Assembly: GCA_016931035.1 (NCBI GenBank)
Contig: JAFGFN010000026.1
Location: 21,235-85,234 of the forward strand
Direction of reading: 5' to 3'
Source of the DNA: Candidatus Sumerlaeota bacterium
GTDB lineage: Bacteria > Sumerlaeota > Sumerlaeia > UBA8349
DNA: 64,000 bases
Shown: piece by piece, positions 1 through 64,000 of the stretch
How the letters are laid out: each line of letters begins with the position of its first letter
Numbering within the stretch: position 1 is the first letter of the stretch
The notes under the pieces: generated by a model
What the model saw: the letters and a program-made list of their open reading frames with translations, nothing else
What the model was told of the DNA's origin: nothing
Database searches by the model: none
Made by a program: the position numbers and the translations under genes

Positions 1-356
1 GCGAACGTCGCGCGCAGCCCGCCGGCACTCTGTCGGGAGGCGAACAACAGATGTTGGCGATCGGCCGCGCGTTGATGTCCAGACCCTCGCTTCTCTTGCT
101 CGACGAGCCGTCGATGGGTCTGGCGCCGCGCATCGCCCAAGATATTTTCGCCACGCTGTCCGATCTCAAGCGCTCCGACACAAGCATGCTGCTTGTCGAG
201 CAGAACGCCCACCTCGCCCTTCGCGCCGCCGACCGGGGATACGTGATCGAAACGGGACAGATCGTCCTGGAGGGCGACAGCGAGTCGTTGCGCTCGAACC
301 GCGACGTCCAACGCGCCTATCTCGGTCGCGGATACCAGGAAGCGTGGGACGCATAG
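1..356 (+). CDS. livF: Branched-chain amino acid ABC transporter ATP-binding protein, C-terminal fragment (gene begins upstream of the window)
   Basis: Frame 3 reads ...LSGGEQQMLAIGRALMSRPSLLLLDEPSMGLAP..., i.e. ABC signature plus Walker B. The C-terminus 'RDVQRAYLG' is typical of LivF. Stop at 354-356. Confidence 0.8.
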   Translation, partial: ERRAQPAGTLSGGEQQMLAIGRALMSRPSLLLLDEPSMGLAPRIAQDIFATLSDLKRSDTSMLLVEQNAHLALRAADRGYVIETGQIVLEGDSESLRSNRDVQRAYLGRGYQEAWDA

Positions 357-401
357 CAAGTTCGAAGGTTCCAGGTTGGAAGGTTTGAGGCTCCAGATCC
401 A

Positions 402-1433
402 ATGTCCGCTCTGTCCACCGCGTCCACCCTGACCAGCCGAGAGATCGTCCGGCGGACCCTCGACCGCGAGAACCCGCCGCGCGTGGCCCGGTCCTTCGCC
501 GAATCCGACTTCGTCGGCGCCGGGTGCAGCGTCCGCGGGCGATCTACATCATGGAGCGAGGTCGGCGGCGGACGCTGGGAGCGTCTCGACGAATGGGGCA
601 ACACATGGGCGCGGGTCGATCCCACGTCGAAGGGCGAGGTCGCCCGGGGCGTCCTGCGCGATCTGAACGACCTGGACCGATACGAGTTCCTCGACTACTC
701 GCGCCCGGAGGACTATGAGAACGTGGCGCGAGTCCGCGGCGAGAAGCCCGACAAGTGGCTCATCGCCTGGCTGCCCGGCTTCGCGTTCAACATCGCGCGC
801 AAAATGCGAACGATGGAGCAATACCTGATCGATCTTCTGGTCGAACGAGACCGCATTCGAGCGTTGCACGATCGGATCGACGGGCTGCTCGAAAACATGA
901 TTCGCAACCACGCGCGAGCGGGAGCCGACTCGGTCATGTTTCCCGAAGACTGGGGAACGCAGCAACAGACTCTGATCGCGCCCGCTCTTTGGCGCGAGGA
1001 ATTCTTCCCCCGGTTCCGCAATCTGTGCGCCTTGGCTCACGACCTCGGACTGCGTGTCTTCATGCACTCGTGCGGAGCGGTCGGCGACATCGTGCCGGGC
1101 CTCATCGAGGCCGGGATCGACGTTCTGCAATTCGATCAACCCGACCTGCACGGGATCGACAACTTGGCGCGGCATCAGGAGAACGCGCGGATCGCCTTCT
1201 GGTGCCCGGTGGACATTCAGAAGGTCTTGCCGACGGGGGACGAGCGTCTCATCCGCGCCAAGGCGCGCGAGATGGTCGAGAAACTCTGGCGCGGACGCGG
1301 CGGCTTCATCGCCGGATTCTACGGCGACATGGCCTCGATCGGCGTCCGCCCCGAATGGCAACAGTGGGCGTGCGAAGAGTTCACGCGATGTGGAATACAA
1401 GAGACGAGAGCCGTCAGGTCGAATCTCCGATAA
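402..1433 (+). CDS. Uroporphyrinogen decarboxylase (URO-D) family protein, possibly an MtaA/CmuA-like methyltransferase
   Basis: 343-aa ORF. Its length and (beta/alpha)8-barrel-like pattern (DRIDGLLENMIRNHARAGADSVMF...HSCG) resemble the URO-D superfamily. Assignment by pattern recognition only. Confidence 0.45.
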   Translation: MSALSTASTLTSREIVRRTLDRENPPRVARSFAESDFVGAGCSVRGRSTSWSEVGGGRWERLDEWGNTWARVDPTSKGEVARGVLRDLNDLDRYEFLDYSRPEDYENVARVRGEKPDKWLIAWLPGFAFNIARKMRTMEQYLIDLLVERDRIRALHDRIDGLLENMIRNHARAGADSVMFPEDWGTQQQTLIAPALWREEFFPRFRNLCALAHDLGLRVFMHSCGAVGDIVPGLIEAGIDVLQFDQPDLHGIDNLARHQENARIAFWCPVDIQKVLPTGDERLIRAKAREMVEKLWRGRGGFIAGFYGDMASIGVRPEWQQWACEEFTRCGIQETRAVRSNLR

Positions 1434-1465
1434 GGGGGGAGCGAATCCCCACCGGGAGGAATCCG

Positions 1466-2731
1466 ATGCCCATTCTCGATCCGAAAACAGAAACCGCCAG
1501 TCGCGTCGTCTTGCGACAGGTTCAACTCGAACGCCTTCAGGCGACCGTGAACCGGGCGTACCGACACGTAACCTACTATCGCGAGACGTTCGACCGCGCC
1601 GGCATCCTGCCCGAGAACATTCGGTCGCTCGACGATCTGGCGCGTCTGCCGATCACGACGCGCGACGATCTTCTCGCCCACCAGCCCTACGCCCTCTTCG
1701 CCGTCCCGCTGAGCGACGTCCTGCGCCTCCACCCCGCCGCGGGAGCGGGCGGACCCGTCGTGGTCGGCTACACGCAAAACGACATCGCCACCTGGACCCG
1801 CATGGCGGCGCGCTCGCTCGCTTCGGCCGGGGTCACGCGAGAAGACGTTCTCCAGATCACGCTCGACTACTCGCACGGCTCCGCGGCGATCGGGACGCAA
1901 TCGGGCGCCGAAATCCTCGGCGCCTCGGTCATCCCGTGTTCGGGCCTCTCGCCCGAGCGACAGGCCGAGGTCATGCGACACTACCGCGCAACGGTTCTGG
2001 CCGCGACCCCGTCGCAGGCGCTTCGTCTCGGAAGCGCCCTCGGCGACCTGGACCCCGCCTCGATCACGCTCCGCATCGCGTTCATCGTAGGAGAAGTGTG
2101 GTCCGATGCGCTGCGCGAAGAAATCGAATCCGTTCTGCCGGTCGAGGCGTTCGGCAGCTACGGCCTGTCCGAAATGGCCGTCCCGGGATTGGCCACCGAA
2201 TGCGAATGCCATTGCGGACTCCACGTGAGCGAGGACAACGCCCTGGCCGAAGTGGTGGACCCCGAGACCCGCGCCCTCCTCCCTAACGGCAAGGCGGGCG
2301 AGCTGGTCCTGACCACCCTCACGCGCGAAGCCGTCCCGATGATTCGATACGCCACGGGCGACTTGACCGTCCTCGACGACGCGGTCTGCGCGTGCGGCCG
2401 AACCTATGTCCGGATGTCGCCCACCCACGAACGCACGGACGACATGGTGGTCGTCGGAGGCGGCCGAGTGTCTCCGAAACAAATCGAGACCGTCCTCCAC
2501 GGCATTCTGCCCGACGCCCCGTTCCGAATTCACACGACGGGGGGCGAGGGACTCGAGAACCTGGAGATTCGCGTCGGAATGTCTCCCGAGTGGCTCGACG
2601 GCGAGATGCGACGCGTGCAGGAACTGCGCGACCGGATCGAGACGGCCATTCACGAACACTTGGGCGTGAGCGCCGAAATCCGCCTGGTCGAAACCAGCCG
2701 GATCGACCGTCCGCCCCGCGGAGGAGAATGA
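1466..2731 (+). CDS. Phenylacetate-CoA ligase (PaaK/F390 synthetase)-like adenylate-forming enzyme, divergent paralog
   Basis: ATG at 1466 preceded by 'gggagga'. Collinear with the downstream PaaK (shared LDDLARLPITTRDDL and TREAVPMIRYATGDL motifs), but the P-loop is AAGAGG instead of S/T-GTTG. The longer ORF from 755 is an Arg-rich spurious extension. Confidence 0.65.
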   Translation: MPILDPKTETASRVVLRQVQLERLQATVNRAYRHVTYYRETFDRAGILPENIRSLDDLARLPITTRDDLLAHQPYALFAVPLSDVLRLHPAAGAGGPVVVGYTQNDIATWTRMAARSLASAGVTREDVLQITLDYSHGSAAIGTQSGAEILGASVIPCSGLSPERQAEVMRHYRATVLAATPSQALRLGSALGDLDPASITLRIAFIVGEVWSDALREEIESVLPVEAFGSYGLSEMAVPGLATECECHCGLHVSEDNALAEVVDPETRALLPNGKAGELVLTTLTREAVPMIRYATGDLTVLDDAVCACGRTYVRMSPTHERTDDMVVVGGGRVSPKQIETVLHGILPDAPFRIHTTGGEGLENLEIRVGMSPEWLDGEMRRVQELRDRIETAIHEHLGVSAEIRLVETSRIDRPPRGGE

Positions 2732-2738
2732 AGCGAAG

Positions 2739-4061
2739 ATGAGCTACGAGATCTGGCAACCCGAATTCGAGTGCCTGCCGCGCGAGGAGATGCAGGCGCT
2801 TCAACTCACGCGTCTCAAGGAAACGCTCGCGCGCCTCTGTGAGAACGTCCCCTTCTACCGCGACCGTCTCAAAGAGGCGGGCGTCTCGCCCGATTCGATC
2901 CGCACGCTCGACGACGTGCGGCGCATCCCCTTCACCACGAAGGCCGATCTCCGCCAACACTATCCGTACGGTCTTCTCTCCGTCCCGCTGAAAAATGTGG
3001 CCCGGATCCACGCCTCGACCGGGACAACGGGCCAACCGACCGTGGTCGCCTACACGCGGCGCGATCTCGAGACCTGGGCCGACCTCGTCGCGCGGTTCGT
3101 TGTCGCGGCGGGAGTCCGCCCCGACGACCTGGTGCACATCGCCTTCTCCTACGGTCTCTTCACGGGCGGCTTCGGCCTCCACTACGGCATCGAGCGAATG
3201 GGCGCGGGCATTATCCCCGTCGCCGCGGGCAACACCGAACGCCAGGTCCGGATTCTCAAGGAGATGCGGCCGACCGCGCTGGTCTGCACCCCGAGCTACA
3301 GTCTCCACATCGCCGAGGTCATGGAATCGATGGGGATCACGCCCGAGGACATCGCCTTGCGGATCGGCCTATTCGGCGGCGAATTCTGGAGCGAGAGTCT
3401 GCGCCGCGAAATCGAGATCCGCCTGGGCATCGGCGCCACCGACAACTACGGCCTTTCCGAAGTCATCGGTCCCGGCGTCTCGGGCGAGTGCGTGGTCAAG
3501 AACGGAATGCACCTTCAGGAAGACCATTTTCTCATCGAACACATCGATCCCGAGACCGAACGGCCCGTCGCGCCGGGAGAAGTAGGCGAGCTGGTCATCA
3601 CCCCTCTCTCGCGCGAAGCGTTCTCCGTTCTCCGCTATCGCACCCGCGACCTCTGCACGTTGATCGACGAGCCGTGTTCCTGCGGCCGAACCACCCGACG
3701 GATGACCAAGGTGATCGGCCGCACCGACGACATGCTCATCGTCCGAGGCGTGAACCTGTTCCCCTCGCAGGTCGAGACGGTGCTTCTCGACATGGGGGGC
3801 GCGGAACCTCACTATCAAATCGTCGTGGGTCGCTCGGGAACCCTCGACGAGATGGAGATCCAGGTCGAGATGCCGCCCGAACTCTTCTCGGACGAAATGA
3901 AGGAACTTCACCAATTCGAACGCAATCTCGAAAAGCGGCTTCAGGGCGAACTCGGGGTGTCGTTCAAACTCACTCTCGTCGAGCCCCGCACGCTCGAACG
4001 TTCGATGGGTAAGGCGAAACGCGTCGTGGACCTCCGAGGCGAACAACAAAAGACGACGTGA
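2739..4061 (+). CDS. paaK: Phenylacetate-CoA ligase
   Basis: 440 aa with the canonical PaaK motifs IHASTGTTGQP, YGLSE and YRTRDL. Confidence 0.8.
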   Translation: MSYEIWQPEFECLPREEMQALQLTRLKETLARLCENVPFYRDRLKEAGVSPDSIRTLDDVRRIPFTTKADLRQHYPYGLLSVPLKNVARIHASTGTTGQPTVVAYTRRDLETWADLVARFVVAAGVRPDDLVHIAFSYGLFTGGFGLHYGIERMGAGIIPVAAGNTERQVRILKEMRPTALVCTPSYSLHIAEVMESMGITPEDIALRIGLFGGEFWSESLRREIEIRLGIGATDNYGLSEVIGPGVSGECVVKNGMHLQEDHFLIEHIDPETERPVAPGEVGELVITPLSREAFSVLRYRTRDLCTLIDEPCSCGRTTRRMTKVIGRTDDMLIVRGVNLFPSQVETVLLDMGGAEPHYQIVVGRSGTLDEMEIQVEMPPELFSDEMKELHQFERNLEKRLQGELGVSFKLTLVEPRTLERSMGKAKRVVDLRGEQQKTT

Positions 4062-5776
4062 TCGCCCCCCCTGACCTTCGTCGGTTCCCGGAGCACGCCA
4101 TGCGCTGGAAAGCGCTCCTCTTCCTGGCCGTCTGCGTCTCCGCCGCGGCGGCGTTTCCCGGCCTCTACGGATGGGCGAAGACCCCGCCCAACGCTCTCTA
4201 TCTGTGGAGCGGCGCCCCCTGGGACAACAACGGCTACCTGCTTCTCATGCACCTGGGCTACGACGGCGCGTGGCTCTACGACAACCTCTGGACGACCGAA
4301 CCCCACCCGCGCATTCTTTCCCTCCCCTTCTACATCGCCCTCGGCCACGTCGCGAGAGGGTATGGCTGGTCGTGGGGACGGTTTTCCGGAAATCCCATTC
4401 CCGTCTGGAAGGCGATCCCACCTGTTTACGAGATCGCGCGCGCCGTCGTCACTTTGCTTCTTGTTTTCGCGATCTACGGCATGACGACGCTACTCACCGC
4501 CCGGCGACACCGCCGCCTCTGGATCGTCGCCTACTGCCTCTTCGCCGCGGGAACGACCGGTTTGGGAAAAGACATCACCGGGTTCACCGAGGGGAGCGTG
4601 TTGGCCTCGTGCAGCGCCTATCCGCACTTCACCGCATCTTTGATCCTCTATGTGGGCGCGTGCTCGGCGATGCTTCTCGGGCTGCGACTCGATGAATCCG
4701 CCCACCCGACCGTCCGCGATCCCCGCTTCCGAGCGTGGGCGTGGGTTCTTGCGATTGCGAGCGGGTTGGGACTCGCCTGGGTCCATGCCTTCGACCTCCC
4801 GCCACTCTTCGCGGTCGGCGCGGTCGTCCTCCTGGTGCGATGGCGCCAGGCGCGGCGAATTCCGCGCGTCACGCTGACCGTCTACCTCGCGTTTTGCGCC
4901 GTCGCGGGGGTGTCGGTTCTCTATCAGATGTCGATCATGCGGCGCTGGGAGGTTTTTCGCCTGATGGACAGCAACAACGTGTTGTATTGGTGGAGCCGGT
5001 GGGCGTCGCTCAAGACGATGGACGGCCTCCTGTGGCTTTCCGTCCCCGGCCTGGCGTTTCTCCTACTGACCCGTCGGCGTCGTCCCGAGGCCGTCTTTCT
5101 GGTCGCGTGGGTGGTCACGGCGATCGTCGCGATGCACGCGCCGGTCAAATACCAGCGACGCCTGATCGAGGGACTCCCGATCGCCTTGGCGTGCGTTCTC
5201 CCCTGGACGGTCGAGGGACTCCTCGTCCGCCCCCTGTTGCGCCGAGGCGCGCGGCCGGTCAACGTTCGCGGTCGAATCCGCCTCGTACGTCACGCGGCCT
5301 ATGCGCTGGTCCTCGTCGCGCTCCTGCCGCGCACGATCGCCATTCTCTACGAACGCAGCGTCGGCCGATTCGGCGCCGCGGACGATCTCTACTACGTCGA
5401 CATGAGAGAAGTGGAGGCGGCGGATTGGCTTGCGCGTCACGCGCCCGCCGGATCGACGGTTTGGGCTTCGCGGAGACGAGGCAACCGCATGCCTTTTCTC
5501 GCCGGGCTGCGCGTCTTTTACGGACATCAGATCATGACCGTGCACCCGGAGCGCAAAGCGTTCTTGACCGATTGCCTGTTCTCATTCGTTCTTCCCCTAG
5601 CGGAGTTCCGCCGCATCGTCGAGGAACACGGGATCGACTACGTCTTCTGGACGCGCGCCGACCGGACTCGCGGCCCCTTTCCGGACGGCGACATGGAGAC
5701 CTACGATCCCAAGACGCTCGGGAAACCGGTTTTCGACAACGGTTTCGCCAAGATCTTCGCCGTTCGCAAGGATTGA
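4058..5776 (+). CDS. Polytopic integral membrane protein of unknown function (GT-C-like topology)
   Basis: 572-aa ORF with many hydrophobic helices. ATGA overlap with the paaK stop. An alternative start is at 4100 (MRWKALLFL). Confidence 0.5.
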   Translation: MIAPPDLRRFPEHAMRWKALLFLAVCVSAAAAFPGLYGWAKTPPNALYLWSGAPWDNNGYLLLMHLGYDGAWLYDNLWTTEPHPRILSLPFYIALGHVARGYGWSWGRFSGNPIPVWKAIPPVYEIARAVVTLLLVFAIYGMTTLLTARRHRRLWIVAYCLFAAGTTGLGKDITGFTEGSVLASCSAYPHFTASLILYVGACSAMLLGLRLDESAHPTVRDPRFRAWAWVLAIASGLGLAWVHAFDLPPLFAVGAVVLLVRWRQARRIPRVTLTVYLAFCAVAGVSVLYQMSIMRRWEVFRLMDSNNVLYWWSRWASLKTMDGLLWLSVPGLAFLLLTRRRRPEAVFLVAWVVTAIVAMHAPVKYQRRLIEGLPIALACVLPWTVEGLLVRPLLRRGARPVNVRGRIRLVRHAAYALVLVALLPRTIAILYERSVGRFGAADDLYYVDMREVEAADWLARHAPAGSTVWASRRRGNRMPFLAGLRVFYGHQIMTVHPERKAFLTDCLFSFVLPLAEFRRIVEEHGIDYVFWTRADRTRGPFPDGDMETYDPKTLGKPVFDNGFAKIFAVRKD

Positions 5777-5889
5777 CCCCATGTCCGAAGGGTTCCAACT
5801 GGACGGCGTCCGCACAGATTGATACTCTGTCTCCCTGACCGCACCCGTCGCGGGCGCGGGTTTGAGGCACCGCGCGAAGACGATGGAGG

Positions 5890-7746
5890 ATGGGGTCGAA
5901 CATGACCGAGACCGAGTGGATTCTCGTCTTCCTGACGGCGATCTTCGTCCTGGGAATCGGCGCCCAATGGCTCGCCTGGCGGTTGCGCGTCCCGTCGATT
6001 CTCCTCCTCCTGGCCTTCGGATTACTCGCCGGGCCGGGCCTGGGTTGGATCGATCCCGACGCGTTGTTCGGCAACACGCTCTTCCCCATCGTCTCGTTGT
6101 CGGTCGCGGTAATTCTGTTCGAGGGCGGCCTGAGCCTTCGTCTCCACGAGCTGCACGAGACTCTGGCCGTGATTCGCAATCTGGTCACCGTCGGCGCGCT
6201 GGTCACCTGGGTTTTGGCCTCGCTCGGCGCCTGGCTCATCCTCGGTTTCGACCCCCAGGTCGCCGTCGTCCTGGGCGCGATCCTCGTCGTCACCGGACCG
6301 ACGGTCATCGGCCCTCTCCTCCGCCACATCCATCCTGTGCGCCGCGCCGGGGTCATCTCCAAGTGGGAAGGCATCATCATCGATCCCGTCGGTGCGTCTC
6401 TGGCCGTCCTGGTCTTCGAGGCGACTCAAGCCATCGGTTCCCACGGACTGGGCGAGGCATCGGTCCAGGTCGGCCGGAGCATCCTTCTGACCGTCGCAAC
6501 GGGAGGGGTCATCGGCGCAGCCGTAGCCGGACTCGCCGTTCTCCTCTTGCGCCGCTACTGGATGCCCGACTTTCTCCAAAGCCCGATGCTCCTCATGTTT
6601 GTCGCCGCCGCGTTCACGGCCTCCAACCTGATTCACGAAGACTCGGGATTGTTGACCGTCACCCTGATGGGGATCGTCCTCGCGAACCAGAAGGCCGTGC
6701 CCATCCGCCACATCGTCGAGTTCAAGGAGAATCTCCGCGTCCTCCTGATCTCGACCCTCTTCATCCTGCTCGCCTCTCGCCTCAAGCGCAGCGACTTGGC
6801 GCAGCTCGGGTGGCACAGCGCGGTGTTCGTCGCGTTCCTGATGCTGATCGTACGTCCCGCTTCCGTTCTCCTGTCCACGATCCGCTCGGGCCTGAATTGG
6901 CGCGAGAAAGCGTTTCTCTCGTGGCTCGCGCCGCGCGGCATCGTCGCGGCCGCGGTGGCCTCGGTGTTCGCGCTGCGCTTCGGCGAGGAAGGGACGAGAC
7001 TGGTCCAGGAGACCTTCCTGGTCATCGCGGCCACGGTCGCCATCTACGGCTTGACCACCCCATGGCTCGCGCGCCGCCTCGGCCTGGCGACCCCCAATCC
7101 CCAGGGAATCCTCATCGTCGGCGCCAATTCGGTCGGACTCGCCATCGGCGCCAAGATCCGAGAGGCCGATTATCGCGTCGTCTTCCTCGACACGAACCGC
7201 CGAGCGGTCCGCGAGGCGCGCATGGCGGGTTTCGAGGCGCACTGCGAGAACATCCTGGCCGAGGGCGTGTTCGAGACGATCGACCTGGGAGGCGTCGGGC
7301 GCATCCTGCTCCTGACCCCGAACGATGAGGTCAACGCCCTGGCGGCGCTCCACGTCATGGAGGTGTTCGGCCGCGCTTCCGTCTTCCAGATTCCGCCCCA
7401 ATCCGAAGGCGTGAAGACCAAACCCGAGGCCGTCTCCGGCAAGCGGCGCGGACGCCCGCTTTTCGCGCCGCACTCCAGTTACCTCTACTTCTGGAACCGC
7501 TTGAGAGAGGGCGCTCAGGTCAAGAAGACCCCCCTGAGCGACGAATTCGGCTATGCCGAGTTCCGGGCGAAGTACGGCGACGCGGCGTTGCCCCTCTTCA
7601 TCATCGACAAGGACAAGAACCTGTCCATTTGCACGGCGGACCGCGAGGCCGCGCCCCAGGCGGGAGAATCCCTGATCGCCCTGGTCGACGATCCCGACCC
7701 CGATTCCCCGACCCGCGACTCGGACGAACCATCCTCTTCGTCCTGA
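5890..7746 (+). CDS. Na+/H+ antiporter, CPA1/NhaP type, with a C-terminal TrkA-N-like regulatory domain
   Basis: An N-terminal transmembrane domain of about 400 aa (motif LFEGGLSL) is followed by a soluble Rossmann-like region. An alternative start is at 5902. Confidence 0.8.
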   Translation: MGSNMTETEWILVFLTAIFVLGIGAQWLAWRLRVPSILLLLAFGLLAGPGLGWIDPDALFGNTLFPIVSLSVAVILFEGGLSLRLHELHETLAVIRNLVTVGALVTWVLASLGAWLILGFDPQVAVVLGAILVVTGPTVIGPLLRHIHPVRRAGVISKWEGIIIDPVGASLAVLVFEATQAIGSHGLGEASVQVGRSILLTVATGGVIGAAVAGLAVLLLRRYWMPDFLQSPMLLMFVAAAFTASNLIHEDSGLLTVTLMGIVLANQKAVPIRHIVEFKENLRVLLISTLFILLASRLKRSDLAQLGWHSAVFVAFLMLIVRPASVLLSTIRSGLNWREKAFLSWLAPRGIVAAAVASVFALRFGEEGTRLVQETFLVIAATVAIYGLTTPWLARRLGLATPNPQGILIVGANSVGLAIGAKIREADYRVVFLDTNRRAVREARMAGFEAHCENILAEGVFETIDLGGVGRILLLTPNDEVNALAALHVMEVFGRASVFQIPPQSEGVKTKPEAVSGKRRGRPLFAPHSSYLYFWNRLREGAQVKKTPLSDEFGYAEFRAKYGDAALPLFIIDKDKNLSICTADREAAPQAGESLIALVDDPDPDSPTRDSDEPSSSS

Positions 7747-7889
7747 CTCGACGAGTTCAAACTGGACGAAGCGGGCCGGGCTTGGTAGGCTGCGTAGTCC
7801 GCTGTTCGCGTCGCGACGCAACCCGGAGTGCGCCGTTCGTCTCGCTCTCGATCGAACCGCGAAAAGACTCATCCGGCATCGGAAATCGC

Positions 7890-9335
7890 ATGAAATACGA
7901 AACGATCATCGGCTTTGAAGTTCACGTCGAGCTCTCGACGAATACGAAAGTGTTCTGCGGGTGTTCCACCGTCTTCGGACAACCGCCCAACACACAGGTC
8001 TGTCCCGTATGCCTCGGGCTGCCCGGGTCGCTGCCCGTCCTGAACCGGAAGGCGCTCGATCTCTCGCTCCGCACGGCGGTGGCGCTGAATTGCCGGATCA
8101 ACCGGCAGTGTCAGTTCGAGCGCAAGAACTACTACTATCCCGACCTGCCCAAGAACTATCAGATCTCGCAGCTCCGGCAGAACCTCGGCGTGGACGGCTT
8201 TCTCGACATTCCCATCGGCGACGGTTCCGAACAAAAGCGCATTCGCATCCACAACATCCACCTCGAAGAGGACGCCGGGAAAAACGTGCATCCCGAAAAC
8301 GCGGCGGCCGACTGCAGCCTCGTCGATCTGAACCGCACCGGGACCCCCTTGCTCGAAATCGTCTCCGAGCCCGACATCCGCGGCGCCGACGAGGCGATGG
8401 CCTATATGCAGGCGCTCAAGAACCTCCTGGAATACATCCAGGTCAGCGACTGCAACATGCACGAGGGGCGTCTGCGATTCGAGGTCAACATCTCGCATCG
8501 CCTTGCGGGCGAAACCGAGCTCCCCTCTTTCCGGTCCGAAATCAAAAACCTCGGGTCGATGAAAAGCGCCGTGCGATGCATCGAGTACGAAGCCAAGCGT
8601 CAAACGCGCGCCCTCGATCGAGGCGAAACCCTCGGGCGCGACACTCGTCTCTGGGACGACGAAACCGGTCGCTCCCAGGCGATGCGGTCGAAGGAAAGCG
8701 CGCACGACTACCGTTACTTCCCCGAGCCCGACCTCGTCGAACTCGACATCGAAAACGATTGGATCGAGCGCGTCCGAGCGGAGTTGCCCGAACTCCCCGC
8801 GGCCAAGAAGGCGCGTTTCATCGAACGGTACGGTCTTCCCGAATACGACGCGGGCGTTCTGACCGCCTCGCGTCCCCTGGCGGAATACTACGAGCAGGTC
8901 GTCGCCGCGCACGACAATCCGAAAGCCGCGAGCAATTGGATCATGACCGAGCTCCTGCGCGAACTCAACGAACGCGAAATCGAAGCGCGCGAATCCCCCG
9001 TCGCGCCCGAACATCTGGGAAAGATGATCCGGATGATCGACGCGAAAACGATCTCGGGCAAAATCGCCAAGGACGTGTTCGCCGAAATGCTCGCGGGCGG
9101 AGGCGATCCCGAACGAATCGTCCAGGACAAAGGTTGGGTCCAAGTCACGGACAGCGGTCAGGTCGAAACCTGGGTCGACGAAGCGATCCGGGCCAATCCC
9201 GGACCGGCTAGCGACTACGGCCAAGGCAAGGACCGCGCGATGGGATTCCTGGTGGGCCAGGTGATGCGCCTCAGCCAGGGCAAGGCCAACCCCGGCCTCG
9301 TCAACGAGCTGATCAAGAAACGCCTTCGCCCCTGA
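7890..9335 (+). CDS. gatB: Asp-tRNA(Asn)/Glu-tRNA(Gln) amidotransferase subunit B
   Basis: Starts MKYETIIGFEVHVEL and ends in a YqeY-like tail. The upstream part of the long ORF from 7629 is rejected. Confidence 0.9.
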   Translation: MKYETIIGFEVHVELSTNTKVFCGCSTVFGQPPNTQVCPVCLGLPGSLPVLNRKALDLSLRTAVALNCRINRQCQFERKNYYYPDLPKNYQISQLRQNLGVDGFLDIPIGDGSEQKRIRIHNIHLEEDAGKNVHPENAAADCSLVDLNRTGTPLLEIVSEPDIRGADEAMAYMQALKNLLEYIQVSDCNMHEGRLRFEVNISHRLAGETELPSFRSEIKNLGSMKSAVRCIEYEAKRQTRALDRGETLGRDTRLWDDETGRSQAMRSKESAHDYRYFPEPDLVELDIENDWIERVRAELPELPAAKKARFIERYGLPEYDAGVLTASRPLAEYYEQVVAAHDNPKAASNWIMTELLRELNEREIEARESPVAPEHLGKMIRMIDAKTISGKIAKDVFAEMLAGGGDPERIVQDKGWVQVTDSGQVETWVDEAIRANPGPASDYGQGKDRAMGFLVGQVMRLSQGKANPGLVNELIKKRLRP

Positions 9336-9433
9336 GAGTAAACATCGGACGATGGACGCCGAGAGTCCGCCGCCCGCTGAGCGAAAAAAGCCGTGCAAAC
9401 AAATCGCCGTCGAAGTAAGAATTAGAACCGGCG

Positions 9434-9451
9434 GGACCTGAATTCAGGTCC
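9434..9451. terminator. Perfect 18-nt palindrome ggacctgaattcaggtcc (stem 7, loop aauu) 99 nt after the gatB stop. Possible terminator or protein-binding site.
   Basis: Sequence is its own reverse complement. No T-tract follows it. Confidence 0.3.
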
Positions 9452-9512
9452 ACCCAGTCCTGCGAGTCTATTTCGTCCACTCAACAAAAACCCCGAAAGG
9501 AACCCGAACCCG

Positions 9513-10511
9513 ATGTCCAACCTGATCGACACGCTGCGAGAAAAGGCCCGCGCCCTGGGCAAAACCATCTGCCTGCCCGAGGCCGTCGACGACGCCCGAA
9601 CCGTGAAGGCGGCGCGCCAGTTCGCCGACGAGAAACTCGGCACCCCTCTCATCGTCGGTTCGGAAAAGGCCTTGAAGGAAATGGCTCAGAAAGCCGAGGT
9701 CTCGCTCGACGGCATTCGGACGATCGATCCCGCGCAGTTCGAGAAGATGGACGAAATGGTCGCCCTCTACCAGACGCGCCGCGCCAAGGAAAACCTGACC
9801 GACGATCAGGCGCGCGCCGTCCTGGTCGATCCGCTCTACTTCGGCGCCATGCTGGTCTCGATGGACCTCGCCGACGGCATGACGGCGGGCGCCATCCACA
9901 CCACCGCCGACGTGATCCGCGCGTCGATCAAGTGTATCGGCCCGCGCCAAGGACTCAAGACCGTGTCGTCGGCGTTTCTGATGATCGTTCCCGACGCCTC
10001 GTTCGGCATCGACGGCGCGCTCATCTATTCCGACTGCGGCGTGATCCCGGCGCCCACGCAGGCGCAGCTGGTCGACATCGGCGACGCCGCGGCGCAAACG
10101 TTCCGGCAACTGGTCGGCGGCGAGCCGATCGTCGCCTTCCTCAGCTTCTCGACCAAGGGCAGCGCCGACCACCCCGCCGCGAAGAAGATGGCCGACGCCG
10201 CGGCCGCCTTGGCCGAACGTCGTCCCGATCTCCAGGTGGACGGCGAACTCCAGGGCGACGCCGCCCTGATTCCGTCCGTGGGCAAGAGTAAGGCGCCCGG
10301 CAGCCAGGTGGCGGGCCGCGCCAACACCTTGATCTTCCCCGATCTCGGCGCGGGCAACATCGCCTACAAACTCACCCAGCGCCTGGCCAAAGCCGAAGCG
10401 TTCGGCCCCTTGCTCCAGGGTCTCGCTAAACCGGTCAACGACCTTTCGCGCGGCGCGACCACGGACGACGTGGTCCAGGTAGCCGCGATCACGGCATTGC
10501 AGACGCAGTAA
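9513..10511 (+). CDS. pta: Phosphate acetyltransferase (short single-domain form)
   Basis: 332 aa with the Pta/PtB family motifs (ICLPEA...DAR and C-terminal LSRGATTDDV). Confidence 0.8.
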   Translation: MSNLIDTLREKARALGKTICLPEAVDDARTVKAARQFADEKLGTPLIVGSEKALKEMAQKAEVSLDGIRTIDPAQFEKMDEMVALYQTRRAKENLTDDQARAVLVDPLYFGAMLVSMDLADGMTAGAIHTTADVIRASIKCIGPRQGLKTVSSAFLMIVPDASFGIDGALIYSDCGVIPAPTQAQLVDIGDAAAQTFRQLVGGEPIVAFLSFSTKGSADHPAAKKMADAAAALAERRPDLQVDGELQGDAALIPSVGKSKAPGSQVAGRANTLIFPDLGAGNIAYKLTQRLAKAEAFGPLLQGLAKPVNDLSRGATTDDVVQVAAITALQTQ

Positions 10512-10611
10512 AGCGGTGACAGGTTCGAAGGTTCCAGGTTGAAGGTTGAAGATGGTGGGACGGGAGCGATCGCGGAATGCGGTTGCTCCCGTGTTCTTTT
10601 GCGGCGGCCAG

Positions 10612-13600
10612 CTACTCGGTCGGAGTTCTGGAAGCTTCCGCCGGTGGCTCGACTCGGTACTTGCGTCCGAAGAGTTTCCGGATCGAAGCGCCGGCGTCGT
10701 CGAAAAGCGAATAGGCGACCGGGATCGCCAACAGGGTCAGCGTGAGCGACAGGGTCTGGCCCCCGATGATGACGCTGCTGATCGCGCGGTTCGTCGCCGC
10801 TCCCGAGCTCTCGGAAACGAGCAAAGGCAACATGCCCGCGACAAACGCGGTGGTCGTCATGAGGATCGGGCGCAAGCGGTGGCGATTCGCGATCATGAGG
10901 GCGTCGAATCGCGCCATCCCTTGGGCGCGGAGTTGGTTGGTGTGGTCGATCTGAAGTATCGCGTTTTTCATAACGACGGCGAACAGGACCAGCATCCCAA
11001 GAATCGAGAAGATGTTGAGCGATTGCCTGAAGAGGAGCAGCGACAGAAACGCGAAGGGAAGCGTGAGGGGGAACGCGAGAAGAATCGTAAAGGGATGAAG
11101 CCACGATTCGAACTGCGCCGCCATGACCAGATACGCGAACAGGAACGCGAGAACGAAGACGAAGAAGAAACCGCGGAACGCGCGCGCCATCTCGCGCGAG
11201 CGCCCGATGAGGCCCGTCTTGTACTCGGGTCCCATGTTGAGTTCGGCCGCCTTCTTGTCTAGGGCGTCGATCGCCGTCTGAAGCGAAGCGCCTTCCTCCA
11301 TGTTGGCCGAAAGCGTCACCTGCCGCATTCGGTTCAGACGGTTGATTTCGCTCGGGCCGGTTTGCTTCTCGAATCGAACCACGTCGCTCAGGGGAACGGA
11401 GCCGAGAAGCGACGAAGGGACGGTGGCCTGTTTAAGCTCTTCGGGATCGTTGCGATACAGGTCGTTGGCCTGAAGGAATACGTCGTATTGCTCGCCCCCC
11501 TCGTTGTAGTCCGAGACCTTGCTTCCGGCCACGAGCAACCGAAGGGTCGAGGCGATGTTGGAGACCGAAACGCCGAGCGCGGCGGCCTTGTCGCGATCGA
11601 TCGAGACGCCGAGTTGGGGTTTGCCGACCACGAGAGAAGAGTCGACGTCGGTTACGCCGGGGGTCTGGCGCAGCGCATCCATCAGCGCCTTGGCGTAAGT
11701 CTCCAACTTGGCCATGTCGCGTCCGCCCAGGACGTATTGAAGCGAGGCGGCCGTCATGCCGCCTCCCGAGAAGACCGGCACCTCGGCCAGGCTGACGCGC
11801 AGATTGTCCCTGGCGTGCGCGGGCAAGACGTCGCGTCGAACGTATTCCATCATTTCCATCTGAGAGAACGTGCGTTCGCCCAGATCGACCATGCGGACGT
11901 AGATGCTTCCCTGGTTCGCGATCTTCTGCTCGGTGTCGGCCACGCTGGCAATCGTATAGCGCACGCCCTCGAGTCCCCGAATGTCGGTCGCCAGCCGTTG
12001 CACCATCAGGTTGGTCGCTTCGAGCGAAGTGCCTTCGGGCGCGCGAATCGACACCTGGAACTGCGATTGGTCGTCGTCGGGGATAAAGTTCTTGGGAATG
12101 CGGCGCATGACGCTTGGGATCGTGGCCAGAAGGCCGGCCGAGACCAGGACGACGACCCAGCGATGGCGCAGAACGAAACTCAACGCCCCGCTGTACGCGA
12201 GTTCGATGGAATGATACAGAACGTTGTGCTTGGATTCGCCCTCGCCCGACGCGTCCACGCGGGCGGGCTCCTTCTTCAGCCACCGCGCCGCCAGCATCGG
12301 CGTGAGCGTGAAACTCACAATGAGGCTGACGACGATGGCCGATACGATCGTGACGCCGAAAGAATACAGAAACCGTCCGACGATGCCGCTCATCAGGGCA
12401 ACCGGGATGAAGACCGAGACGAGAGAAAGCGTGATGACCATGACGGCGAGGCCGATTTCGCGGGTCCCTTCTCGCGCGGCCTCGAACGGATCGAGTCCTC
12501 TCTCTTCGTGCAATCGAAAGATGTTTTCCATGACGACGATGGCGTCGTCGATCACGATGCCCACCGCGAGCGTCAGAGCGAGAAGCGTGAGGCTGTTGAG
12601 AGTGAACCCCATCCAATGGACCACGGCAAAGGCGCTGATAATCGAAGTCGGAATAGCCAGCGCCGAGATAGCCGTCATCCGGACGTTAGCCAGAAAGAAG
12701 AAAACCACGATGGCGGCGAAGATCGCCCCCAGAACCAGGTGCTCCTCCACCGCTCTGACCGAGTCCTTAACGAACACCGACTGATCGCGGACAATCTCCA
12801 CGCGATATCCCTTGGGGACGGACTGGGCGATCTCGACCAGACGTTCCTTGATCTTGTCCGCCACGGCAACCGTGTTGGTGCCCGACTGCTTGCGCACCTC
12901 GACCAGGACGGTCGGCGAATCGTCGAACTGCGAAAGGCTTTCCAGTTCCTCGGTGCCGTCGACGACTTTTCCCACGTCGGACACCGTGATCGCGTGGTCC
13001 CCCTCGTATCGAATGGCGATGCGAGAAAGGCCCGGCACGTCGCTCACGCGGCCTAGAGTGCGCACGGTGTAGTCGGTGGCCCCGAACTTCACGTTTCCGC
13101 CCGGCAGCTGGACGTTCTGCGTGGCGACGGCTTGCGCCACTTCCGCGGCGGAAACCCCGTGCGCTTTGAGACGCGAGGGATCGAGCTGAATGTTGATCTG
13201 CCGTTTCTGTCCGCCGATGATTCGCACTTGTCCCACGCCCTGAAGCGATTCCAGGCGGCGCTTGAGCGTCTTGTCGCAATACTCGGTGATGTTGCGGACC
13301 GAGTCGGCGGCCGTCGCGGCCAGCGTAATCACGGGCACGGCGTCGGGATCCATCTTCTCGACGAACGGCTGATCCACGCCCTTGGGAAGGTCGGGAATGA
13401 CGCGGTTGACCTTGTCGCGCACTTCCTGCGACGCGACATCGATGTTCTTTTCCAGGACGAACGAGATATAGACCTGGGAAATGCCTTCGGACGAGACGGA
13501 GCGCAGGTCGTCGATGCCGCTGATGGTGTTGACGGCCTCCTCGATCTTGTCGGTGATTTCTTGTTCGATTTCCTCGGGCGCCGACCCGGGCATGGTGGTC

Positions 13601-13746
13601 GTGACGGTCATGAAGGGGATATCGATCTTCGGGAAACGATCGAGACCCAACTGCGTGTAGCCGTACACGCCGAAGACAACCATGATGATGATCAAGACGG
13701 TGGCGAATACCGGGCGGCGGATGCAGATTTCAGCCAATACGTGCAT
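10612..13746 (-). CDS. RND efflux pump inner-membrane permease (HAE1/AcrB family)
   Basis: 1044 aa with a 12-TM architecture and AcrB-like N-terminus (RRPVFATVLIIIMVVFG). Confidence 0.9.
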   Translation of the reverse strand: MHVLAEICIRRPVFATVLIIIMVVFGVYGYTQLGLDRFPKIDIPFMTVTTTMPGSAPEEIEQEITDKIEEAVNTISGIDDLRSVSSEGISQVYISFVLEKNIDVASQEVRDKVNRVIPDLPKGVDQPFVEKMDPDAVPVITLAATAADSVRNITEYCDKTLKRRLESLQGVGQVRIIGGQKRQINIQLDPSRLKAHGVSAAEVAQAVATQNVQLPGGNVKFGATDYTVRTLGRVSDVPGLSRIAIRYEGDHAITVSDVGKVVDGTEELESLSQFDDSPTVLVEVRKQSGTNTVAVADKIKERLVEIAQSVPKGYRVEIVRDQSVFVKDSVRAVEEHLVLGAIFAAIVVFFFLANVRMTAISALAIPTSIISAFAVVHWMGFTLNSLTLLALTLAVGIVIDDAIVVMENIFRLHEERGLDPFEAAREGTREIGLAVMVITLSLVSVFIPVALMSGIVGRFLYSFGVTIVSAIVVSLIVSFTLTPMLAARWLKKEPARVDASGEGESKHNVLYHSIELAYSGALSFVLRHRWVVVLVSAGLLATIPSVMRRIPKNFIPDDDQSQFQVSIRAPEGTSLEATNLMVQRLATDIRGLEGVRYTIASVADTEQKIANQGSIYVRMVDLGERTFSQMEMMEYVRRDVLPAHARDNLRVSLAEVPVFSGGGMTAASLQYVLGGRDMAKLETYAKALMDALRQTPGVTDVDSSLVVGKPQLGVSIDRDKAAALGVSVSNIASTLRLLVAGSKVSDYNEGGEQYDVFLQANDLYRNDPEELKQATVPSSLLGSVPLSDVVRFEKQTGPSEINRLNRMRQVTLSANMEEGASLQTAIDALDKKAAELNMGPEYKTGLIGRSREMARAFRGFFFVFVLAFLFAYLVMAAQFESWLHPFTILLAFPLTLPFAFLSLLLFRQSLNIFSILGMLVLFAVVMKNAILQIDHTNQLRAQGMARFDALMIANRHRLRPILMTTTAFVAGMLPLLVSESSGAATNRAISSVIIGGQTLSLTLTLLAIPVAYSLFDDAGASIRKLFGRKYRVEPPAEASRTPTE

Positions 13747-13827
13747 GAGGGAATAGGTGCTCCATCGGATTGTGGCGCGGAAGCTTGCCCGTGAGCCACG
13801 GGCGGGACGCCCGTGTCACCCCGAAGG

Positions 13828-15069
13828 CTATCTCACCGGCGCGTTTTCCGCGGCCTGAGCGGGATCGGCGACGACTTCCTCTTTCGCGCGCAGTCCGTCG
13901 AGTATCTCCACCGTCCCGCCTTCGGCCTCGCGAGTGGCGATTACGCGGCGGCGGGCCAAGTCGTTCTCGATCACGTAGACCATCGTGGCGTCGCCCGAGC
14001 GGAACTGCGCCGAAGCGGGCAGGTAGAGGCGTGTGCGCTCGTCGCCCGTGGCGAGTTCGGCCGTCGCGAACATGCCCGGCATAAGACGGCCCTCGCTGTT
14101 GGCGACCAGCGCCTCGACCGTCAAGGCGCGATTCTGGCCCGCCACGGAAGGAGAAATGTACTTCACCAGGCCTTTGAAACGCTCGCCAGGAAAACTGTCG
14201 ACCTGGAACTCGACTTCCTGCCCCTCGCGAATGCTCCTCACGTCCTGTTGGGGCACCGTCAGCGCCAACCGCAAAGGGTCTATCTTGACGAGGGTAATGA
14301 TCTTGGAATCCGATCCCATCGGGTTGGACATAACCTTCTCGCCCAACGAGGCGTAGCGCTCGAGCACTTGAGCGTCGAACGGCGCGACGATCGAGGTGTC
14401 CTCGATCGCTTTGCGCCGGATGTCGAGTTGGGCGAGGGATTGAAGGTAGTTCCGATAGAGCTGACGCGCCTGCACAAGGGCCTGTTCGTATCGTTCGCGT
14501 CCGGCAACGAGTTCCGCGTTGGCCTGGTCGAACTCGGTCTGAGAAATCACGTTCTGCTCGTGGAGATTGTTCAGGCGGCTCCAATTGGCCTCGGACAGCT
14601 TCAGTGCCGCGTAGGCCAGACGCACTTCGGGCTGATTCTTCTCGTCGAATTCCTCGCGGCTGCTCTTCAGGCCCAACCTCACGCGCAAGGCTTCGGCCCC
14701 GGCCGCGGCTTCCGCCAACTTCTGCCGCGCGTCGGTCGAATCGAGCTGAATCAGAAGGTCGCCCTTCTTCACCCGGTCGCCGCGCTCGGCCCGCACCTCG
14801 CGAACGATACCGTCGACGTTACTCGCCACGTCGGCTTTCTCGGCCGCCTCCAGAGTGCCCGTGAGGCGAAGGATGACGCTCTCCTTCTTCGCTTCGACAA
14901 ACACGGTTTTGAGAGGAGAGCGTTTCTCGACGCCCCCTTGCGGAGCGGCGGAGGCGGCGGCCCGGGACCCCAAACTCACCTTGTCTCCTCCTCCGCAACC
15001 GGTCAGCCCCGCGCAGCATACCAGCGCTGTCGAGAAGATGAGAACCTGCGAAAAACGACTCAGAAACAT
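13828..15069 (-). CDS. RND efflux periplasmic adaptor (membrane fusion protein), lipoprotein
   Basis: Lipobox LTGC near the N-terminus. Coiled-coil hairpin plus beta-barrel pattern. Sits directly upstream of the RND permease. Confidence 0.85.
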   Translation of the reverse strand: MFLSRFSQVLIFSTALVCCAGLTGCGGGDKVSLGSRAAASAAPQGGVEKRSPLKTVFVEAKKESVILRLTGTLEAAEKADVASNVDGIVREVRAERGDRVKKGDLLIQLDSTDARQKLAEAAAGAEALRVRLGLKSSREEFDEKNQPEVRLAYAALKLSEANWSRLNNLHEQNVISQTEFDQANAELVAGRERYEQALVQARQLYRNYLQSLAQLDIRRKAIEDTSIVAPFDAQVLERYASLGEKVMSNPMGSDSKIITLVKIDPLRLALTVPQQDVRSIREGQEVEFQVDSFPGERFKGLVKYISPSVAGQNRALTVEALVANSEGRLMPGMFATAELATGDERTRLYLPASAQFRSGDATMVYVIENDLARRRVIATREAEGGTVEILDGLRAKEEVVADPAQAAENAPVR

Positions 15070-15084
15070 ATCGTAACTCCAACC

Positions 15085-15738
15085 CTAGGAGTCTTGGTGC
15101 GCGAGCGACTCGCGACAAGCGGCAATGCCGCCCAATGAAAACCGGGTAATGTGCTCGGCGTGGCGCGGGATGGACCTTTCGTCGAAAGCCGACTCCGGCT
15201 CCATGCGCGAAATGATCGCCCGCGCGTGGCTCAGAAGGAAGCACTGCGCCAGAACGCTCCGGATGCAATCGCTCACCGCTTGAGGCGAAGCTTCGGGGCC
15301 GAGCAACTCCTGCACGATGGCCCTTGCAGGCGCATGCACCACGTTGACCGCCTCCGCAACGAAAAGATCGATGGCGGAGGTAGGATCGAGCAGCTCGTGC
15401 GAGACGATTCGCATAAGGTCGTCGGGCGAACCGGCCCCAAGCATGTGCGTCAGTTGATCCGAGATAAAGTGGAAGAGCCTTTCTTCCGCGGTAACGCCTT
15501 CGTGCAAGGGCTCCCCCACCCATCGGGTCATGTGCCGCGCCAAGGCCTCTTCGAGAGCGCTGTGGTAGAGATGCTGCTTGTCGCGGAAGTGATAGTTGAC
15601 GGCGGCGTTGTTGACTCCCGCCCGCCGACAAATCGCCCGGGTCGTCGAGTTCTTGAAGCCGTTCAGGGCGAATTCCTCGATGGCGGCGTCGAGAATGCGC
15701 TCACGGGTGTCGTGGGTCTGTGACGAGTCATCTGCCAT
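15085..15738 (-). CDS. TetR/AcrR family transcriptional regulator
   Basis: N-terminal HTH (RERILDAAIEEFALNGFKNSTTRAICRRAGVNNAAVNYHF). First gene of the TetR-MFP-RND operon. Confidence 0.85.
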   Translation of the reverse strand: MADDSSQTHDTRERILDAAIEEFALNGFKNSTTRAICRRAGVNNAAVNYHFRDKQHLYHSALEEALARHMTRWVGEPLHEGVTAEERLFHFISDQLTHMLGAGSPDDLMRIVSHELLDPTSAIDLFVAEAVNVVHAPARAIVQELLGPEASPQAVSDCIRSVLAQCFLLSHARAIISRMEPESAFDERSIPRHAEHITRFSLGGIAACRESLAHQDS

Positions 15739-15958
15739 AGCGGAAGATACTAAAGCACCGGCTTCAATCTAGCGCTTCAAGCAAGGGTAACAACCCTCGC
15801 CCCCACTGTCAACGACAATTCCTCACTTCGGATGGTCGAATCGCGCGACGACCGAGGGAGTTCCTCCCGATTCCTCGTTGCTTACGCCCGCGGGTTCTGG
15901 CATGTTAGGCCGTCGAAGAATCGGAGCCGCGTCGAGCGAGAGAGAGGGACCCACCAGG

Positions 15959-17068
15959 ATGCAAATCGCCCTTATCGGGTTCAGCAAATCGGGTAAGACC
16001 ACCGTTTTCAACGCCTTGACCGGGGCCGACGCCGAAGTCTCGGCGTTCGCCGTGGGCAAGGCGAAAACGCACCGCGCCGTCGTCCAGGTGCCCGACGAAC
16101 GGCTTGACCGCTTGTGCGAGTTGTTCCAGTCCAAGAAGCTCGTCCACGCCACCGTCGACTATGTCGATCCCGTCGGCATTCGCCGCGATTTGGCGGGCGA
16201 AGGGGGCAGCCTGGGCGACGAAATGCTCAACACCATCGGCACCGCCGACGCCCTGGCCGCGGTGATTCGCGCCTTCGAAGACGAATCGGGCGTCGAGTGC
16301 GATCCCGTCGGCGATTTCGAGGCGATTCATCTCGAACTCCTCCTCAGCGACCTTAAGAAAGTCGAGAACCGCCTGGAACGCATTCGCGGCCAGATTCAGC
16401 GCGTCGCCGCCGTTCAGAAGAAGACGATGCAGGCCGAGGCGGACGCTTTGGATCGGGTCAAGACGGCCCTCGAAGCCGGACGTCCGATTCGGGCGCTCGA
16501 TCTGGACGCGGAAGAGGACCGGATTCTGCGTGCGTTTCAGTTTCTGACCGTCAAGCCGTTGCTCGTCGTCGTGAATCTCGCCGAAGACCGGATGACCGAG
16601 GGCGAGAAGACGATCGGCCGGATGCGCGACGCCGTCTCCGAAGATCCGGCGGACGCTCAGGCTTGGGAGCGATTCCTCGCTCTGTGCGGTCGCGCCGAGA
16701 TGGACATCGCGCGGCTCGAGCCCGAGGAACGGGCGGCATTCCTCGAGGAGTACGGCATCGAAGAGCCGGGGGCGGCGCGTATGATTCGCCTGTCCTACGA
16801 GGCGCTGGGGCTCATCTCCTTCCTGACGGTCGGCCCGACCGAGGCGCACGCCTGGACCATTCGGCGCGGCGCGACCGCCGTGGAGGCCGCCGGCGAGGTG
16901 CACTCGGACATGGAGCGGGGTTTCATCCGCGCGCAGGTCACGCCCTGGAGAGATCTTCTCGATGCGGAGAGCTTCGCAGAGGCGAAGAAACGCGCCCTCT
17001 TGCGGATCGAGGGGCGCGACTACGTGATTCAAGACGGCGATGTGATCGAGGTGTTATTCAACGTGTAA
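15959..17068 (+). CDS. ychF: Ribosome-binding ATPase YchF (Obg-like GTPase family)
   Basis: G1 motif GFSKSGKTT. C-terminal TGS domain (RDYVIQDGDVIEVLFNV). ATG at 15959. Confidence 0.9.
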   Translation: MQIALIGFSKSGKTTVFNALTGADAEVSAFAVGKAKTHRAVVQVPDERLDRLCELFQSKKLVHATVDYVDPVGIRRDLAGEGGSLGDEMLNTIGTADALAAVIRAFEDESGVECDPVGDFEAIHLELLLSDLKKVENRLERIRGQIQRVAAVQKKTMQAEADALDRVKTALEAGRPIRALDLDAEEDRILRAFQFLTVKPLLVVVNLAEDRMTEGEKTIGRMRDAVSEDPADAQAWERFLALCGRAEMDIARLEPEERAAFLEEYGIEEPGAARMIRLSYEALGLISFLTVGPTEAHAWTIRRGATAVEAAGEVHSDMERGFIRAQVTPWRDLLDAESFAEAKKRALLRIEGRDYVIQDGDVIEVLFNV

Positions 17069-17089
17069 GGCTTATCTCAGGAGGCGCCC

Positions 17090-17524
17090 ATGCGGTTGAA
17101 CCTGGACAAGTGGCAGACCTGGGCGGGAATCGGGGTCGTCGTCCTCCTTGTCTGGTGGCGCATGGCGGCGATCGACCGGAGCATGCCGACGGACAAGATC
17201 GCCGAGGTCATCCGGAATCGCGTGACGCGCGACTTTTCGCCCATGCTGGCTGAGGCGAAAGCGATGCAGGACGCGGGGAAGACGGAGTACGCCGCGGAAA
17301 GGATCGAGGAGTTCCGCAAACAAGTCCGCGGCGTTTCGGTCCAGAATCTCAAGGTGCGCGGGATCGGCCGCTACCGGATCGTGCGCGCCGAGATCCGGGT
17401 GAACGGCGCGCCTCCGCCCAACGGACGAAGCGTTCGCTACTATCGGTTCCGCTACACCTACGTTTCGGGATGGATGTTTAACTGGGAAGTCTCCGCGTGG
17501 CGATACTGGCTCGCCTTGTTCTAG
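17090..17524 (+). CDS. Small membrane-anchored hypothetical protein
   Basis: 144 aa with one N-terminal TM helix. Confidence 0.4.
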   Translation: MRLNLDKWQTWAGIGVVVLLVWWRMAAIDRSMPTDKIAEVIRNRVTRDFSPMLAEAKAMQDAGKTEYAAERIEEFRKQVRGVSVQNLKVRGIGRYRIVRAEIRVNGAPPPNGRSVRYYRFRYTYVSGWMFNWEVSAWRYWLALF

Positions 17525-17575
17525 GCGGCGAACCGCGCGGTTCCATTCGCAAAGCCCAGAGGAACGGACCCCAAG

Positions 17576-19423
17576 ATGAACAGGCCGATCGTTTATCGTT
17601 GCGCCCTCGCTCTCGTGGTTCTCTTCTATGCCGGTTTCGTCTGGTGGACCTGGATGCGGTGGCCCGATCCCGTCGTCGACTTCGGGCGCGAAATCTACAC
17701 CCCCTGGAGACTGAACGAAGGCGACACGCTCTACAAGGACGTCGCCTGGTTCAACGGCCCCTTGTCGGCTTTCTGGAACGCCGCGGTTCTTCGGATCCTG
17801 GGAACGTCCGTTCGGTCTCTGGCGATCTCCAACCTCGCGATTCTGGCCGGGATGCTCCTTCTTCTGAATTCCATTCTGCGAAACATGTACGGCAAGTGGC
17901 CGGCGCTGTGGTGCTTGTTGGTTGTCGCGTGGATCTTCGCTTTCGGTCGTTACCTCTGGTTGGGCAACAACAACTACGTGACCCCCTATTCTCATGAGAT
18001 CACGCACGGACTGTTCTTGTCCCTACTCGCGCTGCACTTCCAGTCCAAGGGGATGGGTTCGCGCAAGGCGGCGCTTCTCTATCACGCCCTGTGCGGCGCG
18101 GCGCTGGCCGGATGCTTTCTCACGAAGGTCGAGATGTTCGTTGCGGCGACGATGGGCGTCGCCGCCGGACAGGTCGCCTTCGCCATCCTCGAAAGACGCC
18201 TCTTCAAACCGTTCCTGGGAGCGGCAACCGGATTCCTTCTTGCGGTCCTGCCCTTCGCGATATGGTCCTGGATTCGTTTGGGTCCCTGGCCGGGTTGGGC
18301 GCAAGGGGTGTTCGGATCGCTGCACTATTCGTTCAATCCGCGCCTGCGCGATCTTCACTTCTACCGCTGGACGATGGGGACCGACTACGCGCTCGCAAAC
18401 GCGCTCTTCATGGTTCGGACGTTCGTTCTCGCGACGCTTCTCGTCGTTCTTGTTTCGGCTTTGTCGTTCAAGACCGCGGGACGACGCCTGTCCGACTCGA
18501 TGACCGTTCTCCTGACGGTCCTCGTCGCCTCGGTACTGTTCGCGTTTCGCAAATGGACCGGCTGGTCTCCGATCACGGCGATGCTTCCGTTCGCCGTTGT
18601 CGCTCAGGCCTTCTGGCTGATTCTCGCGCGCATGAAGGCAAAGGAGCCGAGCGTTTCGACTCGCGATTTCTCGAGCGGCATGGCCTTCCTCTCTTTCGCT
18701 CTGTTCCTGATGCTCAAGATCTTCCTCAAGGTCCGCGTCTATCACTACGGCTTCGTCTTGGCCATGCCCGCCATGCTCGCGACGGTCGGGTTTCTGGTCG
18801 GGACGATTCCGTCCTGGCTCGAGCGGCGCGGCGCCAACGATCGTCTGTTTCGAGCGATCGCCATCGGGGCCGTCATCGCCTTTTCTCTCGTTCATTTCCG
18901 GATCACGGTCGGATGGTACCGAGGGGTGATCATTCCGTTCGGAGAGGAGGGGGACCGGATCTGGATCTCGGATTCCTGGACCGACGCCTCGTCCGGGATT
19001 CACGAGGGACGGGGCAGAGTCCTGTATCATCTTCTCAACTACGACCTGACGAAGCGGATCGGTCCCGATCAGACCCTCCTCGTGCTGCCCGAGGGGGTGG
19101 CGATCAACTACTGGATTCGCCGCCCGAGTCCGACGCGCTACGTCAACTTCATGCCTCCCGAGTGGACGATGTTCGGCGAAGAGGAGATTGTCGGCGCGAT
19201 CCGGGCGCACCCGCCCGACTACGTTCTCCTCCTTCACCGCCCGACACCCGAATACGGCGATTGGGTCTTCGGCAAGGACTCCGGGAAACCGCTGTACGAC
19301 TGGGTCAAGAAAACCTACGTCCCCATCGAGCAATGGGGGACGTGGCCGTTCACCCAAAAGGCGGAGTACGGCGCGGTCCTCTTCAAATCGAAGTCGCTGT
19401 TCAACTCCCAGGCGCTTCCCTGA
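17576..19423 (+). CDS. Polytopic membrane protein with a C-terminal soluble domain (GT-C-like)
   Basis: 615 aa. About 400 aa of TM helices are followed by a roughly 200-aa soluble domain. Confidence 0.5.
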   Translation: MNRPIVYRCALALVVLFYAGFVWWTWMRWPDPVVDFGREIYTPWRLNEGDTLYKDVAWFNGPLSAFWNAAVLRILGTSVRSLAISNLAILAGMLLLLNSILRNMYGKWPALWCLLVVAWIFAFGRYLWLGNNNYVTPYSHEITHGLFLSLLALHFQSKGMGSRKAALLYHALCGAALAGCFLTKVEMFVAATMGVAAGQVAFAILERRLFKPFLGAATGFLLAVLPFAIWSWIRLGPWPGWAQGVFGSLHYSFNPRLRDLHFYRWTMGTDYALANALFMVRTFVLATLLVVLVSALSFKTAGRRLSDSMTVLLTVLVASVLFAFRKWTGWSPITAMLPFAVVAQAFWLILARMKAKEPSVSTRDFSSGMAFLSFALFLMLKIFLKVRVYHYGFVLAMPAMLATVGFLVGTIPSWLERRGANDRLFRAIAIGAVIAFSLVHFRITVGWYRGVIIPFGEEGDRIWISDSWTDASSGIHEGRGRVLYHLLNYDLTKRIGPDQTLLVLPEGVAINYWIRRPSPTRYVNFMPPEWTMFGEEEIVGAIRAHPPDYVLLLHRPTPEYGDWVFGKDSGKPLYDWVKKTYVPIEQWGTWPFTQKAEYGAVLFKSKSLFNSQALP

Positions 19424-21116
19424 CGGGGTGCGCCGCTTCTTGCCTTTCCCTCGACAGGATCGCGTAGGAGCCGCCCGCGGGACTGTAGCCGCAGTGGACG
19501 TTCTTCACCACGCGGAAGCCTTCCCGTTTCAGCGTCTCGACCTGGTCCGCTGCGGCGCTCTCGATGATGAACCAGACCCGCCGGTCGCGCGTTTCCAGCC
19601 GGTCGAGCGCGTCGATGGATTCCGCCGCGACGAGAGCGATCTTCGTGCCGGTGCACCGGATGCGCCACGAGTGCCAGGCCCCGGTCGCCTCGTCGATCTC
19701 CCTTACGATTCGGCGCTTCAACCGATAGGTGCAAGGCGACGAGATTCTCTCGAGTTGGACCTTCCCCTTCTTCGGCGCGTTTGCGTCCAAGTGATAGAGA
19801 AGCGCGTTGTTCGAATACGGAGGATGAGTGAAGACGAGGTCGCCGTCGCGCAGTCGTGCGTGAAGAAACAGCGCGACGGATTTCCAGTCCGGTTTCGACG
19901 AGGTCCGCGCGCGGGCGACCAGCGGGGCGGTCGCCGCGCCGAAACAAACCAGGAAGAGGAGCGCGACGAGAACTCGGCCGCGCGAATGGCCGAGAGAGCG
20001 ACCCATGAGAAGCCCGAGAAGGCGCGTCCACCCGATACCCGACAGGGCGAGAATCAAGGGGAAAACGGGAATCATGTATCGCGCGTCGAAGAAATGGTCG
20101 GGCTTCATGAGGCTGAAGACGAGAACGGGAACCGCGACGACGAGAGCCGCGAAACCCAGAAGACCCCGATTCGCGCGCAACAGCCAGGGAATGGCGGATA
20201 GCACCCCTATGCCGTAGGTCCAAGACAAGGCGGGGTTGTAGAACGTGAAGCTCCCCCAGGTCAGGCGCAGGATCGACCAGACGCTTTCCTGGCCGCCTCG
20301 ATGTCCTTGCAGGAGGTACGTTCCGCCTCCCCACAGGGGGACGATACGGACGAGCGCCACGCTCGACGAGAGCGCGAGAAGCGCCACGCAGACCAGATAA
20401 TCCCGCCGGGCCGGTCTGCCTCTTCGGAACGCGGAGTAGGCGAGAAGGGCAACGTGGCCGACGACGACCACGTAGTTGAACATGCTCGTATAGAGACTCA
20501 GAATCGTCAGGCACAGCCACAAGAGCAGCGCTCGGCTCCCCTTGTCGGGTGCGGAGGGATGGATCGCGCGAAAAGCGTAGTAGGTGGAGACCGTGGCGAG
20601 GCAGGCCATCAGCGCGTACATCCGATACTCTTGGCTGTAGAAAAGATGATAGGGCGAGAGGGCGAGAAGCCCCGCCGCGAGGGTCGCCGCCCATCGGCCC
20701 GCTACGAACCGGGCCATGTGCCAGACATAGACGATGGTCAGGATGCCGAAAAGAGCGGACGGCAATCGCAGCCAGGCGGGATTCTCCGACAGTCTCTGGA
20801 ACGCCGACGCGATCCAGAAGAAAAGCGGGAGAACCCCGGTCTCGAGATTGTGGTGGTAGACCTCGGTGATCGGACCCTCGCTCTGAAAGAGGGTGAATAT
20901 CTCGTCCAGCCAAAGGGGTTGGCGCCCCAACCCCGCCAGCCGGAGCCAAGCGCCGCCCCCCACGACCAGGCAGAACGCGAATGCGTACGGCGCTCTCCGT
21001 CCGTCGCGAAAGACGGCTATCGCGTTGCGGGTAGAGGGGGATAGAGCACCCATCAACATGGTCGAATCCGGTCCGTCCCAGGCGGACACCGTATGCGGGA
21101 ATCCCGGTTCTCTCAA
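19401..21116 (-). CDS. ArnT/PMT-family (GT39/GT83-like) glycosyltransferase
   Basis: Contains the motif LRLPSALFGILTIVYVWHMARF typical of 4-amino-4-deoxy-L-arabinose / protein-O-mannosyl transferase families. Real start is probably at an internal Met (MLMGAL). Confidence 0.65.
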   Translation of the reverse strand: MREPGFPHTVSAWDGPDSTMLMGALSPSTRNAIAVFRDGRRAPYAFAFCLVVGGGAWLRLAGLGRQPLWLDEIFTLFQSEGPITEVYHHNLETGVLPLFFWIASAFQRLSENPAWLRLPSALFGILTIVYVWHMARFVAGRWAATLAAGLLALSPYHLFYSQEYRMYALMACLATVSTYYAFRAIHPSAPDKGSRALLLWLCLTILSLYTSMFNYVVVVGHVALLAYSAFRRGRPARRDYLVCVALLALSSSVALVRIVPLWGGGTYLLQGHRGGQESVWSILRLTWGSFTFYNPALSWTYGIGVLSAIPWLLRANRGLLGFAALVVAVPVLVFSLMKPDHFFDARYMIPVFPLILALSGIGWTRLLGLLMGRSLGHSRGRVLVALLFLVCFGAATAPLVARARTSSKPDWKSVALFLHARLRDGDLVFTHPPYSNNALLYHLDANAPKKGKVQLERISSPCTYRLKRRIVREIDEATGAWHSWRIRCTGTKIALVAAESIDALDRLETRDRRVWFIIESAAADQVETLKREGFRVVKNVHCGYSPAGGSYAILSRERQEAAHPVREAPGS

Positions 21117-21199
21117 GACAAAAACCGGGGAAAACGCTTGAAAACCGCCTCGCTGAAGCGCGATGGTGGGACGGGACGAGATTCACTCGGACGGCGACC

Positions 21200-21817
21200 A
21201 TGACAGAGGCCTCTTCATCGGACATCGACGCACGCGACGGCCAATGGCTTCTCGCTTTGGCCAGGCGCACGCTCGAACGCTTGGCGCCCGACGGCGGGTC
21301 CCAGACTCCCGATGAGGCGCGGGTGATTCCCGACGACGAGATCCCACCGAACGTTCGTCCCAAACGCGGGGTCTTTGTCACGCTCCGGAAGCACGGCGCG
21401 TTGCGCGGGTGCATCGGCTATATCGTATCGCCCGTCCCGCTCTATCGCGCCGTGATCGAGAATGCCGTGAGCGCCGCGCGGCGCGACCCGCGGTTTCCCC
21501 CCGTTTCGTCCAGCGAAGTGCCCGATCTCCACATCGAGATCTCCGTTCTCACCGTCCCGCGCAAGATCCAGACCCTTGACGAGATCGTGGTCGGGCGTCA
21601 TGGACTGATCGCCACTCAAGGGCACATGCGCGGCCTGCTTCTTCCCCAGGTGCCGGGCGAATACGGCTGGGACCGCGATACGTTTCTCGATCACACGTGC
21701 ATGAAGGCGGGACTCGCGCGCGACGCCTGGCGATCGGGCAAGGTGCAATTCGAGGTCTTCTCGGCCACCATCTTTGCCGAGGCCGAACGAGGCGGCGCGC
21801 GCGATCGACTCGTCTGA
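21200..21817 (+). CDS. AMMECR1 domain protein
   Basis: Contains the motif GALRGCIGYI, with the conserved Cys-Gly that is characteristic of AMMECR1. Confidence 0.8.
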   Translation: MTEASSSDIDARDGQWLLALARRTLERLAPDGGSQTPDEARVIPDDEIPPNVRPKRGVFVTLRKHGALRGCIGYIVSPVPLYRAVIENAVSAARRDPRFPPVSSSEVPDLHIEISVLTVPRKIQTLDEIVVGRHGLIATQGHMRGLLLPQVPGEYGWDRDTFLDHTCMKAGLARDAWRSGKVQFEVFSATIFAEAERGGARDRLV

Positions 21818-21891
21818 GCGCGACAAAACCGACGTTCCCAAGAGGAGCGCTCCGCGGCCGCTCCCCCGTGCGCCCCCAGTCGAAGGTTTCG

Positions 21892-22515
21892 ATGGACTCC
21901 ATCACCCACATTCTGAGCGCCGTGATCGTCACCGAGCCGCTGCCCGTCCCCGCGGTCGAGGAGGGTGCAGTCTACGCGCGTTGGCGAGAGCGCTTGGCGA
22001 TCCTCCTCGCGGCCCTGCTGCCCGACGCCGACGGCGTTCTCGGTTGGATCGACCCGGCGCTTTACGCCCGCTATCACCGCGTCGCGACGCATTCCGTTCT
22101 GGGGCTTGTGATCCTCGTCTTTCTTTCGGCTTGGATCGCGCGCGCGTGGCCCGAGACCCTCCTGCCCCCTTTCGTCCGACGGCGATACGCGGGGCAAAAG
22201 ACGATCCCTCCGGCCTTCCGGCGTCTTCTGGCGTTCGCCTCTGTCGCGATTGTGTGCCATTGGCTGGGCGATTGGGTGGCGCGATGGGGGATTTGGCCGC
22301 TTTGGCCGTTCTGGAACGAGGATGTCGCTCTGGGACGCGTCAACTCGCTCGACGGCGTTCTCCTCGCCTTGACCGTGACGGCTTGGGCGATCCAACATCT
22401 CTTTCTCGTTCGGGGCAAGCGCCGCGCGGGTTGGATCGTCGCAGCGACCTGGATTCTCCTTTTCGCCGCGTACGTGTGGCTTCGGCCCTACTGGGGGCCG
22501 CCCGCCTATGTGTGA
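21892..22515 (+). CDS. Membrane-bound metal-dependent hydrolase (YdjM/DUF457 family)
   Basis: Starts MDSITHIL. Four hydrophobic helices, 207 aa. Confidence 0.55.
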   Translation: MDSITHILSAVIVTEPLPVPAVEEGAVYARWRERLAILLAALLPDADGVLGWIDPALYARYHRVATHSVLGLVILVFLSAWIARAWPETLLPPFVRRRYAGQKTIPPAFRRLLAFASVAIVCHWLGDWVARWGIWPLWPFWNEDVALGRVNSLDGVLLALTVTAWAIQHLFLVRGKRRAGWIVAATWILLFAAYVWLRPYWGPPAYV

Positions 22516-22636
22516 CCAGGAGGGCGGATCGAACGATTCGCATCGCAAATCCCTCCTTCTCGCTTTGTGCGCACGCTCGTCTGCGGTTTTTCTCTCCTTG
22601 ACACCCTCGGTGCGGCCTGATACTTCTACTTGAATT

Positions 22637-23821
22637 TTGGGTTGGAGAAAGGACCCGAGGGTGACCGACTTCGGCGAGCTCCGCCGAGCCGAACGACCGA
22701 CAGCGCGGCTGATGCTCGAGGACGGCGTGTGGTTTGAAGGGACTGGCTTTGGGAAACCAGGCGAGACCGTCGGAGAAGTCGTTTTCAATACCTCGATGAC
22801 GGGGTATCAGGAAATCCTGACCGATCCCTCCTATTTCGGTCAGATGGTCACGATGACCTATCCCCTGATCGGCAACTACGGCGCCACCCCCCTCGACGAA
22901 GAATCCGCCCGACCCCAGGCGCGCGCCCTGATCGTCAAGGAACTTTCCCAGACTTACAGCAATTGGCGGGGCGAGGACTCGCTCGACGCCTATCTCCGGC
23001 GGGCGGGCGTCGTAGGTCTGACCGACATCGACACCCGCGCCCTGGTTCTACACCTTCGCAACACGGGGGCGAAAAACGGCGTCCTGAGCACTGAGGACAT
23101 GGACCTGGACTCGCTCCGCGCCAAGGCCCGGGCCGCGCCCAAGATGGCGGGGCTCGACTTGGCTCAGTGCGTGACGTGCGAAGGCAAATACGAATACGAG
23201 GGCGCACGCCGCGGTCTGCCCCAGGACGGACGCCGCATCCTCCACGTGGTCGCCTACGACTTCGGGATGAAACGCAACATTTGCGACCTCATGCGGGCCG
23301 AAGGGTTCCGGGTCACCGTCGTCCCCGCGCGCGCAACCGCCGAAGAGGCGCTCGCGCTCGAACCCGACGGCATCTTCTTGAGCAACGGTCCCGGCGATCC
23401 CGAGCCATGCACCTACGCGATCGAAGCCGCGCGCGAGCTCATCCAAGGGGGAAAGCCGACGTTCGGGATCTGTCTGGGGCACCAAATCATGGGCCTCGCC
23501 CTCGGCGGCAAGACCTACAAGCTCAAGTTCGGCCATCGCGGCGCCAACCACCCGGTGCGCGACGAAGCGACGGGCCGGATCGAGATCACGTCGCAGAACC
23601 ACGGTTTCTGCGTCGATGCCGACAGCCTGGACCCCTCGAAGGTCGAAATCACGCACTGGAACCTCAACGACATGACCGTCGAGGGGCTGCGGCACAAGGA
23701 ATTGCCCGCGTTCTCGGTGCAGTACCACCCCGAGGCCTCGCCCGGGCCGCACGACGCATCGTATCTGTTTCCGAGGTTTCGGAAGATGATCGAAGAGAAT
23801 CTCCTTATAAGGATGAAGTAG
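22637..23821 (+). CDS. carA: Carbamoyl-phosphate synthase small (glutaminase) subunit
   Basis: Glutaminase catalytic motif GICLGHQ. An alternative start is at 22712 ([14 protein letters not shown]). Confidence 0.9.
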
Positions 23822-23852
23822 GAAGGATGAAGGATGAAATAGGAAGGATGAA
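23811..23852. repeat. 2 x 21-bp tandem direct repeat (ggatgaaRtaggaaggatgaa) spanning the carA stop codon
   Basis: The two copies are 20/21 identical. The first copy contains the carA TAG at 23819-23821. Confidence 0.7.
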
Positions 23853-23895
23853 CGACGAGAGACTGAGGGTTTCCTGAAACGAGGTTCTCTTGTGT

Positions 23896-24045
23896 GGAGT
23901 GCGGAACCTTGGTTCCGCTTTCATCGGCGGGAGCTTGCTCCCGACGAACCGGGAGATCGGAGAGTCTATAGTCGACGGCGCAAGCAAGATTGCGCCGCAA
24001 AAAGCGGAGCCCAGTCCGCCTCAGGCGGACAAGGTTCCGCACTCC
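23896..24045. repeat. 16-bp perfect inverted repeat (ggagtgcggaaccttg / caaggttccgcactcc) enclosing 118 bp with nested hairpins. MITE-like element or structured leader RNA.
   Basis: Left arm 23896-23911, right arm 24030-24045. Internal hairpins: gggagcttgctccc, ggcgcaa-gcaaga-ttgcgcc, gtccgcc-tca-ggcggac. Confidence 0.5.
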
Positions 24046-24058
24046 AAAACGGAGAAGA

Positions 24059-24700
24059 ATGCCCGACACGCCGCCCACAACGCTTTTCATCGTCCGTCAC
24101 GGCGAGACCGCCTGGAACGTCGAGCAGCGTCTCCAGGGGCAGTTGGACAGTCCTCTGACCGACCTGGGTCGGCGACAGGCCGAAGCGGTCGCCGAGCGAT
24201 TGGCCGAGGAGAACCTGGACGTTCTCTATAGCAGCGACCTTGGTCGCGCGATGGAAACCGCTCGCGTCATTGCCGACCGCTGCGGCGGTCCGGAGATCGT
24301 TCCGGACGCAGGATTAAGGGAGCGCAACTTCGGCATCTTCAACGGACTGAATTTCGCCGAGGCGCGCGAGCGAGACCCCGAGGCGTACTCGCACTGGATG
24401 GAATACGACTACGTAGTCCCCGGCGGCGAAAGCCCTCGCCAGAAGGCCGAGCGCGGGATCGCGGCGGTCGAAACCGTCGCGCGGCGTCATCCGGGAAGGA
24501 AGATCGGCATCGTGACGCACGGTGGCATTCTGACGAGTCTTCTGCGCCGCGTGATGCACGTCGAGGCCGAGGCGCCGCACGGGTTCCTGACGTACAACGG
24601 CGCGGTCAACGTCTTTCTGATGGAGAACGGCGCGCTGAAACTCTCGACCTGGGGCGACATCCGCCATCTCCGCCGCATCGGGACGAAGGACGATTTCTAG
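24059..24700 (+). CDS. Histidine phosphatase family protein (phosphoglycerate mutase-like)
   Basis: Catalytic RHGET motif at the N-terminus ([12 protein letters not shown]). Confidence 0.8.
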
Positions 24701-24722
24701 CCGAGCGCGAGACACTCATCGA

Positions 24723-27700
24723 ATGCCCAAACGCACCGACATCCACAAGATCCTCATCATCGGCTCCGGCCCGATCGTCATCGGCCAGGCGTGCGAGTTC
24801 GACTATTCCGGCACCCAAGGATGCAAAGCGCTGCGCGAAGACGGCTACGAGGTCGTCCTGGTCAATTCGAATCCCGCCACGATCATGACCGACCCCGAGT
24901 TCGGCGATCGCACCTATATCGAACCGCTTACCGTCGAAACCGTGGCCGAGATCATCGCCGCCGAGCGGCCCGATGCCCTTTTGCCCACCCTGGGCGGCCA
25001 GACGGGCCTGAACCTGGCGATGGACCTCCACCACGCCGGGGTCCTCGACAAGTACAACGTCGAGATGATCGGCGCCAAACCCGACGCGATCGAACGCGCC
25101 GAGGATCGCCTCCACTTCAAGGAGACGATGGAGCGCATCGGGATCGACGTGCCGCGCAGCGTCGTCGTGAAGACCCTGGACGAGGCTCGTCGCGCCGCCG
25201 AATCCCTCGGTTATCCCAACATCGTCCGTCCCTCCTACACCCTCGGCGGCACCGGCGGCGGCGTGGCCTACAATCCCGAGGAGTTCGAAGAAATCGTCAA
25301 GCGCGGCCTCTTTCTCTCTCCGATCACCGAAGTCATGATCGAGGAGTCGGTCCTCGGCTGGAAAGAGTACGAGCTCGAAGTGATGCGCGACATGGCCGAC
25401 AACGTCGTCATCGTCTGCTCGATCGAGAACGTCGACTCGATGGGGGTCCACACCGGCGACTCGATCACCGTCGCCCCAATCCAGACCCTGAGCGACGTCG
25501 AGTACCAGGCGATGCGCGACGAAGCGATTCGCATCATCCGCGCCATCGGAGTCGATACGGGCGGAAGCAACATCCAGTTCGCCGTCCACCCCGAGAACGG
25601 CCGACGCGTCGCCATCGAAATGAACCCGCGCGTGTCGCGTTCGAGCGCGCTCGCCTCGAAGGCGACGGGTTTCCCGATCGCCAAGATCGCGGCGAAACTC
25701 GCCGTCGGATACCGTCTCGACGAGTTGCCCAACGACATCACGCAAAAGACCCCCGCCTGTTTCGAGCCGACCATCGACTACTGCGTCGTCAAGATTCCGC
25801 GGTTCAACTTCGAGAAGTTTCCCGGCGCCGACCCGACCCTCGGCACCCAGATGAAATCGGTCGGCGAGACGATGGCGATCGGCCGCACGTTCAAGGAAGC
25901 GCTCCAGAAGGGTCTTCGCGGACTGGAGATCGGCCGCCACGGTCTCGGCGCCGACGGCAAGTCGGTCCCGCCCGGCTCGGGCAACCCGACGGGGATCGAC
26001 CGCGAGCTACTCGAGGGCAAACTCAAGACACCCAACGCCGACCGGATCTTCTACGTCAAGTACGCCCTCGTGCAGGGGATGTCGATCGACCGGGTCTACG
26101 CGCTCACCGCCATCGATCCCTGGTTCCTGGTCAACATCGCCGACCTGATCGAAATGGAACGCGAGATCGAGAACGAGATCGTCCCGCTCCTGGGCAACCC
26201 GACGCAACACGCCGAGGGCACGCCCCTCGCGCGGCGGATGCGCCGCGCCAAACAGTTCGGCTTCAGCGATTTCCAGATCGCCACGATTGCGAATCGGGTC
26301 CTCGGGCCCATAAGTCCTATAGGTCCTATGTGTCCTATTCTTTCCGAGATGGACATCCGCAAGATCCGTCTCGCCCTCGGCGTCCGCGCGGTCTACAAGT
26401 GCGTCGATACGTGCGCGGGCGAGTTCGAAGCGTACACGCCCTACTTCTACTCGACCTACGACGCCGCGCCTTACCCCTGGGCCAACGAACCGAAACGTTC
26501 GGACAAGAAACGCGTCATCATCCTCGGCGGCGGCCCGAATCGCATCGGCCAGGGGATCGAGTTCGACTATTGCTGCGTCCAGGCGGTCTTCGCCCTTCAG
26601 AAGCTCGGCTGCGAAGCCATCATGGTCAACTCGAATCCCGAGACGGTCTCGACCGACTACGACACCGCCGACAAACTCTACTTCGAGCCGCTGACCGTCG
26701 AGGACGTTCTCAACATCTGCGATCAGGAACAGCCCGACGGCGTGATCGTCCAGTTCGGCGGCCAAACGCCTCTCAATCTCGCGAAGAAACTCGAAGCCGC
26801 GGGCGTCCCCATCGTCGGCACCTCGCCCCGCTCGATCGAACTGGCCGAGGACCGCAAGTTCTTCAGCGAACTCCTCGACTCGCTCGAGATTCCGCAGACG
26901 GAAAGCGGCACCGGGTTCACCTTCGAGGAATGCCGCACGGTCGCGAACCGCATCGGCTATCCCGTCATGGTGCGCCCCTCGTTCGTCCTAGGCGGACGCT
27001 CGATGGAAACCGTGTACGACGACGAGACGCTCGAACGCTACATGGTCGAGGCCGTGAAGGTCTCGCCCGAGCACCCGATCCTGATCGACAAGTTCCTCGA
27101 GGAAGCGATCGAGGTGGACGTCGACGCGGTGGCCGACACAGAGAACGTCGTCATCGCCGCCATCATGGAACACATCGAACTCGCCGGAATCCACTCGGGC
27201 GACTCGGCCTGCGTTATTCCCACCCACACGCTGGCGCCCGAAATCCTCGACACCATACGCGACTACACCCGCGCCCTAGGCAAGGCGCTCGACGTTCGCG
27301 GACTCATGAACATCCAGTACGCCGTTAAGGACGGCCGGGTCTACGTCCTCGAAGTCAACCCGCGCGCCTCGCGCACCGTTCCGTTCGTGAGCAAGGCCAT
27401 CGGCCGCCCCGTGGCCCAGATCGCCACCCGGGTGATGACCGGCATGACGCTCGCCGAAGCGGGCTTCACCCGCGAGGTCGTCATCCCGCATTACGCCGTC
27501 AAGGAAGCGGTTCTCCCGTTCCTCAAGTTCCAGGGCGCGCGCATCGCCCTCGGGCCCGAGATGCGATCGACCGGCGAAGTCATGGGGATCGACATGGATT
27601 TCGGCCTCGCGTTCATTAAGTCGCAACAAGGCGCCATGGGTCACTTCCCCACGAGCGGCGGCGTCTTCGTCTCGGTCTGCGACAAAGACAAGCCCCTCAT

Positions 27701-28061
27701 CGCCCCGATCGCGCGCGAGCTCGTCAAACTCGGGTTCGTGCTCTACGCGACGCGCGGAACGCAGGACTTTCTCGCCGGCCAGGGCGTCCCCGCCAAGAAG
27801 GTTTTCAAGGTCAACGAAGGCCGGCCCAACGTCGTGGACCTGATGATCGACGGCAAGCTCGACCTCATCGTCAACACCCCGCTGGGACGCGCCTCGATGT
27901 ACGACGAAGCGGCGATCCGCGCCAACGCCGTTTCGCGCAACGTCTGCCTTGTGACGACGCTCGCCGCCGCCCGCGCGGTGGTCGAGGGTCTCCAGGCGCT
28001 CCGCGCCCAAAAACCCACCACCAAAGCGCTGCAGGACTATCACCGTGAGATCGCGCGATGA
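24723..28061 (+). CDS. carB: Carbamoyl-phosphate synthase large subunit
   Basis: 1112 aa with duplicated ATP-grasp halves (two copies of FDYSGTQ/FDYCCVQ) and a C-terminal MGS-like domain. Confidence 0.95.
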
Positions 28062-28407
28062 AATCGAACTGATTGAGAAACTCTCTCAAAGGGGGTATTC
28101 CGAACAGGCCGCAGAGCATTTCGCTGGAACCCCGCCGAAGAGAACACAGAGAGGATAGCGACAAGGGCGCGTGTCCACGGATGGATGCAGATGGCCATTT
28201 GTCCGGCGGATTTCCCTGTGGCGAATCGAGTCTCCAGGAAAAACAGGCGCCACCGCCGGGCTGGCTGTGGTAAACTGGTCCTCCAACTATCTGCCGGGAA
28301 CCGTAGCCCGGAATGATTTCCGGCTCGGATTCGGATTAACCCTCAACCGAAAAGCGAGAAAAGTCGATTCAGTCCGAGTACGAACAGCCTCAAGGAGGTG
28401 CTTGCTC

Positions 28408-29790
28408 ATGGGGTCATTGAGATCGCGGGGATTCACGCCTGGACGGCTGTTGGCTGTTGCGTTCGTCGTTTGCCTTCCGATGGCCGAAGCGCGCGCCAAC
28501 GACTGGTTCCAATACAACGGCAATCTGGGAGACCGCGCCTCGACCGAAACGATCGGCACCATCGACTGGTCGGTGTCTTCGCCTCCGCTGCCCGACTGGG
28601 AGATTCCCATTACGAACGGATTCAGCTCGTTCTCCGTCGTGGACGGCAAGATGTATACCACGGTCAGCCGGGTCCACACGGATATGGTCACTCGTGAATT
28701 CTGCGTCGCCTACGACGCCGCCTCCGGCACGGAACTCTGGGCGATGCCGATGAGCCCGGCCTCCTACGCCAGCGGCGCAACCGCGCTTGGAGAGCAGGAC
28801 GGACCACGATCGACGCCGACCTGCGACGGCGAAAGGGTTTATGTCCTCGATAACGACCTGAGACTCTACTGCTTCGACGTCGGCGATGGCCATGTGGTCT
28901 GGAGCAAGAACATCATGACGGAATACAGCGGACGGACGATCGGCTACGACTGCGCGGCTTCGCCTCTGCTCGAAGGCGAGTCGGTCGTTGTACCCGGCGG
29001 CGGCAACGGCCAGGGCTTCCTCGCTTTCAATCGCACCGACGGCGTCCTGGCCTGGGCAAGCAACGTCAATGAGTACATGACTCAGGCCTCGCCCGTCGCC
29101 GCCACCATCCACGGCGTGCGGCAGATCGTCTTCCTTGTCCAGCACAGGTTGATCTCAGTGAACGCCGCCACGGGTGTGGAGCTCTGGCGTTACACCGTCG
29201 GCTACGCCACCGCCGCCGGGGCCTCGCCGGTCGTCTGCAACGGAAATTACGTCTATCACTCGACGTCTTATAGCTCCGGCGAGGGGGGGGTGTGCCGGAT
29301 CGACTGGGACGGCGCCAACTTCTCGGCCGTCGAGATCTGGCGCACGCCGTACCCGACGTTGTCGAATCATTGGAGTACGGCCGTTTACTACGACGGCTAT
29401 ATCTACGGTCTGTATGGCCACGCTGGGCCCACGACCTACAATCTCCCGCTCAAGTGCGTGGATTTGATGACGGGAACCGTGATGTGGTCGCACAGTGACA
29501 GTGGTGTCGGTGATTTCGGTCCGGGCGGCTTGATGCGGGTGGGCGACAAAGTCGTCGTCTTGGCGGCCAACGGCAACGTCGTCGTCGTCCAGGCGACGTC
29601 CACGGCCTACACCGAGATTACGCGGGCGGACATGCTCGACGGGAAATGCTGGTCCAGCCCCGTACTGAGCGACAATCGGCTCTACATACGCAGCATCACG
29701 CAGGGAAAACGATTCCCGTTCTCCACGATCGCGACGCCGACCCCGACGCCGGCGCCGTCGGGCGCGAGACTCCTCGATATCTACGAGTGA
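28408..29790 (+). CDS. Secreted PQQ-like beta-propeller repeat protein (BamB-like fold)
   Basis: RBS aaggagg at 28393-28399. Signal peptide present. Repeated W-containing blades (VVWS, VLAWAS, ELWRY, VMWSH). Confidence 0.7.
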   Translation: MGSLRSRGFTPGRLLAVAFVVCLPMAEARANDWFQYNGNLGDRASTETIGTIDWSVSSPPLPDWEIPITNGFSSFSVVDGKMYTTVSRVHTDMVTREFCVAYDAASGTELWAMPMSPASYASGATALGEQDGPRSTPTCDGERVYVLDNDLRLYCFDVGDGHVVWSKNIMTEYSGRTIGYDCAASPLLEGESVVVPGGGNGQGFLAFNRTDGVLAWASNVNEYMTQASPVAATIHGVRQIVFLVQHRLISVNAATGVELWRYTVGYATAAGASPVVCNGNYVYHSTSYSSGEGGVCRIDWDGANFSAVEIWRTPYPTLSNHWSTAVYYDGYIYGLYGHAGPTTYNLPLKCVDLMTGTVMWSHSDSGVGDFGPGGLMRVGDKVVVLAANGNVVVVQATSTAYTEITRADMLDGKCWSSPVLSDNRLYIRSITQGKRFPFSTIATPTPTPAPSGARLLDIYE

Positions 29791-29802
29791 GTCAGACCGC
29801 CG

Positions 29803-30393
29803 TCAAGGCGCGCTTTTCACGTTGTTGTCGATGATATCCCCGCTCGAAACCGTCCCGTTCGATGGGTCGTAGTACATGTAGTTCTGGCCGGCGAGCAGGT
29901 CTTGCGCGATGGTCCCGACATCGTCGTGCACGTCGACGTCCAGGTCCGGGCCATGGCTCATCAGGAACCACTTGAGGCCCTGGGCCCTCAGCTGCGGGTA
30001 CGTCTCCTCCCACCGAGTCGTATTGTAGTAGCGGTAGTATTTCGCGTCTCCGAACTCGGCGGGATCGAGAGTGAGGTCCTTTCTCGGAAACGACTCGCGC
30101 GGGAAAGACGTCAGAAAGGCCACGGGCGTGGTGAGCTGAGGAATATCGACCAGCGACGTATGCCAGGTGGCCGCGGCCGGGTCGGGGTAATGGTTGAAAT
30201 CCACCATGTACTCCTCCAGGCCCGTGCGAACGGTTCGCATGTCGGCCTTGGCGCGCGAAACTTTGGAGCGTGTCTGCGCTTCCAGGAAATTCGGGACCGC
30301 GATCGCCGCGAGAATGGCGATGATGGCAACCACGATAAGCAATTCGATGAGCGTGAAACCGGGTTGTCCTTCATACCTCGGCGAGGACCGCAT
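29803..30393 (-). CDS. Prepilin-type N-terminal cleavage/methylation domain protein (type II secretion pseudopilin-like)
   Basis: MRSSPRYEGQPGFTLIELLIVVAIIAILAAIAVPNF is a canonical class III signal with conserved Glu at +5. Start at an internal Met of the longer ORF. Confidence 0.75.
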   Translation of the reverse strand: MRSSPRYEGQPGFTLIELLIVVAIIAILAAIAVPNFLEAQTRSKVSRAKADMRTVRTGLEEYMVDFNHYPDPAAATWHTSLVDIPQLTTPVAFLTSFPRESFPRKDLTLDPAEFGDAKYYRYYNTTRWEETYPQLRAQGLKWFLMSHGPDLDVDVHDDVGTIAQDLLAGQNYMYYDPSNGTVSSGDIIDNNVKSAP

Positions 30394-30709
30394 AGGAATT
30401 CCCTTCCTCCGCGTGGGCGGCAATGAGGCATGTAGCCCGGGCTGAACACCTGAGTCGAACGTGTTATTCATATCCGAAATGGGCAGAACTGTCAAGATCG
30501 GAGCGATTCTCGGAGTACTTCACCGATTGGAGCCCCAACGGTTCTCTCTTGGCCGGAGCGGCTTTTTCGCGACGAGAACATATCGCCCTGAAGTCACGGA
30601 CGTTGCATCCGGAACGTCACGCGGATCTCTCCAGGATCGAGACGGTCGAACCAAGACGGGATTTCGACGAGCGCCATGGGGGCGACCATGAATCTTCTCG
30701 CTTTCCGCG

Positions 30710-32197
30710 TCAGGGAGCTTCGGGAATGACGGAGTCCTCGAGATGCGGGCGGCCGATCTCGGGCTCGTCCGTGTCCGAGTCTCTCTTCTCCTGGATTTCT
30801 CGCGCTAACGACTTCAGCACCGCGTGCCCCCATCCAAGACCCGCCAGAGCGGAAAGAACGTCCGCCACCACCCGTCCCCAGAAGAGTCCCGGAATCCCAA
30901 ATGCCCAGGCTCCCGCGAGCGACAAAGGCACCAGCAATCCGACGATCCGCAGGACATTGACTCCCGTAGCGTGCAGCGGCTTGCGCACCCCGTTCAGGAA
31001 GAACCCCGTGTAGCGATGGATCTCCATCATCCCATAGCCGATGGGGACGATTCGGAGATACAAGGTCAGAGTGGCGACCACCTCCGCGTCGCGGCTGAAA
31101 AGTTGCGCGATCGGGTGCGCGAGAAGCGCGAAGGCCAGATAAATCGCGCCGCCCCATATGAAGGCGAACGTGTTGCTGAACAGCCGCCCGCGGATCACCC
31201 GGTCGAGGCGTTTCGCACCGTAGTTCTGCCCGACGAACGGAACCAGCGAGATTCCGAGCGCCATCGGCACCATGAAGGCGAACATCTCGACGCGTCCCGC
31301 CGCGCCGCACGCGGCCACCGCCGCCGCGCCGAACCCGGCGACGATGCGCGTGACGATCGCCCCTGCGATCGGCATCAGGAGATTGGTGAGGCAACAGGGA
31401 AGCCCGATATGCAACACCTCGGCCCACGACGCGCGCAGCTCCCGCCACGTGGGCATGAACAGATGCAGGAGACGATGGCGTCGATGGAGGACCCAGAGAA
31501 TCAGGACACCCGAGACGGCGCGCGACACGATCGTGGCGACGGCCGCTCCGCGAATGCCCCAGCGCGGAAAACCCCAGAGGCCGAATATCATGATGGGGTC
31601 TAGGATGACGTTCAGAACCGAGGCGATCACCATGATCAGGCTGGGCGAGACGGTGTCGCCCGTCGCCCTCACGATGTTGTTCATCATCATCGGCAGGACC
31701 ATGAAGACGACACCCAGGTACCAGACGACCATGTACTGGTGGATCAGAGGCAACGTGCGCTCGTTCGCCCCGAGCATCCGAAACACGGGGTCGATGGTCC
31801 ACAGTCCGCCGATCGACATGAGTACGACGATGACAACCGCGAGGACCAGGGTGTGCGTGGTGAGTCGTTGCGCCTGGACTTGATCGTCTCGGCCCAACGC
31901 GTGAGAGACGACCGCCGTGGCGCCCGTCCCCAGACCCATACTGATGCTGGCGATGATCATGACGACCGGAAAGGTGAATGCCATCGCCGCCAGAGGGATC
32001 GTGCCTAGGCGCGAGACGAAATACGTGTCGGCTAGGTTGAACGCCGTCATGGCGAACGTCCCGCCCAGCATCGGCGCCGCCATCCCGACGAGCGTGCGCC
32101 CCACCGGACGCCCGACCAGGCGCGCGGGCAGTCCGCCCTGGCGGCGGTCGTCGCTCTCGCCCGTGCGAGCGGATTCTGTATCGAACGATTGCTTCAA
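30710..32197 (-). CDS. MATE family efflux transporter
   Basis: 495 aa, 12 TM helices, NorM/DinF-like repeated halves. Confidence 0.85.
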   Translation of the reverse strand: MKQSFDTESARTGESDDRRQGGLPARLVGRPVGRTLVGMAAPMLGGTFAMTAFNLADTYFVSRLGTIPLAAMAFTFPVVMIIASISMGLGTGATAVVSHALGRDDQVQAQRLTTHTLVLAVVIVVLMSIGGLWTIDPVFRMLGANERTLPLIHQYMVVWYLGVVFMVLPMMMNNIVRATGDTVSPSLIMVIASVLNVILDPIMIFGLWGFPRWGIRGAAVATIVSRAVSGVLILWVLHRRHRLLHLFMPTWRELRASWAEVLHIGLPCCLTNLLMPIAGAIVTRIVAGFGAAAVAACGAAGRVEMFAFMVPMALGISLVPFVGQNYGAKRLDRVIRGRLFSNTFAFIWGGAIYLAFALLAHPIAQLFSRDAEVVATLTLYLRIVPIGYGMMEIHRYTGFFLNGVRKPLHATGVNVLRIVGLLVPLSLAGAWAFGIPGLFWGRVVADVLSALAGLGWGHAVLKSLAREIQEKRDSDTDEPEIGRPHLEDSVIPEAP

Positions 32198-32275
32198 GAG
32201 ACGACTTCCTCCGATCGCCGCGGAATCTCTGCCACCACATCCGGGTCTCCTAGGATCCGATACGACACGCCTCTT

Positions 32276-33646
32276 TCAGAACACCCGTCCGGCGAGCTCG
32301 AGGAATTCCGTCACGGGCGCTAGAACAGGGAAGCCCTCGCTTCGCGGGATGTGGCCGTTGACGAACATATAGAGCATCGCCTGGTTCCAGAAGACAAACA
32401 TGGCGGAAAGAATAGCCGCCGAGACGAGCCAGACTCTCCGGCGCGGGAGCGCATCGTAGATCGCACCGAGTCCGAGCGCGAACAGAGCCGTGAACGGGAT
32501 GAACTGGCGCGCGCCGAACGAATACCCCATCCACCAGACCGACCACGAGGCGTAAACGTAGTACATGACCACAGCGTGCACCGTCGCGATCCGGAGCGTC
32601 GCGCTCCGGGTTCGCCGCGCCAGGAACCACACCCACCCGCAGAACCCGACGAAGAGAAGGGGCGACCAGTAGAACAATCCGTGGCGGGTCGAGAAGAGGA
32701 CTTGCCAGAGCGCGGGCGAAGTCCAGTTGAAGCGTTCGCCCGGGTTGTTCATCGCGACGTGAAACCAGGTTCCCCACATCGCGCGCCACGCGAGAATTTG
32801 GGGGAAGAATGCAAGGATAAATCCAACACCCACAAAGATATACACGATGGCAATACGGCGAGGCGAACATCCCCCGGCCCCCTCCTTCGAGCCTCCGAAC
32901 AGGACCAGAAGAATCGGAACAAGGACGAAGAGAACGTTCTCGGTGCGGAGCGCGCCGCCGAGTCCGGCCAACGCCCCGAGCGCCACCCAGTGCCACGCCG
33001 TGGCGCATCCGTCCTCGACCCGGAACGCCGCGAGCAAGAGGAGGTTGTAGACCACGAGCGTCGGCAGCGTCGGGCTGCACCAGAAGGCGATCGTTCCGTG
33101 ACTGAGCGGAGAACAGAGGAACGTCACAAACGTCGCGGCGGACGCGGCGGAGTCGCCGACGAAGCGGCTCAGGATGCGCCGCGTCGTCCAGAAGGCCATT
33201 CCGCCAAACACGAACGCCGCCAAAGGCGGCACGAACTGATAGAGGGGCGTGTAGCCGTCCGCCGCCCAGCTCCACAGACCGCCCAACCGCCCGACCGGCG
33301 TCAACACGTGGGCCAACAGGAAGAACGGCGCGATGAGAATCGAATACCCCACTCCATAACGATTGAAGTAAAGACCCGTGTGGGGCGAACGCGGGAGGAA
33401 ATCGCGCGTCTGGAACCCGTGGCGGTTGTAGTTGTGTTCGTAGAATTCGTTCTCGAAATCCAGATCGCCGTCGATCGCGAGCGAACGAACGAAGGCATAG
33501 TACGCCTGACCGTCGGTGCCCGCGATGCCCGCGTAGCGCGGGTTGTCGGAGTCGACCGCGACCATGTACAGCGATTGGGCGACGACAATGGCGAGATAGA
33601 TCGCCAGAGAGCGGCGCAGGAAGAGGTTTGCGATTCGTTCGAGCAT
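32276..33646 (-). CDS. Polytopic membrane protein, possible GT-C-fold glycosyltransferase
   Basis: 456 aa with many TM helices. Adjacent to a GT4 gene with a 4-nt gap. Confidence 0.45.
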   Translation of the reverse strand: MLERIANLFLRRSLAIYLAIVVAQSLYMVAVDSDNPRYAGIAGTDGQAYYAFVRSLAIDGDLDFENEFYEHNYNRHGFQTRDFLPRSPHTGLYFNRYGVGYSILIAPFFLLAHVLTPVGRLGGLWSWAADGYTPLYQFVPPLAAFVFGGMAFWTTRRILSRFVGDSAASAATFVTFLCSPLSHGTIAFWCSPTLPTLVVYNLLLLAAFRVEDGCATAWHWVALGALAGLGGALRTENVLFVLVPILLVLFGGSKEGAGGCSPRRIAIVYIFVGVGFILAFFPQILAWRAMWGTWFHVAMNNPGERFNWTSPALWQVLFSTRHGLFYWSPLLFVGFCGWVWFLARRTRSATLRIATVHAVVMYYVYASWSVWWMGYSFGARQFIPFTALFALGLGAIYDALPRRRVWLVSAAILSAMFVFWNQAMLYMFVNGHIPRSEGFPVLAPVTEFLELAGRVF

Positions 33647-33650
33647 CGTG

Positions 33651-34814
33651 TCAGCGCCGCGCGGCGGCGCGTCGGAGGATGTCCTTCAGGGCCTCGATTC
33701 TCGAAGGCCAGCGAAACTCGGTCGAGGCGTGTTCGCGCCCTTCCGCGCCCATCCTCCGAGCCGACTCGGGGTCGCGCAAGAGACGGAGAATCGCCCGGGC
33801 CACGCACTCCGGATCGCGTCCGTCGACTCGGAGTCCCGTTTGGCCGTCGAGAATCGATTGGCTCGTCCCGCCCGCGTTGCCTCCGACGACGGGCAGACCG
33901 TGCGCCGACGCCTCGGCAAACGCGATCCCGAACCCTTCGGTGTCGCCGGTGCGCTCGATATCGAAGTTGGGCAGAACGTAGCAGTCGCTCTCGGCAAACG
34001 CTCGCAGAAGGCTCTCGCCGTCCACGCGGCCCTCGAGCCGCACGACCTCGCCGAGACCGAGTTGGGCGGCCTGTTTCGCCAAATCCGCCGCCAAAGGCCC
34101 GGTGCCGACAATGCGGTAGCGCAGACTCGGGAATTCCTTGAGAACCGTCGGGAGCGCTTCGAGAACGGTCGCGTGGCCCTTGCGCTCGACGAGCCGTCCC
34201 ACGCTCAGGAGTCGCGGTCCGCGAGCGGGGTCGCTCAAGGGGCACGCGGCATACCGCGGATCGAAATGTTCGTCCGCGACGGCGGGAAGGAGCACCTCGA
34301 TTCTGTCCGCCGGCGCACGGAGAAGATCCGTCAAGCCCGACCGGGCGTTCTCCGACGCGGCGACGACAACCCGCGCCCGGCAACAAACCCGGCGCGCGAG
34401 ACGAGACTGAATTCGCGTGCGCGAGATCGTCGACGGCTCCTCGGCGTGGGTGAACGCGACGAGCGGCTTGCCCAGCATCGCCGCGACAATCGCGACGGGC
34501 GGCCCCGTCGGCACCAACTCTCCCGTCAGTATGACGTCGGGACGGAACCGCCGGGCCGCTCGAAACGTCTGGAGAAGAAGGTTCGCTCCGAGCGGAACGA
34601 ATTGGAGTCTCAGCGGCCGGAGCCACTCGGCGCGTTCGATCCGGCAGCGCCGGATCTTGTAGGGTTGAGCGGAGTCGAACTCGCGCCAACCCGGGATGCG
34701 GCGGGTCAGGACGAGCGTCTCGAAGCCGTCGAGGCGGCTCAAGAGGTTGTGGTAGTAAACGCGCGACCCGCCGAGGTGAGGAAGATAGTTGTCGGTGACG
34801 AGAAGAATTCGCAT
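33651..34814 (-). CDS. Glycosyltransferase family 4
   Basis: Starts MRILLVTDNY and has the GT4 EX7E region (TEGFGIAFAEASAHGLPVVGG). ATG at 34814. Confidence 0.8.
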   Translation of the reverse strand: MRILLVTDNYLPHLGGSRVYYHNLLSRLDGFETLVLTRRIPGWREFDSAQPYKIRRCRIERAEWLRPLRLQFVPLGANLLLQTFRAARRFRPDVILTGELVPTGPPVAIVAAMLGKPLVAFTHAEEPSTISRTRIQSRLARRVCCRARVVVAASENARSGLTDLLRAPADRIEVLLPAVADEHFDPRYAACPLSDPARGPRLLSVGRLVERKGHATVLEALPTVLKEFPSLRYRIVGTGPLAADLAKQAAQLGLGEVVRLEGRVDGESLLRAFAESDCYVLPNFDIERTGDTEGFGIAFAEASAHGLPVVGGNAGGTSQSILDGQTGLRVDGRDPECVARAILRLLRDPESARRMGAEGREHASTEFRWPSRIEALKDILRRAAARR

Positions 34815-35016
34815 GAGGGCGAAAAACGACCGGCGAGAGAGATCGCGCATCCGGGGAGATCGAGCCCCGCCTCGGGTTCGACCGACATCATAGGTCCATT
34901 CCTCGCGTCCCGTCAAACGGCATATCCACACGGCTCTCCTGGGAATCTTGGGGAAGAACCCGGACACGCGCGCTCGAAAAGGGAGGAGGCTCCTTCTCCG
35001 CGGGGATTTCTTGGGC

Positions 35017-35112
35017 TGTCGTTGACTCCGGCCAACTGAAGTTGGAACAACAAACGAAGAATCGGAATCGGTCAGGCCCGTCTGTTTGTCGTTCCAGCTT
35101 CAGCTGGCCAAC
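35017..35112. repeat. 96-bp palindromic repeat element, copy A (REP/MITE-like)
   Basis: Begins tgtcgttgactccggccaactgaagttggaacaacaaacgaaga, has a central loop, and its right arm is the near reverse complement of the left. The first 44 nt are identical to copy B apart from 2 SNPs. Confidence 0.8.
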
Positions 35113-35787
35113 GGCTCCCTCGTTCCCCGGAAATCCCCAAAGGCCCCCCCACGCTTCCGGAGGGTGAGCGGCGCAGAACGGGCGGCATGTTCCGTTCGCC
35201 TTCCTCTGTGCACGCCAAAGGCGTGCCAGCCTCCGGCCTGGGGTTGGCGCGGCGCGGCCGAGCGCAGCGAAGCCGCGCAACGCGGCTACCCCAGGAACAC
35301 GCGACCCCATTTTCGTTCTTCAACCCGGAACGGGTTGTGGCCTATTGGCCCATTGCGCCACAACCCCGTTGGGGTTGTCTGAATTGGGACGTACGTGACC
35401 CAAGGTAGCGCCTGCCCGGCTCCGCTCCGCTTCGCCGTGCCGGGCGGCGCAACCTTGGGCTGTAGGCTGCGGCCCCGTTGGGGCCGAAAAGAAGAACGGG
35501 CCGAAGAAGTCCAATCCGACGCGTTGTATGGACGTTGTCGTTTGTGCAGCACAGACCGACCCCGAGAGTCCGCAGACTTCGCCGCTTCCCCCATCCCCGT
35601 CGTACACGCACTTCCGGAACCGCAGGAGAATCGGGTTGTGTCGCGCACTCGGGCGGTGATACGATCTCTGCCAGTGTCCAGAGACCCTTCTTCTTCCCGT
35701 CTTTCCGGACACAGACCGCTCGTTCGGACGGACCGAGCGCGCGCATCGCGACGGCCGTCGGACCGACACATCTAGAGAGAAGAAACG

Positions 35788-36927
35788 ATGAAAGTACCCC
35801 TGCTGGATCTGAAAGCGCAGCTGGCGCCGATCGAACGCGAGATCAAGGAGGCCGTCCTCGAGGTCGTGGATTCGACCCGCTACATCATGGGGCCTAAGGT
35901 CGAGGAGTTGGAAACGCGGATCGCCGAGTACGTCGGCGCGGCCCGGGCCGTCGGCGTCTCGTCGGGCACCGACGCCCTCCTAGTCTCCCTGATGGCGCTC
36001 GGCGTCGGCTCGGGCGACATTGTGGTGACGACGCCCTATTCGTTTTTCGCCACGGCGGGCGTCGTTGCGCGTCTCGGCGCGACCGCCGCGTTCGTGGATA
36101 TCGATCCCGACACTTACAACATCTCCCCCGCCGCGCTCGAAGAATGGTTCGAACGCGAGACAACCCGCGTCGGCCAAGTCAAGGCCATCGTTCCGGTGCA
36201 TCTCTACGGCCAGTGCGCCGACATGGACCCGATTCTCGAAATCGCGCGACGCTACGGCGTCCCGGTGGTCGAGGATGCGGCCCAGGCCATCGGGGCGACC
36301 TATCCGTCGAAGTCGGGCGTCAAGAAAGCCGGCGCGATGGGAACCGTCGGGTGCTTCTCGTTCTTCCCGAGCAAGAACCTCGGTTGCCTCGGGGACGGCG
36401 GCATGGTAGCGACCGACGACGCGGCCCTCGCCGACAAGATCGTCCTTCTGCGAAACCACGGGGCCCAACCGAAGTACTACCATTCGCTCGTCGGCGGGAA
36501 TTTCCGGCTCGACGCGATACAGGCCGCCGTCCTTCTGGTCAAGTTGCCGCATCTCGATACCTGGCACGCCGGACGCCGCGCCAACGCCGCGTACTACGAC
36601 CGGCATCTGAACGTTCCCGGCCTCAAGAAGCCCCACGTCGCCTACGGACCCGACTCGCACATCTATAATCAGTACGTCCTGGCGGTCCCCGACGACCGTC
36701 GCGACGCCCTTCGCAAACACCTCGACGCGAACGCCGTCGGCAACGAGGTCTACTATCCCGTCCCGTTCCACGAACAGCAATGCTTCGCCCACCTGGGCTA
36801 CAAGACGGGCGATTTCCCGCACAGCGAGCGCGCGGCGCGCCGCACCATCGCCCTGCCGATCTACGCCGAACTGACCGATGGGATGAAGGATTACGTTATC
36901 GAGAAGATCGAGGCATTCTATGAGTAA
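35788..36927 (+). CDS. DegT/DnrJ/EryC1/StrS family PLP-dependent sugar aminotransferase
   Basis: Starts MKVPLLDL. Contains the PLP-lysine region [10 protein letters not shown]. Confidence 0.85.
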
Positions 36928-38548
36928 GAAAGTCTGCGTCGTCGGGGCCGGACGCTGGGGACGCAACCACATCCAGACGTTGCACACGATGGACTGCCTC
37001 GGGGGCATCGTCGAGGCGAACGACGAGACCCTCGCGCGTCTCGCCCAGTCCTACCCCGAGGCCAAGACCTTCCCGAACGTCCGCGACGCCGTGCGCGAGG
37101 AGTTCGACGGATTCACCGTCGCCACGCCCGCCGCGACGCATTTCGAGATCGCGTCGTTCCTTCTGCGCGACAAGAAACACGTCCTGGTCGAGAAGCCGAT
37201 CGCGCTAAAAGCGTCGGAGGCGAGAGAACTCGACGCCCTGGCCCGGCGGCAGGGCGTCCAGCTGATGGTCGGCCACGTTCTCCTCTTCCATCCCGCCATC
37301 GCCAAGATCAAGGAACTCGTCGACGCCGGCAAGATCGGCAAACTCGAGTATCTTTACAGCAATCGCCTCAACCTCGGCGCGGTGCGAACGGAAGAGAACA
37401 TCCTCTGGAGTTTCGCCCCGCACGACATCTCGATCTTCCAACACCTCATCGGGGCGATGCCGACGCAGGTGACCTCGCGCGGCGGAGCCTTTCTCCAGCC
37501 CCACATCCACGACACCACGATGACGGTCCTCTCCTACCCCGACAACGTGGTCGGACACATCTTCGTCAGCTGGCTCCACCCGTTCAAGGAACACCGCCTC
37601 GTCGCCATCGGTTCCAAAGGGATGCTCTCGTTCGACGATTCGAGCGAGAGTAAGGATCTTCTCTTTCACGAAAAGGGGATCGACTGGGTCCAAGGCGAAC
37701 CGGTCAAGCGCGACGGCGCGACCGAGGCGATCCCCTACGACCGGACTCTCCCTCTGACCAACGAGCTGACCTACTTCGTGGACTGCCTGGGCGGCAACCC
37801 CGTCGAACTCGCGGACGGACGCAGCGCCGTCGAGGTCCTCGAAATCCTCGAACAAGCCACCGTGAGTCTCCTCGCCGGGTCGCCCGTCGCGCCTCAACCT
37901 TCGAAGGACTACTTCGTTCACAAGAGCGCCTACGTGGACGAAGGCGCCGAGGTGGGCGCGGGAACGAAGATCTGGCATTTCTCTCACGTCATGAAGGGCG
38001 CCCGGATCGGCGAGCGCTGCATTCTCGGCCAGAACTGCAACGTGGACGGGGGCGCGCTCATCGGCAACAACGTCAAGGTCCAAAACAACGTGTCGATCTA
38101 CGCCGGGGCCGTCATCGAAGACGATGTCTTCCTCGGACCGTCGTGCGTTCTGACCAACGTCACGAACCCGCGCTCCCAAGTCGTACGGCATTCGCTCTAC
38201 GAGAAGACGACGATCCGGCGCGGCGCGTCGATCGGGGCGAACGCCACCATCGTTTGCGGCGTGGAGATCGGACGCTACGCCTTCATCGCCGCCGGCGCCG
38301 TCGTTGCGAAGAACGTCCCCGACTATGCGTTGATGGTCGGGGTCCCGGCGCGGCAAACGGGATGGATGAGCCGCCACGGGCTGCCGCTCCAGAATCCCGA
38401 CGCCGAAGGCGTGATGACCTGTCCCGAGAGCGGGTATCGCTACAAAGAAGCGGTCCCGGGCGTCCTGCGATGTCTCGATCTGGACGAAGAAGCTCCTCTG
38501 CCCGAGGACTTGGCGATAGGGAAACGCCCCTACGACAGTTTCAAGTAG
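36920..38548 (+). CDS. Bifunctional Gfo/Idh/MocA-type sugar-nucleotide dehydrogenase / hexapeptide-repeat N-acetyltransferase fusion
   Basis: Residues 1-330 carry the Rossmann motif [11 protein letters not shown] and an oxidoreductase C-terminal domain. Residues 340-542 carry left-handed beta-helix hexapeptide repeats ([49 protein letters not shown]). Confidence 0.8.
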
Positions 38549-38615
38549 AGCGCCCGCGGTCGCGGCAGGCCGAAGCCTGAACGTTGAACGTCGTCTCGGA
38601 AGGACTCGCGAGCGG

Positions 38616-40511
38616 ATGGCGAGGAATTCGCGACACAGGAAGGAGACGGAGCTCGATTCCCGACTCGGGAATCGGGTCGAGTCGAGACATTTCGCCCACA
38701 TTTGGTGGCTCCTGATTCTTCTCGGAGTCTTCGTCCAAGTCTCCGACGTTCTTTCGAGCAATTACCTCCCCAAAACAGTGTGGAGCGCCGTCTTTCTCGC
38801 CCTTGCGTTTCTGTTCACGCGGCGCGGATCGGATCGCCCGTTCGGTCTCACCCCGCTGGGCGCGATCTGGCTCGCTTTCGGGCTCTGGGGACTCGCTTCG
38901 GCAATCTGGGCGCCCAGTCCCCGCGTGACGGTCGAGCGATGGATCGCCCTGTTCTTCTTCCCCTCGATGGCCTATCTCGTCGCGCAACGCACTCGTTTCT
39001 GGGAATCGGAAACGTTCTGGACGGCCTATTGCGTTCTCTTCTCGGTCGTCTGCCTTATCGGATGTCTGCAGTTCATCCTCCCGATCGAGTGTCTCAAGCC
39101 GTGGTTCCCGAAGCAGGACTTCCTTGGGTGGATCGAGAGCACCGGTCTCCCCTCTTCGACACTCGGCAACCGAAACTACGCGGGCGAATACCTCGCCGCG
39201 ACGTTTCCTCTCGTCCTGTGGCGTTTCCTCAAGGCCGACGGCCGGGCGATGGTTGTCCCGTTCGTCGCGCTTGGGCTCGGCGCGGCGTTCCTTCTCTTCA
39301 CCCGGACGCGAAGCGCGTGGCTGGCCCTCGCCCTCGCCTTCGCGCTGATCGCCGCCTTCGGAGGCGCGCGGAGAGCGCTTCGCCGCAAACGCAGTCTCCC
39401 GATCCTGGTCGCGACGGCGTGCGTGGTTCTCGCGGCGGGCCTCGTCGTGCGCCCCTCGTCGCGCGTCAAGACGCAGGGTCGCGGCGACGGCTACGGCGGG
39501 ATGCCGGTCTATAAGGACACCCTTCTCCAGTCCTTCCGGTCCACCCTTTCCGATCTCAAAACGAACAAACGCCTGGCGATGTGGCGGCTCGCCTTGAGCG
39601 TCGGGACGAACCCTCTCCTCGGCTGTGGATGGGGAAACTACCCGATCGTCGCGACGCCGTACAACCCCGAAGACAAGATCTTCACGCTCAATTACGAGAT
39701 TCACAGCGACGTTCTTCAGTGCTACGTCGATCTGGGGGTCGTCGGACTCGGAATCGTCCTGGCCTTCGCCGTCCATCTCGCAACCCTCGTCTACAGGCAA
39801 CGCCAAGACGAAAGCCTGATTCTCGCGTCGGGCGCCGCCGTCTTTGCGCTCACGCTCATGCTGTCCGTCACGTTCCTTTCGGAAAAGGTATCGACCCAGA
39901 TTTGGACTGCGGGTATAATCGCCGTCATCAACGACCGGAACGCCCGCCATCCCTGGAAGCGGTTCGACCTGAACCGTTGGGCGCGGGGCGCTCTCCGTTT
40001 CACGGCAGTGGTCGGACTCGCCGCGCTTGCGGTCGCCGCGGGCATGACGGTATGGGGCGATTTCCAGTTCTGGAAGGAGACCGTACGAAACCCTCGGATC
40101 GGCCTGAGTCCGGACTACGACCGTTTGGCGCGTGACGTGCTACCCTGGATGCAGTTCGAGCCGAACGTGATTCACATTCTGACAAACCAGACGTCGAGCA
40201 CGGCGCTTCGCGCGGGGCGTCTCGACGCCACCGAGACGTTCGCCCGCAAAGCCGTGTCGCTTCACTCCAACGATGCCGTCGCGTTGGGCAATCTGGTCGC
40301 CGTCGCGCTCAAGAGGTCGGATTTGGAAACGGCGGCGCGATACCTCGAAGAAATCGTGCGCCTGGGACCGCGATTCGCGACCTTCGACGTTTGGAGGATG
40401 CTGGCGAACTGCTACGCCCGCCTAGGCAAGGAAGACCGGGCGAAGGAATGTCTCGACAAGGCGCTTTCGCTCTTGGCGAGGGACCGCCCCGCCGCGGGGC
40501 GGGCGCCATAA
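38616..40511 (+). CDS. O-antigen ligase (Wzy_C/WaaL) family membrane protein with C-terminal TPR repeats
   Basis: Wzy_C hallmarks (SAWLALALAF and LLGCGWGNY). The roughly 150-aa C-terminus is TPR-like. Confidence 0.65.
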   Translation: MARNSRHRKETELDSRLGNRVESRHFAHIWWLLILLGVFVQVSDVLSSNYLPKTVWSAVFLALAFLFTRRGSDRPFGLTPLGAIWLAFGLWGLASAIWAPSPRVTVERWIALFFFPSMAYLVAQRTRFWESETFWTAYCVLFSVVCLIGCLQFILPIECLKPWFPKQDFLGWIESTGLPSSTLGNRNYAGEYLAATFPLVLWRFLKADGRAMVVPFVALGLGAAFLLFTRTRSAWLALALAFALIAAFGGARRALRRKRSLPILVATACVVLAAGLVVRPSSRVKTQGRGDGYGGMPVYKDTLLQSFRSTLSDLKTNKRLAMWRLALSVGTNPLLGCGWGNYPIVATPYNPEDKIFTLNYEIHSDVLQCYVDLGVVGLGIVLAFAVHLATLVYRQRQDESLILASGAAVFALTLMLSVTFLSEKVSTQIWTAGIIAVINDRNARHPWKRFDLNRWARGALRFTAVVGLAALAVAAGMTVWGDFQFWKETVRNPRIGLSPDYDRLARDVLPWMQFEPNVIHILTNQTSSTALRAGRLDATETFARKAVSLHSNDAVALGNLVAVALKRSDLETAARYLEEIVRLGPRFATFDVWRMLANCYARLGKEDRAKECLDKALSLLARDRPAAGRAP

Positions 40512-40678
40512 GAGGCAGGCTGAAGCCTGTACCGAGAAAGGCTCGCGGTCTGCCCCACCGGAGTAAACGGACCATTGCCGCGGTATGGGAAATTCAAGTC
40601 GGCCTGCTTCAGCAGGCTCCCCGTTTGCCCCGTGCTTTAGCGCGGGGTAAGCGAGACAAAAAGACCAAGGGCGGGCGC

Positions 40679-40704
40679 GTTTCCTGCCGCTTCTCGCAGG
40701 AAAC
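40679..40704. terminator. Hairpin gtttcctgc-cgcttctc-gcaggaaac (perfect 9-bp stem) in the ligase-to-PGT intergenic region
   Basis: Perfect inverted repeat with no T-tract. One of four hairpins between 40514 and 40704. Confidence 0.3.
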
Positions 40705-40750
40705 GTGACAGCCGACATTACTCCCGGGGCGGTACACTAGGGCAACAGGC

Positions 40751-42712
40751 TTGCGACTCATGATTCGCGCTTTCGACATCGCTTTCTCCCTCGTCGCGCT
40801 CGTGCTGCTCGCTCCGCTTGCGCTCTTGATCGCCTTATTGATCAAGATCGATTCGAGCGGCCCCGTCCTCTTTCTCCAAAAACGCGTCGGGCGCGGCGGC
40901 GTTCCGTTCACGATGTTCAAGTTCCGCAAGATGCGCGAGGGGCTCGCCAACCAAGGGCCCGCCGTCACGTCGCGCTACGACAGCCGCCTCACCGTCGTCG
41001 GACGCTGGCTCGAACGAACGAAGCTCGACGAGCTCCCCCAACTCCTCAACGTCCTCAAGGGCGACATGGCCGTCGTTGGCCCTCGACCCGAACTCGAGGA
41101 GTTCACGCGCTTCTATCCCGAGAAATGGAAGGACGTCCTTTCCGTCCGGCCCGGCTTGATCGGCCCCAGCCAGGTCCTCCATCGCAACGAGTCCGAGCTC
41201 TATCCGCCCGACTGTCGCGACCGCGAGGATTTCTACGTCCGCCGTATCCTGCCCGACAAACTCGATTGCGACATCCGGTACATCGAGAACGCTTCGCTTC
41301 TCTACAACCTCACCATCCTGATGCGAGCGCTCTTTCGCACGCTAATCGGGACGATCACACGCGATTCGACGATCTCGACGGCCCGGAGCCTCTATCTGCT
41401 CGTCTCCTATACGCTAGTCTCCATCCTGAGTCTCTACGCCGCCTACCGGCTCCGGTATCCGGACGCCATGCCGGTGACCGACGCGCGGATCTTCAGACTC
41501 AGCTTCCCCATTCCGATCGTTGTGTATCCGCTCGTGTTCCTGTCGCTGCGCGTCCATCGCCGCATGTTCGGGAGCCTGACGCTCGAAGACGTGACGGCGT
41601 TCTTCAAGAGCTGCGTCGTCGGGTCGTTCCTGATGATCCTGGTCCTTCTGATCCTCGACGCCCGGGAGTTCTCGAGACTGGTCTACAGCATCGACTTCGT
41701 TTTCCGTTTTCTCGGCCTGACGCTCCTGGCCTACGTCGAGTATCAATACACTCAAAAACGCAAGCTCCTGACCGGCCGCGACATCGTCCGAGCGGTCGTC
41801 TTCGAGGCGGTCGCCGTCGCCTTTTTGGTCCTGTGCTCGATTCTTCTCATCGCCTTCGCCGTCCCTCGCCCGTCCGAAGCCGCCGCCGACTTCGCGCGAA
41901 CGATCTGGGCCGTCGCCGCGCTCGCCGTCGCCGCGCCGCTCATCTACATGGCGACCTTCCAGGAAGTCCCAAGACGACTCGTCTACTATCTCAAGGTCAA
42001 GATGAAGCAAACCGCCATCATGCTCGCCCAAGGCGCGTTGTTCCTCGTGGTCGTCTCGCTCCTCCTCGACGTGCGCGACTACTCGCGCCCCGCCGTCCTC
42101 CTCTCGATCGTCGTCCTGACCGCGTCGCTCATGGCGTTCTTCGTTCTCACTTGGTGGTTGCGCTGGCGCTCGCTTCCCGAGGTCCGGCGCGACCGCGTGC
42201 TCCTGATCGGTCTCGCGCCCGACCTCGACCTGTTCATCACCGCGCTGCAACGCAGCCACGTCGACTACTCGATCGTCGGCATCATCAGCGACGAGACACG
42301 GGATCGGTTCTATACCGTCTCGAAGATCGAGATTCTGGGGACGCTCAACGAGCTCGAAGACGTCCTCAACGTATACCGCGTGGATACGTTCGTCGTCTCG
42401 TCCGAACGCCTCGGCCCCCACGAGATGGCCTGGGTGCGGCAAATCGCCCGCGCGCACAACGTCGCGGTCCGATACATCACCGGGGTCGATCGGTTCATGC
42501 GGCTGGATGCGGAGCGAGAGGAATCCGCACTGGAACGGTCGGCAGTGGAAGAAATCGCGAAGCCTTCACTCCCCGTCACCCCTCCCGCGGAAAAAGCGGA
42601 AGCGGCAAACGGCGAAAGGAAACGGAAGCGTTCATCTCGTTCGCGCCGCGCCGCCGCGTCTCGACCGAAGGAACCGCCACGCGCCGCAGAGACTTCCGAA
42701 TCCGTAGGATAG
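40751..42712 (+). CDS. Polyprenyl-phosphate sugar phosphotransferase (Bac_transf/WbaP catalytic domain) with permuted domain order
   Basis: The N-terminal 200 aa form the complete sugar-transferase catalytic domain (KRVGRGGVPFTMFKFRKM ... DELPQLLNVLKGDMAVVGPRPE). They are followed by a multi-TM segment, a Rossmann-like CoA_binding_3-like region (VLLIGLAPD...VDTFVV) and a basic low-complexity tail. Confidence 0.75.
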   Translation: MRLMIRAFDIAFSLVALVLLAPLALLIALLIKIDSSGPVLFLQKRVGRGGVPFTMFKFRKMREGLANQGPAVTSRYDSRLTVVGRWLERTKLDELPQLLNVLKGDMAVVGPRPELEEFTRFYPEKWKDVLSVRPGLIGPSQVLHRNESELYPPDCRDREDFYVRRILPDKLDCDIRYIENASLLYNLTILMRALFRTLIGTITRDSTISTARSLYLLVSYTLVSILSLYAAYRLRYPDAMPVTDARIFRLSFPIPIVVYPLVFLSLRVHRRMFGSLTLEDVTAFFKSCVVGSFLMILVLLILDAREFSRLVYSIDFVFRFLGLTLLAYVEYQYTQKRKLLTGRDIVRAVVFEAVAVAFLVLCSILLIAFAVPRPSEAAADFARTIWAVAALAVAAPLIYMATFQEVPRRLVYYLKVKMKQTAIMLAQGALFLVVVSLLLDVRDYSRPAVLLSIVVLTASLMAFFVLTWWLRWRSLPEVRRDRVLLIGLAPDLDLFITALQRSHVDYSIVGIISDETRDRFYTVSKIEILGTLNELEDVLNVYRVDTFVVSSERLGPHEMAWVRQIARAHNVAVRYITGVDRFMRLDAEREESALERSAVEEIAKPSLPVTPPAEKAEAANGERKRKRSSRSRRAAASRPKEPPRAAETSESVG

Positions 42713-43732
42713 ATGGAAGATCGGGAAGACGACCGGAAGCGCGACCAGCAGCACCCACCCGTTCCTGGCCGCCGCCTGAATAGACGCCCCCAGAACGCAC
42801 GCGAGATACACCGCCACGCCCGCCGCGAGACACCGCGCGAAAAGGACGTGAACGAACGCCAACGGGATCCCGACAAGAAGCGCGCAGACGAACGCCAGCG
42901 GGACCCAGTGCCGGATCGACGCCGCTCGACCGTGCTTCTGCATCACGCGAATCTTCCAGAACCCGTACTCGAAGTACTGCCGCCAGAGCGACCGAAACGA
43001 ACCGCGCGCCACGTACCACGACCGAATCGCGGGCGATTGCCAAATCTTCTTGTGCGCCCGCGTCAGGCGCAGGTTCATCTCGTCGTCCTGATTTCGCATC
43101 AACTCCTCGTCGAACCAACCGACTTCGTTGAAAAGCGCGTTGCGCCAACACCCGAGATAGACCGTATCGACCCGCCCTTCGTAATCGAGATCGCGACACC
43201 GAGCCCCGCCGACGGCGAACGGATGTTGGAACGCCGCGGCGATGGCGCGCGACAGAACCGACTCGCCGGCTTCAGCGCGCCAGGGTCCGCCGACGTTGTC
43301 GGCCTTCGTCTCGCGCAGGGTCTCGACGCACCGCGCCACGTAGTCGTCGGCGATCCGCGTGTGGGCGTCGACCCGGATGACGATCTCTCCCCGCGCCCGT
43401 TGAATCCCTTCGTTCAATGCCGTCGAGACGATGCGCCGTGGATTGGCGATCAACCGGACCCGCGGATCGCGCCGCGCGATTTCCGCGACGATCTTGTCGG
43501 TCCCGTCGTCGCTTATCCCGTCGCACACGAGGACCTCGAACCCGCCCGGCACGTCCTTCTGAGCCAGAATCGACTCGAGACACGCGCGGATCATGTCGCT
43601 TTCGTTCCGCACCGGAACGACGACGGATACGACCGGTGAGACTTGAGGAGACGAGGGGTCGGGGTTCATACGCTTCGAATCGGCTTGTTGGCGTTTGGCG
43701 AATATGCGATAGTCCGGTAGCGCTTCGGACAT
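42632..43732 (-). CDS. Glycosyltransferase family 2 with C-terminal TM helices
   Basis: GT2 core (VVSVVVPVRNE...DGISDDGT...VDAH). An alternative start is at 43669. Confidence 0.75.
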   Translation of the reverse strand: MSEALPDYRIFAKRQQADSKRMNPDPSSPQVSPVVSVVVPVRNESDMIRACLESILAQKDVPGGFEVLVCDGISDDGTDKIVAEIARRDPRVRLIANPRRIVSTALNEGIQRARGEIVIRVDAHTRIADDYVARCVETLRETKADNVGGPWRAEAGESVLSRAIAAAFQHPFAVGGARCRDLDYEGRVDTVYLGCWRNALFNEVGWFDEELMRNQDDEMNLRLTRAHKKIWQSPAIRSWYVARGSFRSLWRQYFEYGFWKIRVMQKHGRAASIRHWVPLAFVCALLVGIPLAFVHVLFARCLAAGVAVYLACVLGASIQAAARNGWVLLVALPVVFPIFHLSYGFGSLCGAWRFLRSRRGGAARTR

Positions 43733-43790
43733 ATCTCAGAAGAAGTGTAACGCAAAGCCGCCAAGGCGCAAAGAGAAGAAAGCGACAAGG

Positions 43791-44915
43791 GTGACGAAAG
43801 TGAAGATTCTCACCGTCGTCGGCGCGCGGCCCCAATTCATCAAGGCCGCCATGGTGAGCCGCGCCGTCGCCCGACACAACGCCGCCGCCCTCCCCACGGC
43901 CCCACCCGTAGTCGAGGAAATCGTCCACACGGGTCAGCACTACGATCACGGAATGAGCCAGGCCTTCTTCGACGAGATGGAGATCCCCGGTCCCGCCGTC
44001 AATCTCGGCGTCGGGTCGGGCACCCACGGCGAGACAACCGCCGCCATGCTCCGCGGCCTCGAGGCCGAGATCGTCGCGCGCCGTCCCGACTGGGTCCTCG
44101 TCTACGGCGACACGAATTCGACTCTCGCCGGCGCGCTGGCCGCCGCGAAACTCCACGTCCCCGTCGCGCACGTCGAGGCCGGGCTGCGTTCCTTCAACAA
44201 ACGAATGCCCGAGGAGATCAACCGTCTCGTCGCCGACCACGTCTCGACCCTTCTCTTCTGCCCCACCCGCGCGGCGGTCGAGAACCTCGCGAGCGAGGGG
44301 ATCGCCGACGGAGTTCACGCGGTGGGCGACGTGATGTACGACGCCGCGCTCGCCTTCGGAGACCTCGCCCGCCAACACAGCGACGTTCTCGATCGCCTCG
44401 GTCTCGCGCCGAAGGGCTACGCCCTCGCCACCTGTCACCGCGCCGAAAACACCGATAGCGGCGAACGCCTCGCCGCCATTCTCGACGGCCTGGGCCGCGT
44501 CGCCGAGTCCGTGCCGGTCGTTTTGCCGCTCCACCCTCGCACGCGCGAGCGGATCGAACGATTCGGGTTCGCGAAACGCGCCGAGCGTCTCCGCACCGTC
44601 GAGCCCGTCTCGTTTCTCGACATGATCCGGCTCGAGCAGGAGGCGCGCGCGATCCTCACGGACTCCGGCGGCGTTCAGAAGGAGGCCTACTTCCACGGCG
44701 TGCCGTGCGTCACGTTGCGCGACGAGACCGAATGGGTCGAGACTGTCGAGGCCGGATGGAACACCCTGGCGGGCGCCGACGCCGACGCGATCGCCCAGGC
44801 CGCGCGCGACGCCTCCCCCGGCCGCCCGATCGCCGACTACGGCGACGGCCACGCGGCGGACAAGATCCTCTCAATCCTTCTCTGCCCTTCCTCAAACCCC
44901 GAGGAAGAAACCTGA
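43791..44915 (+). CDS. wecB: UDP-N-acetylglucosamine 2-epimerase (non-hydrolysing)
   Basis: Contains the WecB motifs (VGARPQFIKAA and HVEAGLRS). GTG start at 43791 or 43800. Confidence 0.85.
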   Translation: MTKVKILTVVGARPQFIKAAMVSRAVARHNAAALPTAPPVVEEIVHTGQHYDHGMSQAFFDEMEIPGPAVNLGVGSGTHGETTAAMLRGLEAEIVARRPDWVLVYGDTNSTLAGALAAAKLHVPVAHVEAGLRSFNKRMPEEINRLVADHVSTLLFCPTRAAVENLASEGIADGVHAVGDVMYDAALAFGDLARQHSDVLDRLGLAPKGYALATCHRAENTDSGERLAAILDGLGRVAESVPVVLPLHPRTRERIERFGFAKRAERLRTVEPVSFLDMIRLEQEARAILTDSGGVQKEAYFHGVPCVTLRDETEWVETVEAGWNTLAGADADAIAQAARDASPGRPIADYGDGHAADKILSILLCPSSNPEEET

Positions 44916-44966
44916 GGCTTTTCCTGAATGCGGAGAATACCTCTTGCCGACGCCGATCTCTCGAGT

Positions 44967-45062
44967 TGTCGTTGACTCTGGCCAACTGAAGTTGGAACAA
45001 CAAACAAAGAACCCACACGGGCTACGCTTGTCCGTTTGTTGTCCCAACTTCAGTTGGCCAAC
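44967..45062. repeat. 96-bp palindromic repeat element, copy B
   Basis: Same 5' 44 nt as copy A (2 SNPs). Right arm ccgtttgttgtcccaacttcagttggcc is the near-perfect reverse complement of the left arm. Same orientation as copy A. Confidence 0.8.
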
Positions 45063-45101
45063 ACATCCGTCATTCCCGAGAATCCCGGAAGTGTCTTCAT
45101 C

Positions 45102-47012
45102 TCAAACGAACGGTCTACGGTTGTCGAGGAACTGGCGGCAGAAGCTGTTGAGGCAGAGGAAACCCCAGATCTTGCGGCCGAAACTCGGCTCGCTCGGAAG
45201 ACCCCGCCGGATCGCGTCGAAATCGAGAAACTCCCGCGCCGCCTGCGAGGGTTCGCCGAACGCCTTCTCGACGAACTCCTTGAGCGCGTCGCCGTACCAT
45301 TGCACCAGCGGGACCGGGAATCCCATCTTGTCCTTGCGCCCGAGGACGCTCGCGGGCAGGGTGTCGCCGAAGAAGAGTTTGGGCAGACGCTTGAGCTCGC
45401 CCCCCCTGAACTTCACGTTCGCCGGGATCGTCGCCACGAACTCGACCAGCGGATGGTCGAGGAACGGGGTGCGCGACTCGACGCCGTGCGCCATGCTCGT
45501 CCGGTCCTCCACTTGGAGCAGCGCGGGCAGGAGCGTGAGGAAGTCGAAGTGGAGCATGCTGTCGAAGTAGCATCGGCTCCCGATCTCGTTGGAGAAATAC
45601 ACGCGGCGAAACTCTTCGTACACGTCGTAGTCGCGCGGGAAAGCGTCCCACCGCACTTCGTCGCGCACCTCGGCGCTGCGGTCGATCAGGCGGAAGTAAC
45701 GGCGGTCGTAGTCGTCGAACATCCCGGCGCTGAAGAAGTGGCGCATCAGAGGCTCGTATCCGGCGAGCGACTGGAGATTCGGGATGATCGACTCATAGGT
45801 GACGATGAAACGCGGCGAATGGCTCTCGCCCGCCACCGCGCCTTTGAGGCACTGCTCGAAGTAAGCGATCAGGTATCGAACGTACCCGCCGAAGATTTCG
45901 TCCGCGCCCTGTCCCCCTAGGACGACCTTGCGTTTCCCTTTCACGTACTTCGAGACGACGTACTGAGGGAACGAGCCGGGCCCGGCGACCGGGAAGTCCA
46001 TGTGATAGATCAGGCGGTCGAACGCATCGACGAAGTCGTCGCTCGACACCGGGATCTCGCGCAGGTCGATCCCTTCGCGTCGCGCGACGTCGCGCGCGAA
46101 CCCGCTTTCGTCGAACCGTTCGCCGTATCCGCGAAAGACGCCGTGGAACGCCATGAAATCGTCGGCGCCCGTCGCGCGTCGGGCCAGGGCGGCGATGCCG
46201 CTCGAATCGATGCCGCCGCTCAGATAGCCGCTCACGGGAACGTCGCTCACGACGTGCGCGCGGATCGAGTCCTCCATGAGCTCGCGGCATCGCTCGACGA
46301 ACCACGCCTCGCCGTGCTCCATGTCGAGGTCGTACCGTACCTTCCAGTAGGTGTGTGACCGCGTCCCCTCGGAATCGACCGTCCGCCACGTAGCGGGCGC
46401 GACCTCCTCGATGTTCTCGAACAGGGTCTTGCCGCGCAGGCAGAACTGGAAGGTCAGATAATCGCGCAGTCCCGAGCGGTCGATCCGCACGTCGGGAAGG
46501 AACGAAAAGAGCGCCTTGATCTCGGAGGCGAAATAGAGCGTCTCGCCCGACCAGGCGACGTACAACGGCTTGATCCCGAAACGATCGCGCGCGAGGAAGA
46601 GCCGTCGGCGGCGGGCGTCCCAGATCGCGAAGGCGAACATCCCGCGCAGGTACTCGGGACAGGCCTCGCCCCACTCCATATAGGCCTTGAGGATCACCTC
46701 GGTGTCGGACTGCGTCCGAAAGCGGTGCTTGGATTCGAGGCGGGCGCGCAGCTCGCGAAAGTTGTAGATCTCGCCGTTGAAGACGATAGTGAGGTCGGCC
46801 TCGTCTTCGCGCATCGGTTGGCGCGCGCGTTCCGAGAGATCGAGAACGCTGAGCCGAACGTGGCCCATCCCGAGGGCGGCGTCGGGCGCGAGCCAGAGAC
46901 CTTCGTCGTCGGGTCCGCGGTGCTTCTGCAGGGCGTTCATCCGCTCGAGGCGTTCGCCCAGCCGGTCGATCGCCCCGCCTGACGGATTGAAGATTCCCGC
47001 GATCCCGCACAT
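45102..47012 (-). CDS. asnB: Asparagine synthetase B-type glutamine amidotransferase
   Basis: N-terminal MCGIAG nucleophile and the PP-loop SGGIDSS. Confidence 0.85.
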   Translation of the reverse strand: MCGIAGIFNPSGGAIDRLGERLERMNALQKHRGPDDEGLWLAPDAALGMGHVRLSVLDLSERARQPMREDEADLTIVFNGEIYNFRELRARLESKHRFRTQSDTEVILKAYMEWGEACPEYLRGMFAFAIWDARRRRLFLARDRFGIKPLYVAWSGETLYFASEIKALFSFLPDVRIDRSGLRDYLTFQFCLRGKTLFENIEEVAPATWRTVDSEGTRSHTYWKVRYDLDMEHGEAWFVERCRELMEDSIRAHVVSDVPVSGYLSGGIDSSGIAALARRATGADDFMAFHGVFRGYGERFDESGFARDVARREGIDLREIPVSSDDFVDAFDRLIYHMDFPVAGPGSFPQYVVSKYVKGKRKVVLGGQGADEIFGGYVRYLIAYFEQCLKGAVAGESHSPRFIVTYESIIPNLQSLAGYEPLMRHFFSAGMFDDYDRRYFRLIDRSAEVRDEVRWDAFPRDYDVYEEFRRVYFSNEIGSRCYFDSMLHFDFLTLLPALLQVEDRTSMAHGVESRTPFLDHPLVEFVATIPANVKFRGGELKRLPKLFFGDTLPASVLGRKDKMGFPVPLVQWYGDALKEFVEKAFGEPSQAAREFLDFDAIRRGLPSEPSFGRKIWGFLCLNSFCRQFLDNRRPFV

Positions 47013-47014
47013 GG

Positions 47015-48229
47015 CTAGACCCCCAATCGTTCATACCACCGAATCAGATTCGCCGCCTGCGTTTTCCACGAATATCGCTCGCGGGCCCGGTCGAACGATT
47101 CGGGCCGGAACTCGCCGCGGTCGAGCCGCGCGAGGAACGCGTCGAGCGCCGCGGCGATCTCGCGCTCCGACCCCATAGGATACACGTCGCCGATTTCGCC
47201 TTCGCGCACGATCCGGCGCAGCTCGGGCAGGTCGCTCGCGCACACCGCGACGCCCGCCTCGATGAACTCGAAGAGCTTGTTCGGCGTGCAATACAGACTG
47301 TTGAGCATCCCGCTCTCGCGATAGGGGATCACTCCCGCGTCGGCCGCCGCGACAAACGCCATCATGCGCCGGTGCGACGTCCAGGCGCCGAAATGGACGT
47401 TCGAGATTCTCTTGCGGCGACAGAGAGACCGCAAGCGCTCTTTCTCCGTCCCCTCGCCCAGGAAGAAGAGACTCGCCCGTCCCTCGAGATGCCGGAAGGC
47501 GAGCGTCAGGTTCCTCAGGTTCCGATCGGCCGACAGGTTCCCCTGAAAGACGATCTTTCGCCCCGCCGAGGAGGGCGAGCCGAAATGCTTCGCGAAATCC
47601 CCGTTACCCGCGGGTGCCGGACACGGCTCGGCGCAGCTGTTGTAAAGAATCTCGGGAATCGCCGTCCCGTACAAGCCCGCCATCGCCTCGGCGATGGATT
47701 GGTTAACGGCGATGGCGAGATTCACTTCGGATAGACACGCGCGTTCGATCCGCGTCCAATAACGCTGAAAGAACGGATTGATCGTCTGGAAGGGGAAGAA
47801 CTCGTGCGCGTCGTAAATGAGCCGGGCGCGCGGACACTGTCTCTTGCGGACCTCGATCCCCGCGGGCAGGGTTTTCAGGTCGTGACAGTGGATCGCGTCG
47901 AACGTCTCGCCCGCCGGGACGTTGCGCAGAAAGTAAGCCGTGTTGTGAGGCGAAGGGCCGCTCCCGAACAGATACCACAAGCTCTGCGCGAGACCGTAGA
48001 GTCCCGAGGGGAGGCGTCGCGCAACGCGACGCGCGGACGAAGAACTCTCGAACTCGCCACCCGACTCGACCACCGCCCGCACGCGCGGGTCGAGTCCCTC
48101 GGCCTCGATGCGGGTGGGGACGGAAACGAGCGTCGCATCGCGCCCCGATTCGACCAAAGCGTTCGTCTCGCCGACGATTCGCCGGTCGAGCTGCGTTCCG
48201 TGGGCGGAGAGTACGAGGATTCGCGACAT
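47015..48229 (-). CDS. Glycosyltransferase family 4
   Basis: 404 aa with a GT-B C-terminal domain. 2-nt gap to asnB. Confidence 0.75.
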   Translation of the reverse strand: MSRILVLSAHGTQLDRRIVGETNALVESGRDATLVSVPTRIEAEGLDPRVRAVVESGGEFESSSSARRVARRLPSGLYGLAQSLWYLFGSGPSPHNTAYFLRNVPAGETFDAIHCHDLKTLPAGIEVRKRQCPRARLIYDAHEFFPFQTINPFFQRYWTRIERACLSEVNLAIAVNQSIAEAMAGLYGTAIPEILYNSCAEPCPAPAGNGDFAKHFGSPSSAGRKIVFQGNLSADRNLRNLTLAFRHLEGRASLFFLGEGTEKERLRSLCRRKRISNVHFGAWTSHRRMMAFVAAADAGVIPYRESGMLNSLYCTPNKLFEFIEAGVAVCASDLPELRRIVREGEIGDVYPMGSEREIAAALDAFLARLDRGEFRPESFDRARERYSWKTQAANLIRWYERLGV

Positions 48230-48330
48230 ACCGATCCTTCGCCGCGGCGATTCAATGGGTTCGTCTCGCTACAGCACGGTTCTACAGGAGGAAGCGGACG
48301 GACTCCACTGGTTTCTGACAGTCAAAAACG

Positions 48331-48360
48331 TTGACGGGCTAGGACCCCCGAGCCTAATCT
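48331..48360 (+). promoter_or_regulatory. Candidate sigma70-like promoter TTGACG-N18-TAATCT upstream of wzm
   Basis: -35 at 48331-48336, -10 at 48355-48360. ATG at 48383. Confidence 0.25.
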
Positions 48361-48382
48361 GATCCCGGGAGCGAGAACGAAT

Positions 48383-49183
48383 ATGAAGTCCGGCCCTCTG
48401 TGTTTGCTCACCAAGCACCGCGCCATGTTGTGTCGAACAACGTGGAACGAGATCAAGGCGCGTTACGCCGGCTCGATTCTCGGGCTCGCCTGGCTCGTTT
48501 TCTATCCTCTCCTGTTCCTCGGAGTCTACTCGGTCTTCATCTACATCCTGATGGGAAAGCGCGCAGGCGATCTTTCCGATCCCGCCTTGATCGACCAGGT
48601 GCTTCTCGTTTTCTGCGGCCTGATTCCGTTCATCGGTTTCGCCGAAGGGTTGGCGGGCGGCGTGGTCTCGGTCACGCAGAACGCGAACCTGATCAAGAAC
48701 ACCCTGTTCCCCATCGAACTGGTCCCCGTCAAGGCGGTCCTCGTCGGGCAGTGCACCCAGGTGGTCGGTACGGCGATGCTGCTGGTGTGTCTGGCCGTCT
48801 TCGGCAAGTTGACGATCTGGGTTCTCGTTCTGCCGCTCGTCTGGCTGCTGCAAATCGCCCTGTCGGTAGGGGTGGCCTGGATTCTGTCGAGCCTCAACGT
48901 CTATTTCCGCGACCTGCAAAACATCGTCGGCGTCGTCACGTTGATGTTGATGTTGATCAGCCCGATCGCCTGGAAGGCGGTCGACATCCCGGCGAGCGTT
49001 CTGCCGTGGATGATGTTCAACCCCTTGTACTACGTCATCGTCGCGTGTCAGCAATGTCTGTTGCTCGGTCGTTTCCCCGACCCGATCCTTCTCGAAGTGC
49101 TCGGAGTTCTCGCCGTGCTCGTCTTCTTCGGCGGATACGCCTTCTTCCGCAGGATGAAGCGTGTGTTCGCCGACAACGTCTGA
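48383..49183 (+). CDS. wzm: ABC-2 type polysaccharide export permease
   Basis: 266 aa, 6 TM helices, ABC-2 family pattern. Confidence 0.8.
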   Translation: MKSGPLCLLTKHRAMLCRTTWNEIKARYAGSILGLAWLVFYPLLFLGVYSVFIYILMGKRAGDLSDPALIDQVLLVFCGLIPFIGFAEGLAGGVVSVTQNANLIKNTLFPIELVPVKAVLVGQCTQVVGTAMLLVCLAVFGKLTIWVLVLPLVWLLQIALSVGVAWILSSLNVYFRDLQNIVGVVTLMLMLISPIAWKAVDIPASVLPWMMFNPLYYVIVACQQCLLLGRFPDPILLEVLGVLAVLVFFGGYAFFRRMKRVFADNV

Positions 49184-49193
49184 AGGCGTCCAA

Positions 49194-51047
49194 ATGAACG
49201 ATTCGGCCATCCGCCTCAAAGAGCTCGGGAAGATGTACAAACTCTTCCGCCATCCGGCGGACAGGGTGTTCGACGCGTTCGGTCTCCGCCGCCGTCCGTT
49301 CGGACCCAAACTCGTCTTCCAGGAGTTCTGGGCGCTGCGCGGCATCGACCTGCGCGTGACCAAGGGGGAGAGAATCGGCATCATCGGCCAGAACGGCGCG
49401 GGCAAAAGCACCCTGCTCAAGATCGTCACCGGCGTCGCTGCGCCGACCGAAGGGAGCGTCGAGGTCTCGGGACAGATTCAGGCCTTGCTCGAACTCGGGA
49501 CCGGTTTCCACCCGGAATTCACGGGACGCGAGAACATCCGGGCGTCGTTGTCGCTCAACGAATTCTCCTCGTCCGAGATCCGCGAGATGGAGGAGGATAT
49601 CGTCGACTTCGCGGAACTCGGCGATTTCATCGACCACCCTCTCAAGACCTATTCGGCGGGGATGGCGGCCCGATTGGCTTTCTCGACCGCCTCGGCCATT
49701 CGGCCCGAAATCCTCATCATCGACGAGGTCCTGGGCGCGGGCGACGCCTACTTCGCGGGCAAATGCGTCGAACGGATGAAGCAACTCACCCACGAATCGG
49801 GCGCGACGGTCCTCTTCGTCAGCCACGACCTGAACAGCGTCCAGGCCCTGTGCGAGCGCGTCCTCTGGATTCATCGCGGCCAGGTGCATCGCGACGGCGC
49901 GCCGCTCGATACGATCCAGGACTACATGGCGATGGTGCGGCGCGACGAGGAAACGCGGCTCCGCGCGCGCGACCTGAGAGTCCTGAAGAAACAGGCCCTC
50001 TTCCTCGAACGGGACGAGGACGTTTACGAAAAGACCTTGTTCCACTTTGTTTGTCCCGGATCGCCTCCCCCGCCGCCGGGACAGCGCATCTACGGCCTGA
50101 CCCTCTCGGTCGACGAGCAGGAGGCCGCCCGAATCGCGGTCGGGAGCCCGATGGACAATTCGGCCGATCACATGAATTACCTCATGGACACTCCCGGCTA
50201 CATGGACTGGGGACCCGCCGCCAAGGATCGCAACAGTCGGCCCTATCGCGAGTACGGCGACTACAAGGGGCGCTACGGCCACGCCCCCTTCGAGTTCGCC
50301 GTGCCGCGCACTCTGTTGCGCGAGGGCGAGACGCAACGCCTTCAACTCGACATCGAAGCCTCCGTCACTCATGAGGGCATCGCCGTCGAGGCGTACAACG
50401 GCGAGGCCTATGTCCCGATCGGCCCCGTCGCTACGGGCGAAGGCGTGGCGACGCGCCTCGAGTTTTCGAGCGCCCTTCTCCGACCCGGAAAGCAAGCGCT
50501 CGGCGCCGCCGCGCCGTCCGGAGAAACCGCTCTTCTGTCCGCCGCCGAACGTCCGGCCGAGCACGCGCCTCAACAACCCGTCCGCCACGAATACGGCGCG
50601 GGAGGGGCGAAGATTCTCCAGGTGCGAATGCTCAACGCCCAGGGCGAGGACACGCGCGTCTTTCATCCCGACGAACCGATGCGGGTCGAGATCGAATTCC
50701 AAGCCGAGGCCGAGCTGGCCGATCCCGTCTTCGTGTTCTGCGCCTATCTGCCCGACGGCCGGTGCGCCACCCAGTGGATCGTCGATTCGCGGACAATGGG
50801 CTCGCCCCGCGTGCCGCCGGGCAAGGGGCGCGCGACGTTTCGGATCGACCGGCTTGTCTTGGGCAAGTCCGCCTACGTCGCCAGCGCGGCGATCTTCAAG
50901 TTCCTGCGTCCCGACGGGCGGGAACCCGAAAGCTATCACGTCCTCGACCGATGCATCCATTTCCAAGTGGTACAAGGCGTAGAACACGTTTACGAGAAAG
51001 GGTTGTGCGTGCAACCCTTCGAGGCGGAGATCGATCTTGGACGCTGA
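49194..51047 (+). CDS. wzt: Polysaccharide ABC exporter ATP-binding protein with a C-terminal carbohydrate-binding extension
   Basis: Nucleotide-binding domain (GQNGAGKST, LSGG-like, DEVLGAGD) in residues 1-250. About 180-aa unique linker. C-terminal 150-aa Wzt_C-like beta-sandwich (KILQVRMLNAQGE...). Confidence 0.85.
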   Translation: MNDSAIRLKELGKMYKLFRHPADRVFDAFGLRRRPFGPKLVFQEFWALRGIDLRVTKGERIGIIGQNGAGKSTLLKIVTGVAAPTEGSVEVSGQIQALLELGTGFHPEFTGRENIRASLSLNEFSSSEIREMEEDIVDFAELGDFIDHPLKTYSAGMAARLAFSTASAIRPEILIIDEVLGAGDAYFAGKCVERMKQLTHESGATVLFVSHDLNSVQALCERVLWIHRGQVHRDGAPLDTIQDYMAMVRRDEETRLRARDLRVLKKQALFLERDEDVYEKTLFHFVCPGSPPPPPGQRIYGLTLSVDEQEAARIAVGSPMDNSADHMNYLMDTPGYMDWGPAAKDRNSRPYREYGDYKGRYGHAPFEFAVPRTLLREGETQRLQLDIEASVTHEGIAVEAYNGEAYVPIGPVATGEGVATRLEFSSALLRPGKQALGAAAPSGETALLSAAERPAEHAPQQPVRHEYGAGGAKILQVRMLNAQGEDTRVFHPDEPMRVEIEFQAEAELADPVFVFCAYLPDGRCATQWIVDSRTMGSPRVPPGKGRATFRIDRLVLGKSAYVASAAIFKFLRPDGREPESYHVLDRCIHFQVVQGVEHVYEKGLCVQPFEAEIDLGR

Positions 51048-54000
51048 CACCCAATACTTCGATCAGCCCGAAATCTGGGGACAGGCGCCGGAACCGTACC
51101 AGCGCCAGGTCCTGGCGGACGTTCTCAGTCTGTTGCCCGACGACGTCGAGAGCGTCCTGGACGCCGGCTGCGGCGACGGCTACATCGCGAACGCCCTGCC
51201 CGAACGCCTTCGCGTCGTCGGACTCGACGTGAGCGAAACGGCCCTCCAACACGTCCGCCGGGAAACGCGGGTCGGGTCGATCGCGGACCTTCCGTTCCCC
51301 GACGGATCGTTCGATCTCGCGATGGCCAACGACGTGGTCGAACATCTGTCGAAAGAGGATTACCGGCGGGCCCTGGCCGAACTGCGGCGCGTCTCTCGGA
51401 AGTACATCCTTCTCACGGTTCCCCTCAACGAACAACTCGAAGCGAACGAAGCCCGGTGCGCCGATTGCGGGGCGATCTACCACGTGAACCATCATCGGCG
51501 ATCTTTCTCCGAACGGTCCCTCGATCGTCTGTTCGGCGCCAGGTTCAAAGTCGTCGAAACCCGGCTGTCGGGAGACGTGACCGGAAGACCGCGCGACCCG
51601 ACCGCCGCGCTTCGTCGGAACCTGGGTTTCTATCACACATGGGAAAAGGCTATGTGCCCCGAGTGCGGGTCGAAACGCCAAATCCAGCCACCCACTTCTT
51701 CCACCCTGCGCCGGACGCTCGACGCTCTGCGCACGCGACGTTATGCGGAGACTCTCGTGCAACGCGGCCCGTGGAACGATCGTTCGGAAATCGTCGCGCT
51801 GTTCTCGCGTCGCCCGGGGCGGGTCCCTCTCGAAGACCTCTCTCCCGAAACGTTCTCCGTCCCCGCGCTCCGTGTGAATCTCGCCAATGCTCTCCAACGC
51901 GCCGAACCTGGGTTCACGCCGGGCGCGATCCGGCCTCGCTTTCTAACCCGGGGACCGTGGGAAGCGACCCCCAACGGTCTCCAAGCCCGGACGGGCGACG
52001 AACCGTCGCTCGTCCTCATCCGCTTTCCCGTCGAGCCCCGAGAAGGCGATCGACTCATCGTCGAAAGCGAGGGACGCGGTCGGTTGATCGTCTCCTCCCT
52101 CGATCCTCTCCTCGGGCGCGCGTTCGCTCTTCAGGACAAGCGCTACACGCAGGAGGACGCCCGGTTTCTGGAGATTCCCGTTTGCGAGACCTGGTGGCCC
52201 GACCAGGCGGGTTGGGGACTGGAGATTGTCGCCCAAGACGCTCTCGTGCTTCATTCCGTCGAGCTCCGGCCCGCCTCGGACGCCGCTCGGCGAACACTCA
52301 ACGCCGTCCGTCTCGAACCGGGACACCACATCGTGCGACGAACGATCGACGGCGTGGTGCGTTCGTGGGGACTCATGACGGAACACGCAGGATGGCGCCC
52401 GCTGCCGGATCTCGAAGCGTTCTTCTCGAAATCTCGCCCCAAACCCGAATCCCACGACGCCGATTGGGCTGAGTTCGCCGAGACGATCCGGGAGGCGGAC
52501 GACCGACGCCGCCGCGAGATCGATCTCCTCCGACGCGGCTCCGAGTTGACCGAGACGAAGCGCGCGAGGGCCGAAGAAGCGTATTCTCAAGCGCAAGAAC
52601 GGGCCTCGGCGGTGGAGACGGCGCGCGACGAGATGCAGGCGCTTCGAACCCAAGTCGAGACGCTCCGCGCCGCGCTGACTCGCACCGAGGAGGCGCGAGA
52701 CCGGGCCGAGAAGAGCTATATCGCCGCCTGCGAAGAACATCGGGCCTTGAGCGCCGAAACGGAATCGCTGCGCAAGACTCTGGCTCAAACCGAGGAGGGA
52801 TGGAGCCGGGCCGAGAAAACCTACATCGCCGCCTGCGAAGAACACCAGGCGCTTTGCGCCGAGACCCAGTCGTTGCGCGACGGTCTCGCGCGGACGGAAG
52901 AGGCGCGGAATCGAGCGGAGAAGAGCTATATCGCCGCGTGCGAAGAACATCAGGCGATGCGTCGCGGGACGGAGTCTTTGCGCAACGCCCTCACCGAGGC
53001 CGAGAACGCGCTCCGGCGCGCGCAGGAGGACCACGAGACGGACCTGAAGGAGAAAGAGCGTCTCCGCGACGAAGCGCGAGAACTCCGGACGGCCCTGTCT
53101 CAGGCCCAGGAGACCCGCCGGCGCGCCGAAGAATCGTGCGCGGCACTGCGCGACGAGAAGAACGCGCTCCACGACCAGCTCGCGAACGTGCGCGACGCGC
53201 TCGTTCAGGTGGAACAGGCGCGCGACCGCGCCGAGAACGCTCGCGTCGCCCTGTCCGAAGAACGGCTGGCGCTTCGAGTCGACATGGACGCCCTGAGACG
53301 TTCTCTCGCTCAGACCGAGAAAGAACGTCTCAGGATCGAAAGCGCGTCGGCCGCGCTGGAACGTCGAGTGATGAAACTCGAGCAGGCGCTGACCGATGCG
53401 GAACAGGAAATCGCGACCTCGAAACAGGAAGTCGCCTCTCTGCACGATGAGACCGTCCGCGCCGAGGTAGAGATCGACAAGACGCGCAGGCAGCGCGACA
53501 AGGCGGAGAACGCCTGTGTCGTCCTGCGAAAATCCCACGAAGACCTCGAGAAGCGCCTCGCGGCCCTAACCGAAGAATGTCGCTCGATGCGAGGCGTGCG
53601 GGGCGGGACGCGCGAGATTCTCTACGCCGTCAAGAAATGGATCGTCGGGCACCCTCCCGATTCGCCAGACGAGACGTATCCCGCGCGCTGGAAGTCGTTG
53701 CCCGCCGCCCTCGCCGACGGCCGCTCGCCCCGGGTCCTCGTTCTGTCCCACATGTTCCCGCATCCCGATCAACCCGCGCTCGGCTCCTTCATCCTCGAGC
53801 AGGTCCGGGCGCTCCGTCGCGACGCGGGAGTCGACGCCCGCGTCCTTTCGGGCCGACCTTACTGGATGAACCTCTCGCGCCATCCCCGAACGCTGTGGCT
53901 CCGAAACCTCGACTATTCGCGCAAGGCGCTCCCCAACGTCCGCTGGCGTGAACTCGACGGCGTCCCGGTCATGTACGTCCCCTACCGAGTCGTCGCCCGT

Positions 54001-54960
54001 CCGTGGACGCACGGCTGGTCGTATCGCAACGCCATGATGCGCGTGCTCGACCGGGTGCGAGCGGAATTCCGTTTCGACCTGGTCCACGCCCACACCGCCT
54101 ATCTCGACGGGACCGCCGGTCTGGCCATCGCTCGGCGCTTCGGAGTTCCGTTCCTTATCACCGAGCACACCGGCCCGTTCTCTCATTTACTTCGCGGTCC
54201 CATCATGACCCGCCAAACGAAACGCGCGCTCAACGGCGCCGACCGGACGATCGCCGTGTCGAACGACCTGAAACGAAACATGGGCGAAGTCATGAGTCCG
54301 GAGAAGGGCGAAAAGATCGTCGTCCTGCCCAACGGCGTCGACACGGAACTCTTCCGTCTGCCCGACGAACACCGGCCCGATCCGCGAGCGCCGCGCATCT
54401 TCTTCGTCGGCGGACTCGGACCCGTCAAGAACCTGCGTCTTCTCCTTAGGGCGTTCCAGATTATCGCGGGAGAGACTCCCGATGCGACACTGAACCTGAT
54501 CGGGGGCGAGGAAAAGGCCGGCAAGAAGAAGGTTCTCGACGATCTCGCCGGGGAACTCGGCCTGGTCAACCAAGTGCGATTCCTCGGACCCAAGACGCGC
54601 GAGGAAGTGGCGGAGCTCCTTCGCGAGGAGGCGGATCTCCTAGTCCTGTCCAGTCGGACGGAGACTTTCGGTTGCGTTCTTGTCGAGGCGATGGCGTGCG
54701 GCAAACCGGTCGTCGCCACGCGGTGCGGAGGACCCGAAGACATCGTGGCCGACAACCAAGTCGGACGGTTGTGCGAGAACGACAACGTCGAGGACCTGGC
54801 GCGGGCGCTTCGCGAGACGATCGAGAACCTTCCGCGATTCTCGCCGCAAGTCATCCGCCAATTCGCGGTCGAACGCTACGGATACGACGCCCTCACCGAG
54901 AACCTGCGACGGCTCTATGCGGAGCTCGCCGGGGCTGGAAACGGGCTACGCCGGACATGA
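51037..54960 (+). CDS. Tri-domain protein: SAM-dependent methyltransferase, extended coiled coil, glycosyltransferase family 4
   Basis: TTG start overlaps the wzt stop. MT motif I VLDAGCGDGY with Zn-ribbon-like CADC...CPEC. Residues about 480-850 form a heptad-periodic, 35-aa repeat coiled coil. Residues about 900-1307 form a GT4 domain ending in an EX7E region (ETFGCVLVEAMACGKPVVAT). Confidence 0.8.
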   Translation: MDADTQYFDQPEIWGQAPEPYQRQVLADVLSLLPDDVESVLDAGCGDGYIANALPERLRVVGLDVSETALQHVRRETRVGSIADLPFPDGSFDLAMANDVVEHLSKEDYRRALAELRRVSRKYILLTVPLNEQLEANEARCADCGAIYHVNHHRRSFSERSLDRLFGARFKVVETRLSGDVTGRPRDPTAALRRNLGFYHTWEKAMCPECGSKRQIQPPTSSTLRRTLDALRTRRYAETLVQRGPWNDRSEIVALFSRRPGRVPLEDLSPETFSVPALRVNLANALQRAEPGFTPGAIRPRFLTRGPWEATPNGLQARTGDEPSLVLIRFPVEPREGDRLIVESEGRGRLIVSSLDPLLGRAFALQDKRYTQEDARFLEIPVCETWWPDQAGWGLEIVAQDALVLHSVELRPASDAARRTLNAVRLEPGHHIVRRTIDGVVRSWGLMTEHAGWRPLPDLEAFFSKSRPKPESHDADWAEFAETIREADDRRRREIDLLRRGSELTETKRARAEEAYSQAQERASAVETARDEMQALRTQVETLRAALTRTEEARDRAEKSYIAACEEHRALSAETESLRKTLAQTEEGWSRAEKTYIAACEEHQALCAETQSLRDGLARTEEARNRAEKSYIAACEEHQAMRRGTESLRNALTEAENALRRAQEDHETDLKEKERLRDEARELRTALSQAQETRRRAEESCAALRDEKNALHDQLANVRDALVQVEQARDRAENARVALSEERLALRVDMDALRRSLAQTEKERLRIESASAALERRVMKLEQALTDAEQEIATSKQEVASLHDETVRAEVEIDKTRRQRDKAENACVVLRKSHEDLEKRLAALTEECRSMRGVRGGTREILYAVKKWIVGHPPDSPDETYPARWKSLPAALADGRSPRVLVLSHMFPHPDQPALGSFILEQVRALRRDAGVDARVLSGRPYWMNLSRHPRTLWLRNLDYSRKALPNVRWRELDGVPVMYVPYRVVARPWTHGWSYRNAMMRVLDRVRAEFRFDLVHAHTAYLDGTAGLAIARRFGVPFLITEHTGPFSHLLRGPIMTRQTKRALNGADRTIAVSNDLKRNMGEVMSPEKGEKIVVLPNGVDTELFRLPDEHRPDPRAPRIFFVGGLGPVKNLRLLLRAFQIIAGETPDATLNLIGGEEKAGKKKVLDDLAGELGLVNQVRFLGPKTREEVAELLREEADLLVLSSRTETFGCVLVEAMACGKPVVATRCGGPEDIVADNQVGRLCENDNVEDLARALRETIENLPRFSPQVIRQFAVERYGYDALTENLRRLYAELAGAGNGLRRT
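52684..52998 (+). repeat. 3 x 105-bp near-identical in-frame tandem repeats encoding 35-aa coiled-coil units (RAEKSYIAACEEH...)
   Basis: Unit starts at 52684, 52789 and 52894. At least four more diverged 35-aa units follow. Confidence 0.8.
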
Positions 54961-54981
54961 CGCGGCATCCCGTCTTCTCGA

Positions 54982-57534
54982 TCATTCCGAGAGGGGCGTC
55001 GTTCGCCACTCGATGTCGCCGCCTTCGAGCGACGGCGGCGACGGACCGGGATACAGCCCCAGTCCCGTGATACAAACGCAACGCTGCTCGACGCGGCGCG
55101 TGGCCAGCGTCACGGTAGTCGATTCCTCGCTCGCCCACGGCGCGAGCGGAACCCAGTCCCGGACGGCCTTCGCCGACCGGTAGGCAATCTCGAATCGCCG
55201 TCTCCCGATCTCCGCTTCCAAAACGTTCTCCTCGGGGCCGTTCGAGTAGACTTCCAGGAAGAGTCCGCCGCTCGACGATCCGAACAATTCGTTCAGGTTC
55301 CGAGAGGAGAGCCGCACCTTCGCACCGCGAGTCAAGAGCATCGTCCGATTGTTCTCCACGAAATCCGAGGAAGAAACGCCGGTCGAGGGCGCCTCCGAAG
55401 CCGGACGCCATCCCTCCGGATCGAACGCTTCGGTCGCCGGAACGAATCGCGCGACCGCGTTCGGGCTCAACCCGTAGAGCCGTATGACGTAGTCGAAGCT
55501 CGATGTCCGTAGCGTGTCGCGCCTCAGACTCCGCCTCTGCGATACGCCGTCGGCCATTGGACACATGAATGCCGTTGTCTGGAAAAGCGGCGTCATGTGC
55601 CGTCGCAAAACGGCCCCCCACGGGAGGCTCAAAGACAACGTCTCCGACGAATAGGCGGATTCGCAAGCCAGGATTCCGAAACGACGATCGGGCGCAAGCT
55701 CGGAATACAGCGGCTCGACCCGGCCCTGTGGAAGCGGCGCGGGATTGAAGTAACGCAGCGGTATCGCAAGAATCGGGGACACACCGCTTGCCGAACACGC
55801 GCGGCTCGACTCCCCCGCCGCGCGGTAGCGATTCCAGTAGAGGGCGCGATGACGAACGCCCCAGTTTCCCGCCAGGAGTCCAACGCAAACCGCCGCCGCG
55901 ATCCACTTCGCCGCGCTCCTCACGCGGCCGGGTCGGGTTCGCAGCAGTTCCGACGGCGCATACAACAAAGCGACGAAGTAAAGCGTGTAGAGCGCGACGT
56001 AGTTGCGGCGCTCGAAATGGTGTCCGTATTGAAGAATGAGGAGATACGTCAGTGGAAACCACAGAACGGCCAGGATATCCCATCGGCCCGCCTTTCCCCG
56101 GAACGCCCGCGCGAGAAAAAGCAACCACCCGCTCACGACGCACAACGCGCCGATCCCAAAGAGAATCGGTCCCTCGGCGTGCGCCAGCATCCGGAGCGCT
56201 TCCGCGATCTCTCGTTTCTGGTTCGCGGCGGGGTTCGCGTGGACGAGGAGCATCGAGAAGTATCCCGGGCCAAAGAAAGCGTAGAGAAGGTTCGCCGCGG
56301 TGAACACGGCGCCGATCGCGAAACACAGCCATCCGAGCCGCAAAGCCTGACGCCCATGCCGCCGCGACAGAAACAGCAACCCGATGGAAAGGGCGATCGA
56401 GAGAACCGAGAGCGTCACGACGAGATTCCATCGCGCCGCTTCGCTCAGGTTCGTGACGAGCGCGTACCCTTGCGACACATCGGCCTTGTACCAGAAGAGC
56501 GATGGAGCGTTCGGCAGGACGGCGAAGACGCCGAGTCCCACGAGAATCGCTAGTGTCGACAGGCTGCGCCGCAAGACGACGAGCGCGGCAAGACCCTCGA
56601 GAATCGCCAGGACGATCAGCAAGAACATCGTCGTCGGGTAAGCCAGCTGCGACAACGCGAGAAGCGCGCCTCCCGCCGCCGCCCATCCGGCCCCGCCGGA
56701 ACGGCCCGTCGATTCGGACGCCCACAGATACGACGCCAAACCGCCCACGAGCAGGCACGCTTGCACAGTCACCGGAAACCCGGACGGCAGATAACAGGAG
56801 TGCATGAGAGAGAACGTCGGAAGCGCCGCCGCGACGGCGCCCGCGGCCGCCCCGAAACGTCGGGCGAAAAGAACGCCGAAGATCGCCGCCGTGAGCAAAC
56901 CGCAAATCAGATTCGCGCTCACCTGGATCGTCTCGCGCATCGGCAGACCGAGCAGGACCGCAATCGGAGGCAGCGGCACGTGAAACAGAGGCTTGGTGTG
57001 GACGGCCGCCAGGGTCCTGAAGTACGCCCTCGCGGCCTCCGAGCGACGCATCCCATCGAGTCTCTCGACGGAACTGCCGAACGTCGCCGCGGCATTCCGC
57101 CGGAGATCGTCGGCGAGAAGGGGCGAGAGGCTCCCGCGCAACGCAAGACTCAGATACGCCGTCGCCAGCGTGTTCTGCTGCATGTAGAGATTCTCGTCGT
57201 ACATGAAGAAGCCGCTCTTCACGTACTTCCCATGACACGCGGCGAACACGACCAGAAGAACGACGATCCCGATCGCGAGCGACCGAAGCGACGGACCCGC
57301 GCCGCCGTCCCGTCCGTCGTCGTTCGACGCCGCGTCCAAGTGAAACGCCGTCGCCTGTTCTTCCAGGACGGAAAGATCCAAGAACCGGGATTGCGCGACG
57401 TAGCGCGGGCCCGTCTTGGTGCGGACGAACAGCCGCACCAGAATCGCCTTGAGCGCACCCGAGAATCCCGGGACCCATCCGAACGCGATGAGAGCCGATC
57501 GAAAAGCAACGAAACGCGTCGGAGTCATGCGCAT
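54982..57534 (-). CDS. Large polytopic membrane protein, GT-C-like (YDE motif in first loop), with C-terminal soluble domain
   Basis: Start ATG at 57534 (MRMTPTRF) overlaps the upstream gene by 10 nt. About 14 TM helices. The upstream Arg-rich extension of the ORF and the alternative-frame ORF 54893..57478 are rejected. Confidence 0.5.
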   Translation of the reverse strand: MRMTPTRFVAFRSALIAFGWVPGFSGALKAILVRLFVRTKTGPRYVAQSRFLDLSVLEEQATAFHLDAASNDDGRDGGAGPSLRSLAIGIVVLLVVFAACHGKYVKSGFFMYDENLYMQQNTLATAYLSLALRGSLSPLLADDLRRNAAATFGSSVERLDGMRRSEAARAYFRTLAAVHTKPLFHVPLPPIAVLLGLPMRETIQVSANLICGLLTAAIFGVLFARRFGAAAGAVAAALPTFSLMHSCYLPSGFPVTVQACLLVGGLASYLWASESTGRSGGAGWAAAGGALLALSQLAYPTTMFLLIVLAILEGLAALVVLRRSLSTLAILVGLGVFAVLPNAPSLFWYKADVSQGYALVTNLSEAARWNLVVTLSVLSIALSIGLLFLSRRHGRQALRLGWLCFAIGAVFTAANLLYAFFGPGYFSMLLVHANPAANQKREIAEALRMLAHAEGPILFGIGALCVVSGWLLFLARAFRGKAGRWDILAVLWFPLTYLLILQYGHHFERRNYVALYTLYFVALLYAPSELLRTRPGRVRSAAKWIAAAVCVGLLAGNWGVRHRALYWNRYRAAGESSRACSASGVSPILAIPLRYFNPAPLPQGRVEPLYSELAPDRRFGILACESAYSSETLSLSLPWGAVLRRHMTPLFQTTAFMCPMADGVSQRRSLRRDTLRTSSFDYVIRLYGLSPNAVARFVPATEAFDPEGWRPASEAPSTGVSSSDFVENNRTMLLTRGAKVRLSSRNLNELFGSSSGGLFLEVYSNGPEENVLEAEIGRRRFEIAYRSAKAVRDWVPLAPWASEESTTVTLATRRVEQRCVCITGLGLYPGPSPPSLEGGDIEWRTTPLSE

Positions 57535-58475
57535 GGCTCGACGCCCTCCCGCACGAGATGGGTCAGCAGGTAGTCCGTCGCCATCGGAATCGAATAACGG
57601 TCGTCCATCCAAAGCGGATTGACGATGATATTCTCCTCCAAACCGCGCTCGATCCGTTCGAGCAGGGGGCTCCGCAATCTCGCGAAGGCCGAGGGATAGA
57701 GAAACTGCGTGCGACGACTCGTGTCCGCGTATTCGAACAGTCCGTTCGGCGCCACGCGTTCGCGCAGCCACTCGTCGCATCGCCGCGCCGCTTCCCACGC
57801 GGCTTCCGATCCGGAAGCGGCGGCGTATTGGGTCACAAGGCTCATCGTGATCGAGGCGTAGCCGACGTCCGGGCCGTCGTATTCGAGAAAGCAACCGGTC
57901 GGAAGTTGGTGCGCGATCAGAAGACCGATCTGTTCTTCCGCCGCTCGAGCGAACGTCGCGTCGTCCGCGATGCGCGAGGTGTTCCAGAGCGCCGCGCACG
58001 AGGCGGCGAGCTGGTTCGCCACGTCGGCCCGTGGGTGTCGCGCGAGCCAGCGGGCCGTCGGGCGCAAGTCGATGCCGAAGTCGTCTCCCGCCAGAAGCAT
58101 CGCCGCCGTGATCGCTTGGGCCGACATCGCCGTGGCGCAGAAGCTCCGTTCCCACGGATAGACTTCGTCCACCGAGCCGTCGGAATGGCGCTGGGAACTC
58201 CAGAACCGCGCGGCCGCCCGAATCTGCGGCGCAAAGAGATCGCGCGCACTCGGCAGGCACTGTCCGAGACGCGCAAGGTAGAGCGCACACTCCTGATAGC
58301 GAGCGTTGCAGGTGTCGTGGATGCCGTAGTGCCACCAGGAGCGGTCGAAACAACCGTGCGTCGCCGACTCCGGGTCCATGTCGAGGAAACCAAGGAAACG
58401 CTCACACAGCGCGCGGCCGAAACGGAGGAACTCGCTCGACCGATGCGGAGGCGGTGGGGTGAGATCGATCGTCAT
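57525..58475 (-). CDS. Hypothetical protein (possibly alpha/alpha-toroid fold)
   Basis: Start MTIDLTPP at 58475, ATGA-overlapping the upstream gene. Trp/aromatic-rich. Confidence 0.4.
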   Translation of the reverse strand: MTIDLTPPPPHRSSEFLRFGRALCERFLGFLDMDPESATHGCFDRSWWHYGIHDTCNARYQECALYLARLGQCLPSARDLFAPQIRAAARFWSSQRHSDGSVDEVYPWERSFCATAMSAQAITAAMLLAGDDFGIDLRPTARWLARHPRADVANQLAASCAALWNTSRIADDATFARAAEEQIGLLIAHQLPTGCFLEYDGPDVGYASITMSLVTQYAAASGSEAAWEAARRCDEWLRERVAPNGLFEYADTSRRTQFLYPSAFARLRSPLLERIERGLEENIIVNPLWMDDRYSIPMATDYLLTHLVREGVEPCA

Positions 58476-59320
58476 GAGGCTTTTTGCCCACTCTTGCGCG
58501 CCGCCAGGGTCAGTGTCAGGTTGAGATCCACCGAGGGAATCCATCCGAACGGGAAGAACCGCCGCCGCTCGACCTGGAAGGAGCGGCGCAGCTCTCGAAC
58601 CACGCCTCGCGCCGAGTTGCAGTGCTCGATCGCGATCGCCTGCGCGTAGTCCAGACCGTATCGCTTGGAAAGCGTCCGTTGCGAAGTGAATCGTCGCCCC
58701 AGATTCCAGGCCCATCCTCCTTCGCAGGGAAGTCCGACAAGAAACAAACCGTCATCCGCGAGCACGCGCCGGACTTCCGCGAGTACGTCGCCGAGGAAGA
58801 AGAGATGCTCCAGGGAATAGATCGAGATAATCGTGCCGAATGCGCCGTCGCGAAAGGGAAGGCGGCACGCGTCGGCCTGCATCACTCGGGCTCTCGGAAA
58901 TCGCCGCCTCGCCGATCGTAAGGAATCGAGATTCACGTCCACGCCCACGACGCTCTCGCGTTCAGAGAAGTAAGAGAAGTGAGCGCCCCCTCCGCACCCC
59001 AGGTCGAGAGTCCACGCTTCGGGAGAAGGGGGATACTGCGCCACTCGCTTATGGGCCGAGTGGTGAATCCAGCGGAAAACACCGTTGCCCAATTCGAAGT
59101 ACTCGTCGAGCGACTCGGCGGCCACGCTCTTCCACTTCTGGCAGTGCGGGTTGTCCGCGCCGCGAGTATCGACTCGGGGTTCCGACGGCATCATGACGAG
59201 CACGCCGTCCGTCGATTCGAATTCGCGCCCGCAGGTTTCGCAGCGAGTGTTTTCTCCTTCCATGCGCGCCGCCGTCCGGCAATCGGGACACGCGAGCAGA
59301 CTCTCGAACGGCGCTTTCAT
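58472..59320 (-). CDS. Class I SAM-dependent methyltransferase with an N-terminal Zn-ribbon
   Basis: CPDC...CETC zinc ribbon, then LDLGCGGG (motif I) and VDVNLD. Confidence 0.75.
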   Translation of the reverse strand: MKAPFESLLACPDCRTAARMEGENTRCETCGREFESTDGVLVMMPSEPRVDTRGADNPHCQKWKSVAAESLDEYFELGNGVFRWIHHSAHKRVAQYPPSPEAWTLDLGCGGGAHFSYFSERESVVGVDVNLDSLRSARRRFPRARVMQADACRLPFRDGAFGTIISIYSLEHLFFLGDVLAEVRRVLADDGLFLVGLPCEGGWAWNLGRRFTSQRTLSKRYGLDYAQAIAIEHCNSARGVVRELRRSFQVERRRFFPFGWIPSVDLNLTLTLAARKSGQKAS

Positions 59321-60258
59321 CGCGTCGAGTCCTCCTCCGGGCGAGAAGCGGGAGGGCGTCTTCGCGCCAGCTGGCCCAACTCGAGCCGCACCTGGGCGAT
59401 CTGCTCGGCCAAGAGACCGAAGAAGAAGACGAACACGCCCGACAAGATGAGCGCGAGAGACGAGCCAAACACACCTCCCCTAAGAACGATCTGAATCACG
59501 CCCCAGACGCTCCCGACGACGAGCAGGAAAAGCCCCGTGGGCGTGAAGATGCGTTGCGGATTGAAGAGCATTGTCAAACGCAGCAGAATGTGAAGGAAGC
59601 GGAGTCCGTCGCGCAGCGGACGAATCCCGCTGCGCCCCGTGCGGCGGCGTCCGATCGTCTTCAGAGACACGTATCGCACTTCGCGTCCCAGCTTGAGAAA
59701 CGCCATCGTCACCGTCGTCGGATAGGAGTAGTGCCGGGGGAAAAGATGAACGACTTCCAGGAGCGGCTCGCGCCGGACCGCGCGGAATCCCGAAGTGAGG
59801 TCCGCGATCTTCTCCTGCGATAGGAATTCCGCGAATCGGATCAGTCCGCGATTGCCGAACGAACGCAGACGCGAGACGTTCGCTCCGGGCGCGCGAGCCC
59901 CGACCACAAGGTCGCACTCGCCGCAGTGCTCGAGGAGGGCGGGAATCTCTTCGGCCGGGTGCTGCCCGTCGGCGTCGAGCATCACGATCCATTCGCCCCG
60001 TGCCGCCTCGCACCCGGTGCGGACGGCGGCCCCGTTGCCTCGGTTCTTCGAATGCCGCACCACGCGCGCGCCCGCTTCGCGCGCCGCGTCCGCCGTGCCG
60101 TCGGTCGAACCGTCGTCCACGACGACAATCTCGTTCGCTATGTTCAGCGCCGCGATGCGGCGGACGACTTCGCCCACGCTTTCCGCCTCGTTGAAGGCGG
60201 GGATCACCACGCTCACGTCCGGCCGGGTCGCACTCGTCGGGTCGAGACTCGTCATCAT
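59317..60258 (-). CDS. Polyprenyl-phosphate glycosyltransferase (GT2, GtrB/ArnC/DPM1-like)
   Basis: VSVVIPAFNE, DDGSTDGT and DADGQH motifs plus two C-terminal TM helices. Confidence 0.8.
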   Translation of the reverse strand: MMTSLDPTSATRPDVSVVIPAFNEAESVGEVVRRIAALNIANEIVVVDDGSTDGTADAAREAGARVVRHSKNRGNGAAVRTGCEAARGEWIVMLDADGQHPAEEIPALLEHCGECDLVVGARAPGANVSRLRSFGNRGLIRFAEFLSQEKIADLTSGFRAVRREPLLEVVHLFPRHYSYPTTVTMAFLKLGREVRYVSLKTIGRRRTGRSGIRPLRDGLRFLHILLRLTMLFNPQRIFTPTGLFLLVVGSVWGVIQIVLRGGVFGSSLALILSGVFVFFFGLLAEQIAQVRLELGQLARRRPPASRPEEDSTR

Positions 60259-61700
60259 TCTCCTCGCGCGGAAAAGTCGAGCACCTGGACGCCCGCGAGC
60301 GTGAAGCGCTTCACGTCGTCGAAGGTGCGCACACGCCGCAGTGTCCTCCAGAAATACCGTGGGCGCAAGTAGAAGCGACGATACGCCCGGCGAACCGCCT
60401 TCTCCAAATACTCCGAAGAGACGTGCGTATAGTGCTCGTTGTAGAGCGCACCGACGTGGAGATTGGCGAGATCCGTCGCGGACCCGTCGCCGATCTCGGG
60501 ATGCCGCGCGGCGACCTCATCGAACAGGGGCGTCCCCGGATACGGTGTGCACAGGCCGAACGTCACCGTCGTCGGATCGATTTCGAGGACGAAGCGGACC
60601 GTCGTCTCGATCGTCTCCTCGGTTTCGCCCGGCATCCCCAACATCACGTGGGCGTGAGTCTCCACGCCCGCCTGCCGCGCCCAACCGAACACCTCGCGCG
60701 TCTGCTCGATGCGCGTCCCCTTGCGGCTGCGGTCGAGAATCTCCTGCACCCCGGATTCCACTCCGAACTTGACCATGTGGCATCCCGATCGCTTCATCGT
60801 CTCGAGCGTCTCGAGATCGAGCGTGTTGACCCGCGCGTTGCAGACCCAGGTCAGGTCGAGATGCGACTCTATCAACTTCCGGCAGAACTCTTGCGTGCGA
60901 GAACGGCTGAAAGTGAACGTCTCGTCGCGGAAGAAGATCTCGCGATACCCCTTCGCGCTCAGCTGCGCGAGCTCGGCGATCACGTTGTCCACGGACCGCG
61001 CCCGAAGACGCGGACCGTAGAAGAACGGCGCCGTGCAGAAGCTGCACAGTCCCGGACAGCCGCGCGAAGTCGAGAGCGTCATATACGGCATCCGCCGCAC
61101 CACGGGGTTGAAGTAGTGCACGCCGCGCGGAAGCATGTCCACGTCCAGAAAGGGAAGATCGTCGAGATTCTCGATGAACGGGTAGTCGGGGTTCAGAATC
61201 GTCCGGCCGTCTTCGCGATATCCGATCCCGGGCACGCCGCGCCAGTCCTCGCCTCGATCGAGCGCCAGCGCCACGTCGCGCACGACGTATTCGGGCTCGC
61301 GCCGAACGACGACGTCTACCCCCTCCTTGGCGAGCGTCGCCTCGGGCAGGAAGGTCGGATGCGAACCGAAAAGGAAGGTCTGCAGGCTCGCGTTGACTCC
61401 CTTCATGCTCCTCAGGGTCTCGGCGTCCTCGTTCACGCTCATCGTGGACGTGGACATGACGACCACGTCGAATTCCGAAGCGCGAGCCACTACGCGAGTC
61501 AGAGGAACCCGTTCGCCGAGCGCGTCCAGGAACTCGACGTCCAGTCCCGCCCGCTTGAGCACCGTCGCGACCCCGAGCAACGCATAGGGCGGGACGCTGG
61601 CCCCACCGATGCGCTTCCCCTTGCACCAACAGCCGTAGAGCACGTCGCGCACAACGTTCTTCGTGAACGCACTGGAAGGATTGAGAACGAGGAAACGCAT
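60255..61700 (-). CDS. B12-binding domain radical SAM protein (class B)
   Basis: N-terminal cobalamin-binding Rossmann fold followed by CPGLCSFC (CxxxCxxC). Start MRFLVLN at 61700. The upstream Arg-rich part of the ORF is rejected. Confidence 0.85.
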   Translation of the reverse strand: MRFLVLNPSSAFTKNVVRDVLYGCWCKGKRIGGASVPPYALLGVATVLKRAGLDVEFLDALGERVPLTRVVARASEFDVVVMSTSTMSVNEDAETLRSMKGVNASLQTFLFGSHPTFLPEATLAKEGVDVVVRREPEYVVRDVALALDRGEDWRGVPGIGYREDGRTILNPDYPFIENLDDLPFLDVDMLPRGVHYFNPVVRRMPYMTLSTSRGCPGLCSFCTAPFFYGPRLRARSVDNVIAELAQLSAKGYREIFFRDETFTFSRSRTQEFCRKLIESHLDLTWVCNARVNTLDLETLETMKRSGCHMVKFGVESGVQEILDRSRKGTRIEQTREVFGWARQAGVETHAHVMLGMPGETEETIETTVRFVLEIDPTTVTFGLCTPYPGTPLFDEVAARHPEIGDGSATDLANLHVGALYNEHYTHVSSEYLEKAVRRAYRRFYLRPRYFWRTLRRVRTFDDVKRFTLAGVQVLDFSARGE

Positions 61701-61717
61701 GACGGAGATCTGCCCTT

Positions 61718-63658
61718 CTAAGCCGCGACGGGCACGGCGCGCATCGCCTCGCGCCACATCATGAGAATAACGAGGCTCATCCTCTGTTTGCCATGCAGAA
61801 GATCGAGCCGTCCGGTCCCGTCGCGAAGACGACGCACGGCGTCCGGATCGAGCCATTCCTGCCCGCGCAAACGCTCGTCGCCGAGCCATTCCTCCTCGAG
61901 TCGCGCGAGCGCTTCGCCGTAGGCTTCTTCGAGCGGGACGTGGAACGCCTGTTTCCGTCCGCCGCCGGCGTAGCCCGGAATCCAGCGCTCGGCGCAGGTC
62001 CGCAAAATCCGCTTGTTCGTCCCGCGACGAATCTTCCACCCGATCGGAAGCGCCGTCGCGAGCTCGACCAGGCGCGGGTCGAGAAACGGCACCCGGCCTT
62101 CGAGCGACGCCCCCATCGTCATCTTGTCCATCTTGAGCAGAATGTTGTCGGGAAGCCAGAATCGGCACTCCTGCTCCAAGAGCGCGTCGAAAAGGCCTTG
62201 CGCGCCCCGCTCGCGCGAGCGCGCCAGGTCCGCCGCGAGATCGCCGGTCACGTCGCGGACGTCGTCGTGTCCGTCGCGCCACTCGGGACGAAGGAGCCCG
62301 TCGAGCGCCGCGTCGTCGAAAAGCGAAACGTGCGCCATGTACATCGCCTCGGGATGCCCCATCGCCGCGAGCATCGCCGCCAAACGCTCGCGACCCGACA
62401 CGCCGAGCGACGATGGATAGTCGAAGAACCGATCGAGCCAAGCGACCGGCGTACGACTCACCGCCCACCCCGCCGCGCGTCCGACGGCGCGAGCGAGCGG
62501 CCCGAGCCGCCGCGAGGCTCCGAACAGGCGCAACAGGTTCTTCTGATGGAGGTAGCCGCCGAGCAACTCGTCCGCCCCTTCGCCCGTCAGGACCACTTTG
62601 ACCTCGCGCGCCGCGGCCCGGGACAGAAGATAGAGTGGCAGAATGATCGCGTCGCCCAACGGCTCGTCCATCAGGCGCACGGCGTCGGGAAGGAGCCGCA
62701 TGTCGTCGGGACGCATCCGAATCGAGGTGTGCCGCGCGCCGATCCGCCGCGCCAGAGACTCCGCCGCCGCCGTTTCGTCGCGTGCCGTGCCGAAACCCAT
62801 CGAAAACGTTCGCACCGGTTCGTCCGTGTGGCGCGCCATCAGACTCACGATGCTTCCCGAGTCCACTCCCCCGCTCAGGAAGGCCCCCACGGGCACGTCG
62901 GCCATCATCTGCATCCGAACGGCGTCTTCGGCGAGAGAGGCGAACTCGTCAATCGCGTCTTCCTCGCGCTTCCACCGCTCTTCGCCCCGGAAACGCGTTT
63001 GCCAATAGGGCTTGGTACACACCGCGCCGTTCTCGATCGTCATCCGATGCCCCGGCGGAAAACGCCGTATGGAACGCCACATCGTATGAGGACCCGGAAC
63101 GTAGCGAAGCCGCAGATAGAGCCGCAGCGCCGCGGGATCCACGTCGCGCCGAACCCACGGCAGCGTCAGGAGCGACTTGACCTCCGAGGCGAATACGAAG
63201 CTCTCCGGCGTCTCGGCATAAAACAAGGGTTTGACGCCCATCGGGTCGCGCGCAAGAACCAGACGGCGGCGTGGGGCGTCCCACAACCCGAACGCGAAAA
63301 TGCCATTGAGGCGTCTCACCATCTCCTCGCCCCATTCGGCGTAGGCGTGGAGAAGCGTTTCCGTGTCGCACCGCGTGCGAAAGACCCGCCCGCGCGACTC
63401 CAGCTCGCGACGCAAGTCCATGAAGTTGTATATCTCGCCGTTGTAGACGACGACCAGGCCGCCGTCGGCGCTCGCCATCGGCTGCGCGCCGCCTTCGAGA
63501 TCGACGATGCTCAACCGCTGGTGCCCCAAACCGATCATGCCGTCCGGCGCGAGATAGACCCCTTCTCCGTCCGGACCCCGGTGCGCCATCTGCGCGCGCA
63601 TCGCGTCGAGGCGCTCGCGCGTCGCGCCCGGGCCGAGAATCCCACAAATGCCGCACAT
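61718..63658 (-). CDS. asnB: Asparagine synthetase B-type glutamine amidotransferase, second paralog
   Basis: MCGICGI nucleophile and SGGVDS PP-loop. Confidence 0.85.
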   Translation of the reverse strand: MCGICGILGPGATRERLDAMRAQMAHRGPDGEGVYLAPDGMIGLGHQRLSIVDLEGGAQPMASADGGLVVVYNGEIYNFMDLRRELESRGRVFRTRCDTETLLHAYAEWGEEMVRRLNGIFAFGLWDAPRRRLVLARDPMGVKPLFYAETPESFVFASEVKSLLTLPWVRRDVDPAALRLYLRLRYVPGPHTMWRSIRRFPPGHRMTIENGAVCTKPYWQTRFRGEERWKREEDAIDEFASLAEDAVRMQMMADVPVGAFLSGGVDSGSIVSLMARHTDEPVRTFSMGFGTARDETAAAESLARRIGARHTSIRMRPDDMRLLPDAVRLMDEPLGDAIILPLYLLSRAAAREVKVVLTGEGADELLGGYLHQKNLLRLFGASRRLGPLARAVGRAAGWAVSRTPVAWLDRFFDYPSSLGVSGRERLAAMLAAMGHPEAMYMAHVSLFDDAALDGLLRPEWRDGHDDVRDVTGDLAADLARSRERGAQGLFDALLEQECRFWLPDNILLKMDKMTMGASLEGRVPFLDPRLVELATALPIGWKIRRGTNKRILRTCAERWIPGYAGGGRKQAFHVPLEEAYGEALARLEEEWLGDERLRGQEWLDPDAVRRLRDGTGRLDLLHGKQRMSLVILMMWREAMRAVPVAA

Positions 63659-63682
63659 TGGCGTCCCGTTCTTCCCGCGTTC

Positions 63683-64000
63683 TCAGAAGTCGATGTAGTC
63701 CGGCAACAGCTCGTCCATCGGAAGCGGCAGTCGTTCGCGATACTGAACGTGCTTGGCGACCTGGAACCCCATCCAGATCGCGTCGTCCACGTTGGCATAG
63801 CAGAAGAGCCCCTGCCTGCCGAACGTCGTGACGTTCGACAGGCTCGACAGGTGATCGACGATGGCTCGGATCTTTTCCTGATAGCCGACCCGAAATCGCG
63901 GATACGCATGGCGCAGACGCCGCGTGTGATAACTCTCGACGCGCCGGCGCGCGAGAAGACCGTTCGCTTCGAGCGGCCCCATCACCCGTTCGAACAACGT
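63683..64000 (-). CDS. C-terminal part of a putative FAD/NAD(P)-dependent oxidoreductase (gene continues beyond the window)
   Basis: C-terminal ...TFGRQGLFCYANVDDAIWMGFQVAKH is amine-oxidase/UDP-galactopyranose-mutase-like. Partial. Confidence 0.35.
   Translation of the reverse strand, partial: TLFERVMGPLEANGLLARRRVESYHTRRLRHAYPRFRVGYQEKIRAIVDHLSSLSNVTTFGRQGLFCYANVDDAIWMGFQVAKHVQYRERLPLPMDELLPDYIDF

Follow-up and report, generated by a model that had tools for sequence, protein, structure and literature searches.

REPs are stem-loops of 20–40 bp with a conserved tag at one end; they fall into sub-families with alternative, complementary stem residues and form head-to-head and tail-to-tail dimers with spacers of 20–100 bp, and in BIMEs their orientation alternates (PMC3733652, PMC2817692). 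The GTAG- and CGTC-tagged superfamilies (28 families, including the GTGG-tagged GTAG-20 family of Opitutus terrae) share this organization and are also found in PVC bacteria (Di Nocera et al. 2013, PMC3733652). REPINs consist of two inverted units that, together with their spacer, fold into a long hairpin; they are inherited vertically, persist for long periods at their loci and are defined per genome, as populations whose doublets are nearly identical and linked to a RAYT present in single copy (Bertels and Rainey 2011, PMC3116915).

We compared with these systems an element in the spacer between carA and a histidine phosphatase gene, located in a 64-kb stretch of DNA (hereafter the window, meaning the whole stretch analysed). 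The published REP traits are all matched by the family to which this element belongs. Like the REP and BIME elements of E. coli and other Proteobacteria, its unit is a GC-rich imperfect palindrome of ~30 nt, tagged at one end by a short conserved sequence, lies in intergenic spacers (including those within operons), occurs in alternating clusters with variable linkers and extra motifs, and has stem variants that preserve pairing. It differs from them in its tag, GGAG or GTGGAG followed by T rather than GTAG, and, relative to systems served by a Y1 transposase (RAYT/TnpA-REP), in the few copies found in the window and in the presence of units in phage genomes. With the GTAG- and CGTC-tagged superfamilies it shares an organization of tag plus stem-loop, the complementary-stem sub-families, both dimer orientations with 20–100-bp spacers and an occurrence in PVC bacteria; GGAG is not among the degenerate tags listed for them, a comparison made by description and supplements, and no string matching the unit is present in the supplements of PMC3733652. 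The likeness to REPINs lies in the paired inverted units able to fold with their spacer into a long hairpin, in vertical inheritance and in long persistence, whereas the genome piece examined here holds one doublet, its partners are heterogeneous (unit B contains a nested hairpin) and the two units at the orthologous locus L081 have stems unrelated to each other.

Uptake sequences offer another comparison. The AGTGCGG of the unit is presumably common with the core of the Haemophilus USS (AAGTGCGGT), and we take the unit to resemble the inverted DNA uptake sequence pairs that double as terminators (Haemophilus USS, Neisseria DUS), sharing with them an asymmetric conserved word of ~10 nt that often forms inverted pairs downstream of genes. 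Unlike USS and DUS, single units are hairpins themselves and have a conserved tail.

We interpret the spacer element as probably a REP/BIME/REPIN-like palindromic repeat doublet, a mosaic in which two units stand tail-to-tail, with extra hairpins in their spacer and another nested in unit B. Because the unit also occurs in other uncultured bacteria and in phages, it resembles the REP and BIME elements of E. coli rather than a gene-specific switch.

Layout of the carA–phosphatase spacer

The features of the window that bear on the element are listed below, with scores from R1, a covariance model built on 82 units from other contigs, where they apply.

22637–23821, plus strand: carA, carbamoyl-phosphate synthase small chain (ORF list; Pfam CPSase_sm_chain, 3e-51; GATase, 3e-55)
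23809–23852, plus strand: purine-rich tandem repeat, (AAGGATG) × 6.3 or 21 bp × 2.1 (Tandem Repeats Finder)
23855–23893, plus strand: predicted hairpin P0, ACGAGAGA ... TCTCTTGT, just 5' of unit A (centroid structure; pairing only)
23887–23927, plus strand: unit A, containing the left 16-bp arm at 23896–23911 (R1, 41.3 bits, E = 5.7e-8)
23928–23943, strand not assigned: hairpin H1, CGGGAGCTTGCTCCCG (sequence; partial R1 match, 11.9 bits, E = 0.36)
23949–23960, strand not assigned: weak hairpin H2, CCGG GAGA UCGG (predicted in MFE and centroid structures only)
23977–23996, strand not assigned: hairpin H3, GGCGCAA-GCAAGA-TTGCGCC (sequence and predicted fold)
23995–24047, minus strand: unit B, head TTGGAGTGCGGAACC, tail GGCTCCGCTTTTT, containing the right 16-bp arm at 24030–24045 (R1, 17.2 bits, E = 0.021)
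24051–24061, plus strand: Shine-Dalgarno-like GGAG (24051–24054) and ATG (24059–24061) of the phosphatase gene (sequence)
24059–24700, plus strand: histidine phosphatase family gene (Pfam His_Phos_1, 5.8e-59)
24723–28061, plus strand: carB, carbamoyl-phosphate synthase large chain (Pfam CPSase_L_D2, 8.5e-107, and related domains)
7435–7485, minus strand: possible degenerate unit in a long ORF, TGGAGTGCGGCGCG ... CGCGCCGCTTG (R1, 14.7 bits, E = 0.08)

The phosphatase protein is 100% identical to MBN1866065.1 (Candidatus Sumerlaeota bacterium), and a promoter scan of 22400–24900 returned no sigma-70-like site. At the closest Sumerlaeota carA loci (L001, L002, L011) the phosphatase gene and the element are both absent, and in other Sumerlaeota carB or other genes directly follow carA without the element. 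Homologues of the phosphatase at ~50% identity (P0003, P0004, P0009) lie in other gene contexts and lack the leader.

The initial annotation described a perfect 16-bp inverted repeat enclosing three perfect hairpins, and we recovered both. The left arm, GGAGTGCGGAACCTTG (23896–23911), has its exact reverse complement at 24030–24045, and the hairpins are CGGGAGCTTGCTCCCG at 23928–23943, GGCGCAA..TTGCGCC at 23977–23996 and GTCCGCC..GGCGGAC at 24014–24030. The inverted repeat can be extended to 27 nt with 85% complementarity, and the 16-bp arm has only these two matches in the window, even at 3 mismatches. A further feature had gone unmentioned: the left arm is palindromic in its inner half (GCGGAACC TT GGTTCCGC, 23901–23918). 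Folding of 23880–24060, a check proposed at the outset, gave −99.7 kcal/mol for the plus strand (z −7.6) and −92.3 for the minus strand (z −8.3), with none of 200 shuffles as stable.

Each arm forms the head of a ~30-nt repeat unit, of which the spacer contains two copies in opposite orientation. Unit A comprises a head (TGGAG-T, 23895–23900), a stem-loop with an 8-bp stem (GCGGAACC-TT-GGTTCCGC, 23901–23918) and a TTT tail (23919–23921). In unit B the hairpin at 24014–24030 is nested in the loop, which appears as a 20-nt loop insertion in the R1 alignment, and the head ends 12 nt upstream of the phosphatase ATG; nested or extended-loop units also occur elsewhere (for example L095, L148, L169 and L194). 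H1 has the same stem-loop as complete units in L161 and L191 but is headless in the window. The 3' strand of P0 is part of a 12-mer, TCTTGTGTGGAG, common to L081 and L086/L209, and pairing alone predicts P0-like hairpins 5' of this 12-mer in L081 and L086.

A repeat-unit family beyond the window

The unit family exists outside this genome, with a fixed head and tail and a covarying stem. Its members have (T)TTGGAGTGCGG on one side and CCGCTTT on the other, and the GC-rich stem-loop between the two varies in sequence. Applied to the 64-kb window, R1 detected unit A and unit B and no other solid match; the unit-like match at 7435–7485 may have arisen by chance. Covariation is seen in the four inner stem pairs, with 86 cells changed on both sides compared with 29.5 in shuffles (0 of 500 reaching 86), and 91% of cells in the 82 aligned units are paired, versus 27–74% when the 3' partners are slid. 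Head-to-tail spacing shows a sharp peak: with a range of 23–47 nt permitted, 149 pattern matches were obtained, and 81 of these are 26–28 nt long. The head is one-sided, (T)TTGGAG-T generally and GTGTGGAG-T in unit A, where GTGG stands two bases from the stem; its constancy was set by the search pattern, and it can vary, reading GGAGCACGG in L081 and GGACTGCGG in L207.

Units tend to form inverted pairs in intergenic spacers. Convergent pairs 70–200 nt apart were found in L099, L109, L115, L135, L136, L161, L188 and L191, and L194 has five pairs. The window pair is tail-to-tail, an arrangement with many examples in phage contigs, and the four units in 14 kb of L207 form two head-to-head pairs. 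L209, a longer contig with the same intergenic region as L086, carries four units in 7.6 kb, and the unit order in L086/L209 is B', A, then B'; L204, from a relative of the L209 and L207 organisms, has zero units in 21 kb. The best named homologues of the L086/L209 GspF belong to Planctomycetota and Verrucomicrobia (44–47% identity). Genes adjoining units encode type II secretion, BNR sialidase-like, oxidoreductase, phage portal, terminase and head proteins. Units were found in uncultured bacteria and phages, in intergenic positions, and gene callers place spurious ORFs over them that start MECGG....

Searches of other resources were negative. A consensus unit queried by BLAST against plasmids and cultured phages gave chance-level matches only, and unit sequence strings in the full-text literature were matched by primers only. 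A viral scan with the unit-A head (TCTTGTGTGGAGYRCGG) gave six matches, none with the unit hairpin after the head, which are apparently chance matches inside coding-looking sequence.

The initial annotation offered a MITE inserted between the two genes as one explanation, and the family data preserve part of that idea, in that the arms are part of a family that is repeated and apparently mobile or amplified; the arms are, however, REP-like heads and not transposon termini. A classical MITE with 16-bp terminal inverted repeats would account for perfect terminal repeats on an element ~150 bp long, for its absence where carA of other Sumerlaeota is followed by carB or other genes, and for the recurrence of the arms in other contigs. 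It would not be expected to lack a target-site duplication, yet the flanks, TCTTGTGT and AAAACGGA, contain no direct repeat, and the same is true of 17 other doublets. Each arm is, moreover, a hairpin unit complete in itself, and such units are found singly and paired head to head as well. Doublet spacers range from ~15 to 375 nt and are mutually unrelated in sequence, and the window holds no further copy with homologous internal sequence. Recent insertion is also unlikely because L081 holds units at the same site with differing stems. Taken together, we regard a MITE as improbable.

Conservation at the orthologous locus

The closest comparison is L081, in which phosphatase and carB are present at 69% amino acid identity and the intergenic region keeps a minimal doublet together with GGAAGGATGAAGGATGAA, an 18-mer of the tandem repeat. 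There TCTTGTGTGGAG is followed by a first hairpin, whose stem changes are compensated, then by CTTTC, another hairpin and, ahead of the ATG, CACTCTAAAA. The locus has neither the long closing stem nor a Shine-Dalgarno-like GGAG ahead of the start codon, and its leader folds no more stably than shuffled sequence (z −0.2). Between related loci the elements are 68–73% identical, compared with 66–72% for neighbouring coding DNA, and they persist at orthologous sites across 54–69% protein identity. The initial annotation named, as grounds for rejection, arms lacking any other copy and stem-loops lacking conservation in relatives; neither is the case, since copies occur in other contigs and units are conserved in the relative.

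These data also bear on the proposal of a cis-regulatory RNA for the phosphatase gene, which is unsupported as a gene-specific element, given that units adjoin unrelated genes and match no Rfam family. A leader of this kind (riboswitch, thermosensor or attenuator) would hide the phosphatase ribosome-binding site, and the outer stem may indeed pair UUCUC (23885–23889) with GGAGAA (24051–24056), which includes the Shine-Dalgarno stretch; a CUCC-AAAAC-GGAG mini-hairpin is also possible, and conservation in L081 is partial. The parts conserved there are nevertheless those of the general repeat family, and the UUCUC–GGAGAA pairing is not among them, because L081 lacks GGAG before the start codon, as well as the closing stem. 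The absence of the leader from the ~50%-identity phosphatase homologues in other contexts also argues against a switch dedicated to this gene, and we found no constant link of the units to one gene family or pathway. Rfam 15 returned zero matches at the gathering score for the whole window and 10 unit-bearing loci. A permissive scan (E up to 10) returned only chance-level sRNA and snoRNA matches in 23700–24200 and only generic long-hairpin (miRNA precursor) matches for the L194 doublet. We consider a gene-specific leader RNA very unlikely. No feature matching a retron ncRNA, an integron attC, a Y RNA, a PyrR site, boxA/boxB or a Bacteroidetes-type promoter was found.

The 21-bp tandem repeat is present as first described, with copies GGATGAAGTAGGAAGGATGAA (23811–23831) and GGATGAAATAGGAAGGATGAA (23832–23852) that differ by one mismatch; the final four codons of carA lie in the tandem repeat, as does, within the first copy, its TAG (23819–23821), as had been claimed. 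Tandem Repeats Finder resolved 23809–23852 both at period 21 (2.1 copies, 95% matches) and at period 7 (AAGGATG, 6.3 copies). The 21-mer has no further occurrence in the window at ≤3 mismatches (shuffles expect 0), and AAGGATGAA occurs four times in the tract and is absent from the rest of the window. This (AAGGATG)n tract, which is purine-rich and also conserved in the ortholog, is a motif distinct from the units and may be one further piece of the mosaic, as short-period tandem repeats also adjoin hairpin clusters in L161 and L086/L209.

The SELEX core of CsrA-like regulators is ARGGAUG, a consensus that we take the (AAGGAUG)n tract to match. With AAGGAUGAA present four times within 44 nt and otherwise absent from the window, and with the 18-mer GGAAGGATGAAGGATGAA unchanged in L081, the tract could serve in protein binding, for instance by a CsrA-like regulator, or could encode a small leader peptide, and in either case the region would be a translational control site. 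The tract is, however, ~200 nt from the phosphatase start, and its 18-nt identical run is not exceptional, as adjacent coding DNA contains identical runs of 26, 19 and 17. A tblastn search with approximate query sequences found no CsrA homologue in the 64-kb window, which says little for so short a piece. The 16-codon ORF that the initial annotation proposed does exist (MKDEIGRMNDERLRVS, ATG at 23828), but its peptide of 16 aa is not conserved, the corresponding ATG in L081 opening a 5-aa frame (MKDEN-stop). Translational control through the tract, by either route, has in our view only a slight chance of being correct.

A selected function, in contrast to a selfish repeat, deserves some weight. 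The unit (GGAGUGCGG, hairpin, CCGCUUU) would then be a sequence-specific signal for termination or RNA processing, recognized by a host factor and used between cistrons by bacteria and their phages. It could be an intrinsic terminator with a short U tract, could terminate in both directions when paired, or could offer RNase III a site where two units pair into a ~27-bp helix. Consistent with this, units lie in the tight intercistronic spacers of phage structural modules and are kept there, with compensated stems, across related phages (L096, L131, L170, L176, L183). Phage genes were confirmed in unit-bearing contigs, where units lie between terminase, portal and head genes, and at orthologous sites the conservation of the elements matches that of coding DNA. 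Heads also abut gene ends: by a rough ORF analysis, 15 of 22 units lie 3–23 nt past a same-strand stop and 15 of 20 lie 2–18 nt from an opposite-strand start. TTT(T) directly follows the hairpin, and the 8-bp GC-rich stem of unit A is followed by UUUCAUC. The window doublet is predicted to be able to form a long, nearly continuous helix, and the terminator scan scored one terminator, on the minus strand within unit B. The same scan scored no plus-strand terminator after carA, however, and the U tract is 3–4 nt only. Both orientations are similarly frequent between co-directional genes (13 sense versus 17 antisense, among intergenic cases with rough gene calls), which weakens an RNA-signal reading because an asymmetric head should not occur equally in both. 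Finally, conservation at this locus does not extend to an RNase III-type stem, as L081 lacks the long helix and its fold has a z of −0.2. We hold a selected termination or processing module to be unlikely, although with an appreciable chance.

Proposed action and wider meaning

If the element is a REP/BIME/REPIN-like doublet, we infer that an enzyme recognizing head and hairpin would spread or maintain the family as DNA, acting on the units, by analogy, as a RAYT-type enzyme does on REPs. Assuming that carA, the phosphatase gene and carB are transcribed as one operon, the doublet probably acts solely as a stable mRNA hairpin, and its sole effect on the operon would be a very stable RNA structure. 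Such a structure could shield the carA segment from 3' exonucleases, or could uncouple carA from the phosphatase gene and carB by acting as a site of processing or of partial termination. The doublet would sense no ligand.

Some observations count against the REP-like interpretation. The window contains one doublet in 64 kb, whereas REPs usually exceed 100 copies per genome, and the head GGAG (GTGGAG in unit A) is neither a GTAG nor a CGTC tag. No member of the Y1_Tnp family (PF01797) appeared among the Pfam lists of genes called in L204–L210. Units also lie inside true phage genomes, a location that, to our knowledge, is not typical of REPs. The recurrence of head and tail in unrelated contigs, with persistence at orthologous sites, could instead reflect a selected function. 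In its broadest form, which we put forward as a doubtful proposal, the unit is a sequence-specific, protein-read signal common to Sumerlaeota, PVC-like bacteria and their phages and kept by selection, with the tandem repeats as a second part. The reader protein would in that case be a single-stranded-DNA nuclease or transposase, or an RNA termination or processing factor, retention by selection at orthologous sites would span family-level divergence, and neighbouring short-period repeats such as (AAGGAUG)n would be the second working part of the module.

Should the REP/BIME/REPIN-like reading hold, the element would be an ordinary find for its locus, a palindromic repeat doublet in an operon spacer, to be masked and not annotated as a riboswitch, small RNA or small ORF. 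We found no description of the family, and Rfam contains no family for it. Its wider value would lie in its occurrence in poorly studied phyla and their phages and in a conservation at orthologous sites that equals that of coding DNA. With a covariance model of the family, the annotation of MAGs could be cleaned up and the maintenance of REP-like repeats outside the Proteobacteria could be investigated.

The spacer between carA and the phosphatase gene

The spacer separates the first two of three genes:
22637-23821, forward strand: carA ORF (Pfam CPSase_sm_chain and GATase)
24059-24700, forward strand: histidine phosphatase gene (His_Phos_1), downstream of the carA spacer
24723-28061, forward strand: carB, downstream of the phosphatase gene

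Direct reading of the sequence confirmed the position of every feature reported in this spacer by the initial annotation. Two tandem 21-mers (23811-23831 and 23832-23852) differ by 1 base, the first containing the carA stop codon TAG (23819-23821); the 16-mer GGAGTGCGGAACCTTG at 23896-23911 has its exact complement at 24030-24045; and three perfect internal hairpins occupy 23928-23943, 23977-23996 and 24014-24030. The 16-mer and its complement are the sole matches in the window with up to 3 mismatches allowed, and, at 85% complementarity, the arms of the inverted repeat reach 27 nt. Region 23880-24060 has a predicted fold of -99.7 kcal/mol on the forward strand (z -7.6) and a z of -8.3 on the reverse strand, with no shuffle as good on either.

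The window phosphatase matches, at 100% identity, a protein attributed to a Candidatus Sumerlaeota bacterium, and the best carA matches are from Sumerlaeia/Sumerlaeota MAGs (77-81% amino acid identity). Neither the phosphatase gene nor a structured spacer is present in the three closest carA relatives. Both the window genome and contig L081 have the phosphatase gene between carA and carB; on L002, from another Sumerlaeota MAG, the two genes are adjacent, with carB ~70 nt after carA (4080-4260) and no phosphatase gene between. Together, the phosphatase gene and its repeat mosaic look either inserted into the carAB pair or lost from it.

L081 (814 bp) encodes P0002, the sole other phosphatase above 55% identity (69%) in the protein collection searched, and is orthologous because it runs into the start of carB, within which it ends. 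Its 127-nt leader contains the series GGAAGGATGAAGGATGAA, ACTGAGAG, a hairpin, TCTTGTGTGGAG, a hairpin CGGCG..CGCCG that replaces the GCGGAACC..GGTTCCGC of the window, CTTTC, a second hairpin GCGCG..CGCGC and, shortly before the ATG, CACTCTAAAAAA. Both ends of the window structure are retained; ~70 nt of internal hairpins and the long closing helix are absent, and the leader folds no better than shuffles (z -0.2). Elements at related loci are 68-73% identical, and adjacent coding DNA, at 66-72%, is equally high. Likewise, GGAAGGATGAAGGATGAA is identical between the window and L081, and adjoining coding DNA has identical runs of equal length. The 16-amino-acid peptide suggested for the tandem repeat was not retained, its ORF reading MKDEN-stop in L081, and small ORFs were not conserved.

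A dispersed stem-loop unit

A metagenome scan with TCTTGTGTGGAG-N15-CCGCTTTC matched one contig, L086, which has three copies of TGGAGTGCGG within 4.3 kb (two on one strand, one on the other), each followed by a hairpin and CCGCTTT. These copies revealed that each window arm heads a self-contained unit, laid out as (T)TTGGAGTGCGG, stem-loop and CCGCTTT:
23895-23921 (core), forward strand: unit A, headed by the left arm
23999-24046, reverse strand: unit B, its loop enclosing hairpin 24014-24030

The 16-bp inverted repeat thus follows from the opposition of units A and B together with first stem bases shared by chance.

Scanning IMG/VR with TGGAGTGCGG-N(6-30)-CCGCTTT returned 117 loci, part of which are necessarily chance matches to a loose pattern. 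Match length was 26-28 nt in 81 of 149 (23-47 nt being permitted), the variable middle was self-complementary in nearly all, and many contigs carried two to ten matches; on these grounds, we argue that short-gap matches are mostly genuine units. Alignment of 82 distinct units gave an 8-bp stem, with four outer pairs imposed by the search pattern and four inner pairs free. The inner pairs covary: both sides are changed in 86 cells, compared with 29.5 for shuffles, and none of 500 shuffles reached that number. Pairing was present in 91% of cells, compared with 27-74% once partners were slid.

R1, the covariance model built from this alignment, recovered unit A (41.3 bits, E 5.7e-8) and unit B (17.2 bits, E 0.021) and, elsewhere in the 64-kb window, nothing beyond a weak candidate inside an ORF (7435-7485, E 0.08). 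In carA loci drawn from many phyla (536 kb in all), only L086, L081 and two marginal matches were found, a near-absence indicating that the unit is not a generic trait of GC-rich DNA. In Rudaea sp. (contig L057, 2997-3027), a single unit-like hairpin (GAGTGCGGCCATCGATGGCCGCTTTCG; R1 24.6 bits, E 0.0035) lies across position 3001, at which the carA match begins, and may be chance or an ordinary terminator.

Arrangement and affinities of the unit

Convergent (tail-to-tail) pairs are frequent, 70-200 nt apart with unrelated spacers, as on contigs L099, L109, L115, L135, L136, L161, L188 and L191, with five pairs on L194. Among bacterial contigs retrieved via homologues of a type II secretion gene on L086, L207 has two head-to-head pairs (four units) in 14 kb; one pair occupies a spacer within the secretion operon and the other follows the operon. 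L209, a longer contig sharing the L086 intergenic region, has four units in 7.6 kb; L204, a third relative, has zero in 21 kb. Genes for portal, terminase, major head and tape-measure proteins are present on those unit-bearing IMG/VR contigs that were tested, and the L135 doublet (a pair of opposed units) lies between terminase and portal genes. As judged from rough ORF calls, units generally have their head against the end of a gene, with more variation on the tail side, and units between co-directional genes are 13 sense versus 17 antisense.

No target-site duplication was visible at any doublet inspected and copies share no internal homology, so the proposal of a classical MITE fails on both counts and we regard it as highly improbable. 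Still less probable is a regulatory RNA specific to the phosphatase, the other original proposal, which is contradicted by the gene context of the units and by L081; Rfam gave no family match for the window or canonical doublets. What survives of the initial interpretation is a repeat family with inverted units, not a true MITE or a gene-specific riboswitch. The main rival, a selected signal that would serve both hosts and phages as a terminator or processing site, is favoured by the persistence of units at orthologous loci and within narrow spacers of phages, but the mixed orientation of units and loss of the long helix in L081 make it unlikely.

The nearest literature description is that of REPs, 20-40 bp stem-loops that carry a tag on one side, fall into sub-families with alternative complementary stem residues, pair up head-to-head or tail-to-tail across spacers of 20-100 bp, alternate in orientation within BIMEs and occur in PVC bacteria, among them a family of Opitutus terrae tagged GTGG (PMC3733652, PMC2817692). 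The doublet displays structural hallmarks of the REP/BIME/REPIN kind and is probably a palindromic repeat of that type, described here as working like a REP rather than as a proven member. No description of a GGAG-headed family was found in the literature searched and no string in the supplements of PMC3733652 matched the unit, which may coincide with a described family. Plasmid and cultured-phage collections gave chance-level matches only.

Accompanying repeats and possible consequences

Tandem Repeats Finder resolved 23809-23852 as ~six copies of AAGGATG, and AAGGATGAA occurs four times in this tract and nowhere else in the window. Each copy matches ARGGAUG, the CsrA-binding core, and is a candidate site by sequence; csrA is absent from the 64-kb window. 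Similar short-period repeats adjoin hairpins elsewhere, (GATTGCG) x5 beside a cluster on L161 (60-130) and the 9-nt repeat (GTCCGACCN) x6 beside clusters in L086/L209, so the tract may be one more piece of such hairpin mosaics. On L161, heptamers and a small hairpin come immediately before a doublet ending at the ATG of a phage gene located before the major head gene; tandem heptamers, hairpin, doublet and start codon are a layout shared with the window. Non-coding spacers of 340-750 nt in L086 (417-1190) and L209 (3945-4666 and 5756-6098) are packed with hairpins, including repeated CCCTCTCCC..GGGAGAGGG-type hairpins, a 33-bp-stem hairpin and GGAGTGCGG units (fold z -11 and -8.5).

Two other repeats occur in the window. 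An intergenic element unrelated to the REP-like unit is present at 34982-35132 and 44932-45082 (~82% identity over 190 aligned nt); its ~95-nt core forms one long hairpin with near-perfect pairing (TGGCCAACTGAAGTTGGAACAACAAAC ... GTTTGTTGTCCCAACTTCAGTTGGCCA) with TTGTCGTTGACTC just before (fold z -5.7). It had no Rfam match at gathering score and no exact IMG/VR match, and may represent another small family of repeats or else a terminator or small RNA belonging to the source genome. A 105-nt tandem repeat (52661-52975 and 53186-53290; 2.6-4 copies, 60-75% identity) sits inside a long forward-strand ORF (51037-54960) and resembles a protein module of 35 residues in repeated copies.

In the presumed carA-phosphatase-carB transcript, the doublet would form an extremely stable branched hairpin that, by analogy with REPs inside operons, could protect the upstream mRNA segment or damp read-through. 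Many units follow TA (for example, L161 130, L135 6119, L167 6989 and L194 13656), and the resulting ATGGAGTGCGG opens spurious ORFs starting MECGG, MECGS or MECGT. Such ORFs lengthen genuine genes or produce false ones, which makes the units an annotation trap for MAGs and phage contigs.

Follow-up and report, generated by a model that had tools for sequence, protein, structure and literature searches.

What occupies the long gap between two divergent sets of sugar-chain genes in an uncultured bacterium of the Sumerlaeota, a candidate phylum whose genomes have nearly all been assembled from metagenomes? The gap lies within the 64-kb stretch of DNA analysed here (hereafter the window) and spans 973 bp (34815..35787). 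It is bounded on the left by a GT4 glycosyltransferase gene on the minus strand (33651-34814; Pfam Glycos_transf_1, E 7e-33) and on the right by a DegT aminotransferase gene on the plus strand (35788-36927; E 1e-115). The first-pass annotation had considered a gap of about 1 kb anomalous, and it is, since all other spacers in the window measure ~240 bp or less, which makes this one at least four times longer. As we read it, the spacer is real but fairly ordinary, its middle being made up of two large hairpin-forming repeat elements of the REP, REPIN or MITE kind.

The gap is truly non-coding. Codon-position GC across the spacer is flat, at 0.55-0.72 in all three phases and free of periodicity, while the flanking genes have a GC3 of ~0.80-0.84 and a GC2 of 0.41-0.51. 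The spacer does contain 13 ORFs of at least 40 aa, reaching 161 aa and lying on both strands; all 13 have a GC3 of 0.51-0.71 and a GC2 of 0.57-0.70, and their Arg content is 9-19%, with one exception at 4%. A Pfam search with nine ORFs of the spacer, admitting E values up to 1, returned nothing better than E 0.1. We also looked by tblastn for a pseudogene remnant, using the UDP-glucose dehydrogenase and the GT4 that flank DegT in the related locus L002, and found none in the spacer. A coding or pseudogene identity is rejected on codon-position GC together with the Pfam and tblastn negatives, in agreement with the earlier remark that no plausible ORF exists here. The length of the ORFs on both strands and the origin of the sequence from a metagenome-assembled genome could be taken to favour a hidden protein-coding gene, a small ORF, a recent pseudogene or palindromes created by assembly. 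We consider this extremely improbable: no ORF has coding-type codon-position GC or a Pfam match, and no trace is left of the UDP-glucose dehydrogenase gene that precedes DegT in L002. Besides, palindromes produced by amplification or assembly chimeras consist of near-identical copies, unlike the arms of the palindrome described below, which are only ~66% identical.

The outer parts of the spacer (34815-35000 and 35500-35787) lack structure and have the appearance of normal promoter and 5'UTR sequence. On the GT4 side, a candidate sigma-70-like promoter (TTGACG-18-TATGAT, 34887..34916, minus strand), assigned by consensus match only with 10 of 12 positions matching, is found ~70 nt upstream of the start codon; this is the one sigma-70-like site observed, against 0.1 expected in shuffles. 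On the DegT side, the proximal upstream region (35501..35787, plus strand), the presumed promoter and 5'UTR, shows no excess structure, with fold z-scores of +1.55 and +0.05 for its two 150-nt halves. A weak DegT promoter candidate, TTGTGT-18-(TG)n-TACGAT at 35636-35665, was picked out by eye and falls below the scan threshold. Since the GT4 promoter is proximal and the 300 bp next to DegT carry no excess structure, the hairpin block probably lies between the two promoters and not within a leader.

That the spacer is dense in hairpins is readily confirmed. The hairpins listed in the first-pass annotation are all present at the coordinates given there and belong to the densest such region of the window; likewise, the motif CCCCGTTGGGG, described as occurring twice, is found at 35364-35374 and 35473-35483. 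When perfect hairpins (stem of at least 7 bp, loop of 3-5 nt) are counted in 973-bp windows, the mean is 3.8 (sd 2.0) and the maximum of the entire 64 kb is 13, reached in the windows that start at 35101 and 35201. Within 34815-35787 proper there are nine, against 4.0 expected by length, and the segment 35200-35490 holds five distinct ones against ~0.2 expected from the window-wide density. Folding of the whole spacer gave z-scores of -4.4 on the plus and -5.8 on the minus strand relative to dinucleotide shuffles. The hairpin excess is based on direct enumeration and on targeted folds; sliding-window fold z-scores were too noisy, with 12 shuffles only and window edges that cut hairpins. The hairpins are not independent of each other: they resolve into two composite palindromic elements, which we call A and P, within the central 500 bp. 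It had been missed earlier that the separate hairpins are parts of one large palindrome and that excess structure is confined to ~35000-35490, as the targeted folds reveal. Between A and P there is also a weaker hairpin, H0 (35159..35204), with a 13-bp stem that includes G·U pairs (z -2.2 on the plus strand for H0 and H1 together).

Element P is an imperfect palindrome of ~314 bp, centred on position 35349, with approximate boundaries at ~35187..35500. Alignment of its left half with the reverse complement of its right half gave 83 identical columns out of 125 (z 7.2; none of 500 shuffles was as good), so the arms are ~66% identical, and the symmetry extends outward to the hairpins H1 and H5. 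All five GC-rich hairpins (H1-H5), among them those listed in the first-pass annotation, belong to this single element. H1 (GCACGCC-aaa-GGCGTGC, 35210..35226) and H5 (CGGCCCC-gtt-GGGGCCG, 35470..35486), found by enumeration, are mirror partners by symmetry, and four of their seven stem pairs differ on both sides with pairing kept. Further inward, the 59-nt hairpin H2 (35237..35295, minus strand) and the 61-nt hairpin H4 (35399..35459, plus strand) are inverted paralogs; they are similar in the inverted orientation only (Smith-Waterman z 4.5, p < 0.002), and the hairpin previously reported there is the perfect stem at 35271-35287 within H2. Their consensus fold yielded a covariance model, R1, that scores both at 87-91 bits, and a search with R1 of the 64-kb window and of contigs L002, L008, L009 and L010 found no further copies of H2 or H4. 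H4 (plus strand) and H2 (minus strand) each have GGTAGC at the foot, with the G and T of the tag inside the outer stem, and H2 read on its own strand has GCGAAGC near the apex. The centre of the palindrome is H3 (35321..35378), whose 10-bp stem joins 35332-35341 with 35357-35366 and is flanked by two mutually mirrored triloop hairpins (35321-35337 and 35360-35378). Near the ends of P there is a 9-bp direct repeat, AGAACGGGC, no more than chance would produce.

The divergence between the arms of P has left their structure intact. All 26 stem pairs are paired in both arms, eight of them by a compensatory double change, and none is broken; slid-partner controls gave 0-1 such compensatory pairs. 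Stems are 90% Watson-Crick, and G·U pairs within the spacer number 10 versus 8 between the two strands. This lack of strand preference is as expected for a palindrome at the DNA level.

Element A (34982..35140) is a long REPIN-like hairpin repeat located next to P. Its arms, 35030-35055 and 35084-35109, are 26 nt long and 88% complementary, with a 28-nt loop (35056-35083) between them and an outer stem that pairs 35002-35015 with 35125-35138. The result is a hairpin of ~150 nt in which inverted copies of a 27-nt motif surround a non-conserved 28-nt spacer, with a predicted fold of -66.5 kcal/mol (z -6.0) on the plus and -70.9 (z -6.5) on the minus strand. The first-pass annotation was right to call it one copy of a repeat: 35017-35061 matches 44967-45011 at 95.6% identity (E 4e-15), and at 74% identity it can be followed over 151 nt. 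The second copy, element B (44932..45090), is recognised by this sequence match and by its own inverted arms (44979-45005 and 45034-45060, 96% complementary), which enclose a loop unrelated to that of A. Element B lies between two convergent genes, a UDP-GlcNAc 2-epimerase (43791-44915, plus strand) and an asparagine synthase (45102-47012, minus strand), and has eight G·U-compatible pairs on the minus strand versus one on the plus strand. An apparent compensatory change between the outer stems of A and B was not relied on, as it may reflect a register shift caused by a 1-nt indel. Inspection of the flanks of A and B revealed no convincing direct repeat that would represent a target-site duplication.

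Which class of element do these features recall? In REPINs, REP doublets are inverted around a less conserved spacer and form an almost perfect hairpin (PMC3337134), and RAYT transposases mobilise both REPINs and REP units (Bertels and Rainey; PMC3337134, PMC3116915). The elements described here are alike in several respects: the unit is a short imperfect palindrome (the 27-29-nt motif in A and B; H2 and H4, 59-61 nt, in P); two units are inverted, with the arms of A and B 88-96% complementary and their loops unrelated between copies; the spacer varies in sequence but remains paired; the complete element folds into a near-perfect hairpin of ~90-230 nt; location is extragenic, with A and P in the GT4/DegT spacer and B in the epimerase/AsnB spacer; and different element types are clustered side by side. 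They differ from REPINs in that the 64 kb hold only two copies of A/B, a single P locus and no RAYT gene, in that A and B lack a GTAG tag and the P units measure 59-61 nt and not 20-40, and in that the host is an uncultured Sumerlaeota lineage and not a proteobacterium. REPs are mostly found downstream of genes and typically between convergent ones (PMC3733652), which is where copy B lies.

GTAG-tagged REP families and BIME clusters have been described (Nunvar et al. 2010, PMC2817692; Ton-Hoang et al. 2012, PMC3333891; Di Nocera et al. 2013, PMC3733652). [quoted passage not shown] Unlike in REPs, where the tag (GTAG or CGTC) is unpaired, the GTAG is partly inside the stem of H2 and H4; both hairpins are also longer than the 20-40-bp palindromes, and the site is between divergent genes.

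Long intergenic palindromes are also characteristic of ERIC, Correia and other MITE-like elements. A and B share with these an imperfect palindrome of ~130-150 bp, an intergenic position and a presence in more than one copy, and copy B is potentially co-transcribed with its neighbour genes. The differences are that there is no sequence similarity and that neither a target-site duplication nor a parent insertion sequence was found.

On balance, we think it slightly more probable than not that extragenic palindromic repeats of the REP/REPIN/MITE type are clustered in the middle of the spacer. A divergent promoter region of the ordinary kind, taking up ~185 bp next to GT4 and ~290 bp next to DegT, would have been expanded by ~500 bp of extragenic palindromic repeat DNA between the promoters. 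A and B have the build of REPINs, each consisting of two inverted 27-nt imperfect palindromes around a non-conserved 28-nt spacer that together form one long hairpin. P is a larger doublet of the same design, with two inverted arms of ~150 nt flanking the central hairpin, each arm containing a triloop hairpin of 7 bp as well as a 60-nt hairpin whose foot bears GGTAGC. In favour of a repeat cluster are the recurrence of A in a second spacer, with nearly identical arms and an unrelated loop, the core motif common to all these arms, the structure-preserving divergence and lack of strand preference of P, the confinement of excess structure, the far shorter and dissimilar spacer of the orthologous operon in L002-L006, and the failure to find an Rfam family, a terminator or a coding signal. 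The anatomy, repetition, symmetry and structure-preserving divergence of these elements are demonstrated here; we infer that A/B and P may be non-autonomous mobile or duplicative DNA. Most likely, a transposase whose gene lies in another part of the genome, Y1/HUH-type (RAYT-like) or other, would recognise and maintain their hairpins in single-stranded DNA, and the elements may persist because the site lies between two promoters and disrupts neither. Any effect on expression of the glycan operons would be secondary, possibly by cruciform extrusion under negative supercoiling between the divergent promoters or, for copy B, by stabilisation of the 3' end of a transcript.

Several observations count against a repeat cluster. 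A REP or REPIN family usually numbers tens to hundreds of copies in a genome, and the 64 kb contain just two copies of A/B and one of P. The P sub-hairpins, at 59-61 nt, exceed the classical 20-40 bp of REPs. A Pfam search of the ~45 proteins of the window found no transposase or RAYT domain, no insertion sequence was found in the 64 kb, and no target-site duplication could be defined. A and P lie between divergent genes, a less usual position for REPs (PMC3733652). Finally, the compensatory changes are equally compatible with selection on RNA structure.

The spread of the repeat motif was examined more widely. A 27-nt core, GGCCARCTGAAGYTGGRACRACRAAC, is common to all four arms in the window and to two single units on a metagenome contig, L008; taken alone, the 27-29-nt motif (GTTGGCCAACTGAAGTTGGAACAAC) folds into a small hairpin, imperfectly palindromic, in which an internal loop interrupts 5+5 bp of stem. 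Exact-pattern scans of ~186,000 species-representative genomes and of JGI metagenomes found the motif on this one other contig only, which also counts against a large repeat family. L008 is an unrelated contig from another uncultured bacterium, whose DnaX fragment is at most 58% identical to its best full-length homolog (one partial match reaches 65% over 75% of the query). Here the motif is located upstream of dnaX in units of ~95 nt, each followed by T-runs. Folds of these units are not significant (z -0.8 to -1.2), and L008 had no match in Rfam. A match of the repeat arm to a Kofleriaceae genome was dismissed as chance, the same chance sequence recurring in metagenome contigs, as were three hits to viral contigs. 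The arm had no blastn match in plasmids, and no occurrence of the motif string was found in the literature.

Is the hairpin block rather transcribed, acting as RNA? One possibility is a long structured leader or attenuator for the DegT operon; another is one or two sRNAs that regulate the flanking glycan operons, with the P arms as paralogous sRNA genes read outward or inward from the centre. Folding far stronger than in shuffles speaks for this, as do the eight compensatory pairs with none broken between the P arms, which are a classical signature of selected structure, the 8 versus 1 G·U-compatible pairs of copy B, and the sRNA-like appearance of the L008 units with their T-runs. The Rfam/Infernal search that the first-pass annotation had proposed was run over the whole 64-kb window and gave no match at the gathering score. 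A permissive search of the spacer returned nothing but spurious microRNA-like matches to the long hairpin. The best of these sub-threshold matches, and the only one with E < 1, was the microRNA precursor mir-971 (25.9 bits against a threshold of 53), which we rejected. ARAGORN found no tRNA or tmRNA. No U-tract follows any of A or H0-H5 on either strand, the sequence after H1, H3 and H5 being A/G-rich or mixed on both strands, and the scan for intrinsic terminators returned two weak sites versus 1.3 expected, neither of them at any of these hairpins. The spacer lacks the G·U strand asymmetry that copy B has, and the folds of the L008 units fall short of significance. Since the P arms are mirror images, a single transcript would hold the sense and antisense forms of the same hairpins. 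The block is also set back from both genes, with the GT4 promoter proximal and 290 bp free of excess structure next to DegT, and the orthologous operon in L002-L006 has no comparable leader. We consequently regard an RNA role as rather unlikely. The structured ncRNA and the long leader or attenuator suggested by the first-pass annotation gained no positive support from Rfam, terminators, G·U bias or the unstructured 300 bp proximal to DegT.

A leader of the JUMPStart type deserves mention here: like the ops-RfaH and NusG-paralog leaders, the spacer is long, does not code for protein and precedes a surface-glycan operon. It differs from them in that the exact ops core GGCGGTAG is absent from the entire 64-kb window, that no NusG paralog was found among the window proteins and that ~290 bp of unstructured DNA separate the structured block from DegT. 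A single-mismatch ops match, GGCTGTAG, does occur in the spacer (35458-35465), and there are 68 such matches window-wide. Other candidates fared no better. The spacer has no match to an integron attC (RYYYAAC ... GTTRRRY); a replication origin was rejected on one DnaA box with a single mismatch (34922-34930), against 2.6 expected in the window, and cumulative GC skew is monotonic; and tandem repeats were rejected as an account of the spacer.

The position of the block suggests another role, that of a locus-specific host module of cis-regulatory or architectural DNA. Cruciforms or protein sites, by absorbing or sensing negative supercoiling or by binding a regulatory or nucleoid protein, would link the expression of both glycan operons. 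According to the twin-domain model, negative supercoiling accumulates between divergently transcribed operons, and the block is situated exactly between two of these. Its stems are near-perfect Watson-Crick on both strands and their structure has been kept despite ~34% divergence between the P arms. Moreover, host-protein binding has been reported for REP/BIME elements (PMC2817692). Yet copy B lies between convergent genes, where the supercoiling logic fails. H1 and H5, as well as H2 and H4, differ in stem sequence, which excludes one sequence-specific dimeric regulator for these pairs. With no regulator gene adjacent to the spacer and no conservation in the orthologous operon of L002, we find such a module distinctly doubtful.

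Comparison with related operons bears on a further explanation. The nearest DegT homolog is 76% identical, and loci L002-L006 keep the operon DegT, GFO/LbH fusion, Wzy_C and Bac_transf; their spacer upstream of DegT is only 272 bp long and has no similarity to the 973-bp region. The nearest CarB homologs are 74-77% identical, and the CarB relatives L009 and L010 have neither the glycan cluster nor the motif. Since the upstream neighbour of the DegT operon here differs from that in L002-L006, the site is a gene-order breakpoint, and the block could be a functionless relic: a scar that a local rearrangement or inverted duplication left where two horizontally assembled glycan modules meet. Template switching within quasi-palindromes, a known mutational mechanism, would then have kept the stems, and neither selection nor mobility would be involved. 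It agrees with this that P was found only once and that its arms have diverged to ~66% identity. On the other hand, a second copy of element A lies 10 kb away and a different organism also carries its core motif, which points to spread or constraint and not to a one-off scar, and 0 broken pairs out of 26 is extreme for drift. We therefore hold a relic to be very unlikely. The mobile-element option of the first-pass annotation, a decayed landing pad, comes closest to the repeat cluster that we favour, with repeat elements present and A recurring 10 kb away; the word "decayed" does not fit, since stem pairing is fully kept through compensatory changes.

A selected role for part of the block has little probability in our estimation. 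P, possibly with A, would then be a regulatory module of both divergent surface-glycan operons and not selfish DNA, either as a mirror-image pair of structured RNAs or as a supercoiling-responsive cruciform switch whose hairpins are kept by compensatory evolution, and the 27-nt motif, found here and upstream of dnaX in L008, would be the signature of a hitherto undescribed element, RNA or DNA, of this lineage.

If the repeat-cluster reading holds, the locus would offer a first glimpse of REPIN/MITE-like palindromic repeats in Sumerlaeota and would account for a puzzling 1-kb gap in a glycan gene cluster. The elements open no new mechanism and do not resolve an outstanding question. For annotators, the lesson is not to predict Arg-rich hypothetical ORFs in blocks of this kind, which can also cause assemblies to break. 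The eight compensatory pairs, with none broken, between the arms of P provide a clean small example of hairpin maintenance.

The 973-bp region at 34815–35787 lies within a large surface-glycan gene cluster, in a window whose G+C content is ~63–64% and which belongs to a metagenome-assembled Candidatus Sumerlaeota genome. Its left-hand neighbours on the minus strand are a GT4 glycosyltransferase gene (33651–34814) and two genes for membrane proteins without a Pfam family. To its right, a plus-strand operon encodes a DegT aminotransferase (35788–36927), a GFO/IDH/MocA oxidoreductase fused to a hexapeptide acyltransferase (36920–38548), a Wzy_C protein (38616–40511) and a Bac_transf sugar transferase (40751–42712). 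Since GT4 and the DegT operon are on opposite strands, the region is a divergent intergenic spacer. The fusion directly after DegT is a 542-aa protein that joins a sugar oxidoreductase to a left-handed beta-helix acyltransferase. The first-pass annotation had described the region as non-coding, hairpin-dense and anomalously long, and this was borne out in every respect. In a crude GC3-based gene map, the holes of which were filled, every other spacer of the window measures at most about 240 bp. Codon-phase GC is flat across the region, while the adjacent genes display a GC3 of about 0.80–0.84 and a GC2 of 0.41–0.51. None of the 13 region ORFs of at least 40 aa has a coding-type phase (Arg 9–19%, with one exception at 4%), and Pfam searches with nine region ORFs of this size returned nothing better than E 0.1. 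It is very unlikely that the spacer is coding sequence or an artefact; an assembly artefact was rejected on the excessive divergence between the arms of the palindrome P (about 35187–35500).

A sigma-70-like promoter on the minus strand (TTGACG-18-TATGAT, 34916–34887) is a good match to the consensus ~70 nt from the GT4 start, and one site of this quality was found with 0.1 expected. The right flank offers only a weak promoter candidate, read by eye, at 35636–35665. The spacer also contains the only near-consensus DnaA box of the window (ATATCCACA, 34922–34930); with 2.6 such boxes expected and no GC-skew switch, a replication origin was rejected. An RfaH-type ops/JUMPStart leader was likewise rejected, exact GGCGGTAG being absent from the window, and an integron attC site, tandem repeats and plasmid similarity were tested and dropped.

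All hairpins listed in the first-pass annotation were found where it had placed them, and their clustering is far above chance: when perfect hairpins with a stem of at least 7 bp and a loop of 3–5 nt are counted, five distinct stems fall within 291 bp, compared to about 0.2 expected. Per 973-bp window, perfect hairpins reach their 64-kb maximum of 13 at starts 35101 and 35201, overlapping the cluster (mean 3.8, sd 2.0), and between 34815 and 35787 themselves there are 9, where a stretch of this length would be expected to contain 4.0. Compared with dinucleotide shuffles, the fold of the whole region is better by 4.4 to 5.8 standard deviations. Targeted folds limited the excess structure to about 35000–35490; no excess was seen at 35487–35636 (z +1.6) and 35638–35787 (z 0.05), while 34851–35000 shows none on the plus strand (z 0.1) and a modest one on the minus strand (z -2.1). 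The structured part is made up of two composite palindromes, rather than many separate hairpins.

The first of these, element P, is centred at 35349. The similarity between hairpins H2 (35237–35295) and H4 (35399–35459) is significant (Smith-Waterman z 4.5, 0/500 shuffles) and limited to the inverted orientation, and the sequence left of 35349 matches the reverse complement of the right side in 83 of 125 columns (z 7.2). The symmetry reaches outward, H1 (35210–35226) being the mirror of H5 (35470–35486), and fades at roughly 35187 and 35500; H3 forms the palindrome centre, flanked by two small triloop hairpins that are mirror images of one another. All five GC-rich hairpins are therefore parts of a single palindrome. 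Its arms are only ~66% identical and nevertheless keep their internal hairpins intact: once the arms are aligned with each other, they share 26 stem pairs, with pairing in 100% of cells. Both bases have changed between the arms in 8 of these pairs without loss of pairing and a single base in one (C-G to U-G), and no pair is disrupted. When the 3' partners were slid by 1–3 columns, 0–1 both-side changes kept pairing and 35–41% of cells were paired. This retention of pairing across diverged arms is striking; the comparison involves two sequences from which the structure itself was derived and is not a formal covariation test. GGTAGC occurs at the foot, and GCGAAGC close to the apex, of both H2 (read on the minus strand) and H4 (plus strand). 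Run against the window and the comparison contigs L002, L008, L009 and L010, a covariance model of H2/H4 gave no further copy.

The second palindrome, element A (34982–35140), recurs as element B at 44932–45090, between convergent UDP-GlcNAc 2-epimerase and asparagine synthase genes, with 74% identity over 151 nt ungapped and a 45-nt core at 95.6% (E 4e-15). Each copy is a long hairpin with 26–27-nt arms that are 88–96% complementary, a 28-nt loop and additional pairing outside (fold z-scores -6.0 to -8.0); the arms of A and B are almost identical, while their loops are unrelated. An exact-pattern scan of about 186,000 species-representative genomes with the arm gave no true match and one chance match without a hairpin. 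In JGI metagenomes the same type of scan gave one true relative, contig L008 (Ga0124853_1161337, 2.1 kb, 62% G+C), which has two single motif copies in direct orientation, 274 nt apart. The core GGCCARCTGAAGYTGGRACRACRAAC is common to all six half-elements of A, B and L008, and the isolated motif folds as a small imperfect palindrome. Both L008 copies are located in a 730-bp divergent non-coding spacer (467–1194) between a TIR-domain ORF and dnaX, within two direct ~95-nt units (about 650–745 and 924–1020, some 90% identical) that start with the 27-nt A/B motif and are each followed by T-runs. These units look sRNA-like; they do not fold significantly, and a search of Rfam gave no match. The dnaX frame of this short contig is broken by a 1-nt frameshift within the Walker A motif (GPRG|GKT, about 1370–1377), probably a sequencing or assembly error.

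Of the 172 pairs in all stems of the region, 154 are Watson-Crick, and the remainder, of which 10 read G·U on the plus and 8 on the minus strand, favours neither strand. U-tracts follow none of the block's hairpins on either strand, no Rfam family matches, and, because of the mirror symmetry, any one transcript would contain each type of hairpin in both sense and antisense form. Together, these features favour a DNA-level element over an RNA function of the hairpin block, which is less likely, even though in copy B the G·U pairs are more numerous on the minus strand (8 vs 1).

Identity to the nearest homologs is 76% for DegT and 74–77% for CarB, and no genome in the collections is close enough for intergenic alignment. 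The five metagenome contigs with the 76% DegT (L002–L006) keep the same operon, that is DegT, the fused oxidoreductase/acyltransferase (9130–10704 in L002), Wzy_C and Bac_transf. Upstream of DegT, a divergent UDP-glucose dehydrogenase gene follows after only 272 bp that lack sequence similarity to the region, and the region holds no remnant of that gene. This DegT operon type can thus do with a short upstream spacer of unrelated sequence, which fits the central 500 bp being an addition instead of a required leader. The short L002 spacer has, at 7760–7800 and 7905–7945, a triple GGCGGGCGC tandem repeat and a hairpin GCCGTTG...TTGGCCAA...CAACGGC; the hairpin shares TTGGCCAA and GCCAACGGC with element A, matches of 8–9 nt that are not significant.

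REP units and REPINs are short imperfect palindromes, single or arranged as inverted doublets around a non-conserved spacer, the doublet forming a near-perfect hairpin (PMC3337134). The same design is seen in A/B as inverted doublets and in L008 as single units, and GGTAGC at the foot of H2/H4 recalls the GTAG-tagged REPs (PMC3733652), although classical REPs are shorter than these hairpins. The design features that can be tested are present; the likeness is one of design only and no family membership is claimed, which would turn above all on copy number across the genome and on a cognate RAYT. The window encodes no transposase, RAYT or NusG paralog. On balance, the spacer is explained most economically as an ordinary divergent promoter region into which two extragenic palindromic repeat elements, of the REP/REPIN/MITE kind, have come. 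The hairpins of A and P would be what is maintained, most plausibly through a transposase or host factor recognising folded single-stranded DNA; stems could also stay perfect in the absence of selection, by template switching within quasi-palindromes. An architectural or supercoiling role specific to this locus appears improbable, and a functionless rearrangement scar a shade more so. A/B and P are most likely new representatives of a known bacterial repeat kind, from a phylum that has been poorly sampled.

In the Sumerlaeia-related contig L010, the convergent FecR-like and fumarase genes have between them an unrelated, nested long hairpin of ~144 nt (2513–2656), and long intergenic palindromes may be common in the lineage. 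Within the window, the start of a histidine-phosphatase gene (23990–24700) between carA and carB is bracketed by a 27-nt inverted repeat (23885–23911 / 24030–24056, 85% complementary); the fold z of the 120 nt at 23881–24000 is about -4 on both strands, as estimated from only 12 shuffles. A 1307-aa ORF (51037–54960), an N-terminal methyltransferase fused to a C-terminal GT4 glycosyltransferase, contains tandem 105-nt (35-aa) repeats at 52661–52975 and a diverged copy at 53186–53290. Finally, the glycan cluster has two AsnB-type amidotransferase (asparagine-synthase) paralogs (45102–47012 and 61718–63658), the second beside a B12-binding radical-SAM protein (within 60255–62468), a methyltransferase and GT2 enzymes, which suggests sugars that are amidated or modified in other unusual ways.

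Follow-up and report, generated by a model that had tools for sequence, protein, structure and literature searches.

REP elements and the domesticated transposases that accompany them are known mainly from Proteobacteria, and REP-RAYT systems are otherwise thought to be vertically inherited. A second group of short intergenic sequences comprises MITEs and long palindromic repeats, among them ERIC (127 nt) and the Correia elements of Neisseria. The closest described systems to the repeats analyzed here are the REP, BIME and REPIN elements with their RAYT transposases (TnpA-REP), together termed "REPtrons" (Bertels & Rainey 2011, PMC3116915; Quentin et al. 2018, PMC6006769). Within the REP class, GTAG and CGTC superfamilies have been distinguished; their members form HH, TT and HT dimers, both as homodimers and as heterodimers, and the spacer of a tail-to-tail dimer is variable (Di Nocera et al. 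2013, PMC3733652).

The window, the whole 64-kb stretch of DNA analyzed, comes from a Candidatus Sumerlaeota metagenome-assembled genome (MAG) and contains two elements that are best read as members of this known REP kind, lodged as paired small selfish hairpins in intergenic gaps. Both copies (A and B) are imperfect palindromes of ~150 nt in the same orientation, with core hairpins at 35017-35112 and 44967-45062. The sequence and the repeat finder thus confirm the two direct palindromic copies described in an earlier note, whose 96-bp extent holds for the core but not as a limit, since similarity runs ~35 nt further to the left and 20 nt further to the right. The resulting 151-nt direct repeat shows 74% identity ungapped and 82% in a gapped alignment, and an nhmmer profile built from both copies detects no third copy in the window. 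The features of the region are as follows:

33651-34967, minus strand: GT4 glycosyltransferase, transcribed away from copy A; likely true start MRILLVTD at ~34814
34982-35132, plus strand: copy A, REP-like dimer with short conserved flanks (repeat finder family D3; alignment; nhmmer E = 1.4e-49)
35030-35055, plus strand: copy A left unit U, GGCCAACTGAAGTTGGAACAACAAAC, with the small palindrome CCAAC-TGAA-GTTGG (from the sequence)
35056-35083, no strand: copy A spacer (28 nt); the copy B spacer matches it at only about half of the positions (alignment)
35084-35109, minus strand: copy A right unit U, reverse complement GGCCAGCTGAAGCTGGAACGACAAAC, palindrome now CCAGC/GCTGG through two compensating substitutions
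35788-44915, plus strand except GT2: bracketed glycan genes, whole block
35788-36927, plus strand: DegT
36920-38548, plus strand: GFO/IDH/MocA-hexapeptide fusion
38616-40511, plus strand: Wzy_C-TPR
40751-42712, plus strand: Bac_transf with a C-terminal CoA_binding_3 domain
42632-43732, minus strand: GT2
43791-44915, plus strand: wecB
44932-45082, plus strand: copy B, full similarity to copy A (repeat finder, alignment, nhmmer)
44980-45005, plus strand: copy B left unit U, same sequence as its copy A counterpart
45006-45033, no strand: copy B spacer, 28 nt, a small GC hairpin then a T-rich inner tail on either strand
45034-45059, minus strand: copy B right unit U, one mismatch to the left unit
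45102-47012, minus strand: asparagine synthase (AsnB-like), convergent with wecB across copy B

Copy A occupies a divergent gap, between the leftward GT4 gene (promoter-like site at 34916-34887) and the rightward DegT gene, while copy B lies in a convergent gap between rightward wecB and leftward asnB. The flanking genes are Pfam-supported, so both copies are extragenic, and their reported intergenic placement is borne out. The six genes assigned to the intervening cassette are also present, except that GT2 belongs on the minus strand; the plus-strand ORF overlapping it (42713-43639) has no Pfam match.

In each copy, two 26-nt units, GGCCARCTGAAGYTGGRACRACAAAC, lie inverted on either side of a divergent 28-nt spacer. 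At up to three mismatches the arm is found at 35030 (+), 35084 (-), 44980 (+) and 45034 (-), with matches in 0 of 100 shuffles, and the repeat finder recovers internal inverted arms such as 44979-45005/45034-45060 (96% complementary). The unit, ~26-33 nt in all, consists of a 5-bp stem (CCARC/GYTGG), a TGAA loop and a conserved tail (AAC-RA-CAAAC) that lies inside the dimer in both window copies, giving a tail-to-tail arrangement. As in REP/REPIN elements, the unit is a short imperfect extragenic palindrome (26-33 nt, within the ~20-40 nt of the class), and its inverted copies around a spacer are able to form one long hairpin. Because the two units face each other across 28 nt, the DNA or its transcript can fold into a single long hairpin or a pair of small hairpins. 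Thermodynamic prediction bears out the proposed folding of the arms in both copies: RNA yields the long hairpin on either strand at -51 to -58 kcal/mol (z-scores -5.3 to -7.5), and DNA at about -32 to -33 kcal/mol (z-scores -3.8 and -5.9).

The right arm of copy A is informative about which of these structures is maintained. Its three substitutions introduce two A-C mismatches and one G-T wobble into the long hairpin, and two of the three are compensatory inside the arm's own small palindrome, CCAGC-TTCA-GCTGG. This refines the earlier description of compensatory or wobble changes in copy A. The arm preserves its small palindrome and gives up pairing in the long hairpin, which suggests that selection acts on the unit; a stem kept by compensatory change is a further likeness to REP/REPIN elements.

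The dimer organization, with tails inside corresponding to TT and tails outside to HH, resembles that of the GTAG and CGTC superfamilies, as do the heterodimers with differing stems seen here and the variable spacers of the window's TT dimers. Unlike the members of those superfamilies, the unit has no GTAG or CGTC tag at its stem and hence falls outside both; the stem-adjacent extension is GTTYGGAGTT in the metagenomic family described below and GTTTGTTGT or GTTTGTCGT in the window. With MITEs, ERIC and Correia elements the copies share a length of ~100-150 nt, an intergenic non-coding position and imperfect terminal inverted symmetry. Unlike in a MITE, this symmetry derives from two REP-type units rather than from the transposase-binding terminal repeats of a DDE element. 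Inspection reveals no target-site duplication at the 96-nt or 151-nt borders of either copy, nor in the metagenome members, so the copies do not qualify as MITEs. Of the MITE/REP-like family first proposed, the REP side is supported by a dispersed hairpin family beside RAYT-type Y1 genes, and the MITE side falls with the lack of target-site duplications.

Several other identities were considered and rejected. An intrinsic (Rho-independent) terminator is contradicted by the lack of a T-run after the full hairpin, only the small spacer hairpins being flagged, and not above shuffle expectation. Rfam 15 gives no match in the window; a mir-971 hit is an artefact at 25.9 bits, under the gathering score of 53. 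The spacing of a sigma-54-like promoter (TGGCC-N-TTGG) is, on inspection, two bases off the consensus. An integron attC site was likewise rejected on inspection: the 5'-RYYYAAC...GTTRRRY-3' order is absent, six genes make up the "cassette", and an integrase was not seen. Recognition by a dimeric transcription factor is at odds with a small palindrome that changes sequence yet stays self-complementary, and a CRISPR with the lack of a tandem array. The degenerate half-sites suggested after the stop codons at 5776 and 7746 (14-mers at 5792 and 7755) are judged unrelated to the element, whose nhmmer profile does not pick them up; they resemble each other and are only marginally non-random, with 2 of 100 shuffles reaching the same count.

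A 19-mer of the window unit, run as a search key on JGI metagenomes, retrieved 111 contigs, of which ~45 carry dimers of the form GTTYNGAGTT-CCNNC-TTYA-GNNGG-CC ... GGCC-ARC-TGAA-GYTGG-AACTCNRAAC. The window unit shares 19 of 19 nt with this dispersed hairpin family, a link that rests on a key drawn from the window itself, and the C-AAAC tail accounts for 7 further matching nucleotides outside the key; the closest family units agree with those of the window at 24/26 positions. In a set of 63 units, 98.7% of stem cells are paired and 40 cells have changed on both sides, a level reached in 0 of 500 shuffles, and slid controls collapse. The left arms, which lie outside the search pattern, display the stems CCACC/GGTGG, CCTGC/GCAGG, CCCGC/GCGGG, CAAGC/GCTTG and CCGAC/GTCGG. 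Family members are intergenic, often 0-15 nt after a stop codon, and occur at many distinct loci beside unrelated genes, not beside glycan loci. A literature search on exact sequence strings produced no match, and Rfam 15 recognizes nothing apart from tRNAs in 20 family loci.

The family is accompanied by transposase genes. E. coli TnpA-REP, whose sequence was confirmed to be that of PDB 4ER8, matches ORFs on two of the contigs (L071 and L015) that belong to Y1_Tnp (PF01797, IS200-like), and these Y1 transposase ORFs have 472 homologues of ~200 aa, mostly one to a contig. In 4 of 4 independent loci examined (L117, L114, L015 and L071), units lie no more than 50 nt from a 200-aa Y1 transposase gene. 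This placement of related units directly beside single Y1/HUH transposase genes at the four loci is again REP/REPIN-like, and the arrangement is that of REP-RAYT. Named homologues of the transposase are from Pyrinomonadaceae/Acidobacteriota, and the family appears to be an undescribed REP-RAYT family of soil Pyrinomonadaceae (Acidobacteriota). The window differs from it in two respects. Its dimers have their tails inside, whereas RAYT-flanking or RAYT-locus-like dimers have them outside (tails outside in 45 dimers, inside in 2), tail-to-tail being the rarer type within the related family, and no tail-to-tail dimer of the window type occurs among the 111 JGI matches. In addition, its host is a member of Sumerlaeota, unlike the Acidobacteriota that carry the named transposases. 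A RAYT gene is absent from the 64-kb window.

These relatives bear on an alternative account, in which a single hairpin (a terminator, for instance) was duplicated once at this locus and then drifted, with no family behind it. REP/REPIN elements are marked by many dispersed copies, and the window shows two dimers and no more, with similarity reaching slightly past the hairpin, to 151 nt. The dimer also appeared in none of the other collections searched (GTDB-species genomes, JGI metagenomes, IMG/VR and plasmids). A scan of one genome per GTDB species, a set in which the source MAG is not included, gave one chance half-match in a Kofleriaceae MAG; the 22-mer used contained the RACRAC tail peculiar to the window and was too specific, missing the AACTCC-tailed family. 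The exact dimer was not found in IMG/VR viral contigs or, by blastn, in plasmids, and a profile of the translated element (GQLKLEQQT...NFSWP) returned three candidates from a protein database, none of which scored. However, the left arms of A and B are identical at 42 of 44 positions while the spacers are only about half identical, which argues against a recent plain duplication; drift alone would not conserve arms so much better than the spacer. The arm unit moreover matches an outside, RAYT-associated family at 24/26 nt with the same covarying stem, and a contig from another organism (L104) carries the window's own subtype, CGTTGGCCAACTGAAGTTGGAACAACGAAC, as two singlet units. A purely local duplication is thus distinctly unlikely.

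A second alternative makes mobility irrelevant and treats the copies as RNA hairpins selected by the host, copy B as a two-way terminator between wecB and asnB and copy A as an insulator or leader upstream of the DegT operon. The predicted hairpins are very stable on both strands, copy B sits between convergent genes, the tail-to-tail layout puts, on either strand, the T-rich run GTTTGTTGT after a small spacer hairpin, and many family members directly follow stop codons. On the other hand, copy A is downstream of no gene, terminator-like sites (3 found) do not exceed the shuffle expectation of 0.9 +/- 1.1, a U-tract is absent after the full hairpin, and the below-threshold microRNA artefact is the only Rfam hit. 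A related locus (contig L122) carries a different small hairpin after wecB. Host selection, which is in any case compatible with a REP origin as co-option rather than an alternative to it, seems unlikely to be the explanation.

The position of the copies raises the further question of cassette exchange. As direct quasi-palindromic repeats they could serve as substrates for homologous, site-specific or RAYT-type recombination that excises, inverts or swaps the 10-kb glycan block. They lie exactly at strand switches (minus genes to 34967, mostly plus at 35788-44915, minus from 45102), and the palindromic pair offers both direct and inverted homology (inverted repeat I1: 81 nt, 78% complementary). 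Rearrangement has affected the region during its evolution, as the syntenic relative L122 differs in the order of its sugar-modification genes and in its upstream neighbour. Nevertheless, L122 possesses Wzy-PGT-GT2-wecB together with GFO/Hexapep/DegT and has no element in the upstream gap or in the 148 nt after wecB, at which point its contig ends. The cassette has the GC content of its flanks, and neither GC content nor GC skew shifts at its edges, giving no sign of foreign or recently inverted DNA. The copies are only 74-82% identical, with a longest uninterrupted run of 26 nt (alignment and sequence inspection), the related family is not associated with glycan loci, and a scan of the ORFs from 30.6 to 49.4 kb turned up neither a recombinase nor a transposase. 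The window has 12-15 gaps of at least 100 nt, and any two insertions among them would bracket something. Given that the stretches of L122 covered lack the element, that composition shows no anomaly and that GT2 is encoded on the minus strand, a role in cassette exchange lacks support, and the excision or exchange envisaged by the earlier note is very unlikely. Still more improbable is a combined version, in which the dimers are portable borders for RAYT-mediated or homologous exchange of the 10-kb module and the unit arrived by cross-phylum REP-RAYT transfer; if true, it would provide a REP-driven route to surface-glycan variation. The repeats should best be annotated as repeat elements and not taken to show that the glycan genes are a mobile cassette.

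The copies are therefore probably independent tail-to-tail REP dimers, drawn from a population scattered by a RAYT and defining no mobile cassette. A dispersed family stands behind the unit, its stems covary, its relatives are associated with RAYTs and its dimers have the REP anatomy. By this account, the unit would be recognized as a single-stranded DNA hairpin by a single-copy Y1/HUH RAYT, which would nick and rejoin units and thereby scatter them, singly and as dimers, into intergenic gaps where they are tolerated. Copies A and B would be independent members of this population, and may occupy the two strand-switch points, one divergent and one convergent, because these are the largest tolerant gaps. 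We infer that a RAYT acts as the transposing enzyme, and that a cognate RAYT and further copies are present elsewhere in the source Sumerlaeota genome. By analogy with the REPs of E. coli, secondary effects are plausible; copy B, for example, could serve as an RNA 3'-end hairpin in both directions between wecB and asnB.

A 4.3-kb Logan contig from the same organism ends inside the left arm of copy B, as assemblies often do at repeats; the break is a weak hint of more copies.

A near-identical unit is present in a Candidatus Sumerlaeota MAG and in a metagenomic family linked to Acidobacteriota, and given the hosts named for each, the link between the units crosses phyla. If upheld, such cross-phylum sharing would bear on the strictly vertical inheritance of REP-RAYT systems.

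The two palindromic elements that bracket the glycan cassette, copy A and copy B, are probably a pair of repetitive extragenic palindrome (REP)-type tail-to-tail (TT) dimers, which a mechanism like that of the REP-associated tyrosine (Y1/HUH) transposases (RAYTs) would have put in place; this is the most likely reading of the evidence below. Sequence check, repeat finder and alignment all located the two copies where the earlier note had placed them, with the following cores:

35017-35112, copy A
44967-45062, copy B

The repeat finder reported a 151-nt direct repeat (34982-35132 and 44932-45082, 74% ungapped identity) and inverted arms within each copy, and gapped alignment gave 82% identity between the copies, with 42 of 44 positions identical in the left arms and only about half in the spacers. 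The longest uninterrupted identity, from alignment and sequence inspection, is 26 nt. At up to three mismatches, each copy holds the 26-nt arm GGCCAACTGAAGTTGGAACAACAAAC twice, on opposite strands, which makes four occurrences in all; shuffled sequence has none at that threshold. Each copy consists of two inverted units (unit U, a small palindrome with a CAAAC-ended tail), their CAAAC ends pointing inward and separated by 28 nt. Folding of both copies yielded long hairpins on either strand, with z-scores of -5.3 to -7.5 as RNA and of -3.8 and -5.9 as DNA. Three substitutions separate copy A's right arm from the complement of its left arm, and two of them convert the small palindrome from CCAAC/GTTGG to CCAGC/GCTGG; these changes keep the arm's own hairpin and introduce mismatches into the long one. 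The retention of the arm-level hairpin at the long hairpin's cost implies that the conserved entity is unit U rather than the 96-nt palindrome. A profile built from both copies found no third copy within the 64-kb window.

A Logan contig from the same organism (L002, run SRR13394437) breaks off in copy B's left arm, its last bases being ...GGCCAACTGAAGTTG and its positions 4290-4315 corresponding to about 44969-44994 of the window. Assembly by k-mer graph can be expected to break in this way at repeats, and the break gives a weak hint that the sequence is repeated in that sample. The sites after 5776 and 7746, earlier regarded as degenerate relatives of the element, proved unrelated to it by the two-copy profile. 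What lies there is a 14-mer, GTTCNAACTGGACG (5792-5805 and 7755-7768), 16 and 9 nt past the stop codons of consecutive plus-strand ORFs (4058-5776 and 5890-7746), and this pair is marginally non-random, its count being reached in 2 of 100 shuffles. The window also holds three tandem 105-nt (35-codon) repeats at 52661-52975 and a fourth 315 nt further on, at 53186-53290; they share 60-74% identity and lie within a 1307-aa ORF (51037-54960), so that its protein probably contains a repeated domain.

Relatives of the unit were found in metagenomes. Scanning one genome per species, in a collection that lacks the source genome, with a 22-mer, a pattern that included a window-specific tail and was too narrow, returned only a chance half-site. 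A 19-mer scan of JGI metagenomes returned 111 contigs, roughly half of them coding matches to the peptide GQLKLE, and about 45 carried a clear hairpin family. Its dimers have the form GTTYNGAGTT-CCNNC-TTYA-GNNGG-CC, a 10-45-nt spacer, and GGCC-ARC-TGAA-GYTGG-AACTCNRAAC (consensus GGCCARCTGAAGYTGGAACTC). Family and window units share a C-AAAC tail that was outside the search key, and the best family units match the window unit at 24 of 26 positions. In the left arms, which the search pattern did not constrain, the stems vary yet are self-complementary (CCACC/GGTGG, CCTGC/GCAGG, CCCGC/GCGGG, CAAGC/GCTTG and CCGAC/GTCGG). Across the 5-bp stem of 63 units, 98.7% of cells are paired and 40 are changed on both sides, a level of covariation reached in none of 500 shuffles; slid controls collapse. 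Family members are intergenic, often within 0-15 nt of the stop codon before them; a single heterodimer subtype turns up repeatedly, at numerous separate loci. Neither the family nor the window copies matched Rfam, a literature search on the exact sequence strings found no paper, viral and plasmid collections held no match to the element, and a search with its translation found nothing.

Transposase genes stand directly beside these units. The E. coli RAYT TnpA-REP, its query sequence confirmed as PDB 4ER8, matches Y1_Tnp (PF01797) ORFs on two family contigs. For these ORFs 472 homologues, each about 200 aa long, were found, most of them on one contig only; those with a taxon name are from Pyrinomonadaceae/Acidobacteriota. 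At each of the four independent loci examined, the Y1 gene has units within 50 nt:

L117 (3.37-Mb contig), 9968-10667: one unit on each side of the gene, tails outward
L114, 9960-10760: gene preceded by a unit and followed by a full dimer, stem CCGCC/GGCGG
L015, 600-1296: two same-strand units, one before and one after the gene
L071, 987-2020: unit pairs on both sides

The transposases at these loci are 200-aa Y1 proteins with the HUH motif NHYH, and the flanking units read GTTYGGAGTT-CCNNC-TTYA-GNNGG, with stems that vary between genomes (CCAGC, CCACC, CCGCC, CCATC). Bertels and Rainey are said to have described the REP-RAYT arrangement in 2011. The units beside Y1 genes are such an arrangement, also termed a "REPtron" (PMC6006769), and this REP-RAYT family of soil metagenomes, linked to Pyrinomonadaceae, is apparently undescribed. 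The 64-kb window itself contains no RAYT. The REP-like interpretation first offered for the two copies gains outside backing from the metagenome hairpin family, its covarying stem and the RAYT adjacency at four loci.

Pairs of units less than 150 nt apart have their tails outside in 45 cases, are tandem in 5 and have their tails inside in 2, namely window copy A and a junction on contig L095; in this count the right arm of copy B fell just under the match threshold. By the terms of Di Nocera et al. (PMC3733652), the window elements are TT dimers and those of the metagenome family head-to-head (HH). Two features that this study describes for REPs are seen here too: variable spacers in TT dimers, and heterodimers whose stems differ. 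The present unit carries neither the GTAG nor the CGTC tag of the described REP superfamilies. Contig L104 holds two singlet units of the window's subtype, CGTTGGCCAACTGAAGTTGGAACAACGAAC, so this subtype exists outside the window. Each is joined to a further conserved segment, GCCACGCTGGAGGTGGGCGAAGCGCC, within an 84-nt composite direct repeat (655-738 and 929-1012, 92% identical, 274 nt apart). The gap containing this repeat lies between an ORF with a TIR-like motif and one resembling the N-terminus of DnaX, both identified from motifs only.

The window comes from a Candidatus Sumerlaeota MAG, its WecB being 100% identical to protein P0001. Pfam scans gave the following gene layout around the copies:

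33651-34967, minus: GT4, probable true start near 34814
35788-36927, plus: DegT
36920-38548, plus: GFO/IDH/MocA-hexapeptide fusion
38616-40511, plus: Wzy_C-TPR
40751-42712, plus: Bac_transf with a C-terminal CoA_binding_3 domain (PGT)
42632-43732, minus: GT2
43791-44915, plus: wecB
45102-47012, minus: asnB-like
47015-48229, minus: second GT4

The gap that holds copy A is divergent and, at 820-973 nt, both the largest in the window and unusually long for so gene-dense a stretch; from copy A to DegT, roughly 675 nt (35113-35787) contain no ORF with a Pfam match and no Rfam match. Copy B sits in a convergent gap of 186 nt. The GT2 gene, previously assigned to the plus strand, is on the minus strand, runs opposite to its neighbours and shares about 80 nt with the end of the PGT gene. 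In the PGT, Bac_transf is N-terminal (residues 6-197) and CoA_binding_3 C-terminal (429-546), probably the reverse of the usual order. The dehydrogenase and acetyltransferase form a single 542-aa ORF. Beside the first GT4, two minus-strand ORFs at 30594-33646 (548/495 aa and 456 aa) have no Pfam match at E <= 0.001; they may be part of the same polysaccharide locus and encode membrane proteins.

The earlier note had also proposed that the pair could mediate excision or exchange of the cassette. Contig L122 is a syntenic relative (WecB 72% identical) with GFO, Hexapep, DegT, Wzy-TPR, PGT, minus-strand GT2 and wecB, preceded by an ABC transporter; neither its upstream gap nor the 148 nt left after wecB contain a unit. 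The cassette matches its flanks in GC content, and the scan of ORFs at 30.6-49.4 kb detected neither a recombinase nor a transposase. Gaps of 100 nt or more number about 12-15 in the window, so that two insertions bracketing some gene block are unremarkable. Given these points and an uninterrupted identity of at most 26 nt, exchange through the pair, possible in principle, is treated as unsupported. The PGT homologue of L122 (6946-8721) is listed with the same domain order, and in L122 the dehydrogenase and acetyltransferase are two separate genes (2010-3698), to which DegT is differently positioned.

Any role of the copies at the RNA level would be secondary. Between its two convergent genes, copy B could serve as a 3'-end hairpin in both directions; on both strands, small hairpins in the spacer with a T-rich tail behind them were flagged, at a level not above shuffle expectation. 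Copy A precedes both DegT, by 676 nt, and a promoter-like site for GT4, which is not where a terminator would be placed. Two points add slightly to the interest of the pair: the REP-RAYT family of Pyrinomonadaceae, apparently undescribed, and the similarity of the unit across phyla.

Follow-up and report, generated by a model that had tools for sequence, protein, structure and literature searches.

A pair of overlapping genes from a Candidatus Sumerlaeota bacterium (GCA_016931035.1, contig JAFGFN010000026.1), one encoding a DegT-family aminotransferase and the other a dehydrogenase fused to an acetyltransferase, very probably provides the enzymes for the three middle reactions by which a Wbp/Wlb-type pathway forms a 2,3-diacetamido-2,3-dideoxy hexuronic acid, as judged by sequence comparison and fold models. 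The pair lies within the 64,000-nt stretch of DNA analyzed here (the window), set among O-antigen/exopolysaccharide genes that encode Wzy_C and Bac_transf proteins, glycosyltransferases, and a UDP-GlcNAc3NAcA-type epimerase. The product of the cluster is most likely UDP-ManNAc3NAcA, because the epimerase keeps all three published specificity residues. The fusion is an ordinary variant of this well-known pathway, since it is present in hundreds of bacterial species.

The gene pair and its fused product

Both open reading frames were found where the earlier note had placed them (Table 1), and Pfam located both proposed enzyme domains on the single 542-residue protein, with GFO_IDH_MocA at residues 4-119, the GFO C-terminal domain at 128-323, and Hexapep/LbH at 330-480. 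Both frames appear to be coding, because GC at the third codon position was 0.84 as compared to approximately 0.41 at the second. The collinear N-termini of 120 homologues, which read M-x-KK-[IV]CVVGAGRWG, support the start assigned to the fused gene. Direct reading of the sequence also confirmed the overlap of the two genes. Their junction is ...ttctATGAGTAAgaaa, where the 8 shared nucleotides take in both the start codon (ATG) of the fusion gene and the stop codon (TAA) of the aminotransferase gene, and this overlap, ATGAGTAA, suggests translational coupling of the aminotransferase and fusion genes. An overlap of the same length was observed at three related loci (L001, L013, and L046), and 4-nt overlaps were common among loci with the opposite gene order. 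In the approximately 0.8-kb gap 5' of the DegT gene, no Rfam family passed its threshold and the one inverted repeat seen was weak, and scans for promoters and terminators returned nothing beyond the shuffled expectation.

Table 1. Coordinates of the features discussed, in window positions.
Feature	Position	Strand	Details
DegT/WbpE-type PLP-dependent sugar 3-aminotransferase gene (predicted)	35788..36927	+	379 aa, ATG start, PF01041
Overlap of aminotransferase stop and fusion-gene start	36920..36927	+	8 nt, ATGAGTAA, read directly
Fused dehydrogenase-acetyltransferase gene	36920..38548	+	542 aa, ATG start
Gfo/Idh/MocA NAD-dependent sugar 3-dehydrogenase domain, GnnA/archaeal UDP-GlcNAc 3-dehydrogenase type (predicted)	36920..37876	+	residues 1-319; PF01408/PF22725/PF02894
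Proline-rich linker between the two enzyme domains	37877..37912	+	residues 320-331, ~12 residues
Left-handed beta-helix N-acetyltransferase domain, WlbB/WbpD type, with WlbB-like C-terminal beta-hairpin segment (predicted)	37913..38449	+	residues 332-510
C-terminal tail ending YDSFK, and stop codon	38450..38548	+	residues 511-542
Wzy_C (O-antigen ligase/polymerase-like) membrane protein with C-terminal TPR repeats	38616..40511	+	PF04932 2.6e-14, TPR families
Polyprenyl-phosphate sugar-phosphate transferase (Bac_transf)	40751..42712	+	653 aa; PF02397 9.6e-54, TIGR03025 1e-77
WbpI/WlbD-type UDP-2,3-diacetamido-2,3-dideoxy-glucuronic acid 2-epimerase (predicted)	43791..44915	+	374 aa
Asparagine-synthase-like glutamine amidotransferase	45102..47012	-	Asn_synthase 1.7e-79 + GATase_7
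Asparagine-synthase-like glutamine amidotransferase, second copy	61718-63658	-	

Neither misassembly nor a frameshift accounts for the fusion, because each of the best 120 database matches (all 513-565 aa) carries both domains and 80 independent genome loci match residues ~1-510 of the query contiguously. There is a negligible chance that two separate genes were joined by faulty sequencing or assembly or through a recent frameshift: the 120 full-length fusions come from independent assemblies, a protein identical to the 542-residue fusion is already present at NCBI, and species-representative genomes from many phyla hold at least 595 matching stretches. The linker, although a length-variable and unconserved block of the alignment, is in frame, and the AF2 model (pLDDT 90.9 overall) drops to 64 at residues 321-330 but is confident on either side. 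The C-terminal tail, with pLDDT of 76-39, is conserved in just one subfamily of the fusions; loci L016-L033 match the protein up to residue 542.

Assignment of the three activities

On both sequence and fold comparison, the dehydrogenase domain belongs with GnnA or the archaeal enzymes rather than with WbpB/WlbA. The earlier note had likened it to WbpB/WlbA, with GnnA/GnnB as an analogous system; the assignment to the Gfo/Idh/MocA dehydrogenases held, but the kinship with WbpB/WlbA did not. When searched against the PDB with phmmer, the domain matched 3c1a (6e-23) and GnnA (7bvj, 1e-22), with WlbA (3q2k) far behind at 2e-7. Foldseek ranked GnnA first (E 2e-21, TM 0.87-0.91) and WlbA 41st (TM 0.73-0.79, 18-20% identity), and among the best 60 PDB matches no recognizable WlbA/WbpB entry other than 3q2k was found. 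The best NCBIfam model was NF040723, the archaeal UDP-GlcNAc 3-dehydrogenase (3.6e-44), at a score of 151.5 bits that lies below the curated equivalog cutoff of 450 bits.

The EKP lysine and the catalytic histidine were retained in this domain. G9xG11, E91-K92-P93, W163, H168, and D169 are invariant in the 120 homologues, including the lysine of the EKP motif and the catalytic histidine, and Ser164 is nearly so. The canonical Asp-x3-His motif is not kept, as Ser164 occupies the position of the aspartate of GnnA and 3c1a, with His168 retained. We considered whether Ser164 might be peculiar to the fusions and rejected this, since, of the 150 nearest cluster representatives, at least 114 have the K/S/H/D signature, some of them being stand-alone proteins, and Ser164 is thus a hallmark of the entire dehydrogenase subfamily.

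The first gene encodes a DegT aminotransferase, as the earlier note had proposed, with Pfam DegT_DnrJ_EryC1 (PF01041) covered over its full profile at 1.3e-115. K196 is the putative PLP-binding lysine; its motif, FFPSKNLG, recurs at the aligned position in 7b0d. PDB matches were led by 7b0d (4.9e-86), followed by WbpE (3nu7, 3.9e-80), 2oga (4.5e-79), and QdtB (3frk, 5.4e-79), the latter three ranking ahead of C4 enzymes. Of the solved homologues with a named activity, the best are the C3-aminotransferases WbpE and QdtB, a result at the level of homology rather than of individual residues; 2oga is labelled just "Transaminase" and is presumably the C3-aminotransferase DesV.

The C-terminal domain aligned best with the sugar N-acetyltransferase WlbB (3mqg, 2e-64, 58% identity over 177 residues spanning residues 333-509), in agreement with the earlier proposal. 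Foldseek likewise returned 3mqg/3mqh (TM 0.90-0.92, 55% identity), Pfam Hexapep matched at 1.4e-24, and the AF2 model has the regular short strands of a beta-helix over residues 332-480. Following WlbB, the next PDB matches were other sugar N-acetyltransferases (4mzu and 7s43). A carbonic-anhydrase-like protein was rejected on score, the gamma-carbonic-anhydrase model reaching just 2.5e-10 compared to 2e-64 for WlbB, as was an Lpx acyltransferase, with weak LpxA/LpxD matches of 1e-13 to 1e-17. N413, invariant in the 120 homologues, and R423 lie opposite an asparagine and an arginine of WlbB, which may be the active-site residues Asn84 and Arg94 if the numbering is offset by 2 residues.

The neighbouring genes and the predicted pathway

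The epimerase gene lies 5 kb downstream of the pair, and its product is 61% identical to the UDP-GlcNAc3NAcA 2-epimerase of Thermus. The Thermus thermophilus structures 8sxv/8sxy were matched at 2e-134, ahead of 4neq (2.6e-83) and E. coli 1f6d (5e-39). UDP-GlcNAc 2-epimerases have Leu/Met, His/Gln, and Arg where the UDP-GlcNAc3NAcA enzymes have Ala18, Tyr96, and Trp307, and the Ala18/Tyr96 pair has been linked to the C6 carboxylate (PMC10622841). The window epimerase has A19, Y105, and W315 at these three positions, and D107 as the equivalent of the catalytic Asp98.

The earlier note had read the pair as a two-gene route to a di-N-acetylated amino sugar, but two genes do not complete the route: the epimerase points to a uronic acid, so that a 6-dehydrogenase would be needed as well. 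No UDP-GlcNAc 6-dehydrogenase of the WbpA type was found in the 64-kb window, whether by running Pfam over every ORF of appreciable size or by scanning all six frames for the catalytic-Cys motif. We would place the enzymes as follows, with substrates, the order of C6 and C3 oxidation, and cofactor recycling being inferred. The N-terminal domain would use NAD+ to oxidize C3 of a UDP-N-acetylglucosamine-type sugar, most likely UDP-GlcNAcA furnished by a 6-dehydrogenase whose gene lies beyond the window. The PLP-dependent DegT enzyme would next aminate the 3-keto position, drawing the amino group from a donor that is probably glutamate. The beta-helix domain would acetylate the resulting 3-amino group with acetyl-CoA to yield UDP-GlcNAc3NAcA, and the 2-epimerase would then form UDP-ManNAc3NAcA. 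The glycosyltransferases, Wzy-like protein, and sugar-phosphate transferase could incorporate this sugar into a surface polysaccharide. The asparagine-synthase-like enzymes (NCBIfam TIGR01536 and the EPS-associated TIGR03108) are candidates for conversion of the uronic acid to a uronamide, possibly as a later amidation of the sugar. The same 653-aa Bac_transf gene is found 5' of the DegT-fusion pair at locus L001.

The same chemistries might instead act on the neutral sugar, converting UDP-GlcNAc to UDP-GlcNAc3NAc, with C6 oxidized afterwards or, for part of the pool, never. We regard this as unlikely. It would fit the best matches of the dehydrogenase domain (GnnA 7bvj and NF040723), which are UDP-GlcNAc 3-dehydrogenases, as well as the lack of a 6-dehydrogenase in the window and the finding of a UDP-HexNAc 6-dehydrogenase-type gene in the flanks of just ~9/83 related loci. 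A nucleotide-sugar 6-dehydrogenase nonetheless directly adjoins the fusion gene upstream at five loci (L020, L027, L030, L047, and L054), the acetyltransferase domain is 58% identical to an enzyme crystallized with the uronic acid form of its substrate (UDP-GlcNAc3NA), and the carboxylate-linked Ala18/Tyr96 pair is kept in the epimerase (PMC10622841). Because the dehydrogenase domain resembles enzymes characterized on UDP-GlcNAc rather than UDP-GlcNAcA, oxidation at C3 might precede that at C6.

The GnnA-like fold of the dehydrogenase domain, together with the weak LpxA/LpxD matches of the beta-helix domain, could also be read as a GnnA/GnnB-like synthesis of UDP-GlcNAc3N for diamino-glucose lipid A, the beta-helix being an LpxA/LpxD-like acyltransferase. 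This is highly improbable, as the WlbB match is far above that of any Lpx model and the surroundings are those of O-antigen or exopolysaccharide synthesis, Pfam scans of the window having revealed no lpx genes around the pair. The Wbp/Wlb-type pathway is consistent with the GFO-LbH-DegT and GFO-DegT fusions found elsewhere, which tie the three activities together, and with the DegT, Epimerase_2, and 6-dehydrogenase-type genes that accompany the fusion gene at related loci. Counting against it are the lack of a 6-dehydrogenase in the window, the below-cutoff NF040723 score and Ser164 of the dehydrogenase domain, and the related loci that have no DegT nearby.

Distribution of the fusion and comparison with known systems

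The earlier note had considered the fusion notable, and it is less so given its wide occurrence and the precedents of ArnA and FdtD. At 48 of the 83 related loci a DegT gene directly adjoins the fusion gene, and at 19 there is none within 6 kb; an Epimerase_2 homologue is found in the flank of 19/83. Members of the dehydrogenase subfamily occur as stand-alone proteins, fused to LbH, fused to DegT (one example), or as three-enzyme GFO-LbH-DegT fusions, the two examples of which share just 44% identity. Literature searches for a described WbpB-WbpD-type fusion returned nothing relevant. The fusion proteins are named at NCBI just "Gfo/Idh/MocA family oxidoreductase", and JGI names the acetyltransferase half alone.

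The simplest effect of the fusion would be that the enzymes for the first and last steps are co-expressed in a 1:1 ratio, and it may serve as a scaffold for a complex with the aminotransferase. Channelling, which the earlier note had put forward, is a hypothesis, because the labile keto intermediate does not pass directly between the two fused steps and the fusion is widespread and has precedents. WbpB/WlbA enzymes bind NAD(H) tightly and recycle it via alpha-ketoglutarate, or follow a sequential mechanism (PMC10622841). We tentatively envisage, as a rather unlikely possibility, that dimer-forming dehydrogenase and trimer-forming beta-helix domains would build a hexamer or larger assembly on which the DegT dimer would dock, such that the labile 3-keto sugar and the 3-amino sugar would be retained. 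The triple fusions would then be a hard-wired version, and the Ser164 subfamily would use coupling, not alpha-ketoglutarate recycling, to pull the unfavourable oxidation.

ManNAc3NAcA-type sugars are known chiefly from the O-antigens of Pseudomonas and Bordetella and the N-glycans of archaea. If the pathway proposed here is correct, a bacterium of the candidate phylum Sumerlaeota carries such sugars on its surface, and a broad range of uncultured bacteria make them with a GnnA-like dehydrogenase rather than WbpB. A practical value would be better annotation of the fusion proteins, and the series of architectures from stand-alone through the two kinds of two-domain fusion to the three-domain protein is a ready system for probing channelling of the 3-keto intermediate.

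The closest parallel is the UDP-ManNAc3NAcA pathway of WbpB/WbpE/WbpD in Pseudomonas aeruginosa and WlbA/WlbC/WlbB in Bordetella, where the same C3 oxidation, transamination, and N-acetylation precede a WbpI-type 2-epimerase. The aminotransferase (WbpE, 4e-80), acetyltransferase (58% to WlbB), and epimerase (61% to the Thermus enzyme) of the window are clear homologues. Unlike in the Wbp/Wlb systems, the dehydrogenase and acetyltransferase form a single polypeptide, the dehydrogenase is not close to WbpB/WlbA, and the cluster has no WbpA gene. GnnA of Acidithiobacillus ferrooxidans (7bvj) and the archaeal enzyme of NF040723, which we take to be Methanococcus MMP0352, share the EKP lysine and the His-Asp pair with the window domain; a literature search on the Methanococcus genes gave nothing. 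GnnA is however a stand-alone enzyme that feeds lipid A, whereas the window domain is fused, is 24-26% identical, and has Ser164 in place of the GnnA aspartate four residues ahead of the catalytic histidine.

The logic of the fusion is identical to that of E. coli ArnA, which combines UDP-GlcA decarboxylating dehydrogenase and UDP-Ara4N formyltransferase activities and acts around the DegT-family aminotransferase ArnB. In both cases, keto-forming oxidation and N-acylation of the amino sugar reside on one chain with a separate DegT-family aminotransferase between them, but ArnA is built from SDR and formyltransferase domains rather than Gfo/Idh/MocA and beta-helix domains, and the sugar and acyl group differ as well. 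FdtD from Shewanella denitrificans (4mzu) is, according to a title cited in PMC8040287, a bifunctional 3,4-ketoisomerase/N-acetyltransferase. Like the fusion, it joins a beta-helix N-acetyltransferase resembling WlbB, which matched the window protein at 2.7e-35, to the enzyme making the keto substrate of the intervening aminotransferase, but that enzyme is a cupin ketoisomerase rather than a dehydrogenase, and the substrates are dTDP-linked 6-deoxy sugars.

Catalytic domains of the gene pair

Both open reading frames lie where the earlier note had placed them, and the 8-nt overlap it had read between them was confirmed (shared letters ATGAGTAA). GC3 was 0.84 in each; in this sequence of 64% GC, both have the distribution of GC over codon positions expected of genuine genes. 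That a dehydrogenase and an acetyltransferase occupy a single 542-aa polypeptide was borne out by the Pfam domains and by an AlphaFold2 model built from 120 homologues (mean pLDDT 90.9), in which confidence drops only at a Pro-rich linker of ~12 residues (320-331) and over the final ~30 residues. The ~0.8 kb between the DegT gene and a divergent GT4 gene holds an imperfect 28-nt inverted repeat and no convincing ORF, and an Rfam search of this gap returned nothing above threshold.

The closest solved relatives of the DegT protein were 7b0d, WbpE (3.9e-80), QdtB, and 2oga, which we take to be DesV. The characterized enzymes among these work at C3 of nucleotide sugars. K196 is the PLP lysine.

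The acetyltransferase half is unambiguously of the WlbB type. Residues 333-509 matched the crystallized WlbB of Bordetella petrii (2e-64, 58% identity), and the predicted fold superposed on 3mqg/3mqh with TM 0.90-0.92 (Foldseek). A carbonic-anhydrase-like beta-helix identity was ruled out, scoring ~54 orders of magnitude worse than WlbB, and the N-acetyltransferase assignment of the hexapeptide domain thus stands. In many of the fused homologues the beta-helix is followed by four cysteines in a CECG...CP(R/K)C pattern resembling a zinc ribbon (columns 520-550 of A1, the alignment of the fused protein with its homologues); in the window protein and in WlbB the pattern takes a degenerate form, SRHG...CPESG, with one Cys kept (C501, invariant). 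The acidic or proline-rich C-terminal tail (...YD) that follows is shared by some of the fusions, from several phyla, and absent from the others; predicted with low confidence, it could be a docking peptide.

It is in the dehydrogenase domain that the pair departs from the Pseudomonas/Bordetella paradigm. The best solved sequence relatives were 3c1a and 7bvj (~1e-22), versus only 2e-7 for WlbA (3q2k), and the top Foldseek match was 7bvj, the UDP-N-acetylglucosamine 3-dehydrogenase GnnA (TM 0.87-0.91), with WlbA at rank 41. The best NCBIfam model was the archaeal UDP-GlcNAc 3-dehydrogenase (3.6e-44, under the model cutoff). Catalytic residues are retained: K92, the lysine of the EKP motif, and H168 and D169, which form the His-Asp pair, are invariant among 120 homologues. 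Ser164 occupies the Asp position of the usual Asp-x3-His motif in GnnA and 3c1a; it is nearly invariant across the subfamily, whereas most Gfo/Idh/MocA enzymes have Asp there. Of the 150 nearest cluster representatives, at least 114 have the K/S/H/D signature, most of these 114 being stand-alone proteins of 300-380 aa, and Ser164 was therefore rejected as a peculiarity of the fusion.

Features of the window and of related loci and proteins
Feature	Position	Strand	Description
MATE/Wzx-like transporter, glycosyltransferase-like membrane protein, GT4	upstream of pair	-	
Gap	34968-35787		
Inverted repeat	35321-35377		
DegT aminotransferase gene	35788-36927	+	379 aa; Pfam DegT_DnrJ_EryC1 1.3e-115
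Fusion gene	36920-38548	+	542 aa; Pfam Gfo/Idh/MocA domains and hexapeptide repeats
Gfo/Idh/MocA NAD-binding domain	residues 4-119		Pfam
Gfo/Idh/MocA C-terminal substrate domain	residues 128-323		Pfam
Ser164	37409-37411		
Hexapeptide repeats	residues 330-480		Pfam
Degenerate four-Cys segment	38360-38449		residues ~481-510
C-terminal tail	38450-38545		residues 511-542
Wzy_C/TPR protein, sugar-phosphate transferase, GT2, epimerase, AsnB-like amidotransferase, another GT4	downstream of pair		
Sugar-phosphate transferase	40751-42712	+	653 aa; also L001 (Desulfobacteraceae locus) 4854-6815
2-epimerase gene	43791-44915	+	
AsnB-like amidotransferase	45102-47012	-	
ABC-2 Wzm/Wzt exporter, methyltransferase-GT4 protein	48383-54960	+	farther downstream
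Further methyltransferase and GT2 genes			farther downstream
Long reading frame	54982-58353	-	
B12-binding radical SAM gene	~60255-61700	-	farther downstream
Second AsnB-like amidotransferase	61718-63658	-	farther downstream
Stand-alone dehydrogenase			P0122
Dehydrogenase-acetyltransferase fusion			window protein, P0140
Dehydrogenase-DegT fusion			P0260, 751 aa; without acetyltransferase
Dehydrogenase-acetyltransferase-DegT fusion			P0160, 892 aa; in that order
Dehydrogenase-acetyltransferase-DegT fusion	L070 (related locus) 5890-8715	+	941 aa, Thermodesulfobacteriota MAG; in that order

Probable sugar product and polysaccharide setting

Judged from sequence comparison, the strongest clue to the sugar lies outside the gene pair, in the 2-epimerase gene. 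Its product matched the Thermus thermophilus UDP-2,3-diacetamido-2,3-dideoxy-glucuronic acid 2-epimerase (2e-134, 61% identity), and ordinary UDP-GlcNAc 2-epimerases matched far worse (4neq, 2.6e-83; the E. coli enzyme, 5e-39). Three substitutions, Ala18, Tyr96, and Trp307, suit the Thermus enzyme to a uronic acid substrate with a 3-acetamido group (PMC10622841), and all are kept in the window as A19, Y105, and W315. The match and these residues indicate that the cluster most likely ends in UDP-ManNAc3NAcA, with UDP-GlcNAc3NAcA the most likely product of the two-gene module.

Such a uronic acid, the probable product, would need a 6-dehydrogenase encoded elsewhere. The pathway's first enzyme, UDP-GlcNAc 6-dehydrogenase, was not found in the 64-kb window by Pfam scans of all sizeable ORFs or by a six-frame motif scan; among 83 related loci, ~9 have a 6-dehydrogenase-type gene close by, and in five it immediately precedes the fusion gene. 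The proposed two-gene route to a di-N-acetylated sugar therefore holds for its three activities and not for its completeness. Since the dehydrogenase domain resembles enzymes acting on UDP-GlcNAc, C6 and C3 oxidation may come in either order; we consider a route in which C3 is oxidized first, on UDP-GlcNAc, unlikely, and retain UDP-GlcNAc3NAcA as the module's most likely product.

The pair sits within a surface-polysaccharide region. In the 653-aa sugar-phosphate transferase the Bac_transf catalytic domain comes first, at the N terminus (residues 6-197), then a long membrane stretch, then a CoA_binding_3 domain (429-546); the usual WbaP/WcaJ order is the reverse, with the catalytic domain C-terminal. 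A second export route is made up of an ABC-2 permease plus a Wzt ATPase that bears a carbohydrate-binding Wzt_C domain, and the window thus has both Wzy-type and ABC-type polysaccharide machinery; next comes a 1307-aa protein, with a methyltransferase at its N terminus and a GT4 at its C terminus. The two asparagine-synthase-like glutamine amidotransferases are candidates for converting uronic acid to uronamide; the general asparagine synthase model ranks first for them, with exopolysaccharide-associated TIGR03108 second among NCBIfam models and under cutoff. The long reading frame at 54982-58353 has coding-like GC3 and gave no match at all in a Pfam scan.

Spread and forms of the fusion

A protein with 100% identity is deposited at NCBI under the name 'Gfo/Idh/MocA family oxidoreductase [Candidatus Sumerlaeota bacterium]', and JGI labels relatives UDP-2-acetamido-3-amino-2,3-dideoxy-glucuronate N-acetyltransferase. 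The best 120 matches, from at least 8000 candidates, were all full-length fusions (513-565 aa, 57-83% identity). With one genome per species, the genomes scanned held at least 595 matching stretches, those listed spanning Planctomycetota, Desulfobacterota, Acidobacteriota, Nitrospirota, Chloroflexota, Bacteroidota, Verrucomicrobiota, Gemmatimonadota, Saccharibacteria, and other groups. The fusion had been called a notable channeling arrangement; its spread and the precedents for its architecture (ArnA, FdtD) make it less so. No description of a dehydrogenase-acetyltransferase fusion was found in the literature searched. The proteins are already deposited, their chemistry can be predicted, and the architecture is of a known kind; as a variant of a known pathway the fusion is abundant, though uncharacterized.

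Among 83 loci, 48 have DegT immediately next to the fusion gene (17 upstream, 31 downstream), often with junctions overlapping by 4 or 8 nt, and 19 have none within 6 kb. One Desulfobacteraceae locus has the same Bac_transf(653 aa)-DegT-fusion order, 8-nt overlap included. The dehydrogenase subfamily occurs in four forms: alone, with the acetyltransferase, with DegT, and as a three-enzyme protein. As the two triple fusions are collinear and only 44% identical to one another, they are not artifacts, and the fused forms provide good support for a joint role of the three activities. The first reading is revised to a GnnA-like dehydrogenase, a probable uronic acid product, and a widespread fusion whose series includes tri-functional proteins.

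Possible channeling and assembly, and precedents

By homology, the fused protein would unite steps one and three, and step one would yield an unstable 3-keto sugar that still has to pass to the separate aminotransferase. Because that intermediate must reach DegT, the fusion alone would not channel it; coordinated expression and fixed stoichiometry are the simplest reading. A docking complex with DegT would be plausible given that triple fusions exist. WlbB-type beta-helix enzymes are trimers. GnnA is reported as dimeric, and this mismatch would favor a hexamer or larger particle.

ArnA unites dehydrogenase and formyltransferase steps around ArnB, a precedent for fusing the steps on either side of a separate aminotransferase. 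In FdtD (4mzu), a ketoisomerase and a WlbB-like acetyltransferase are likewise fused around FdtB, a precedent for the design in the window.
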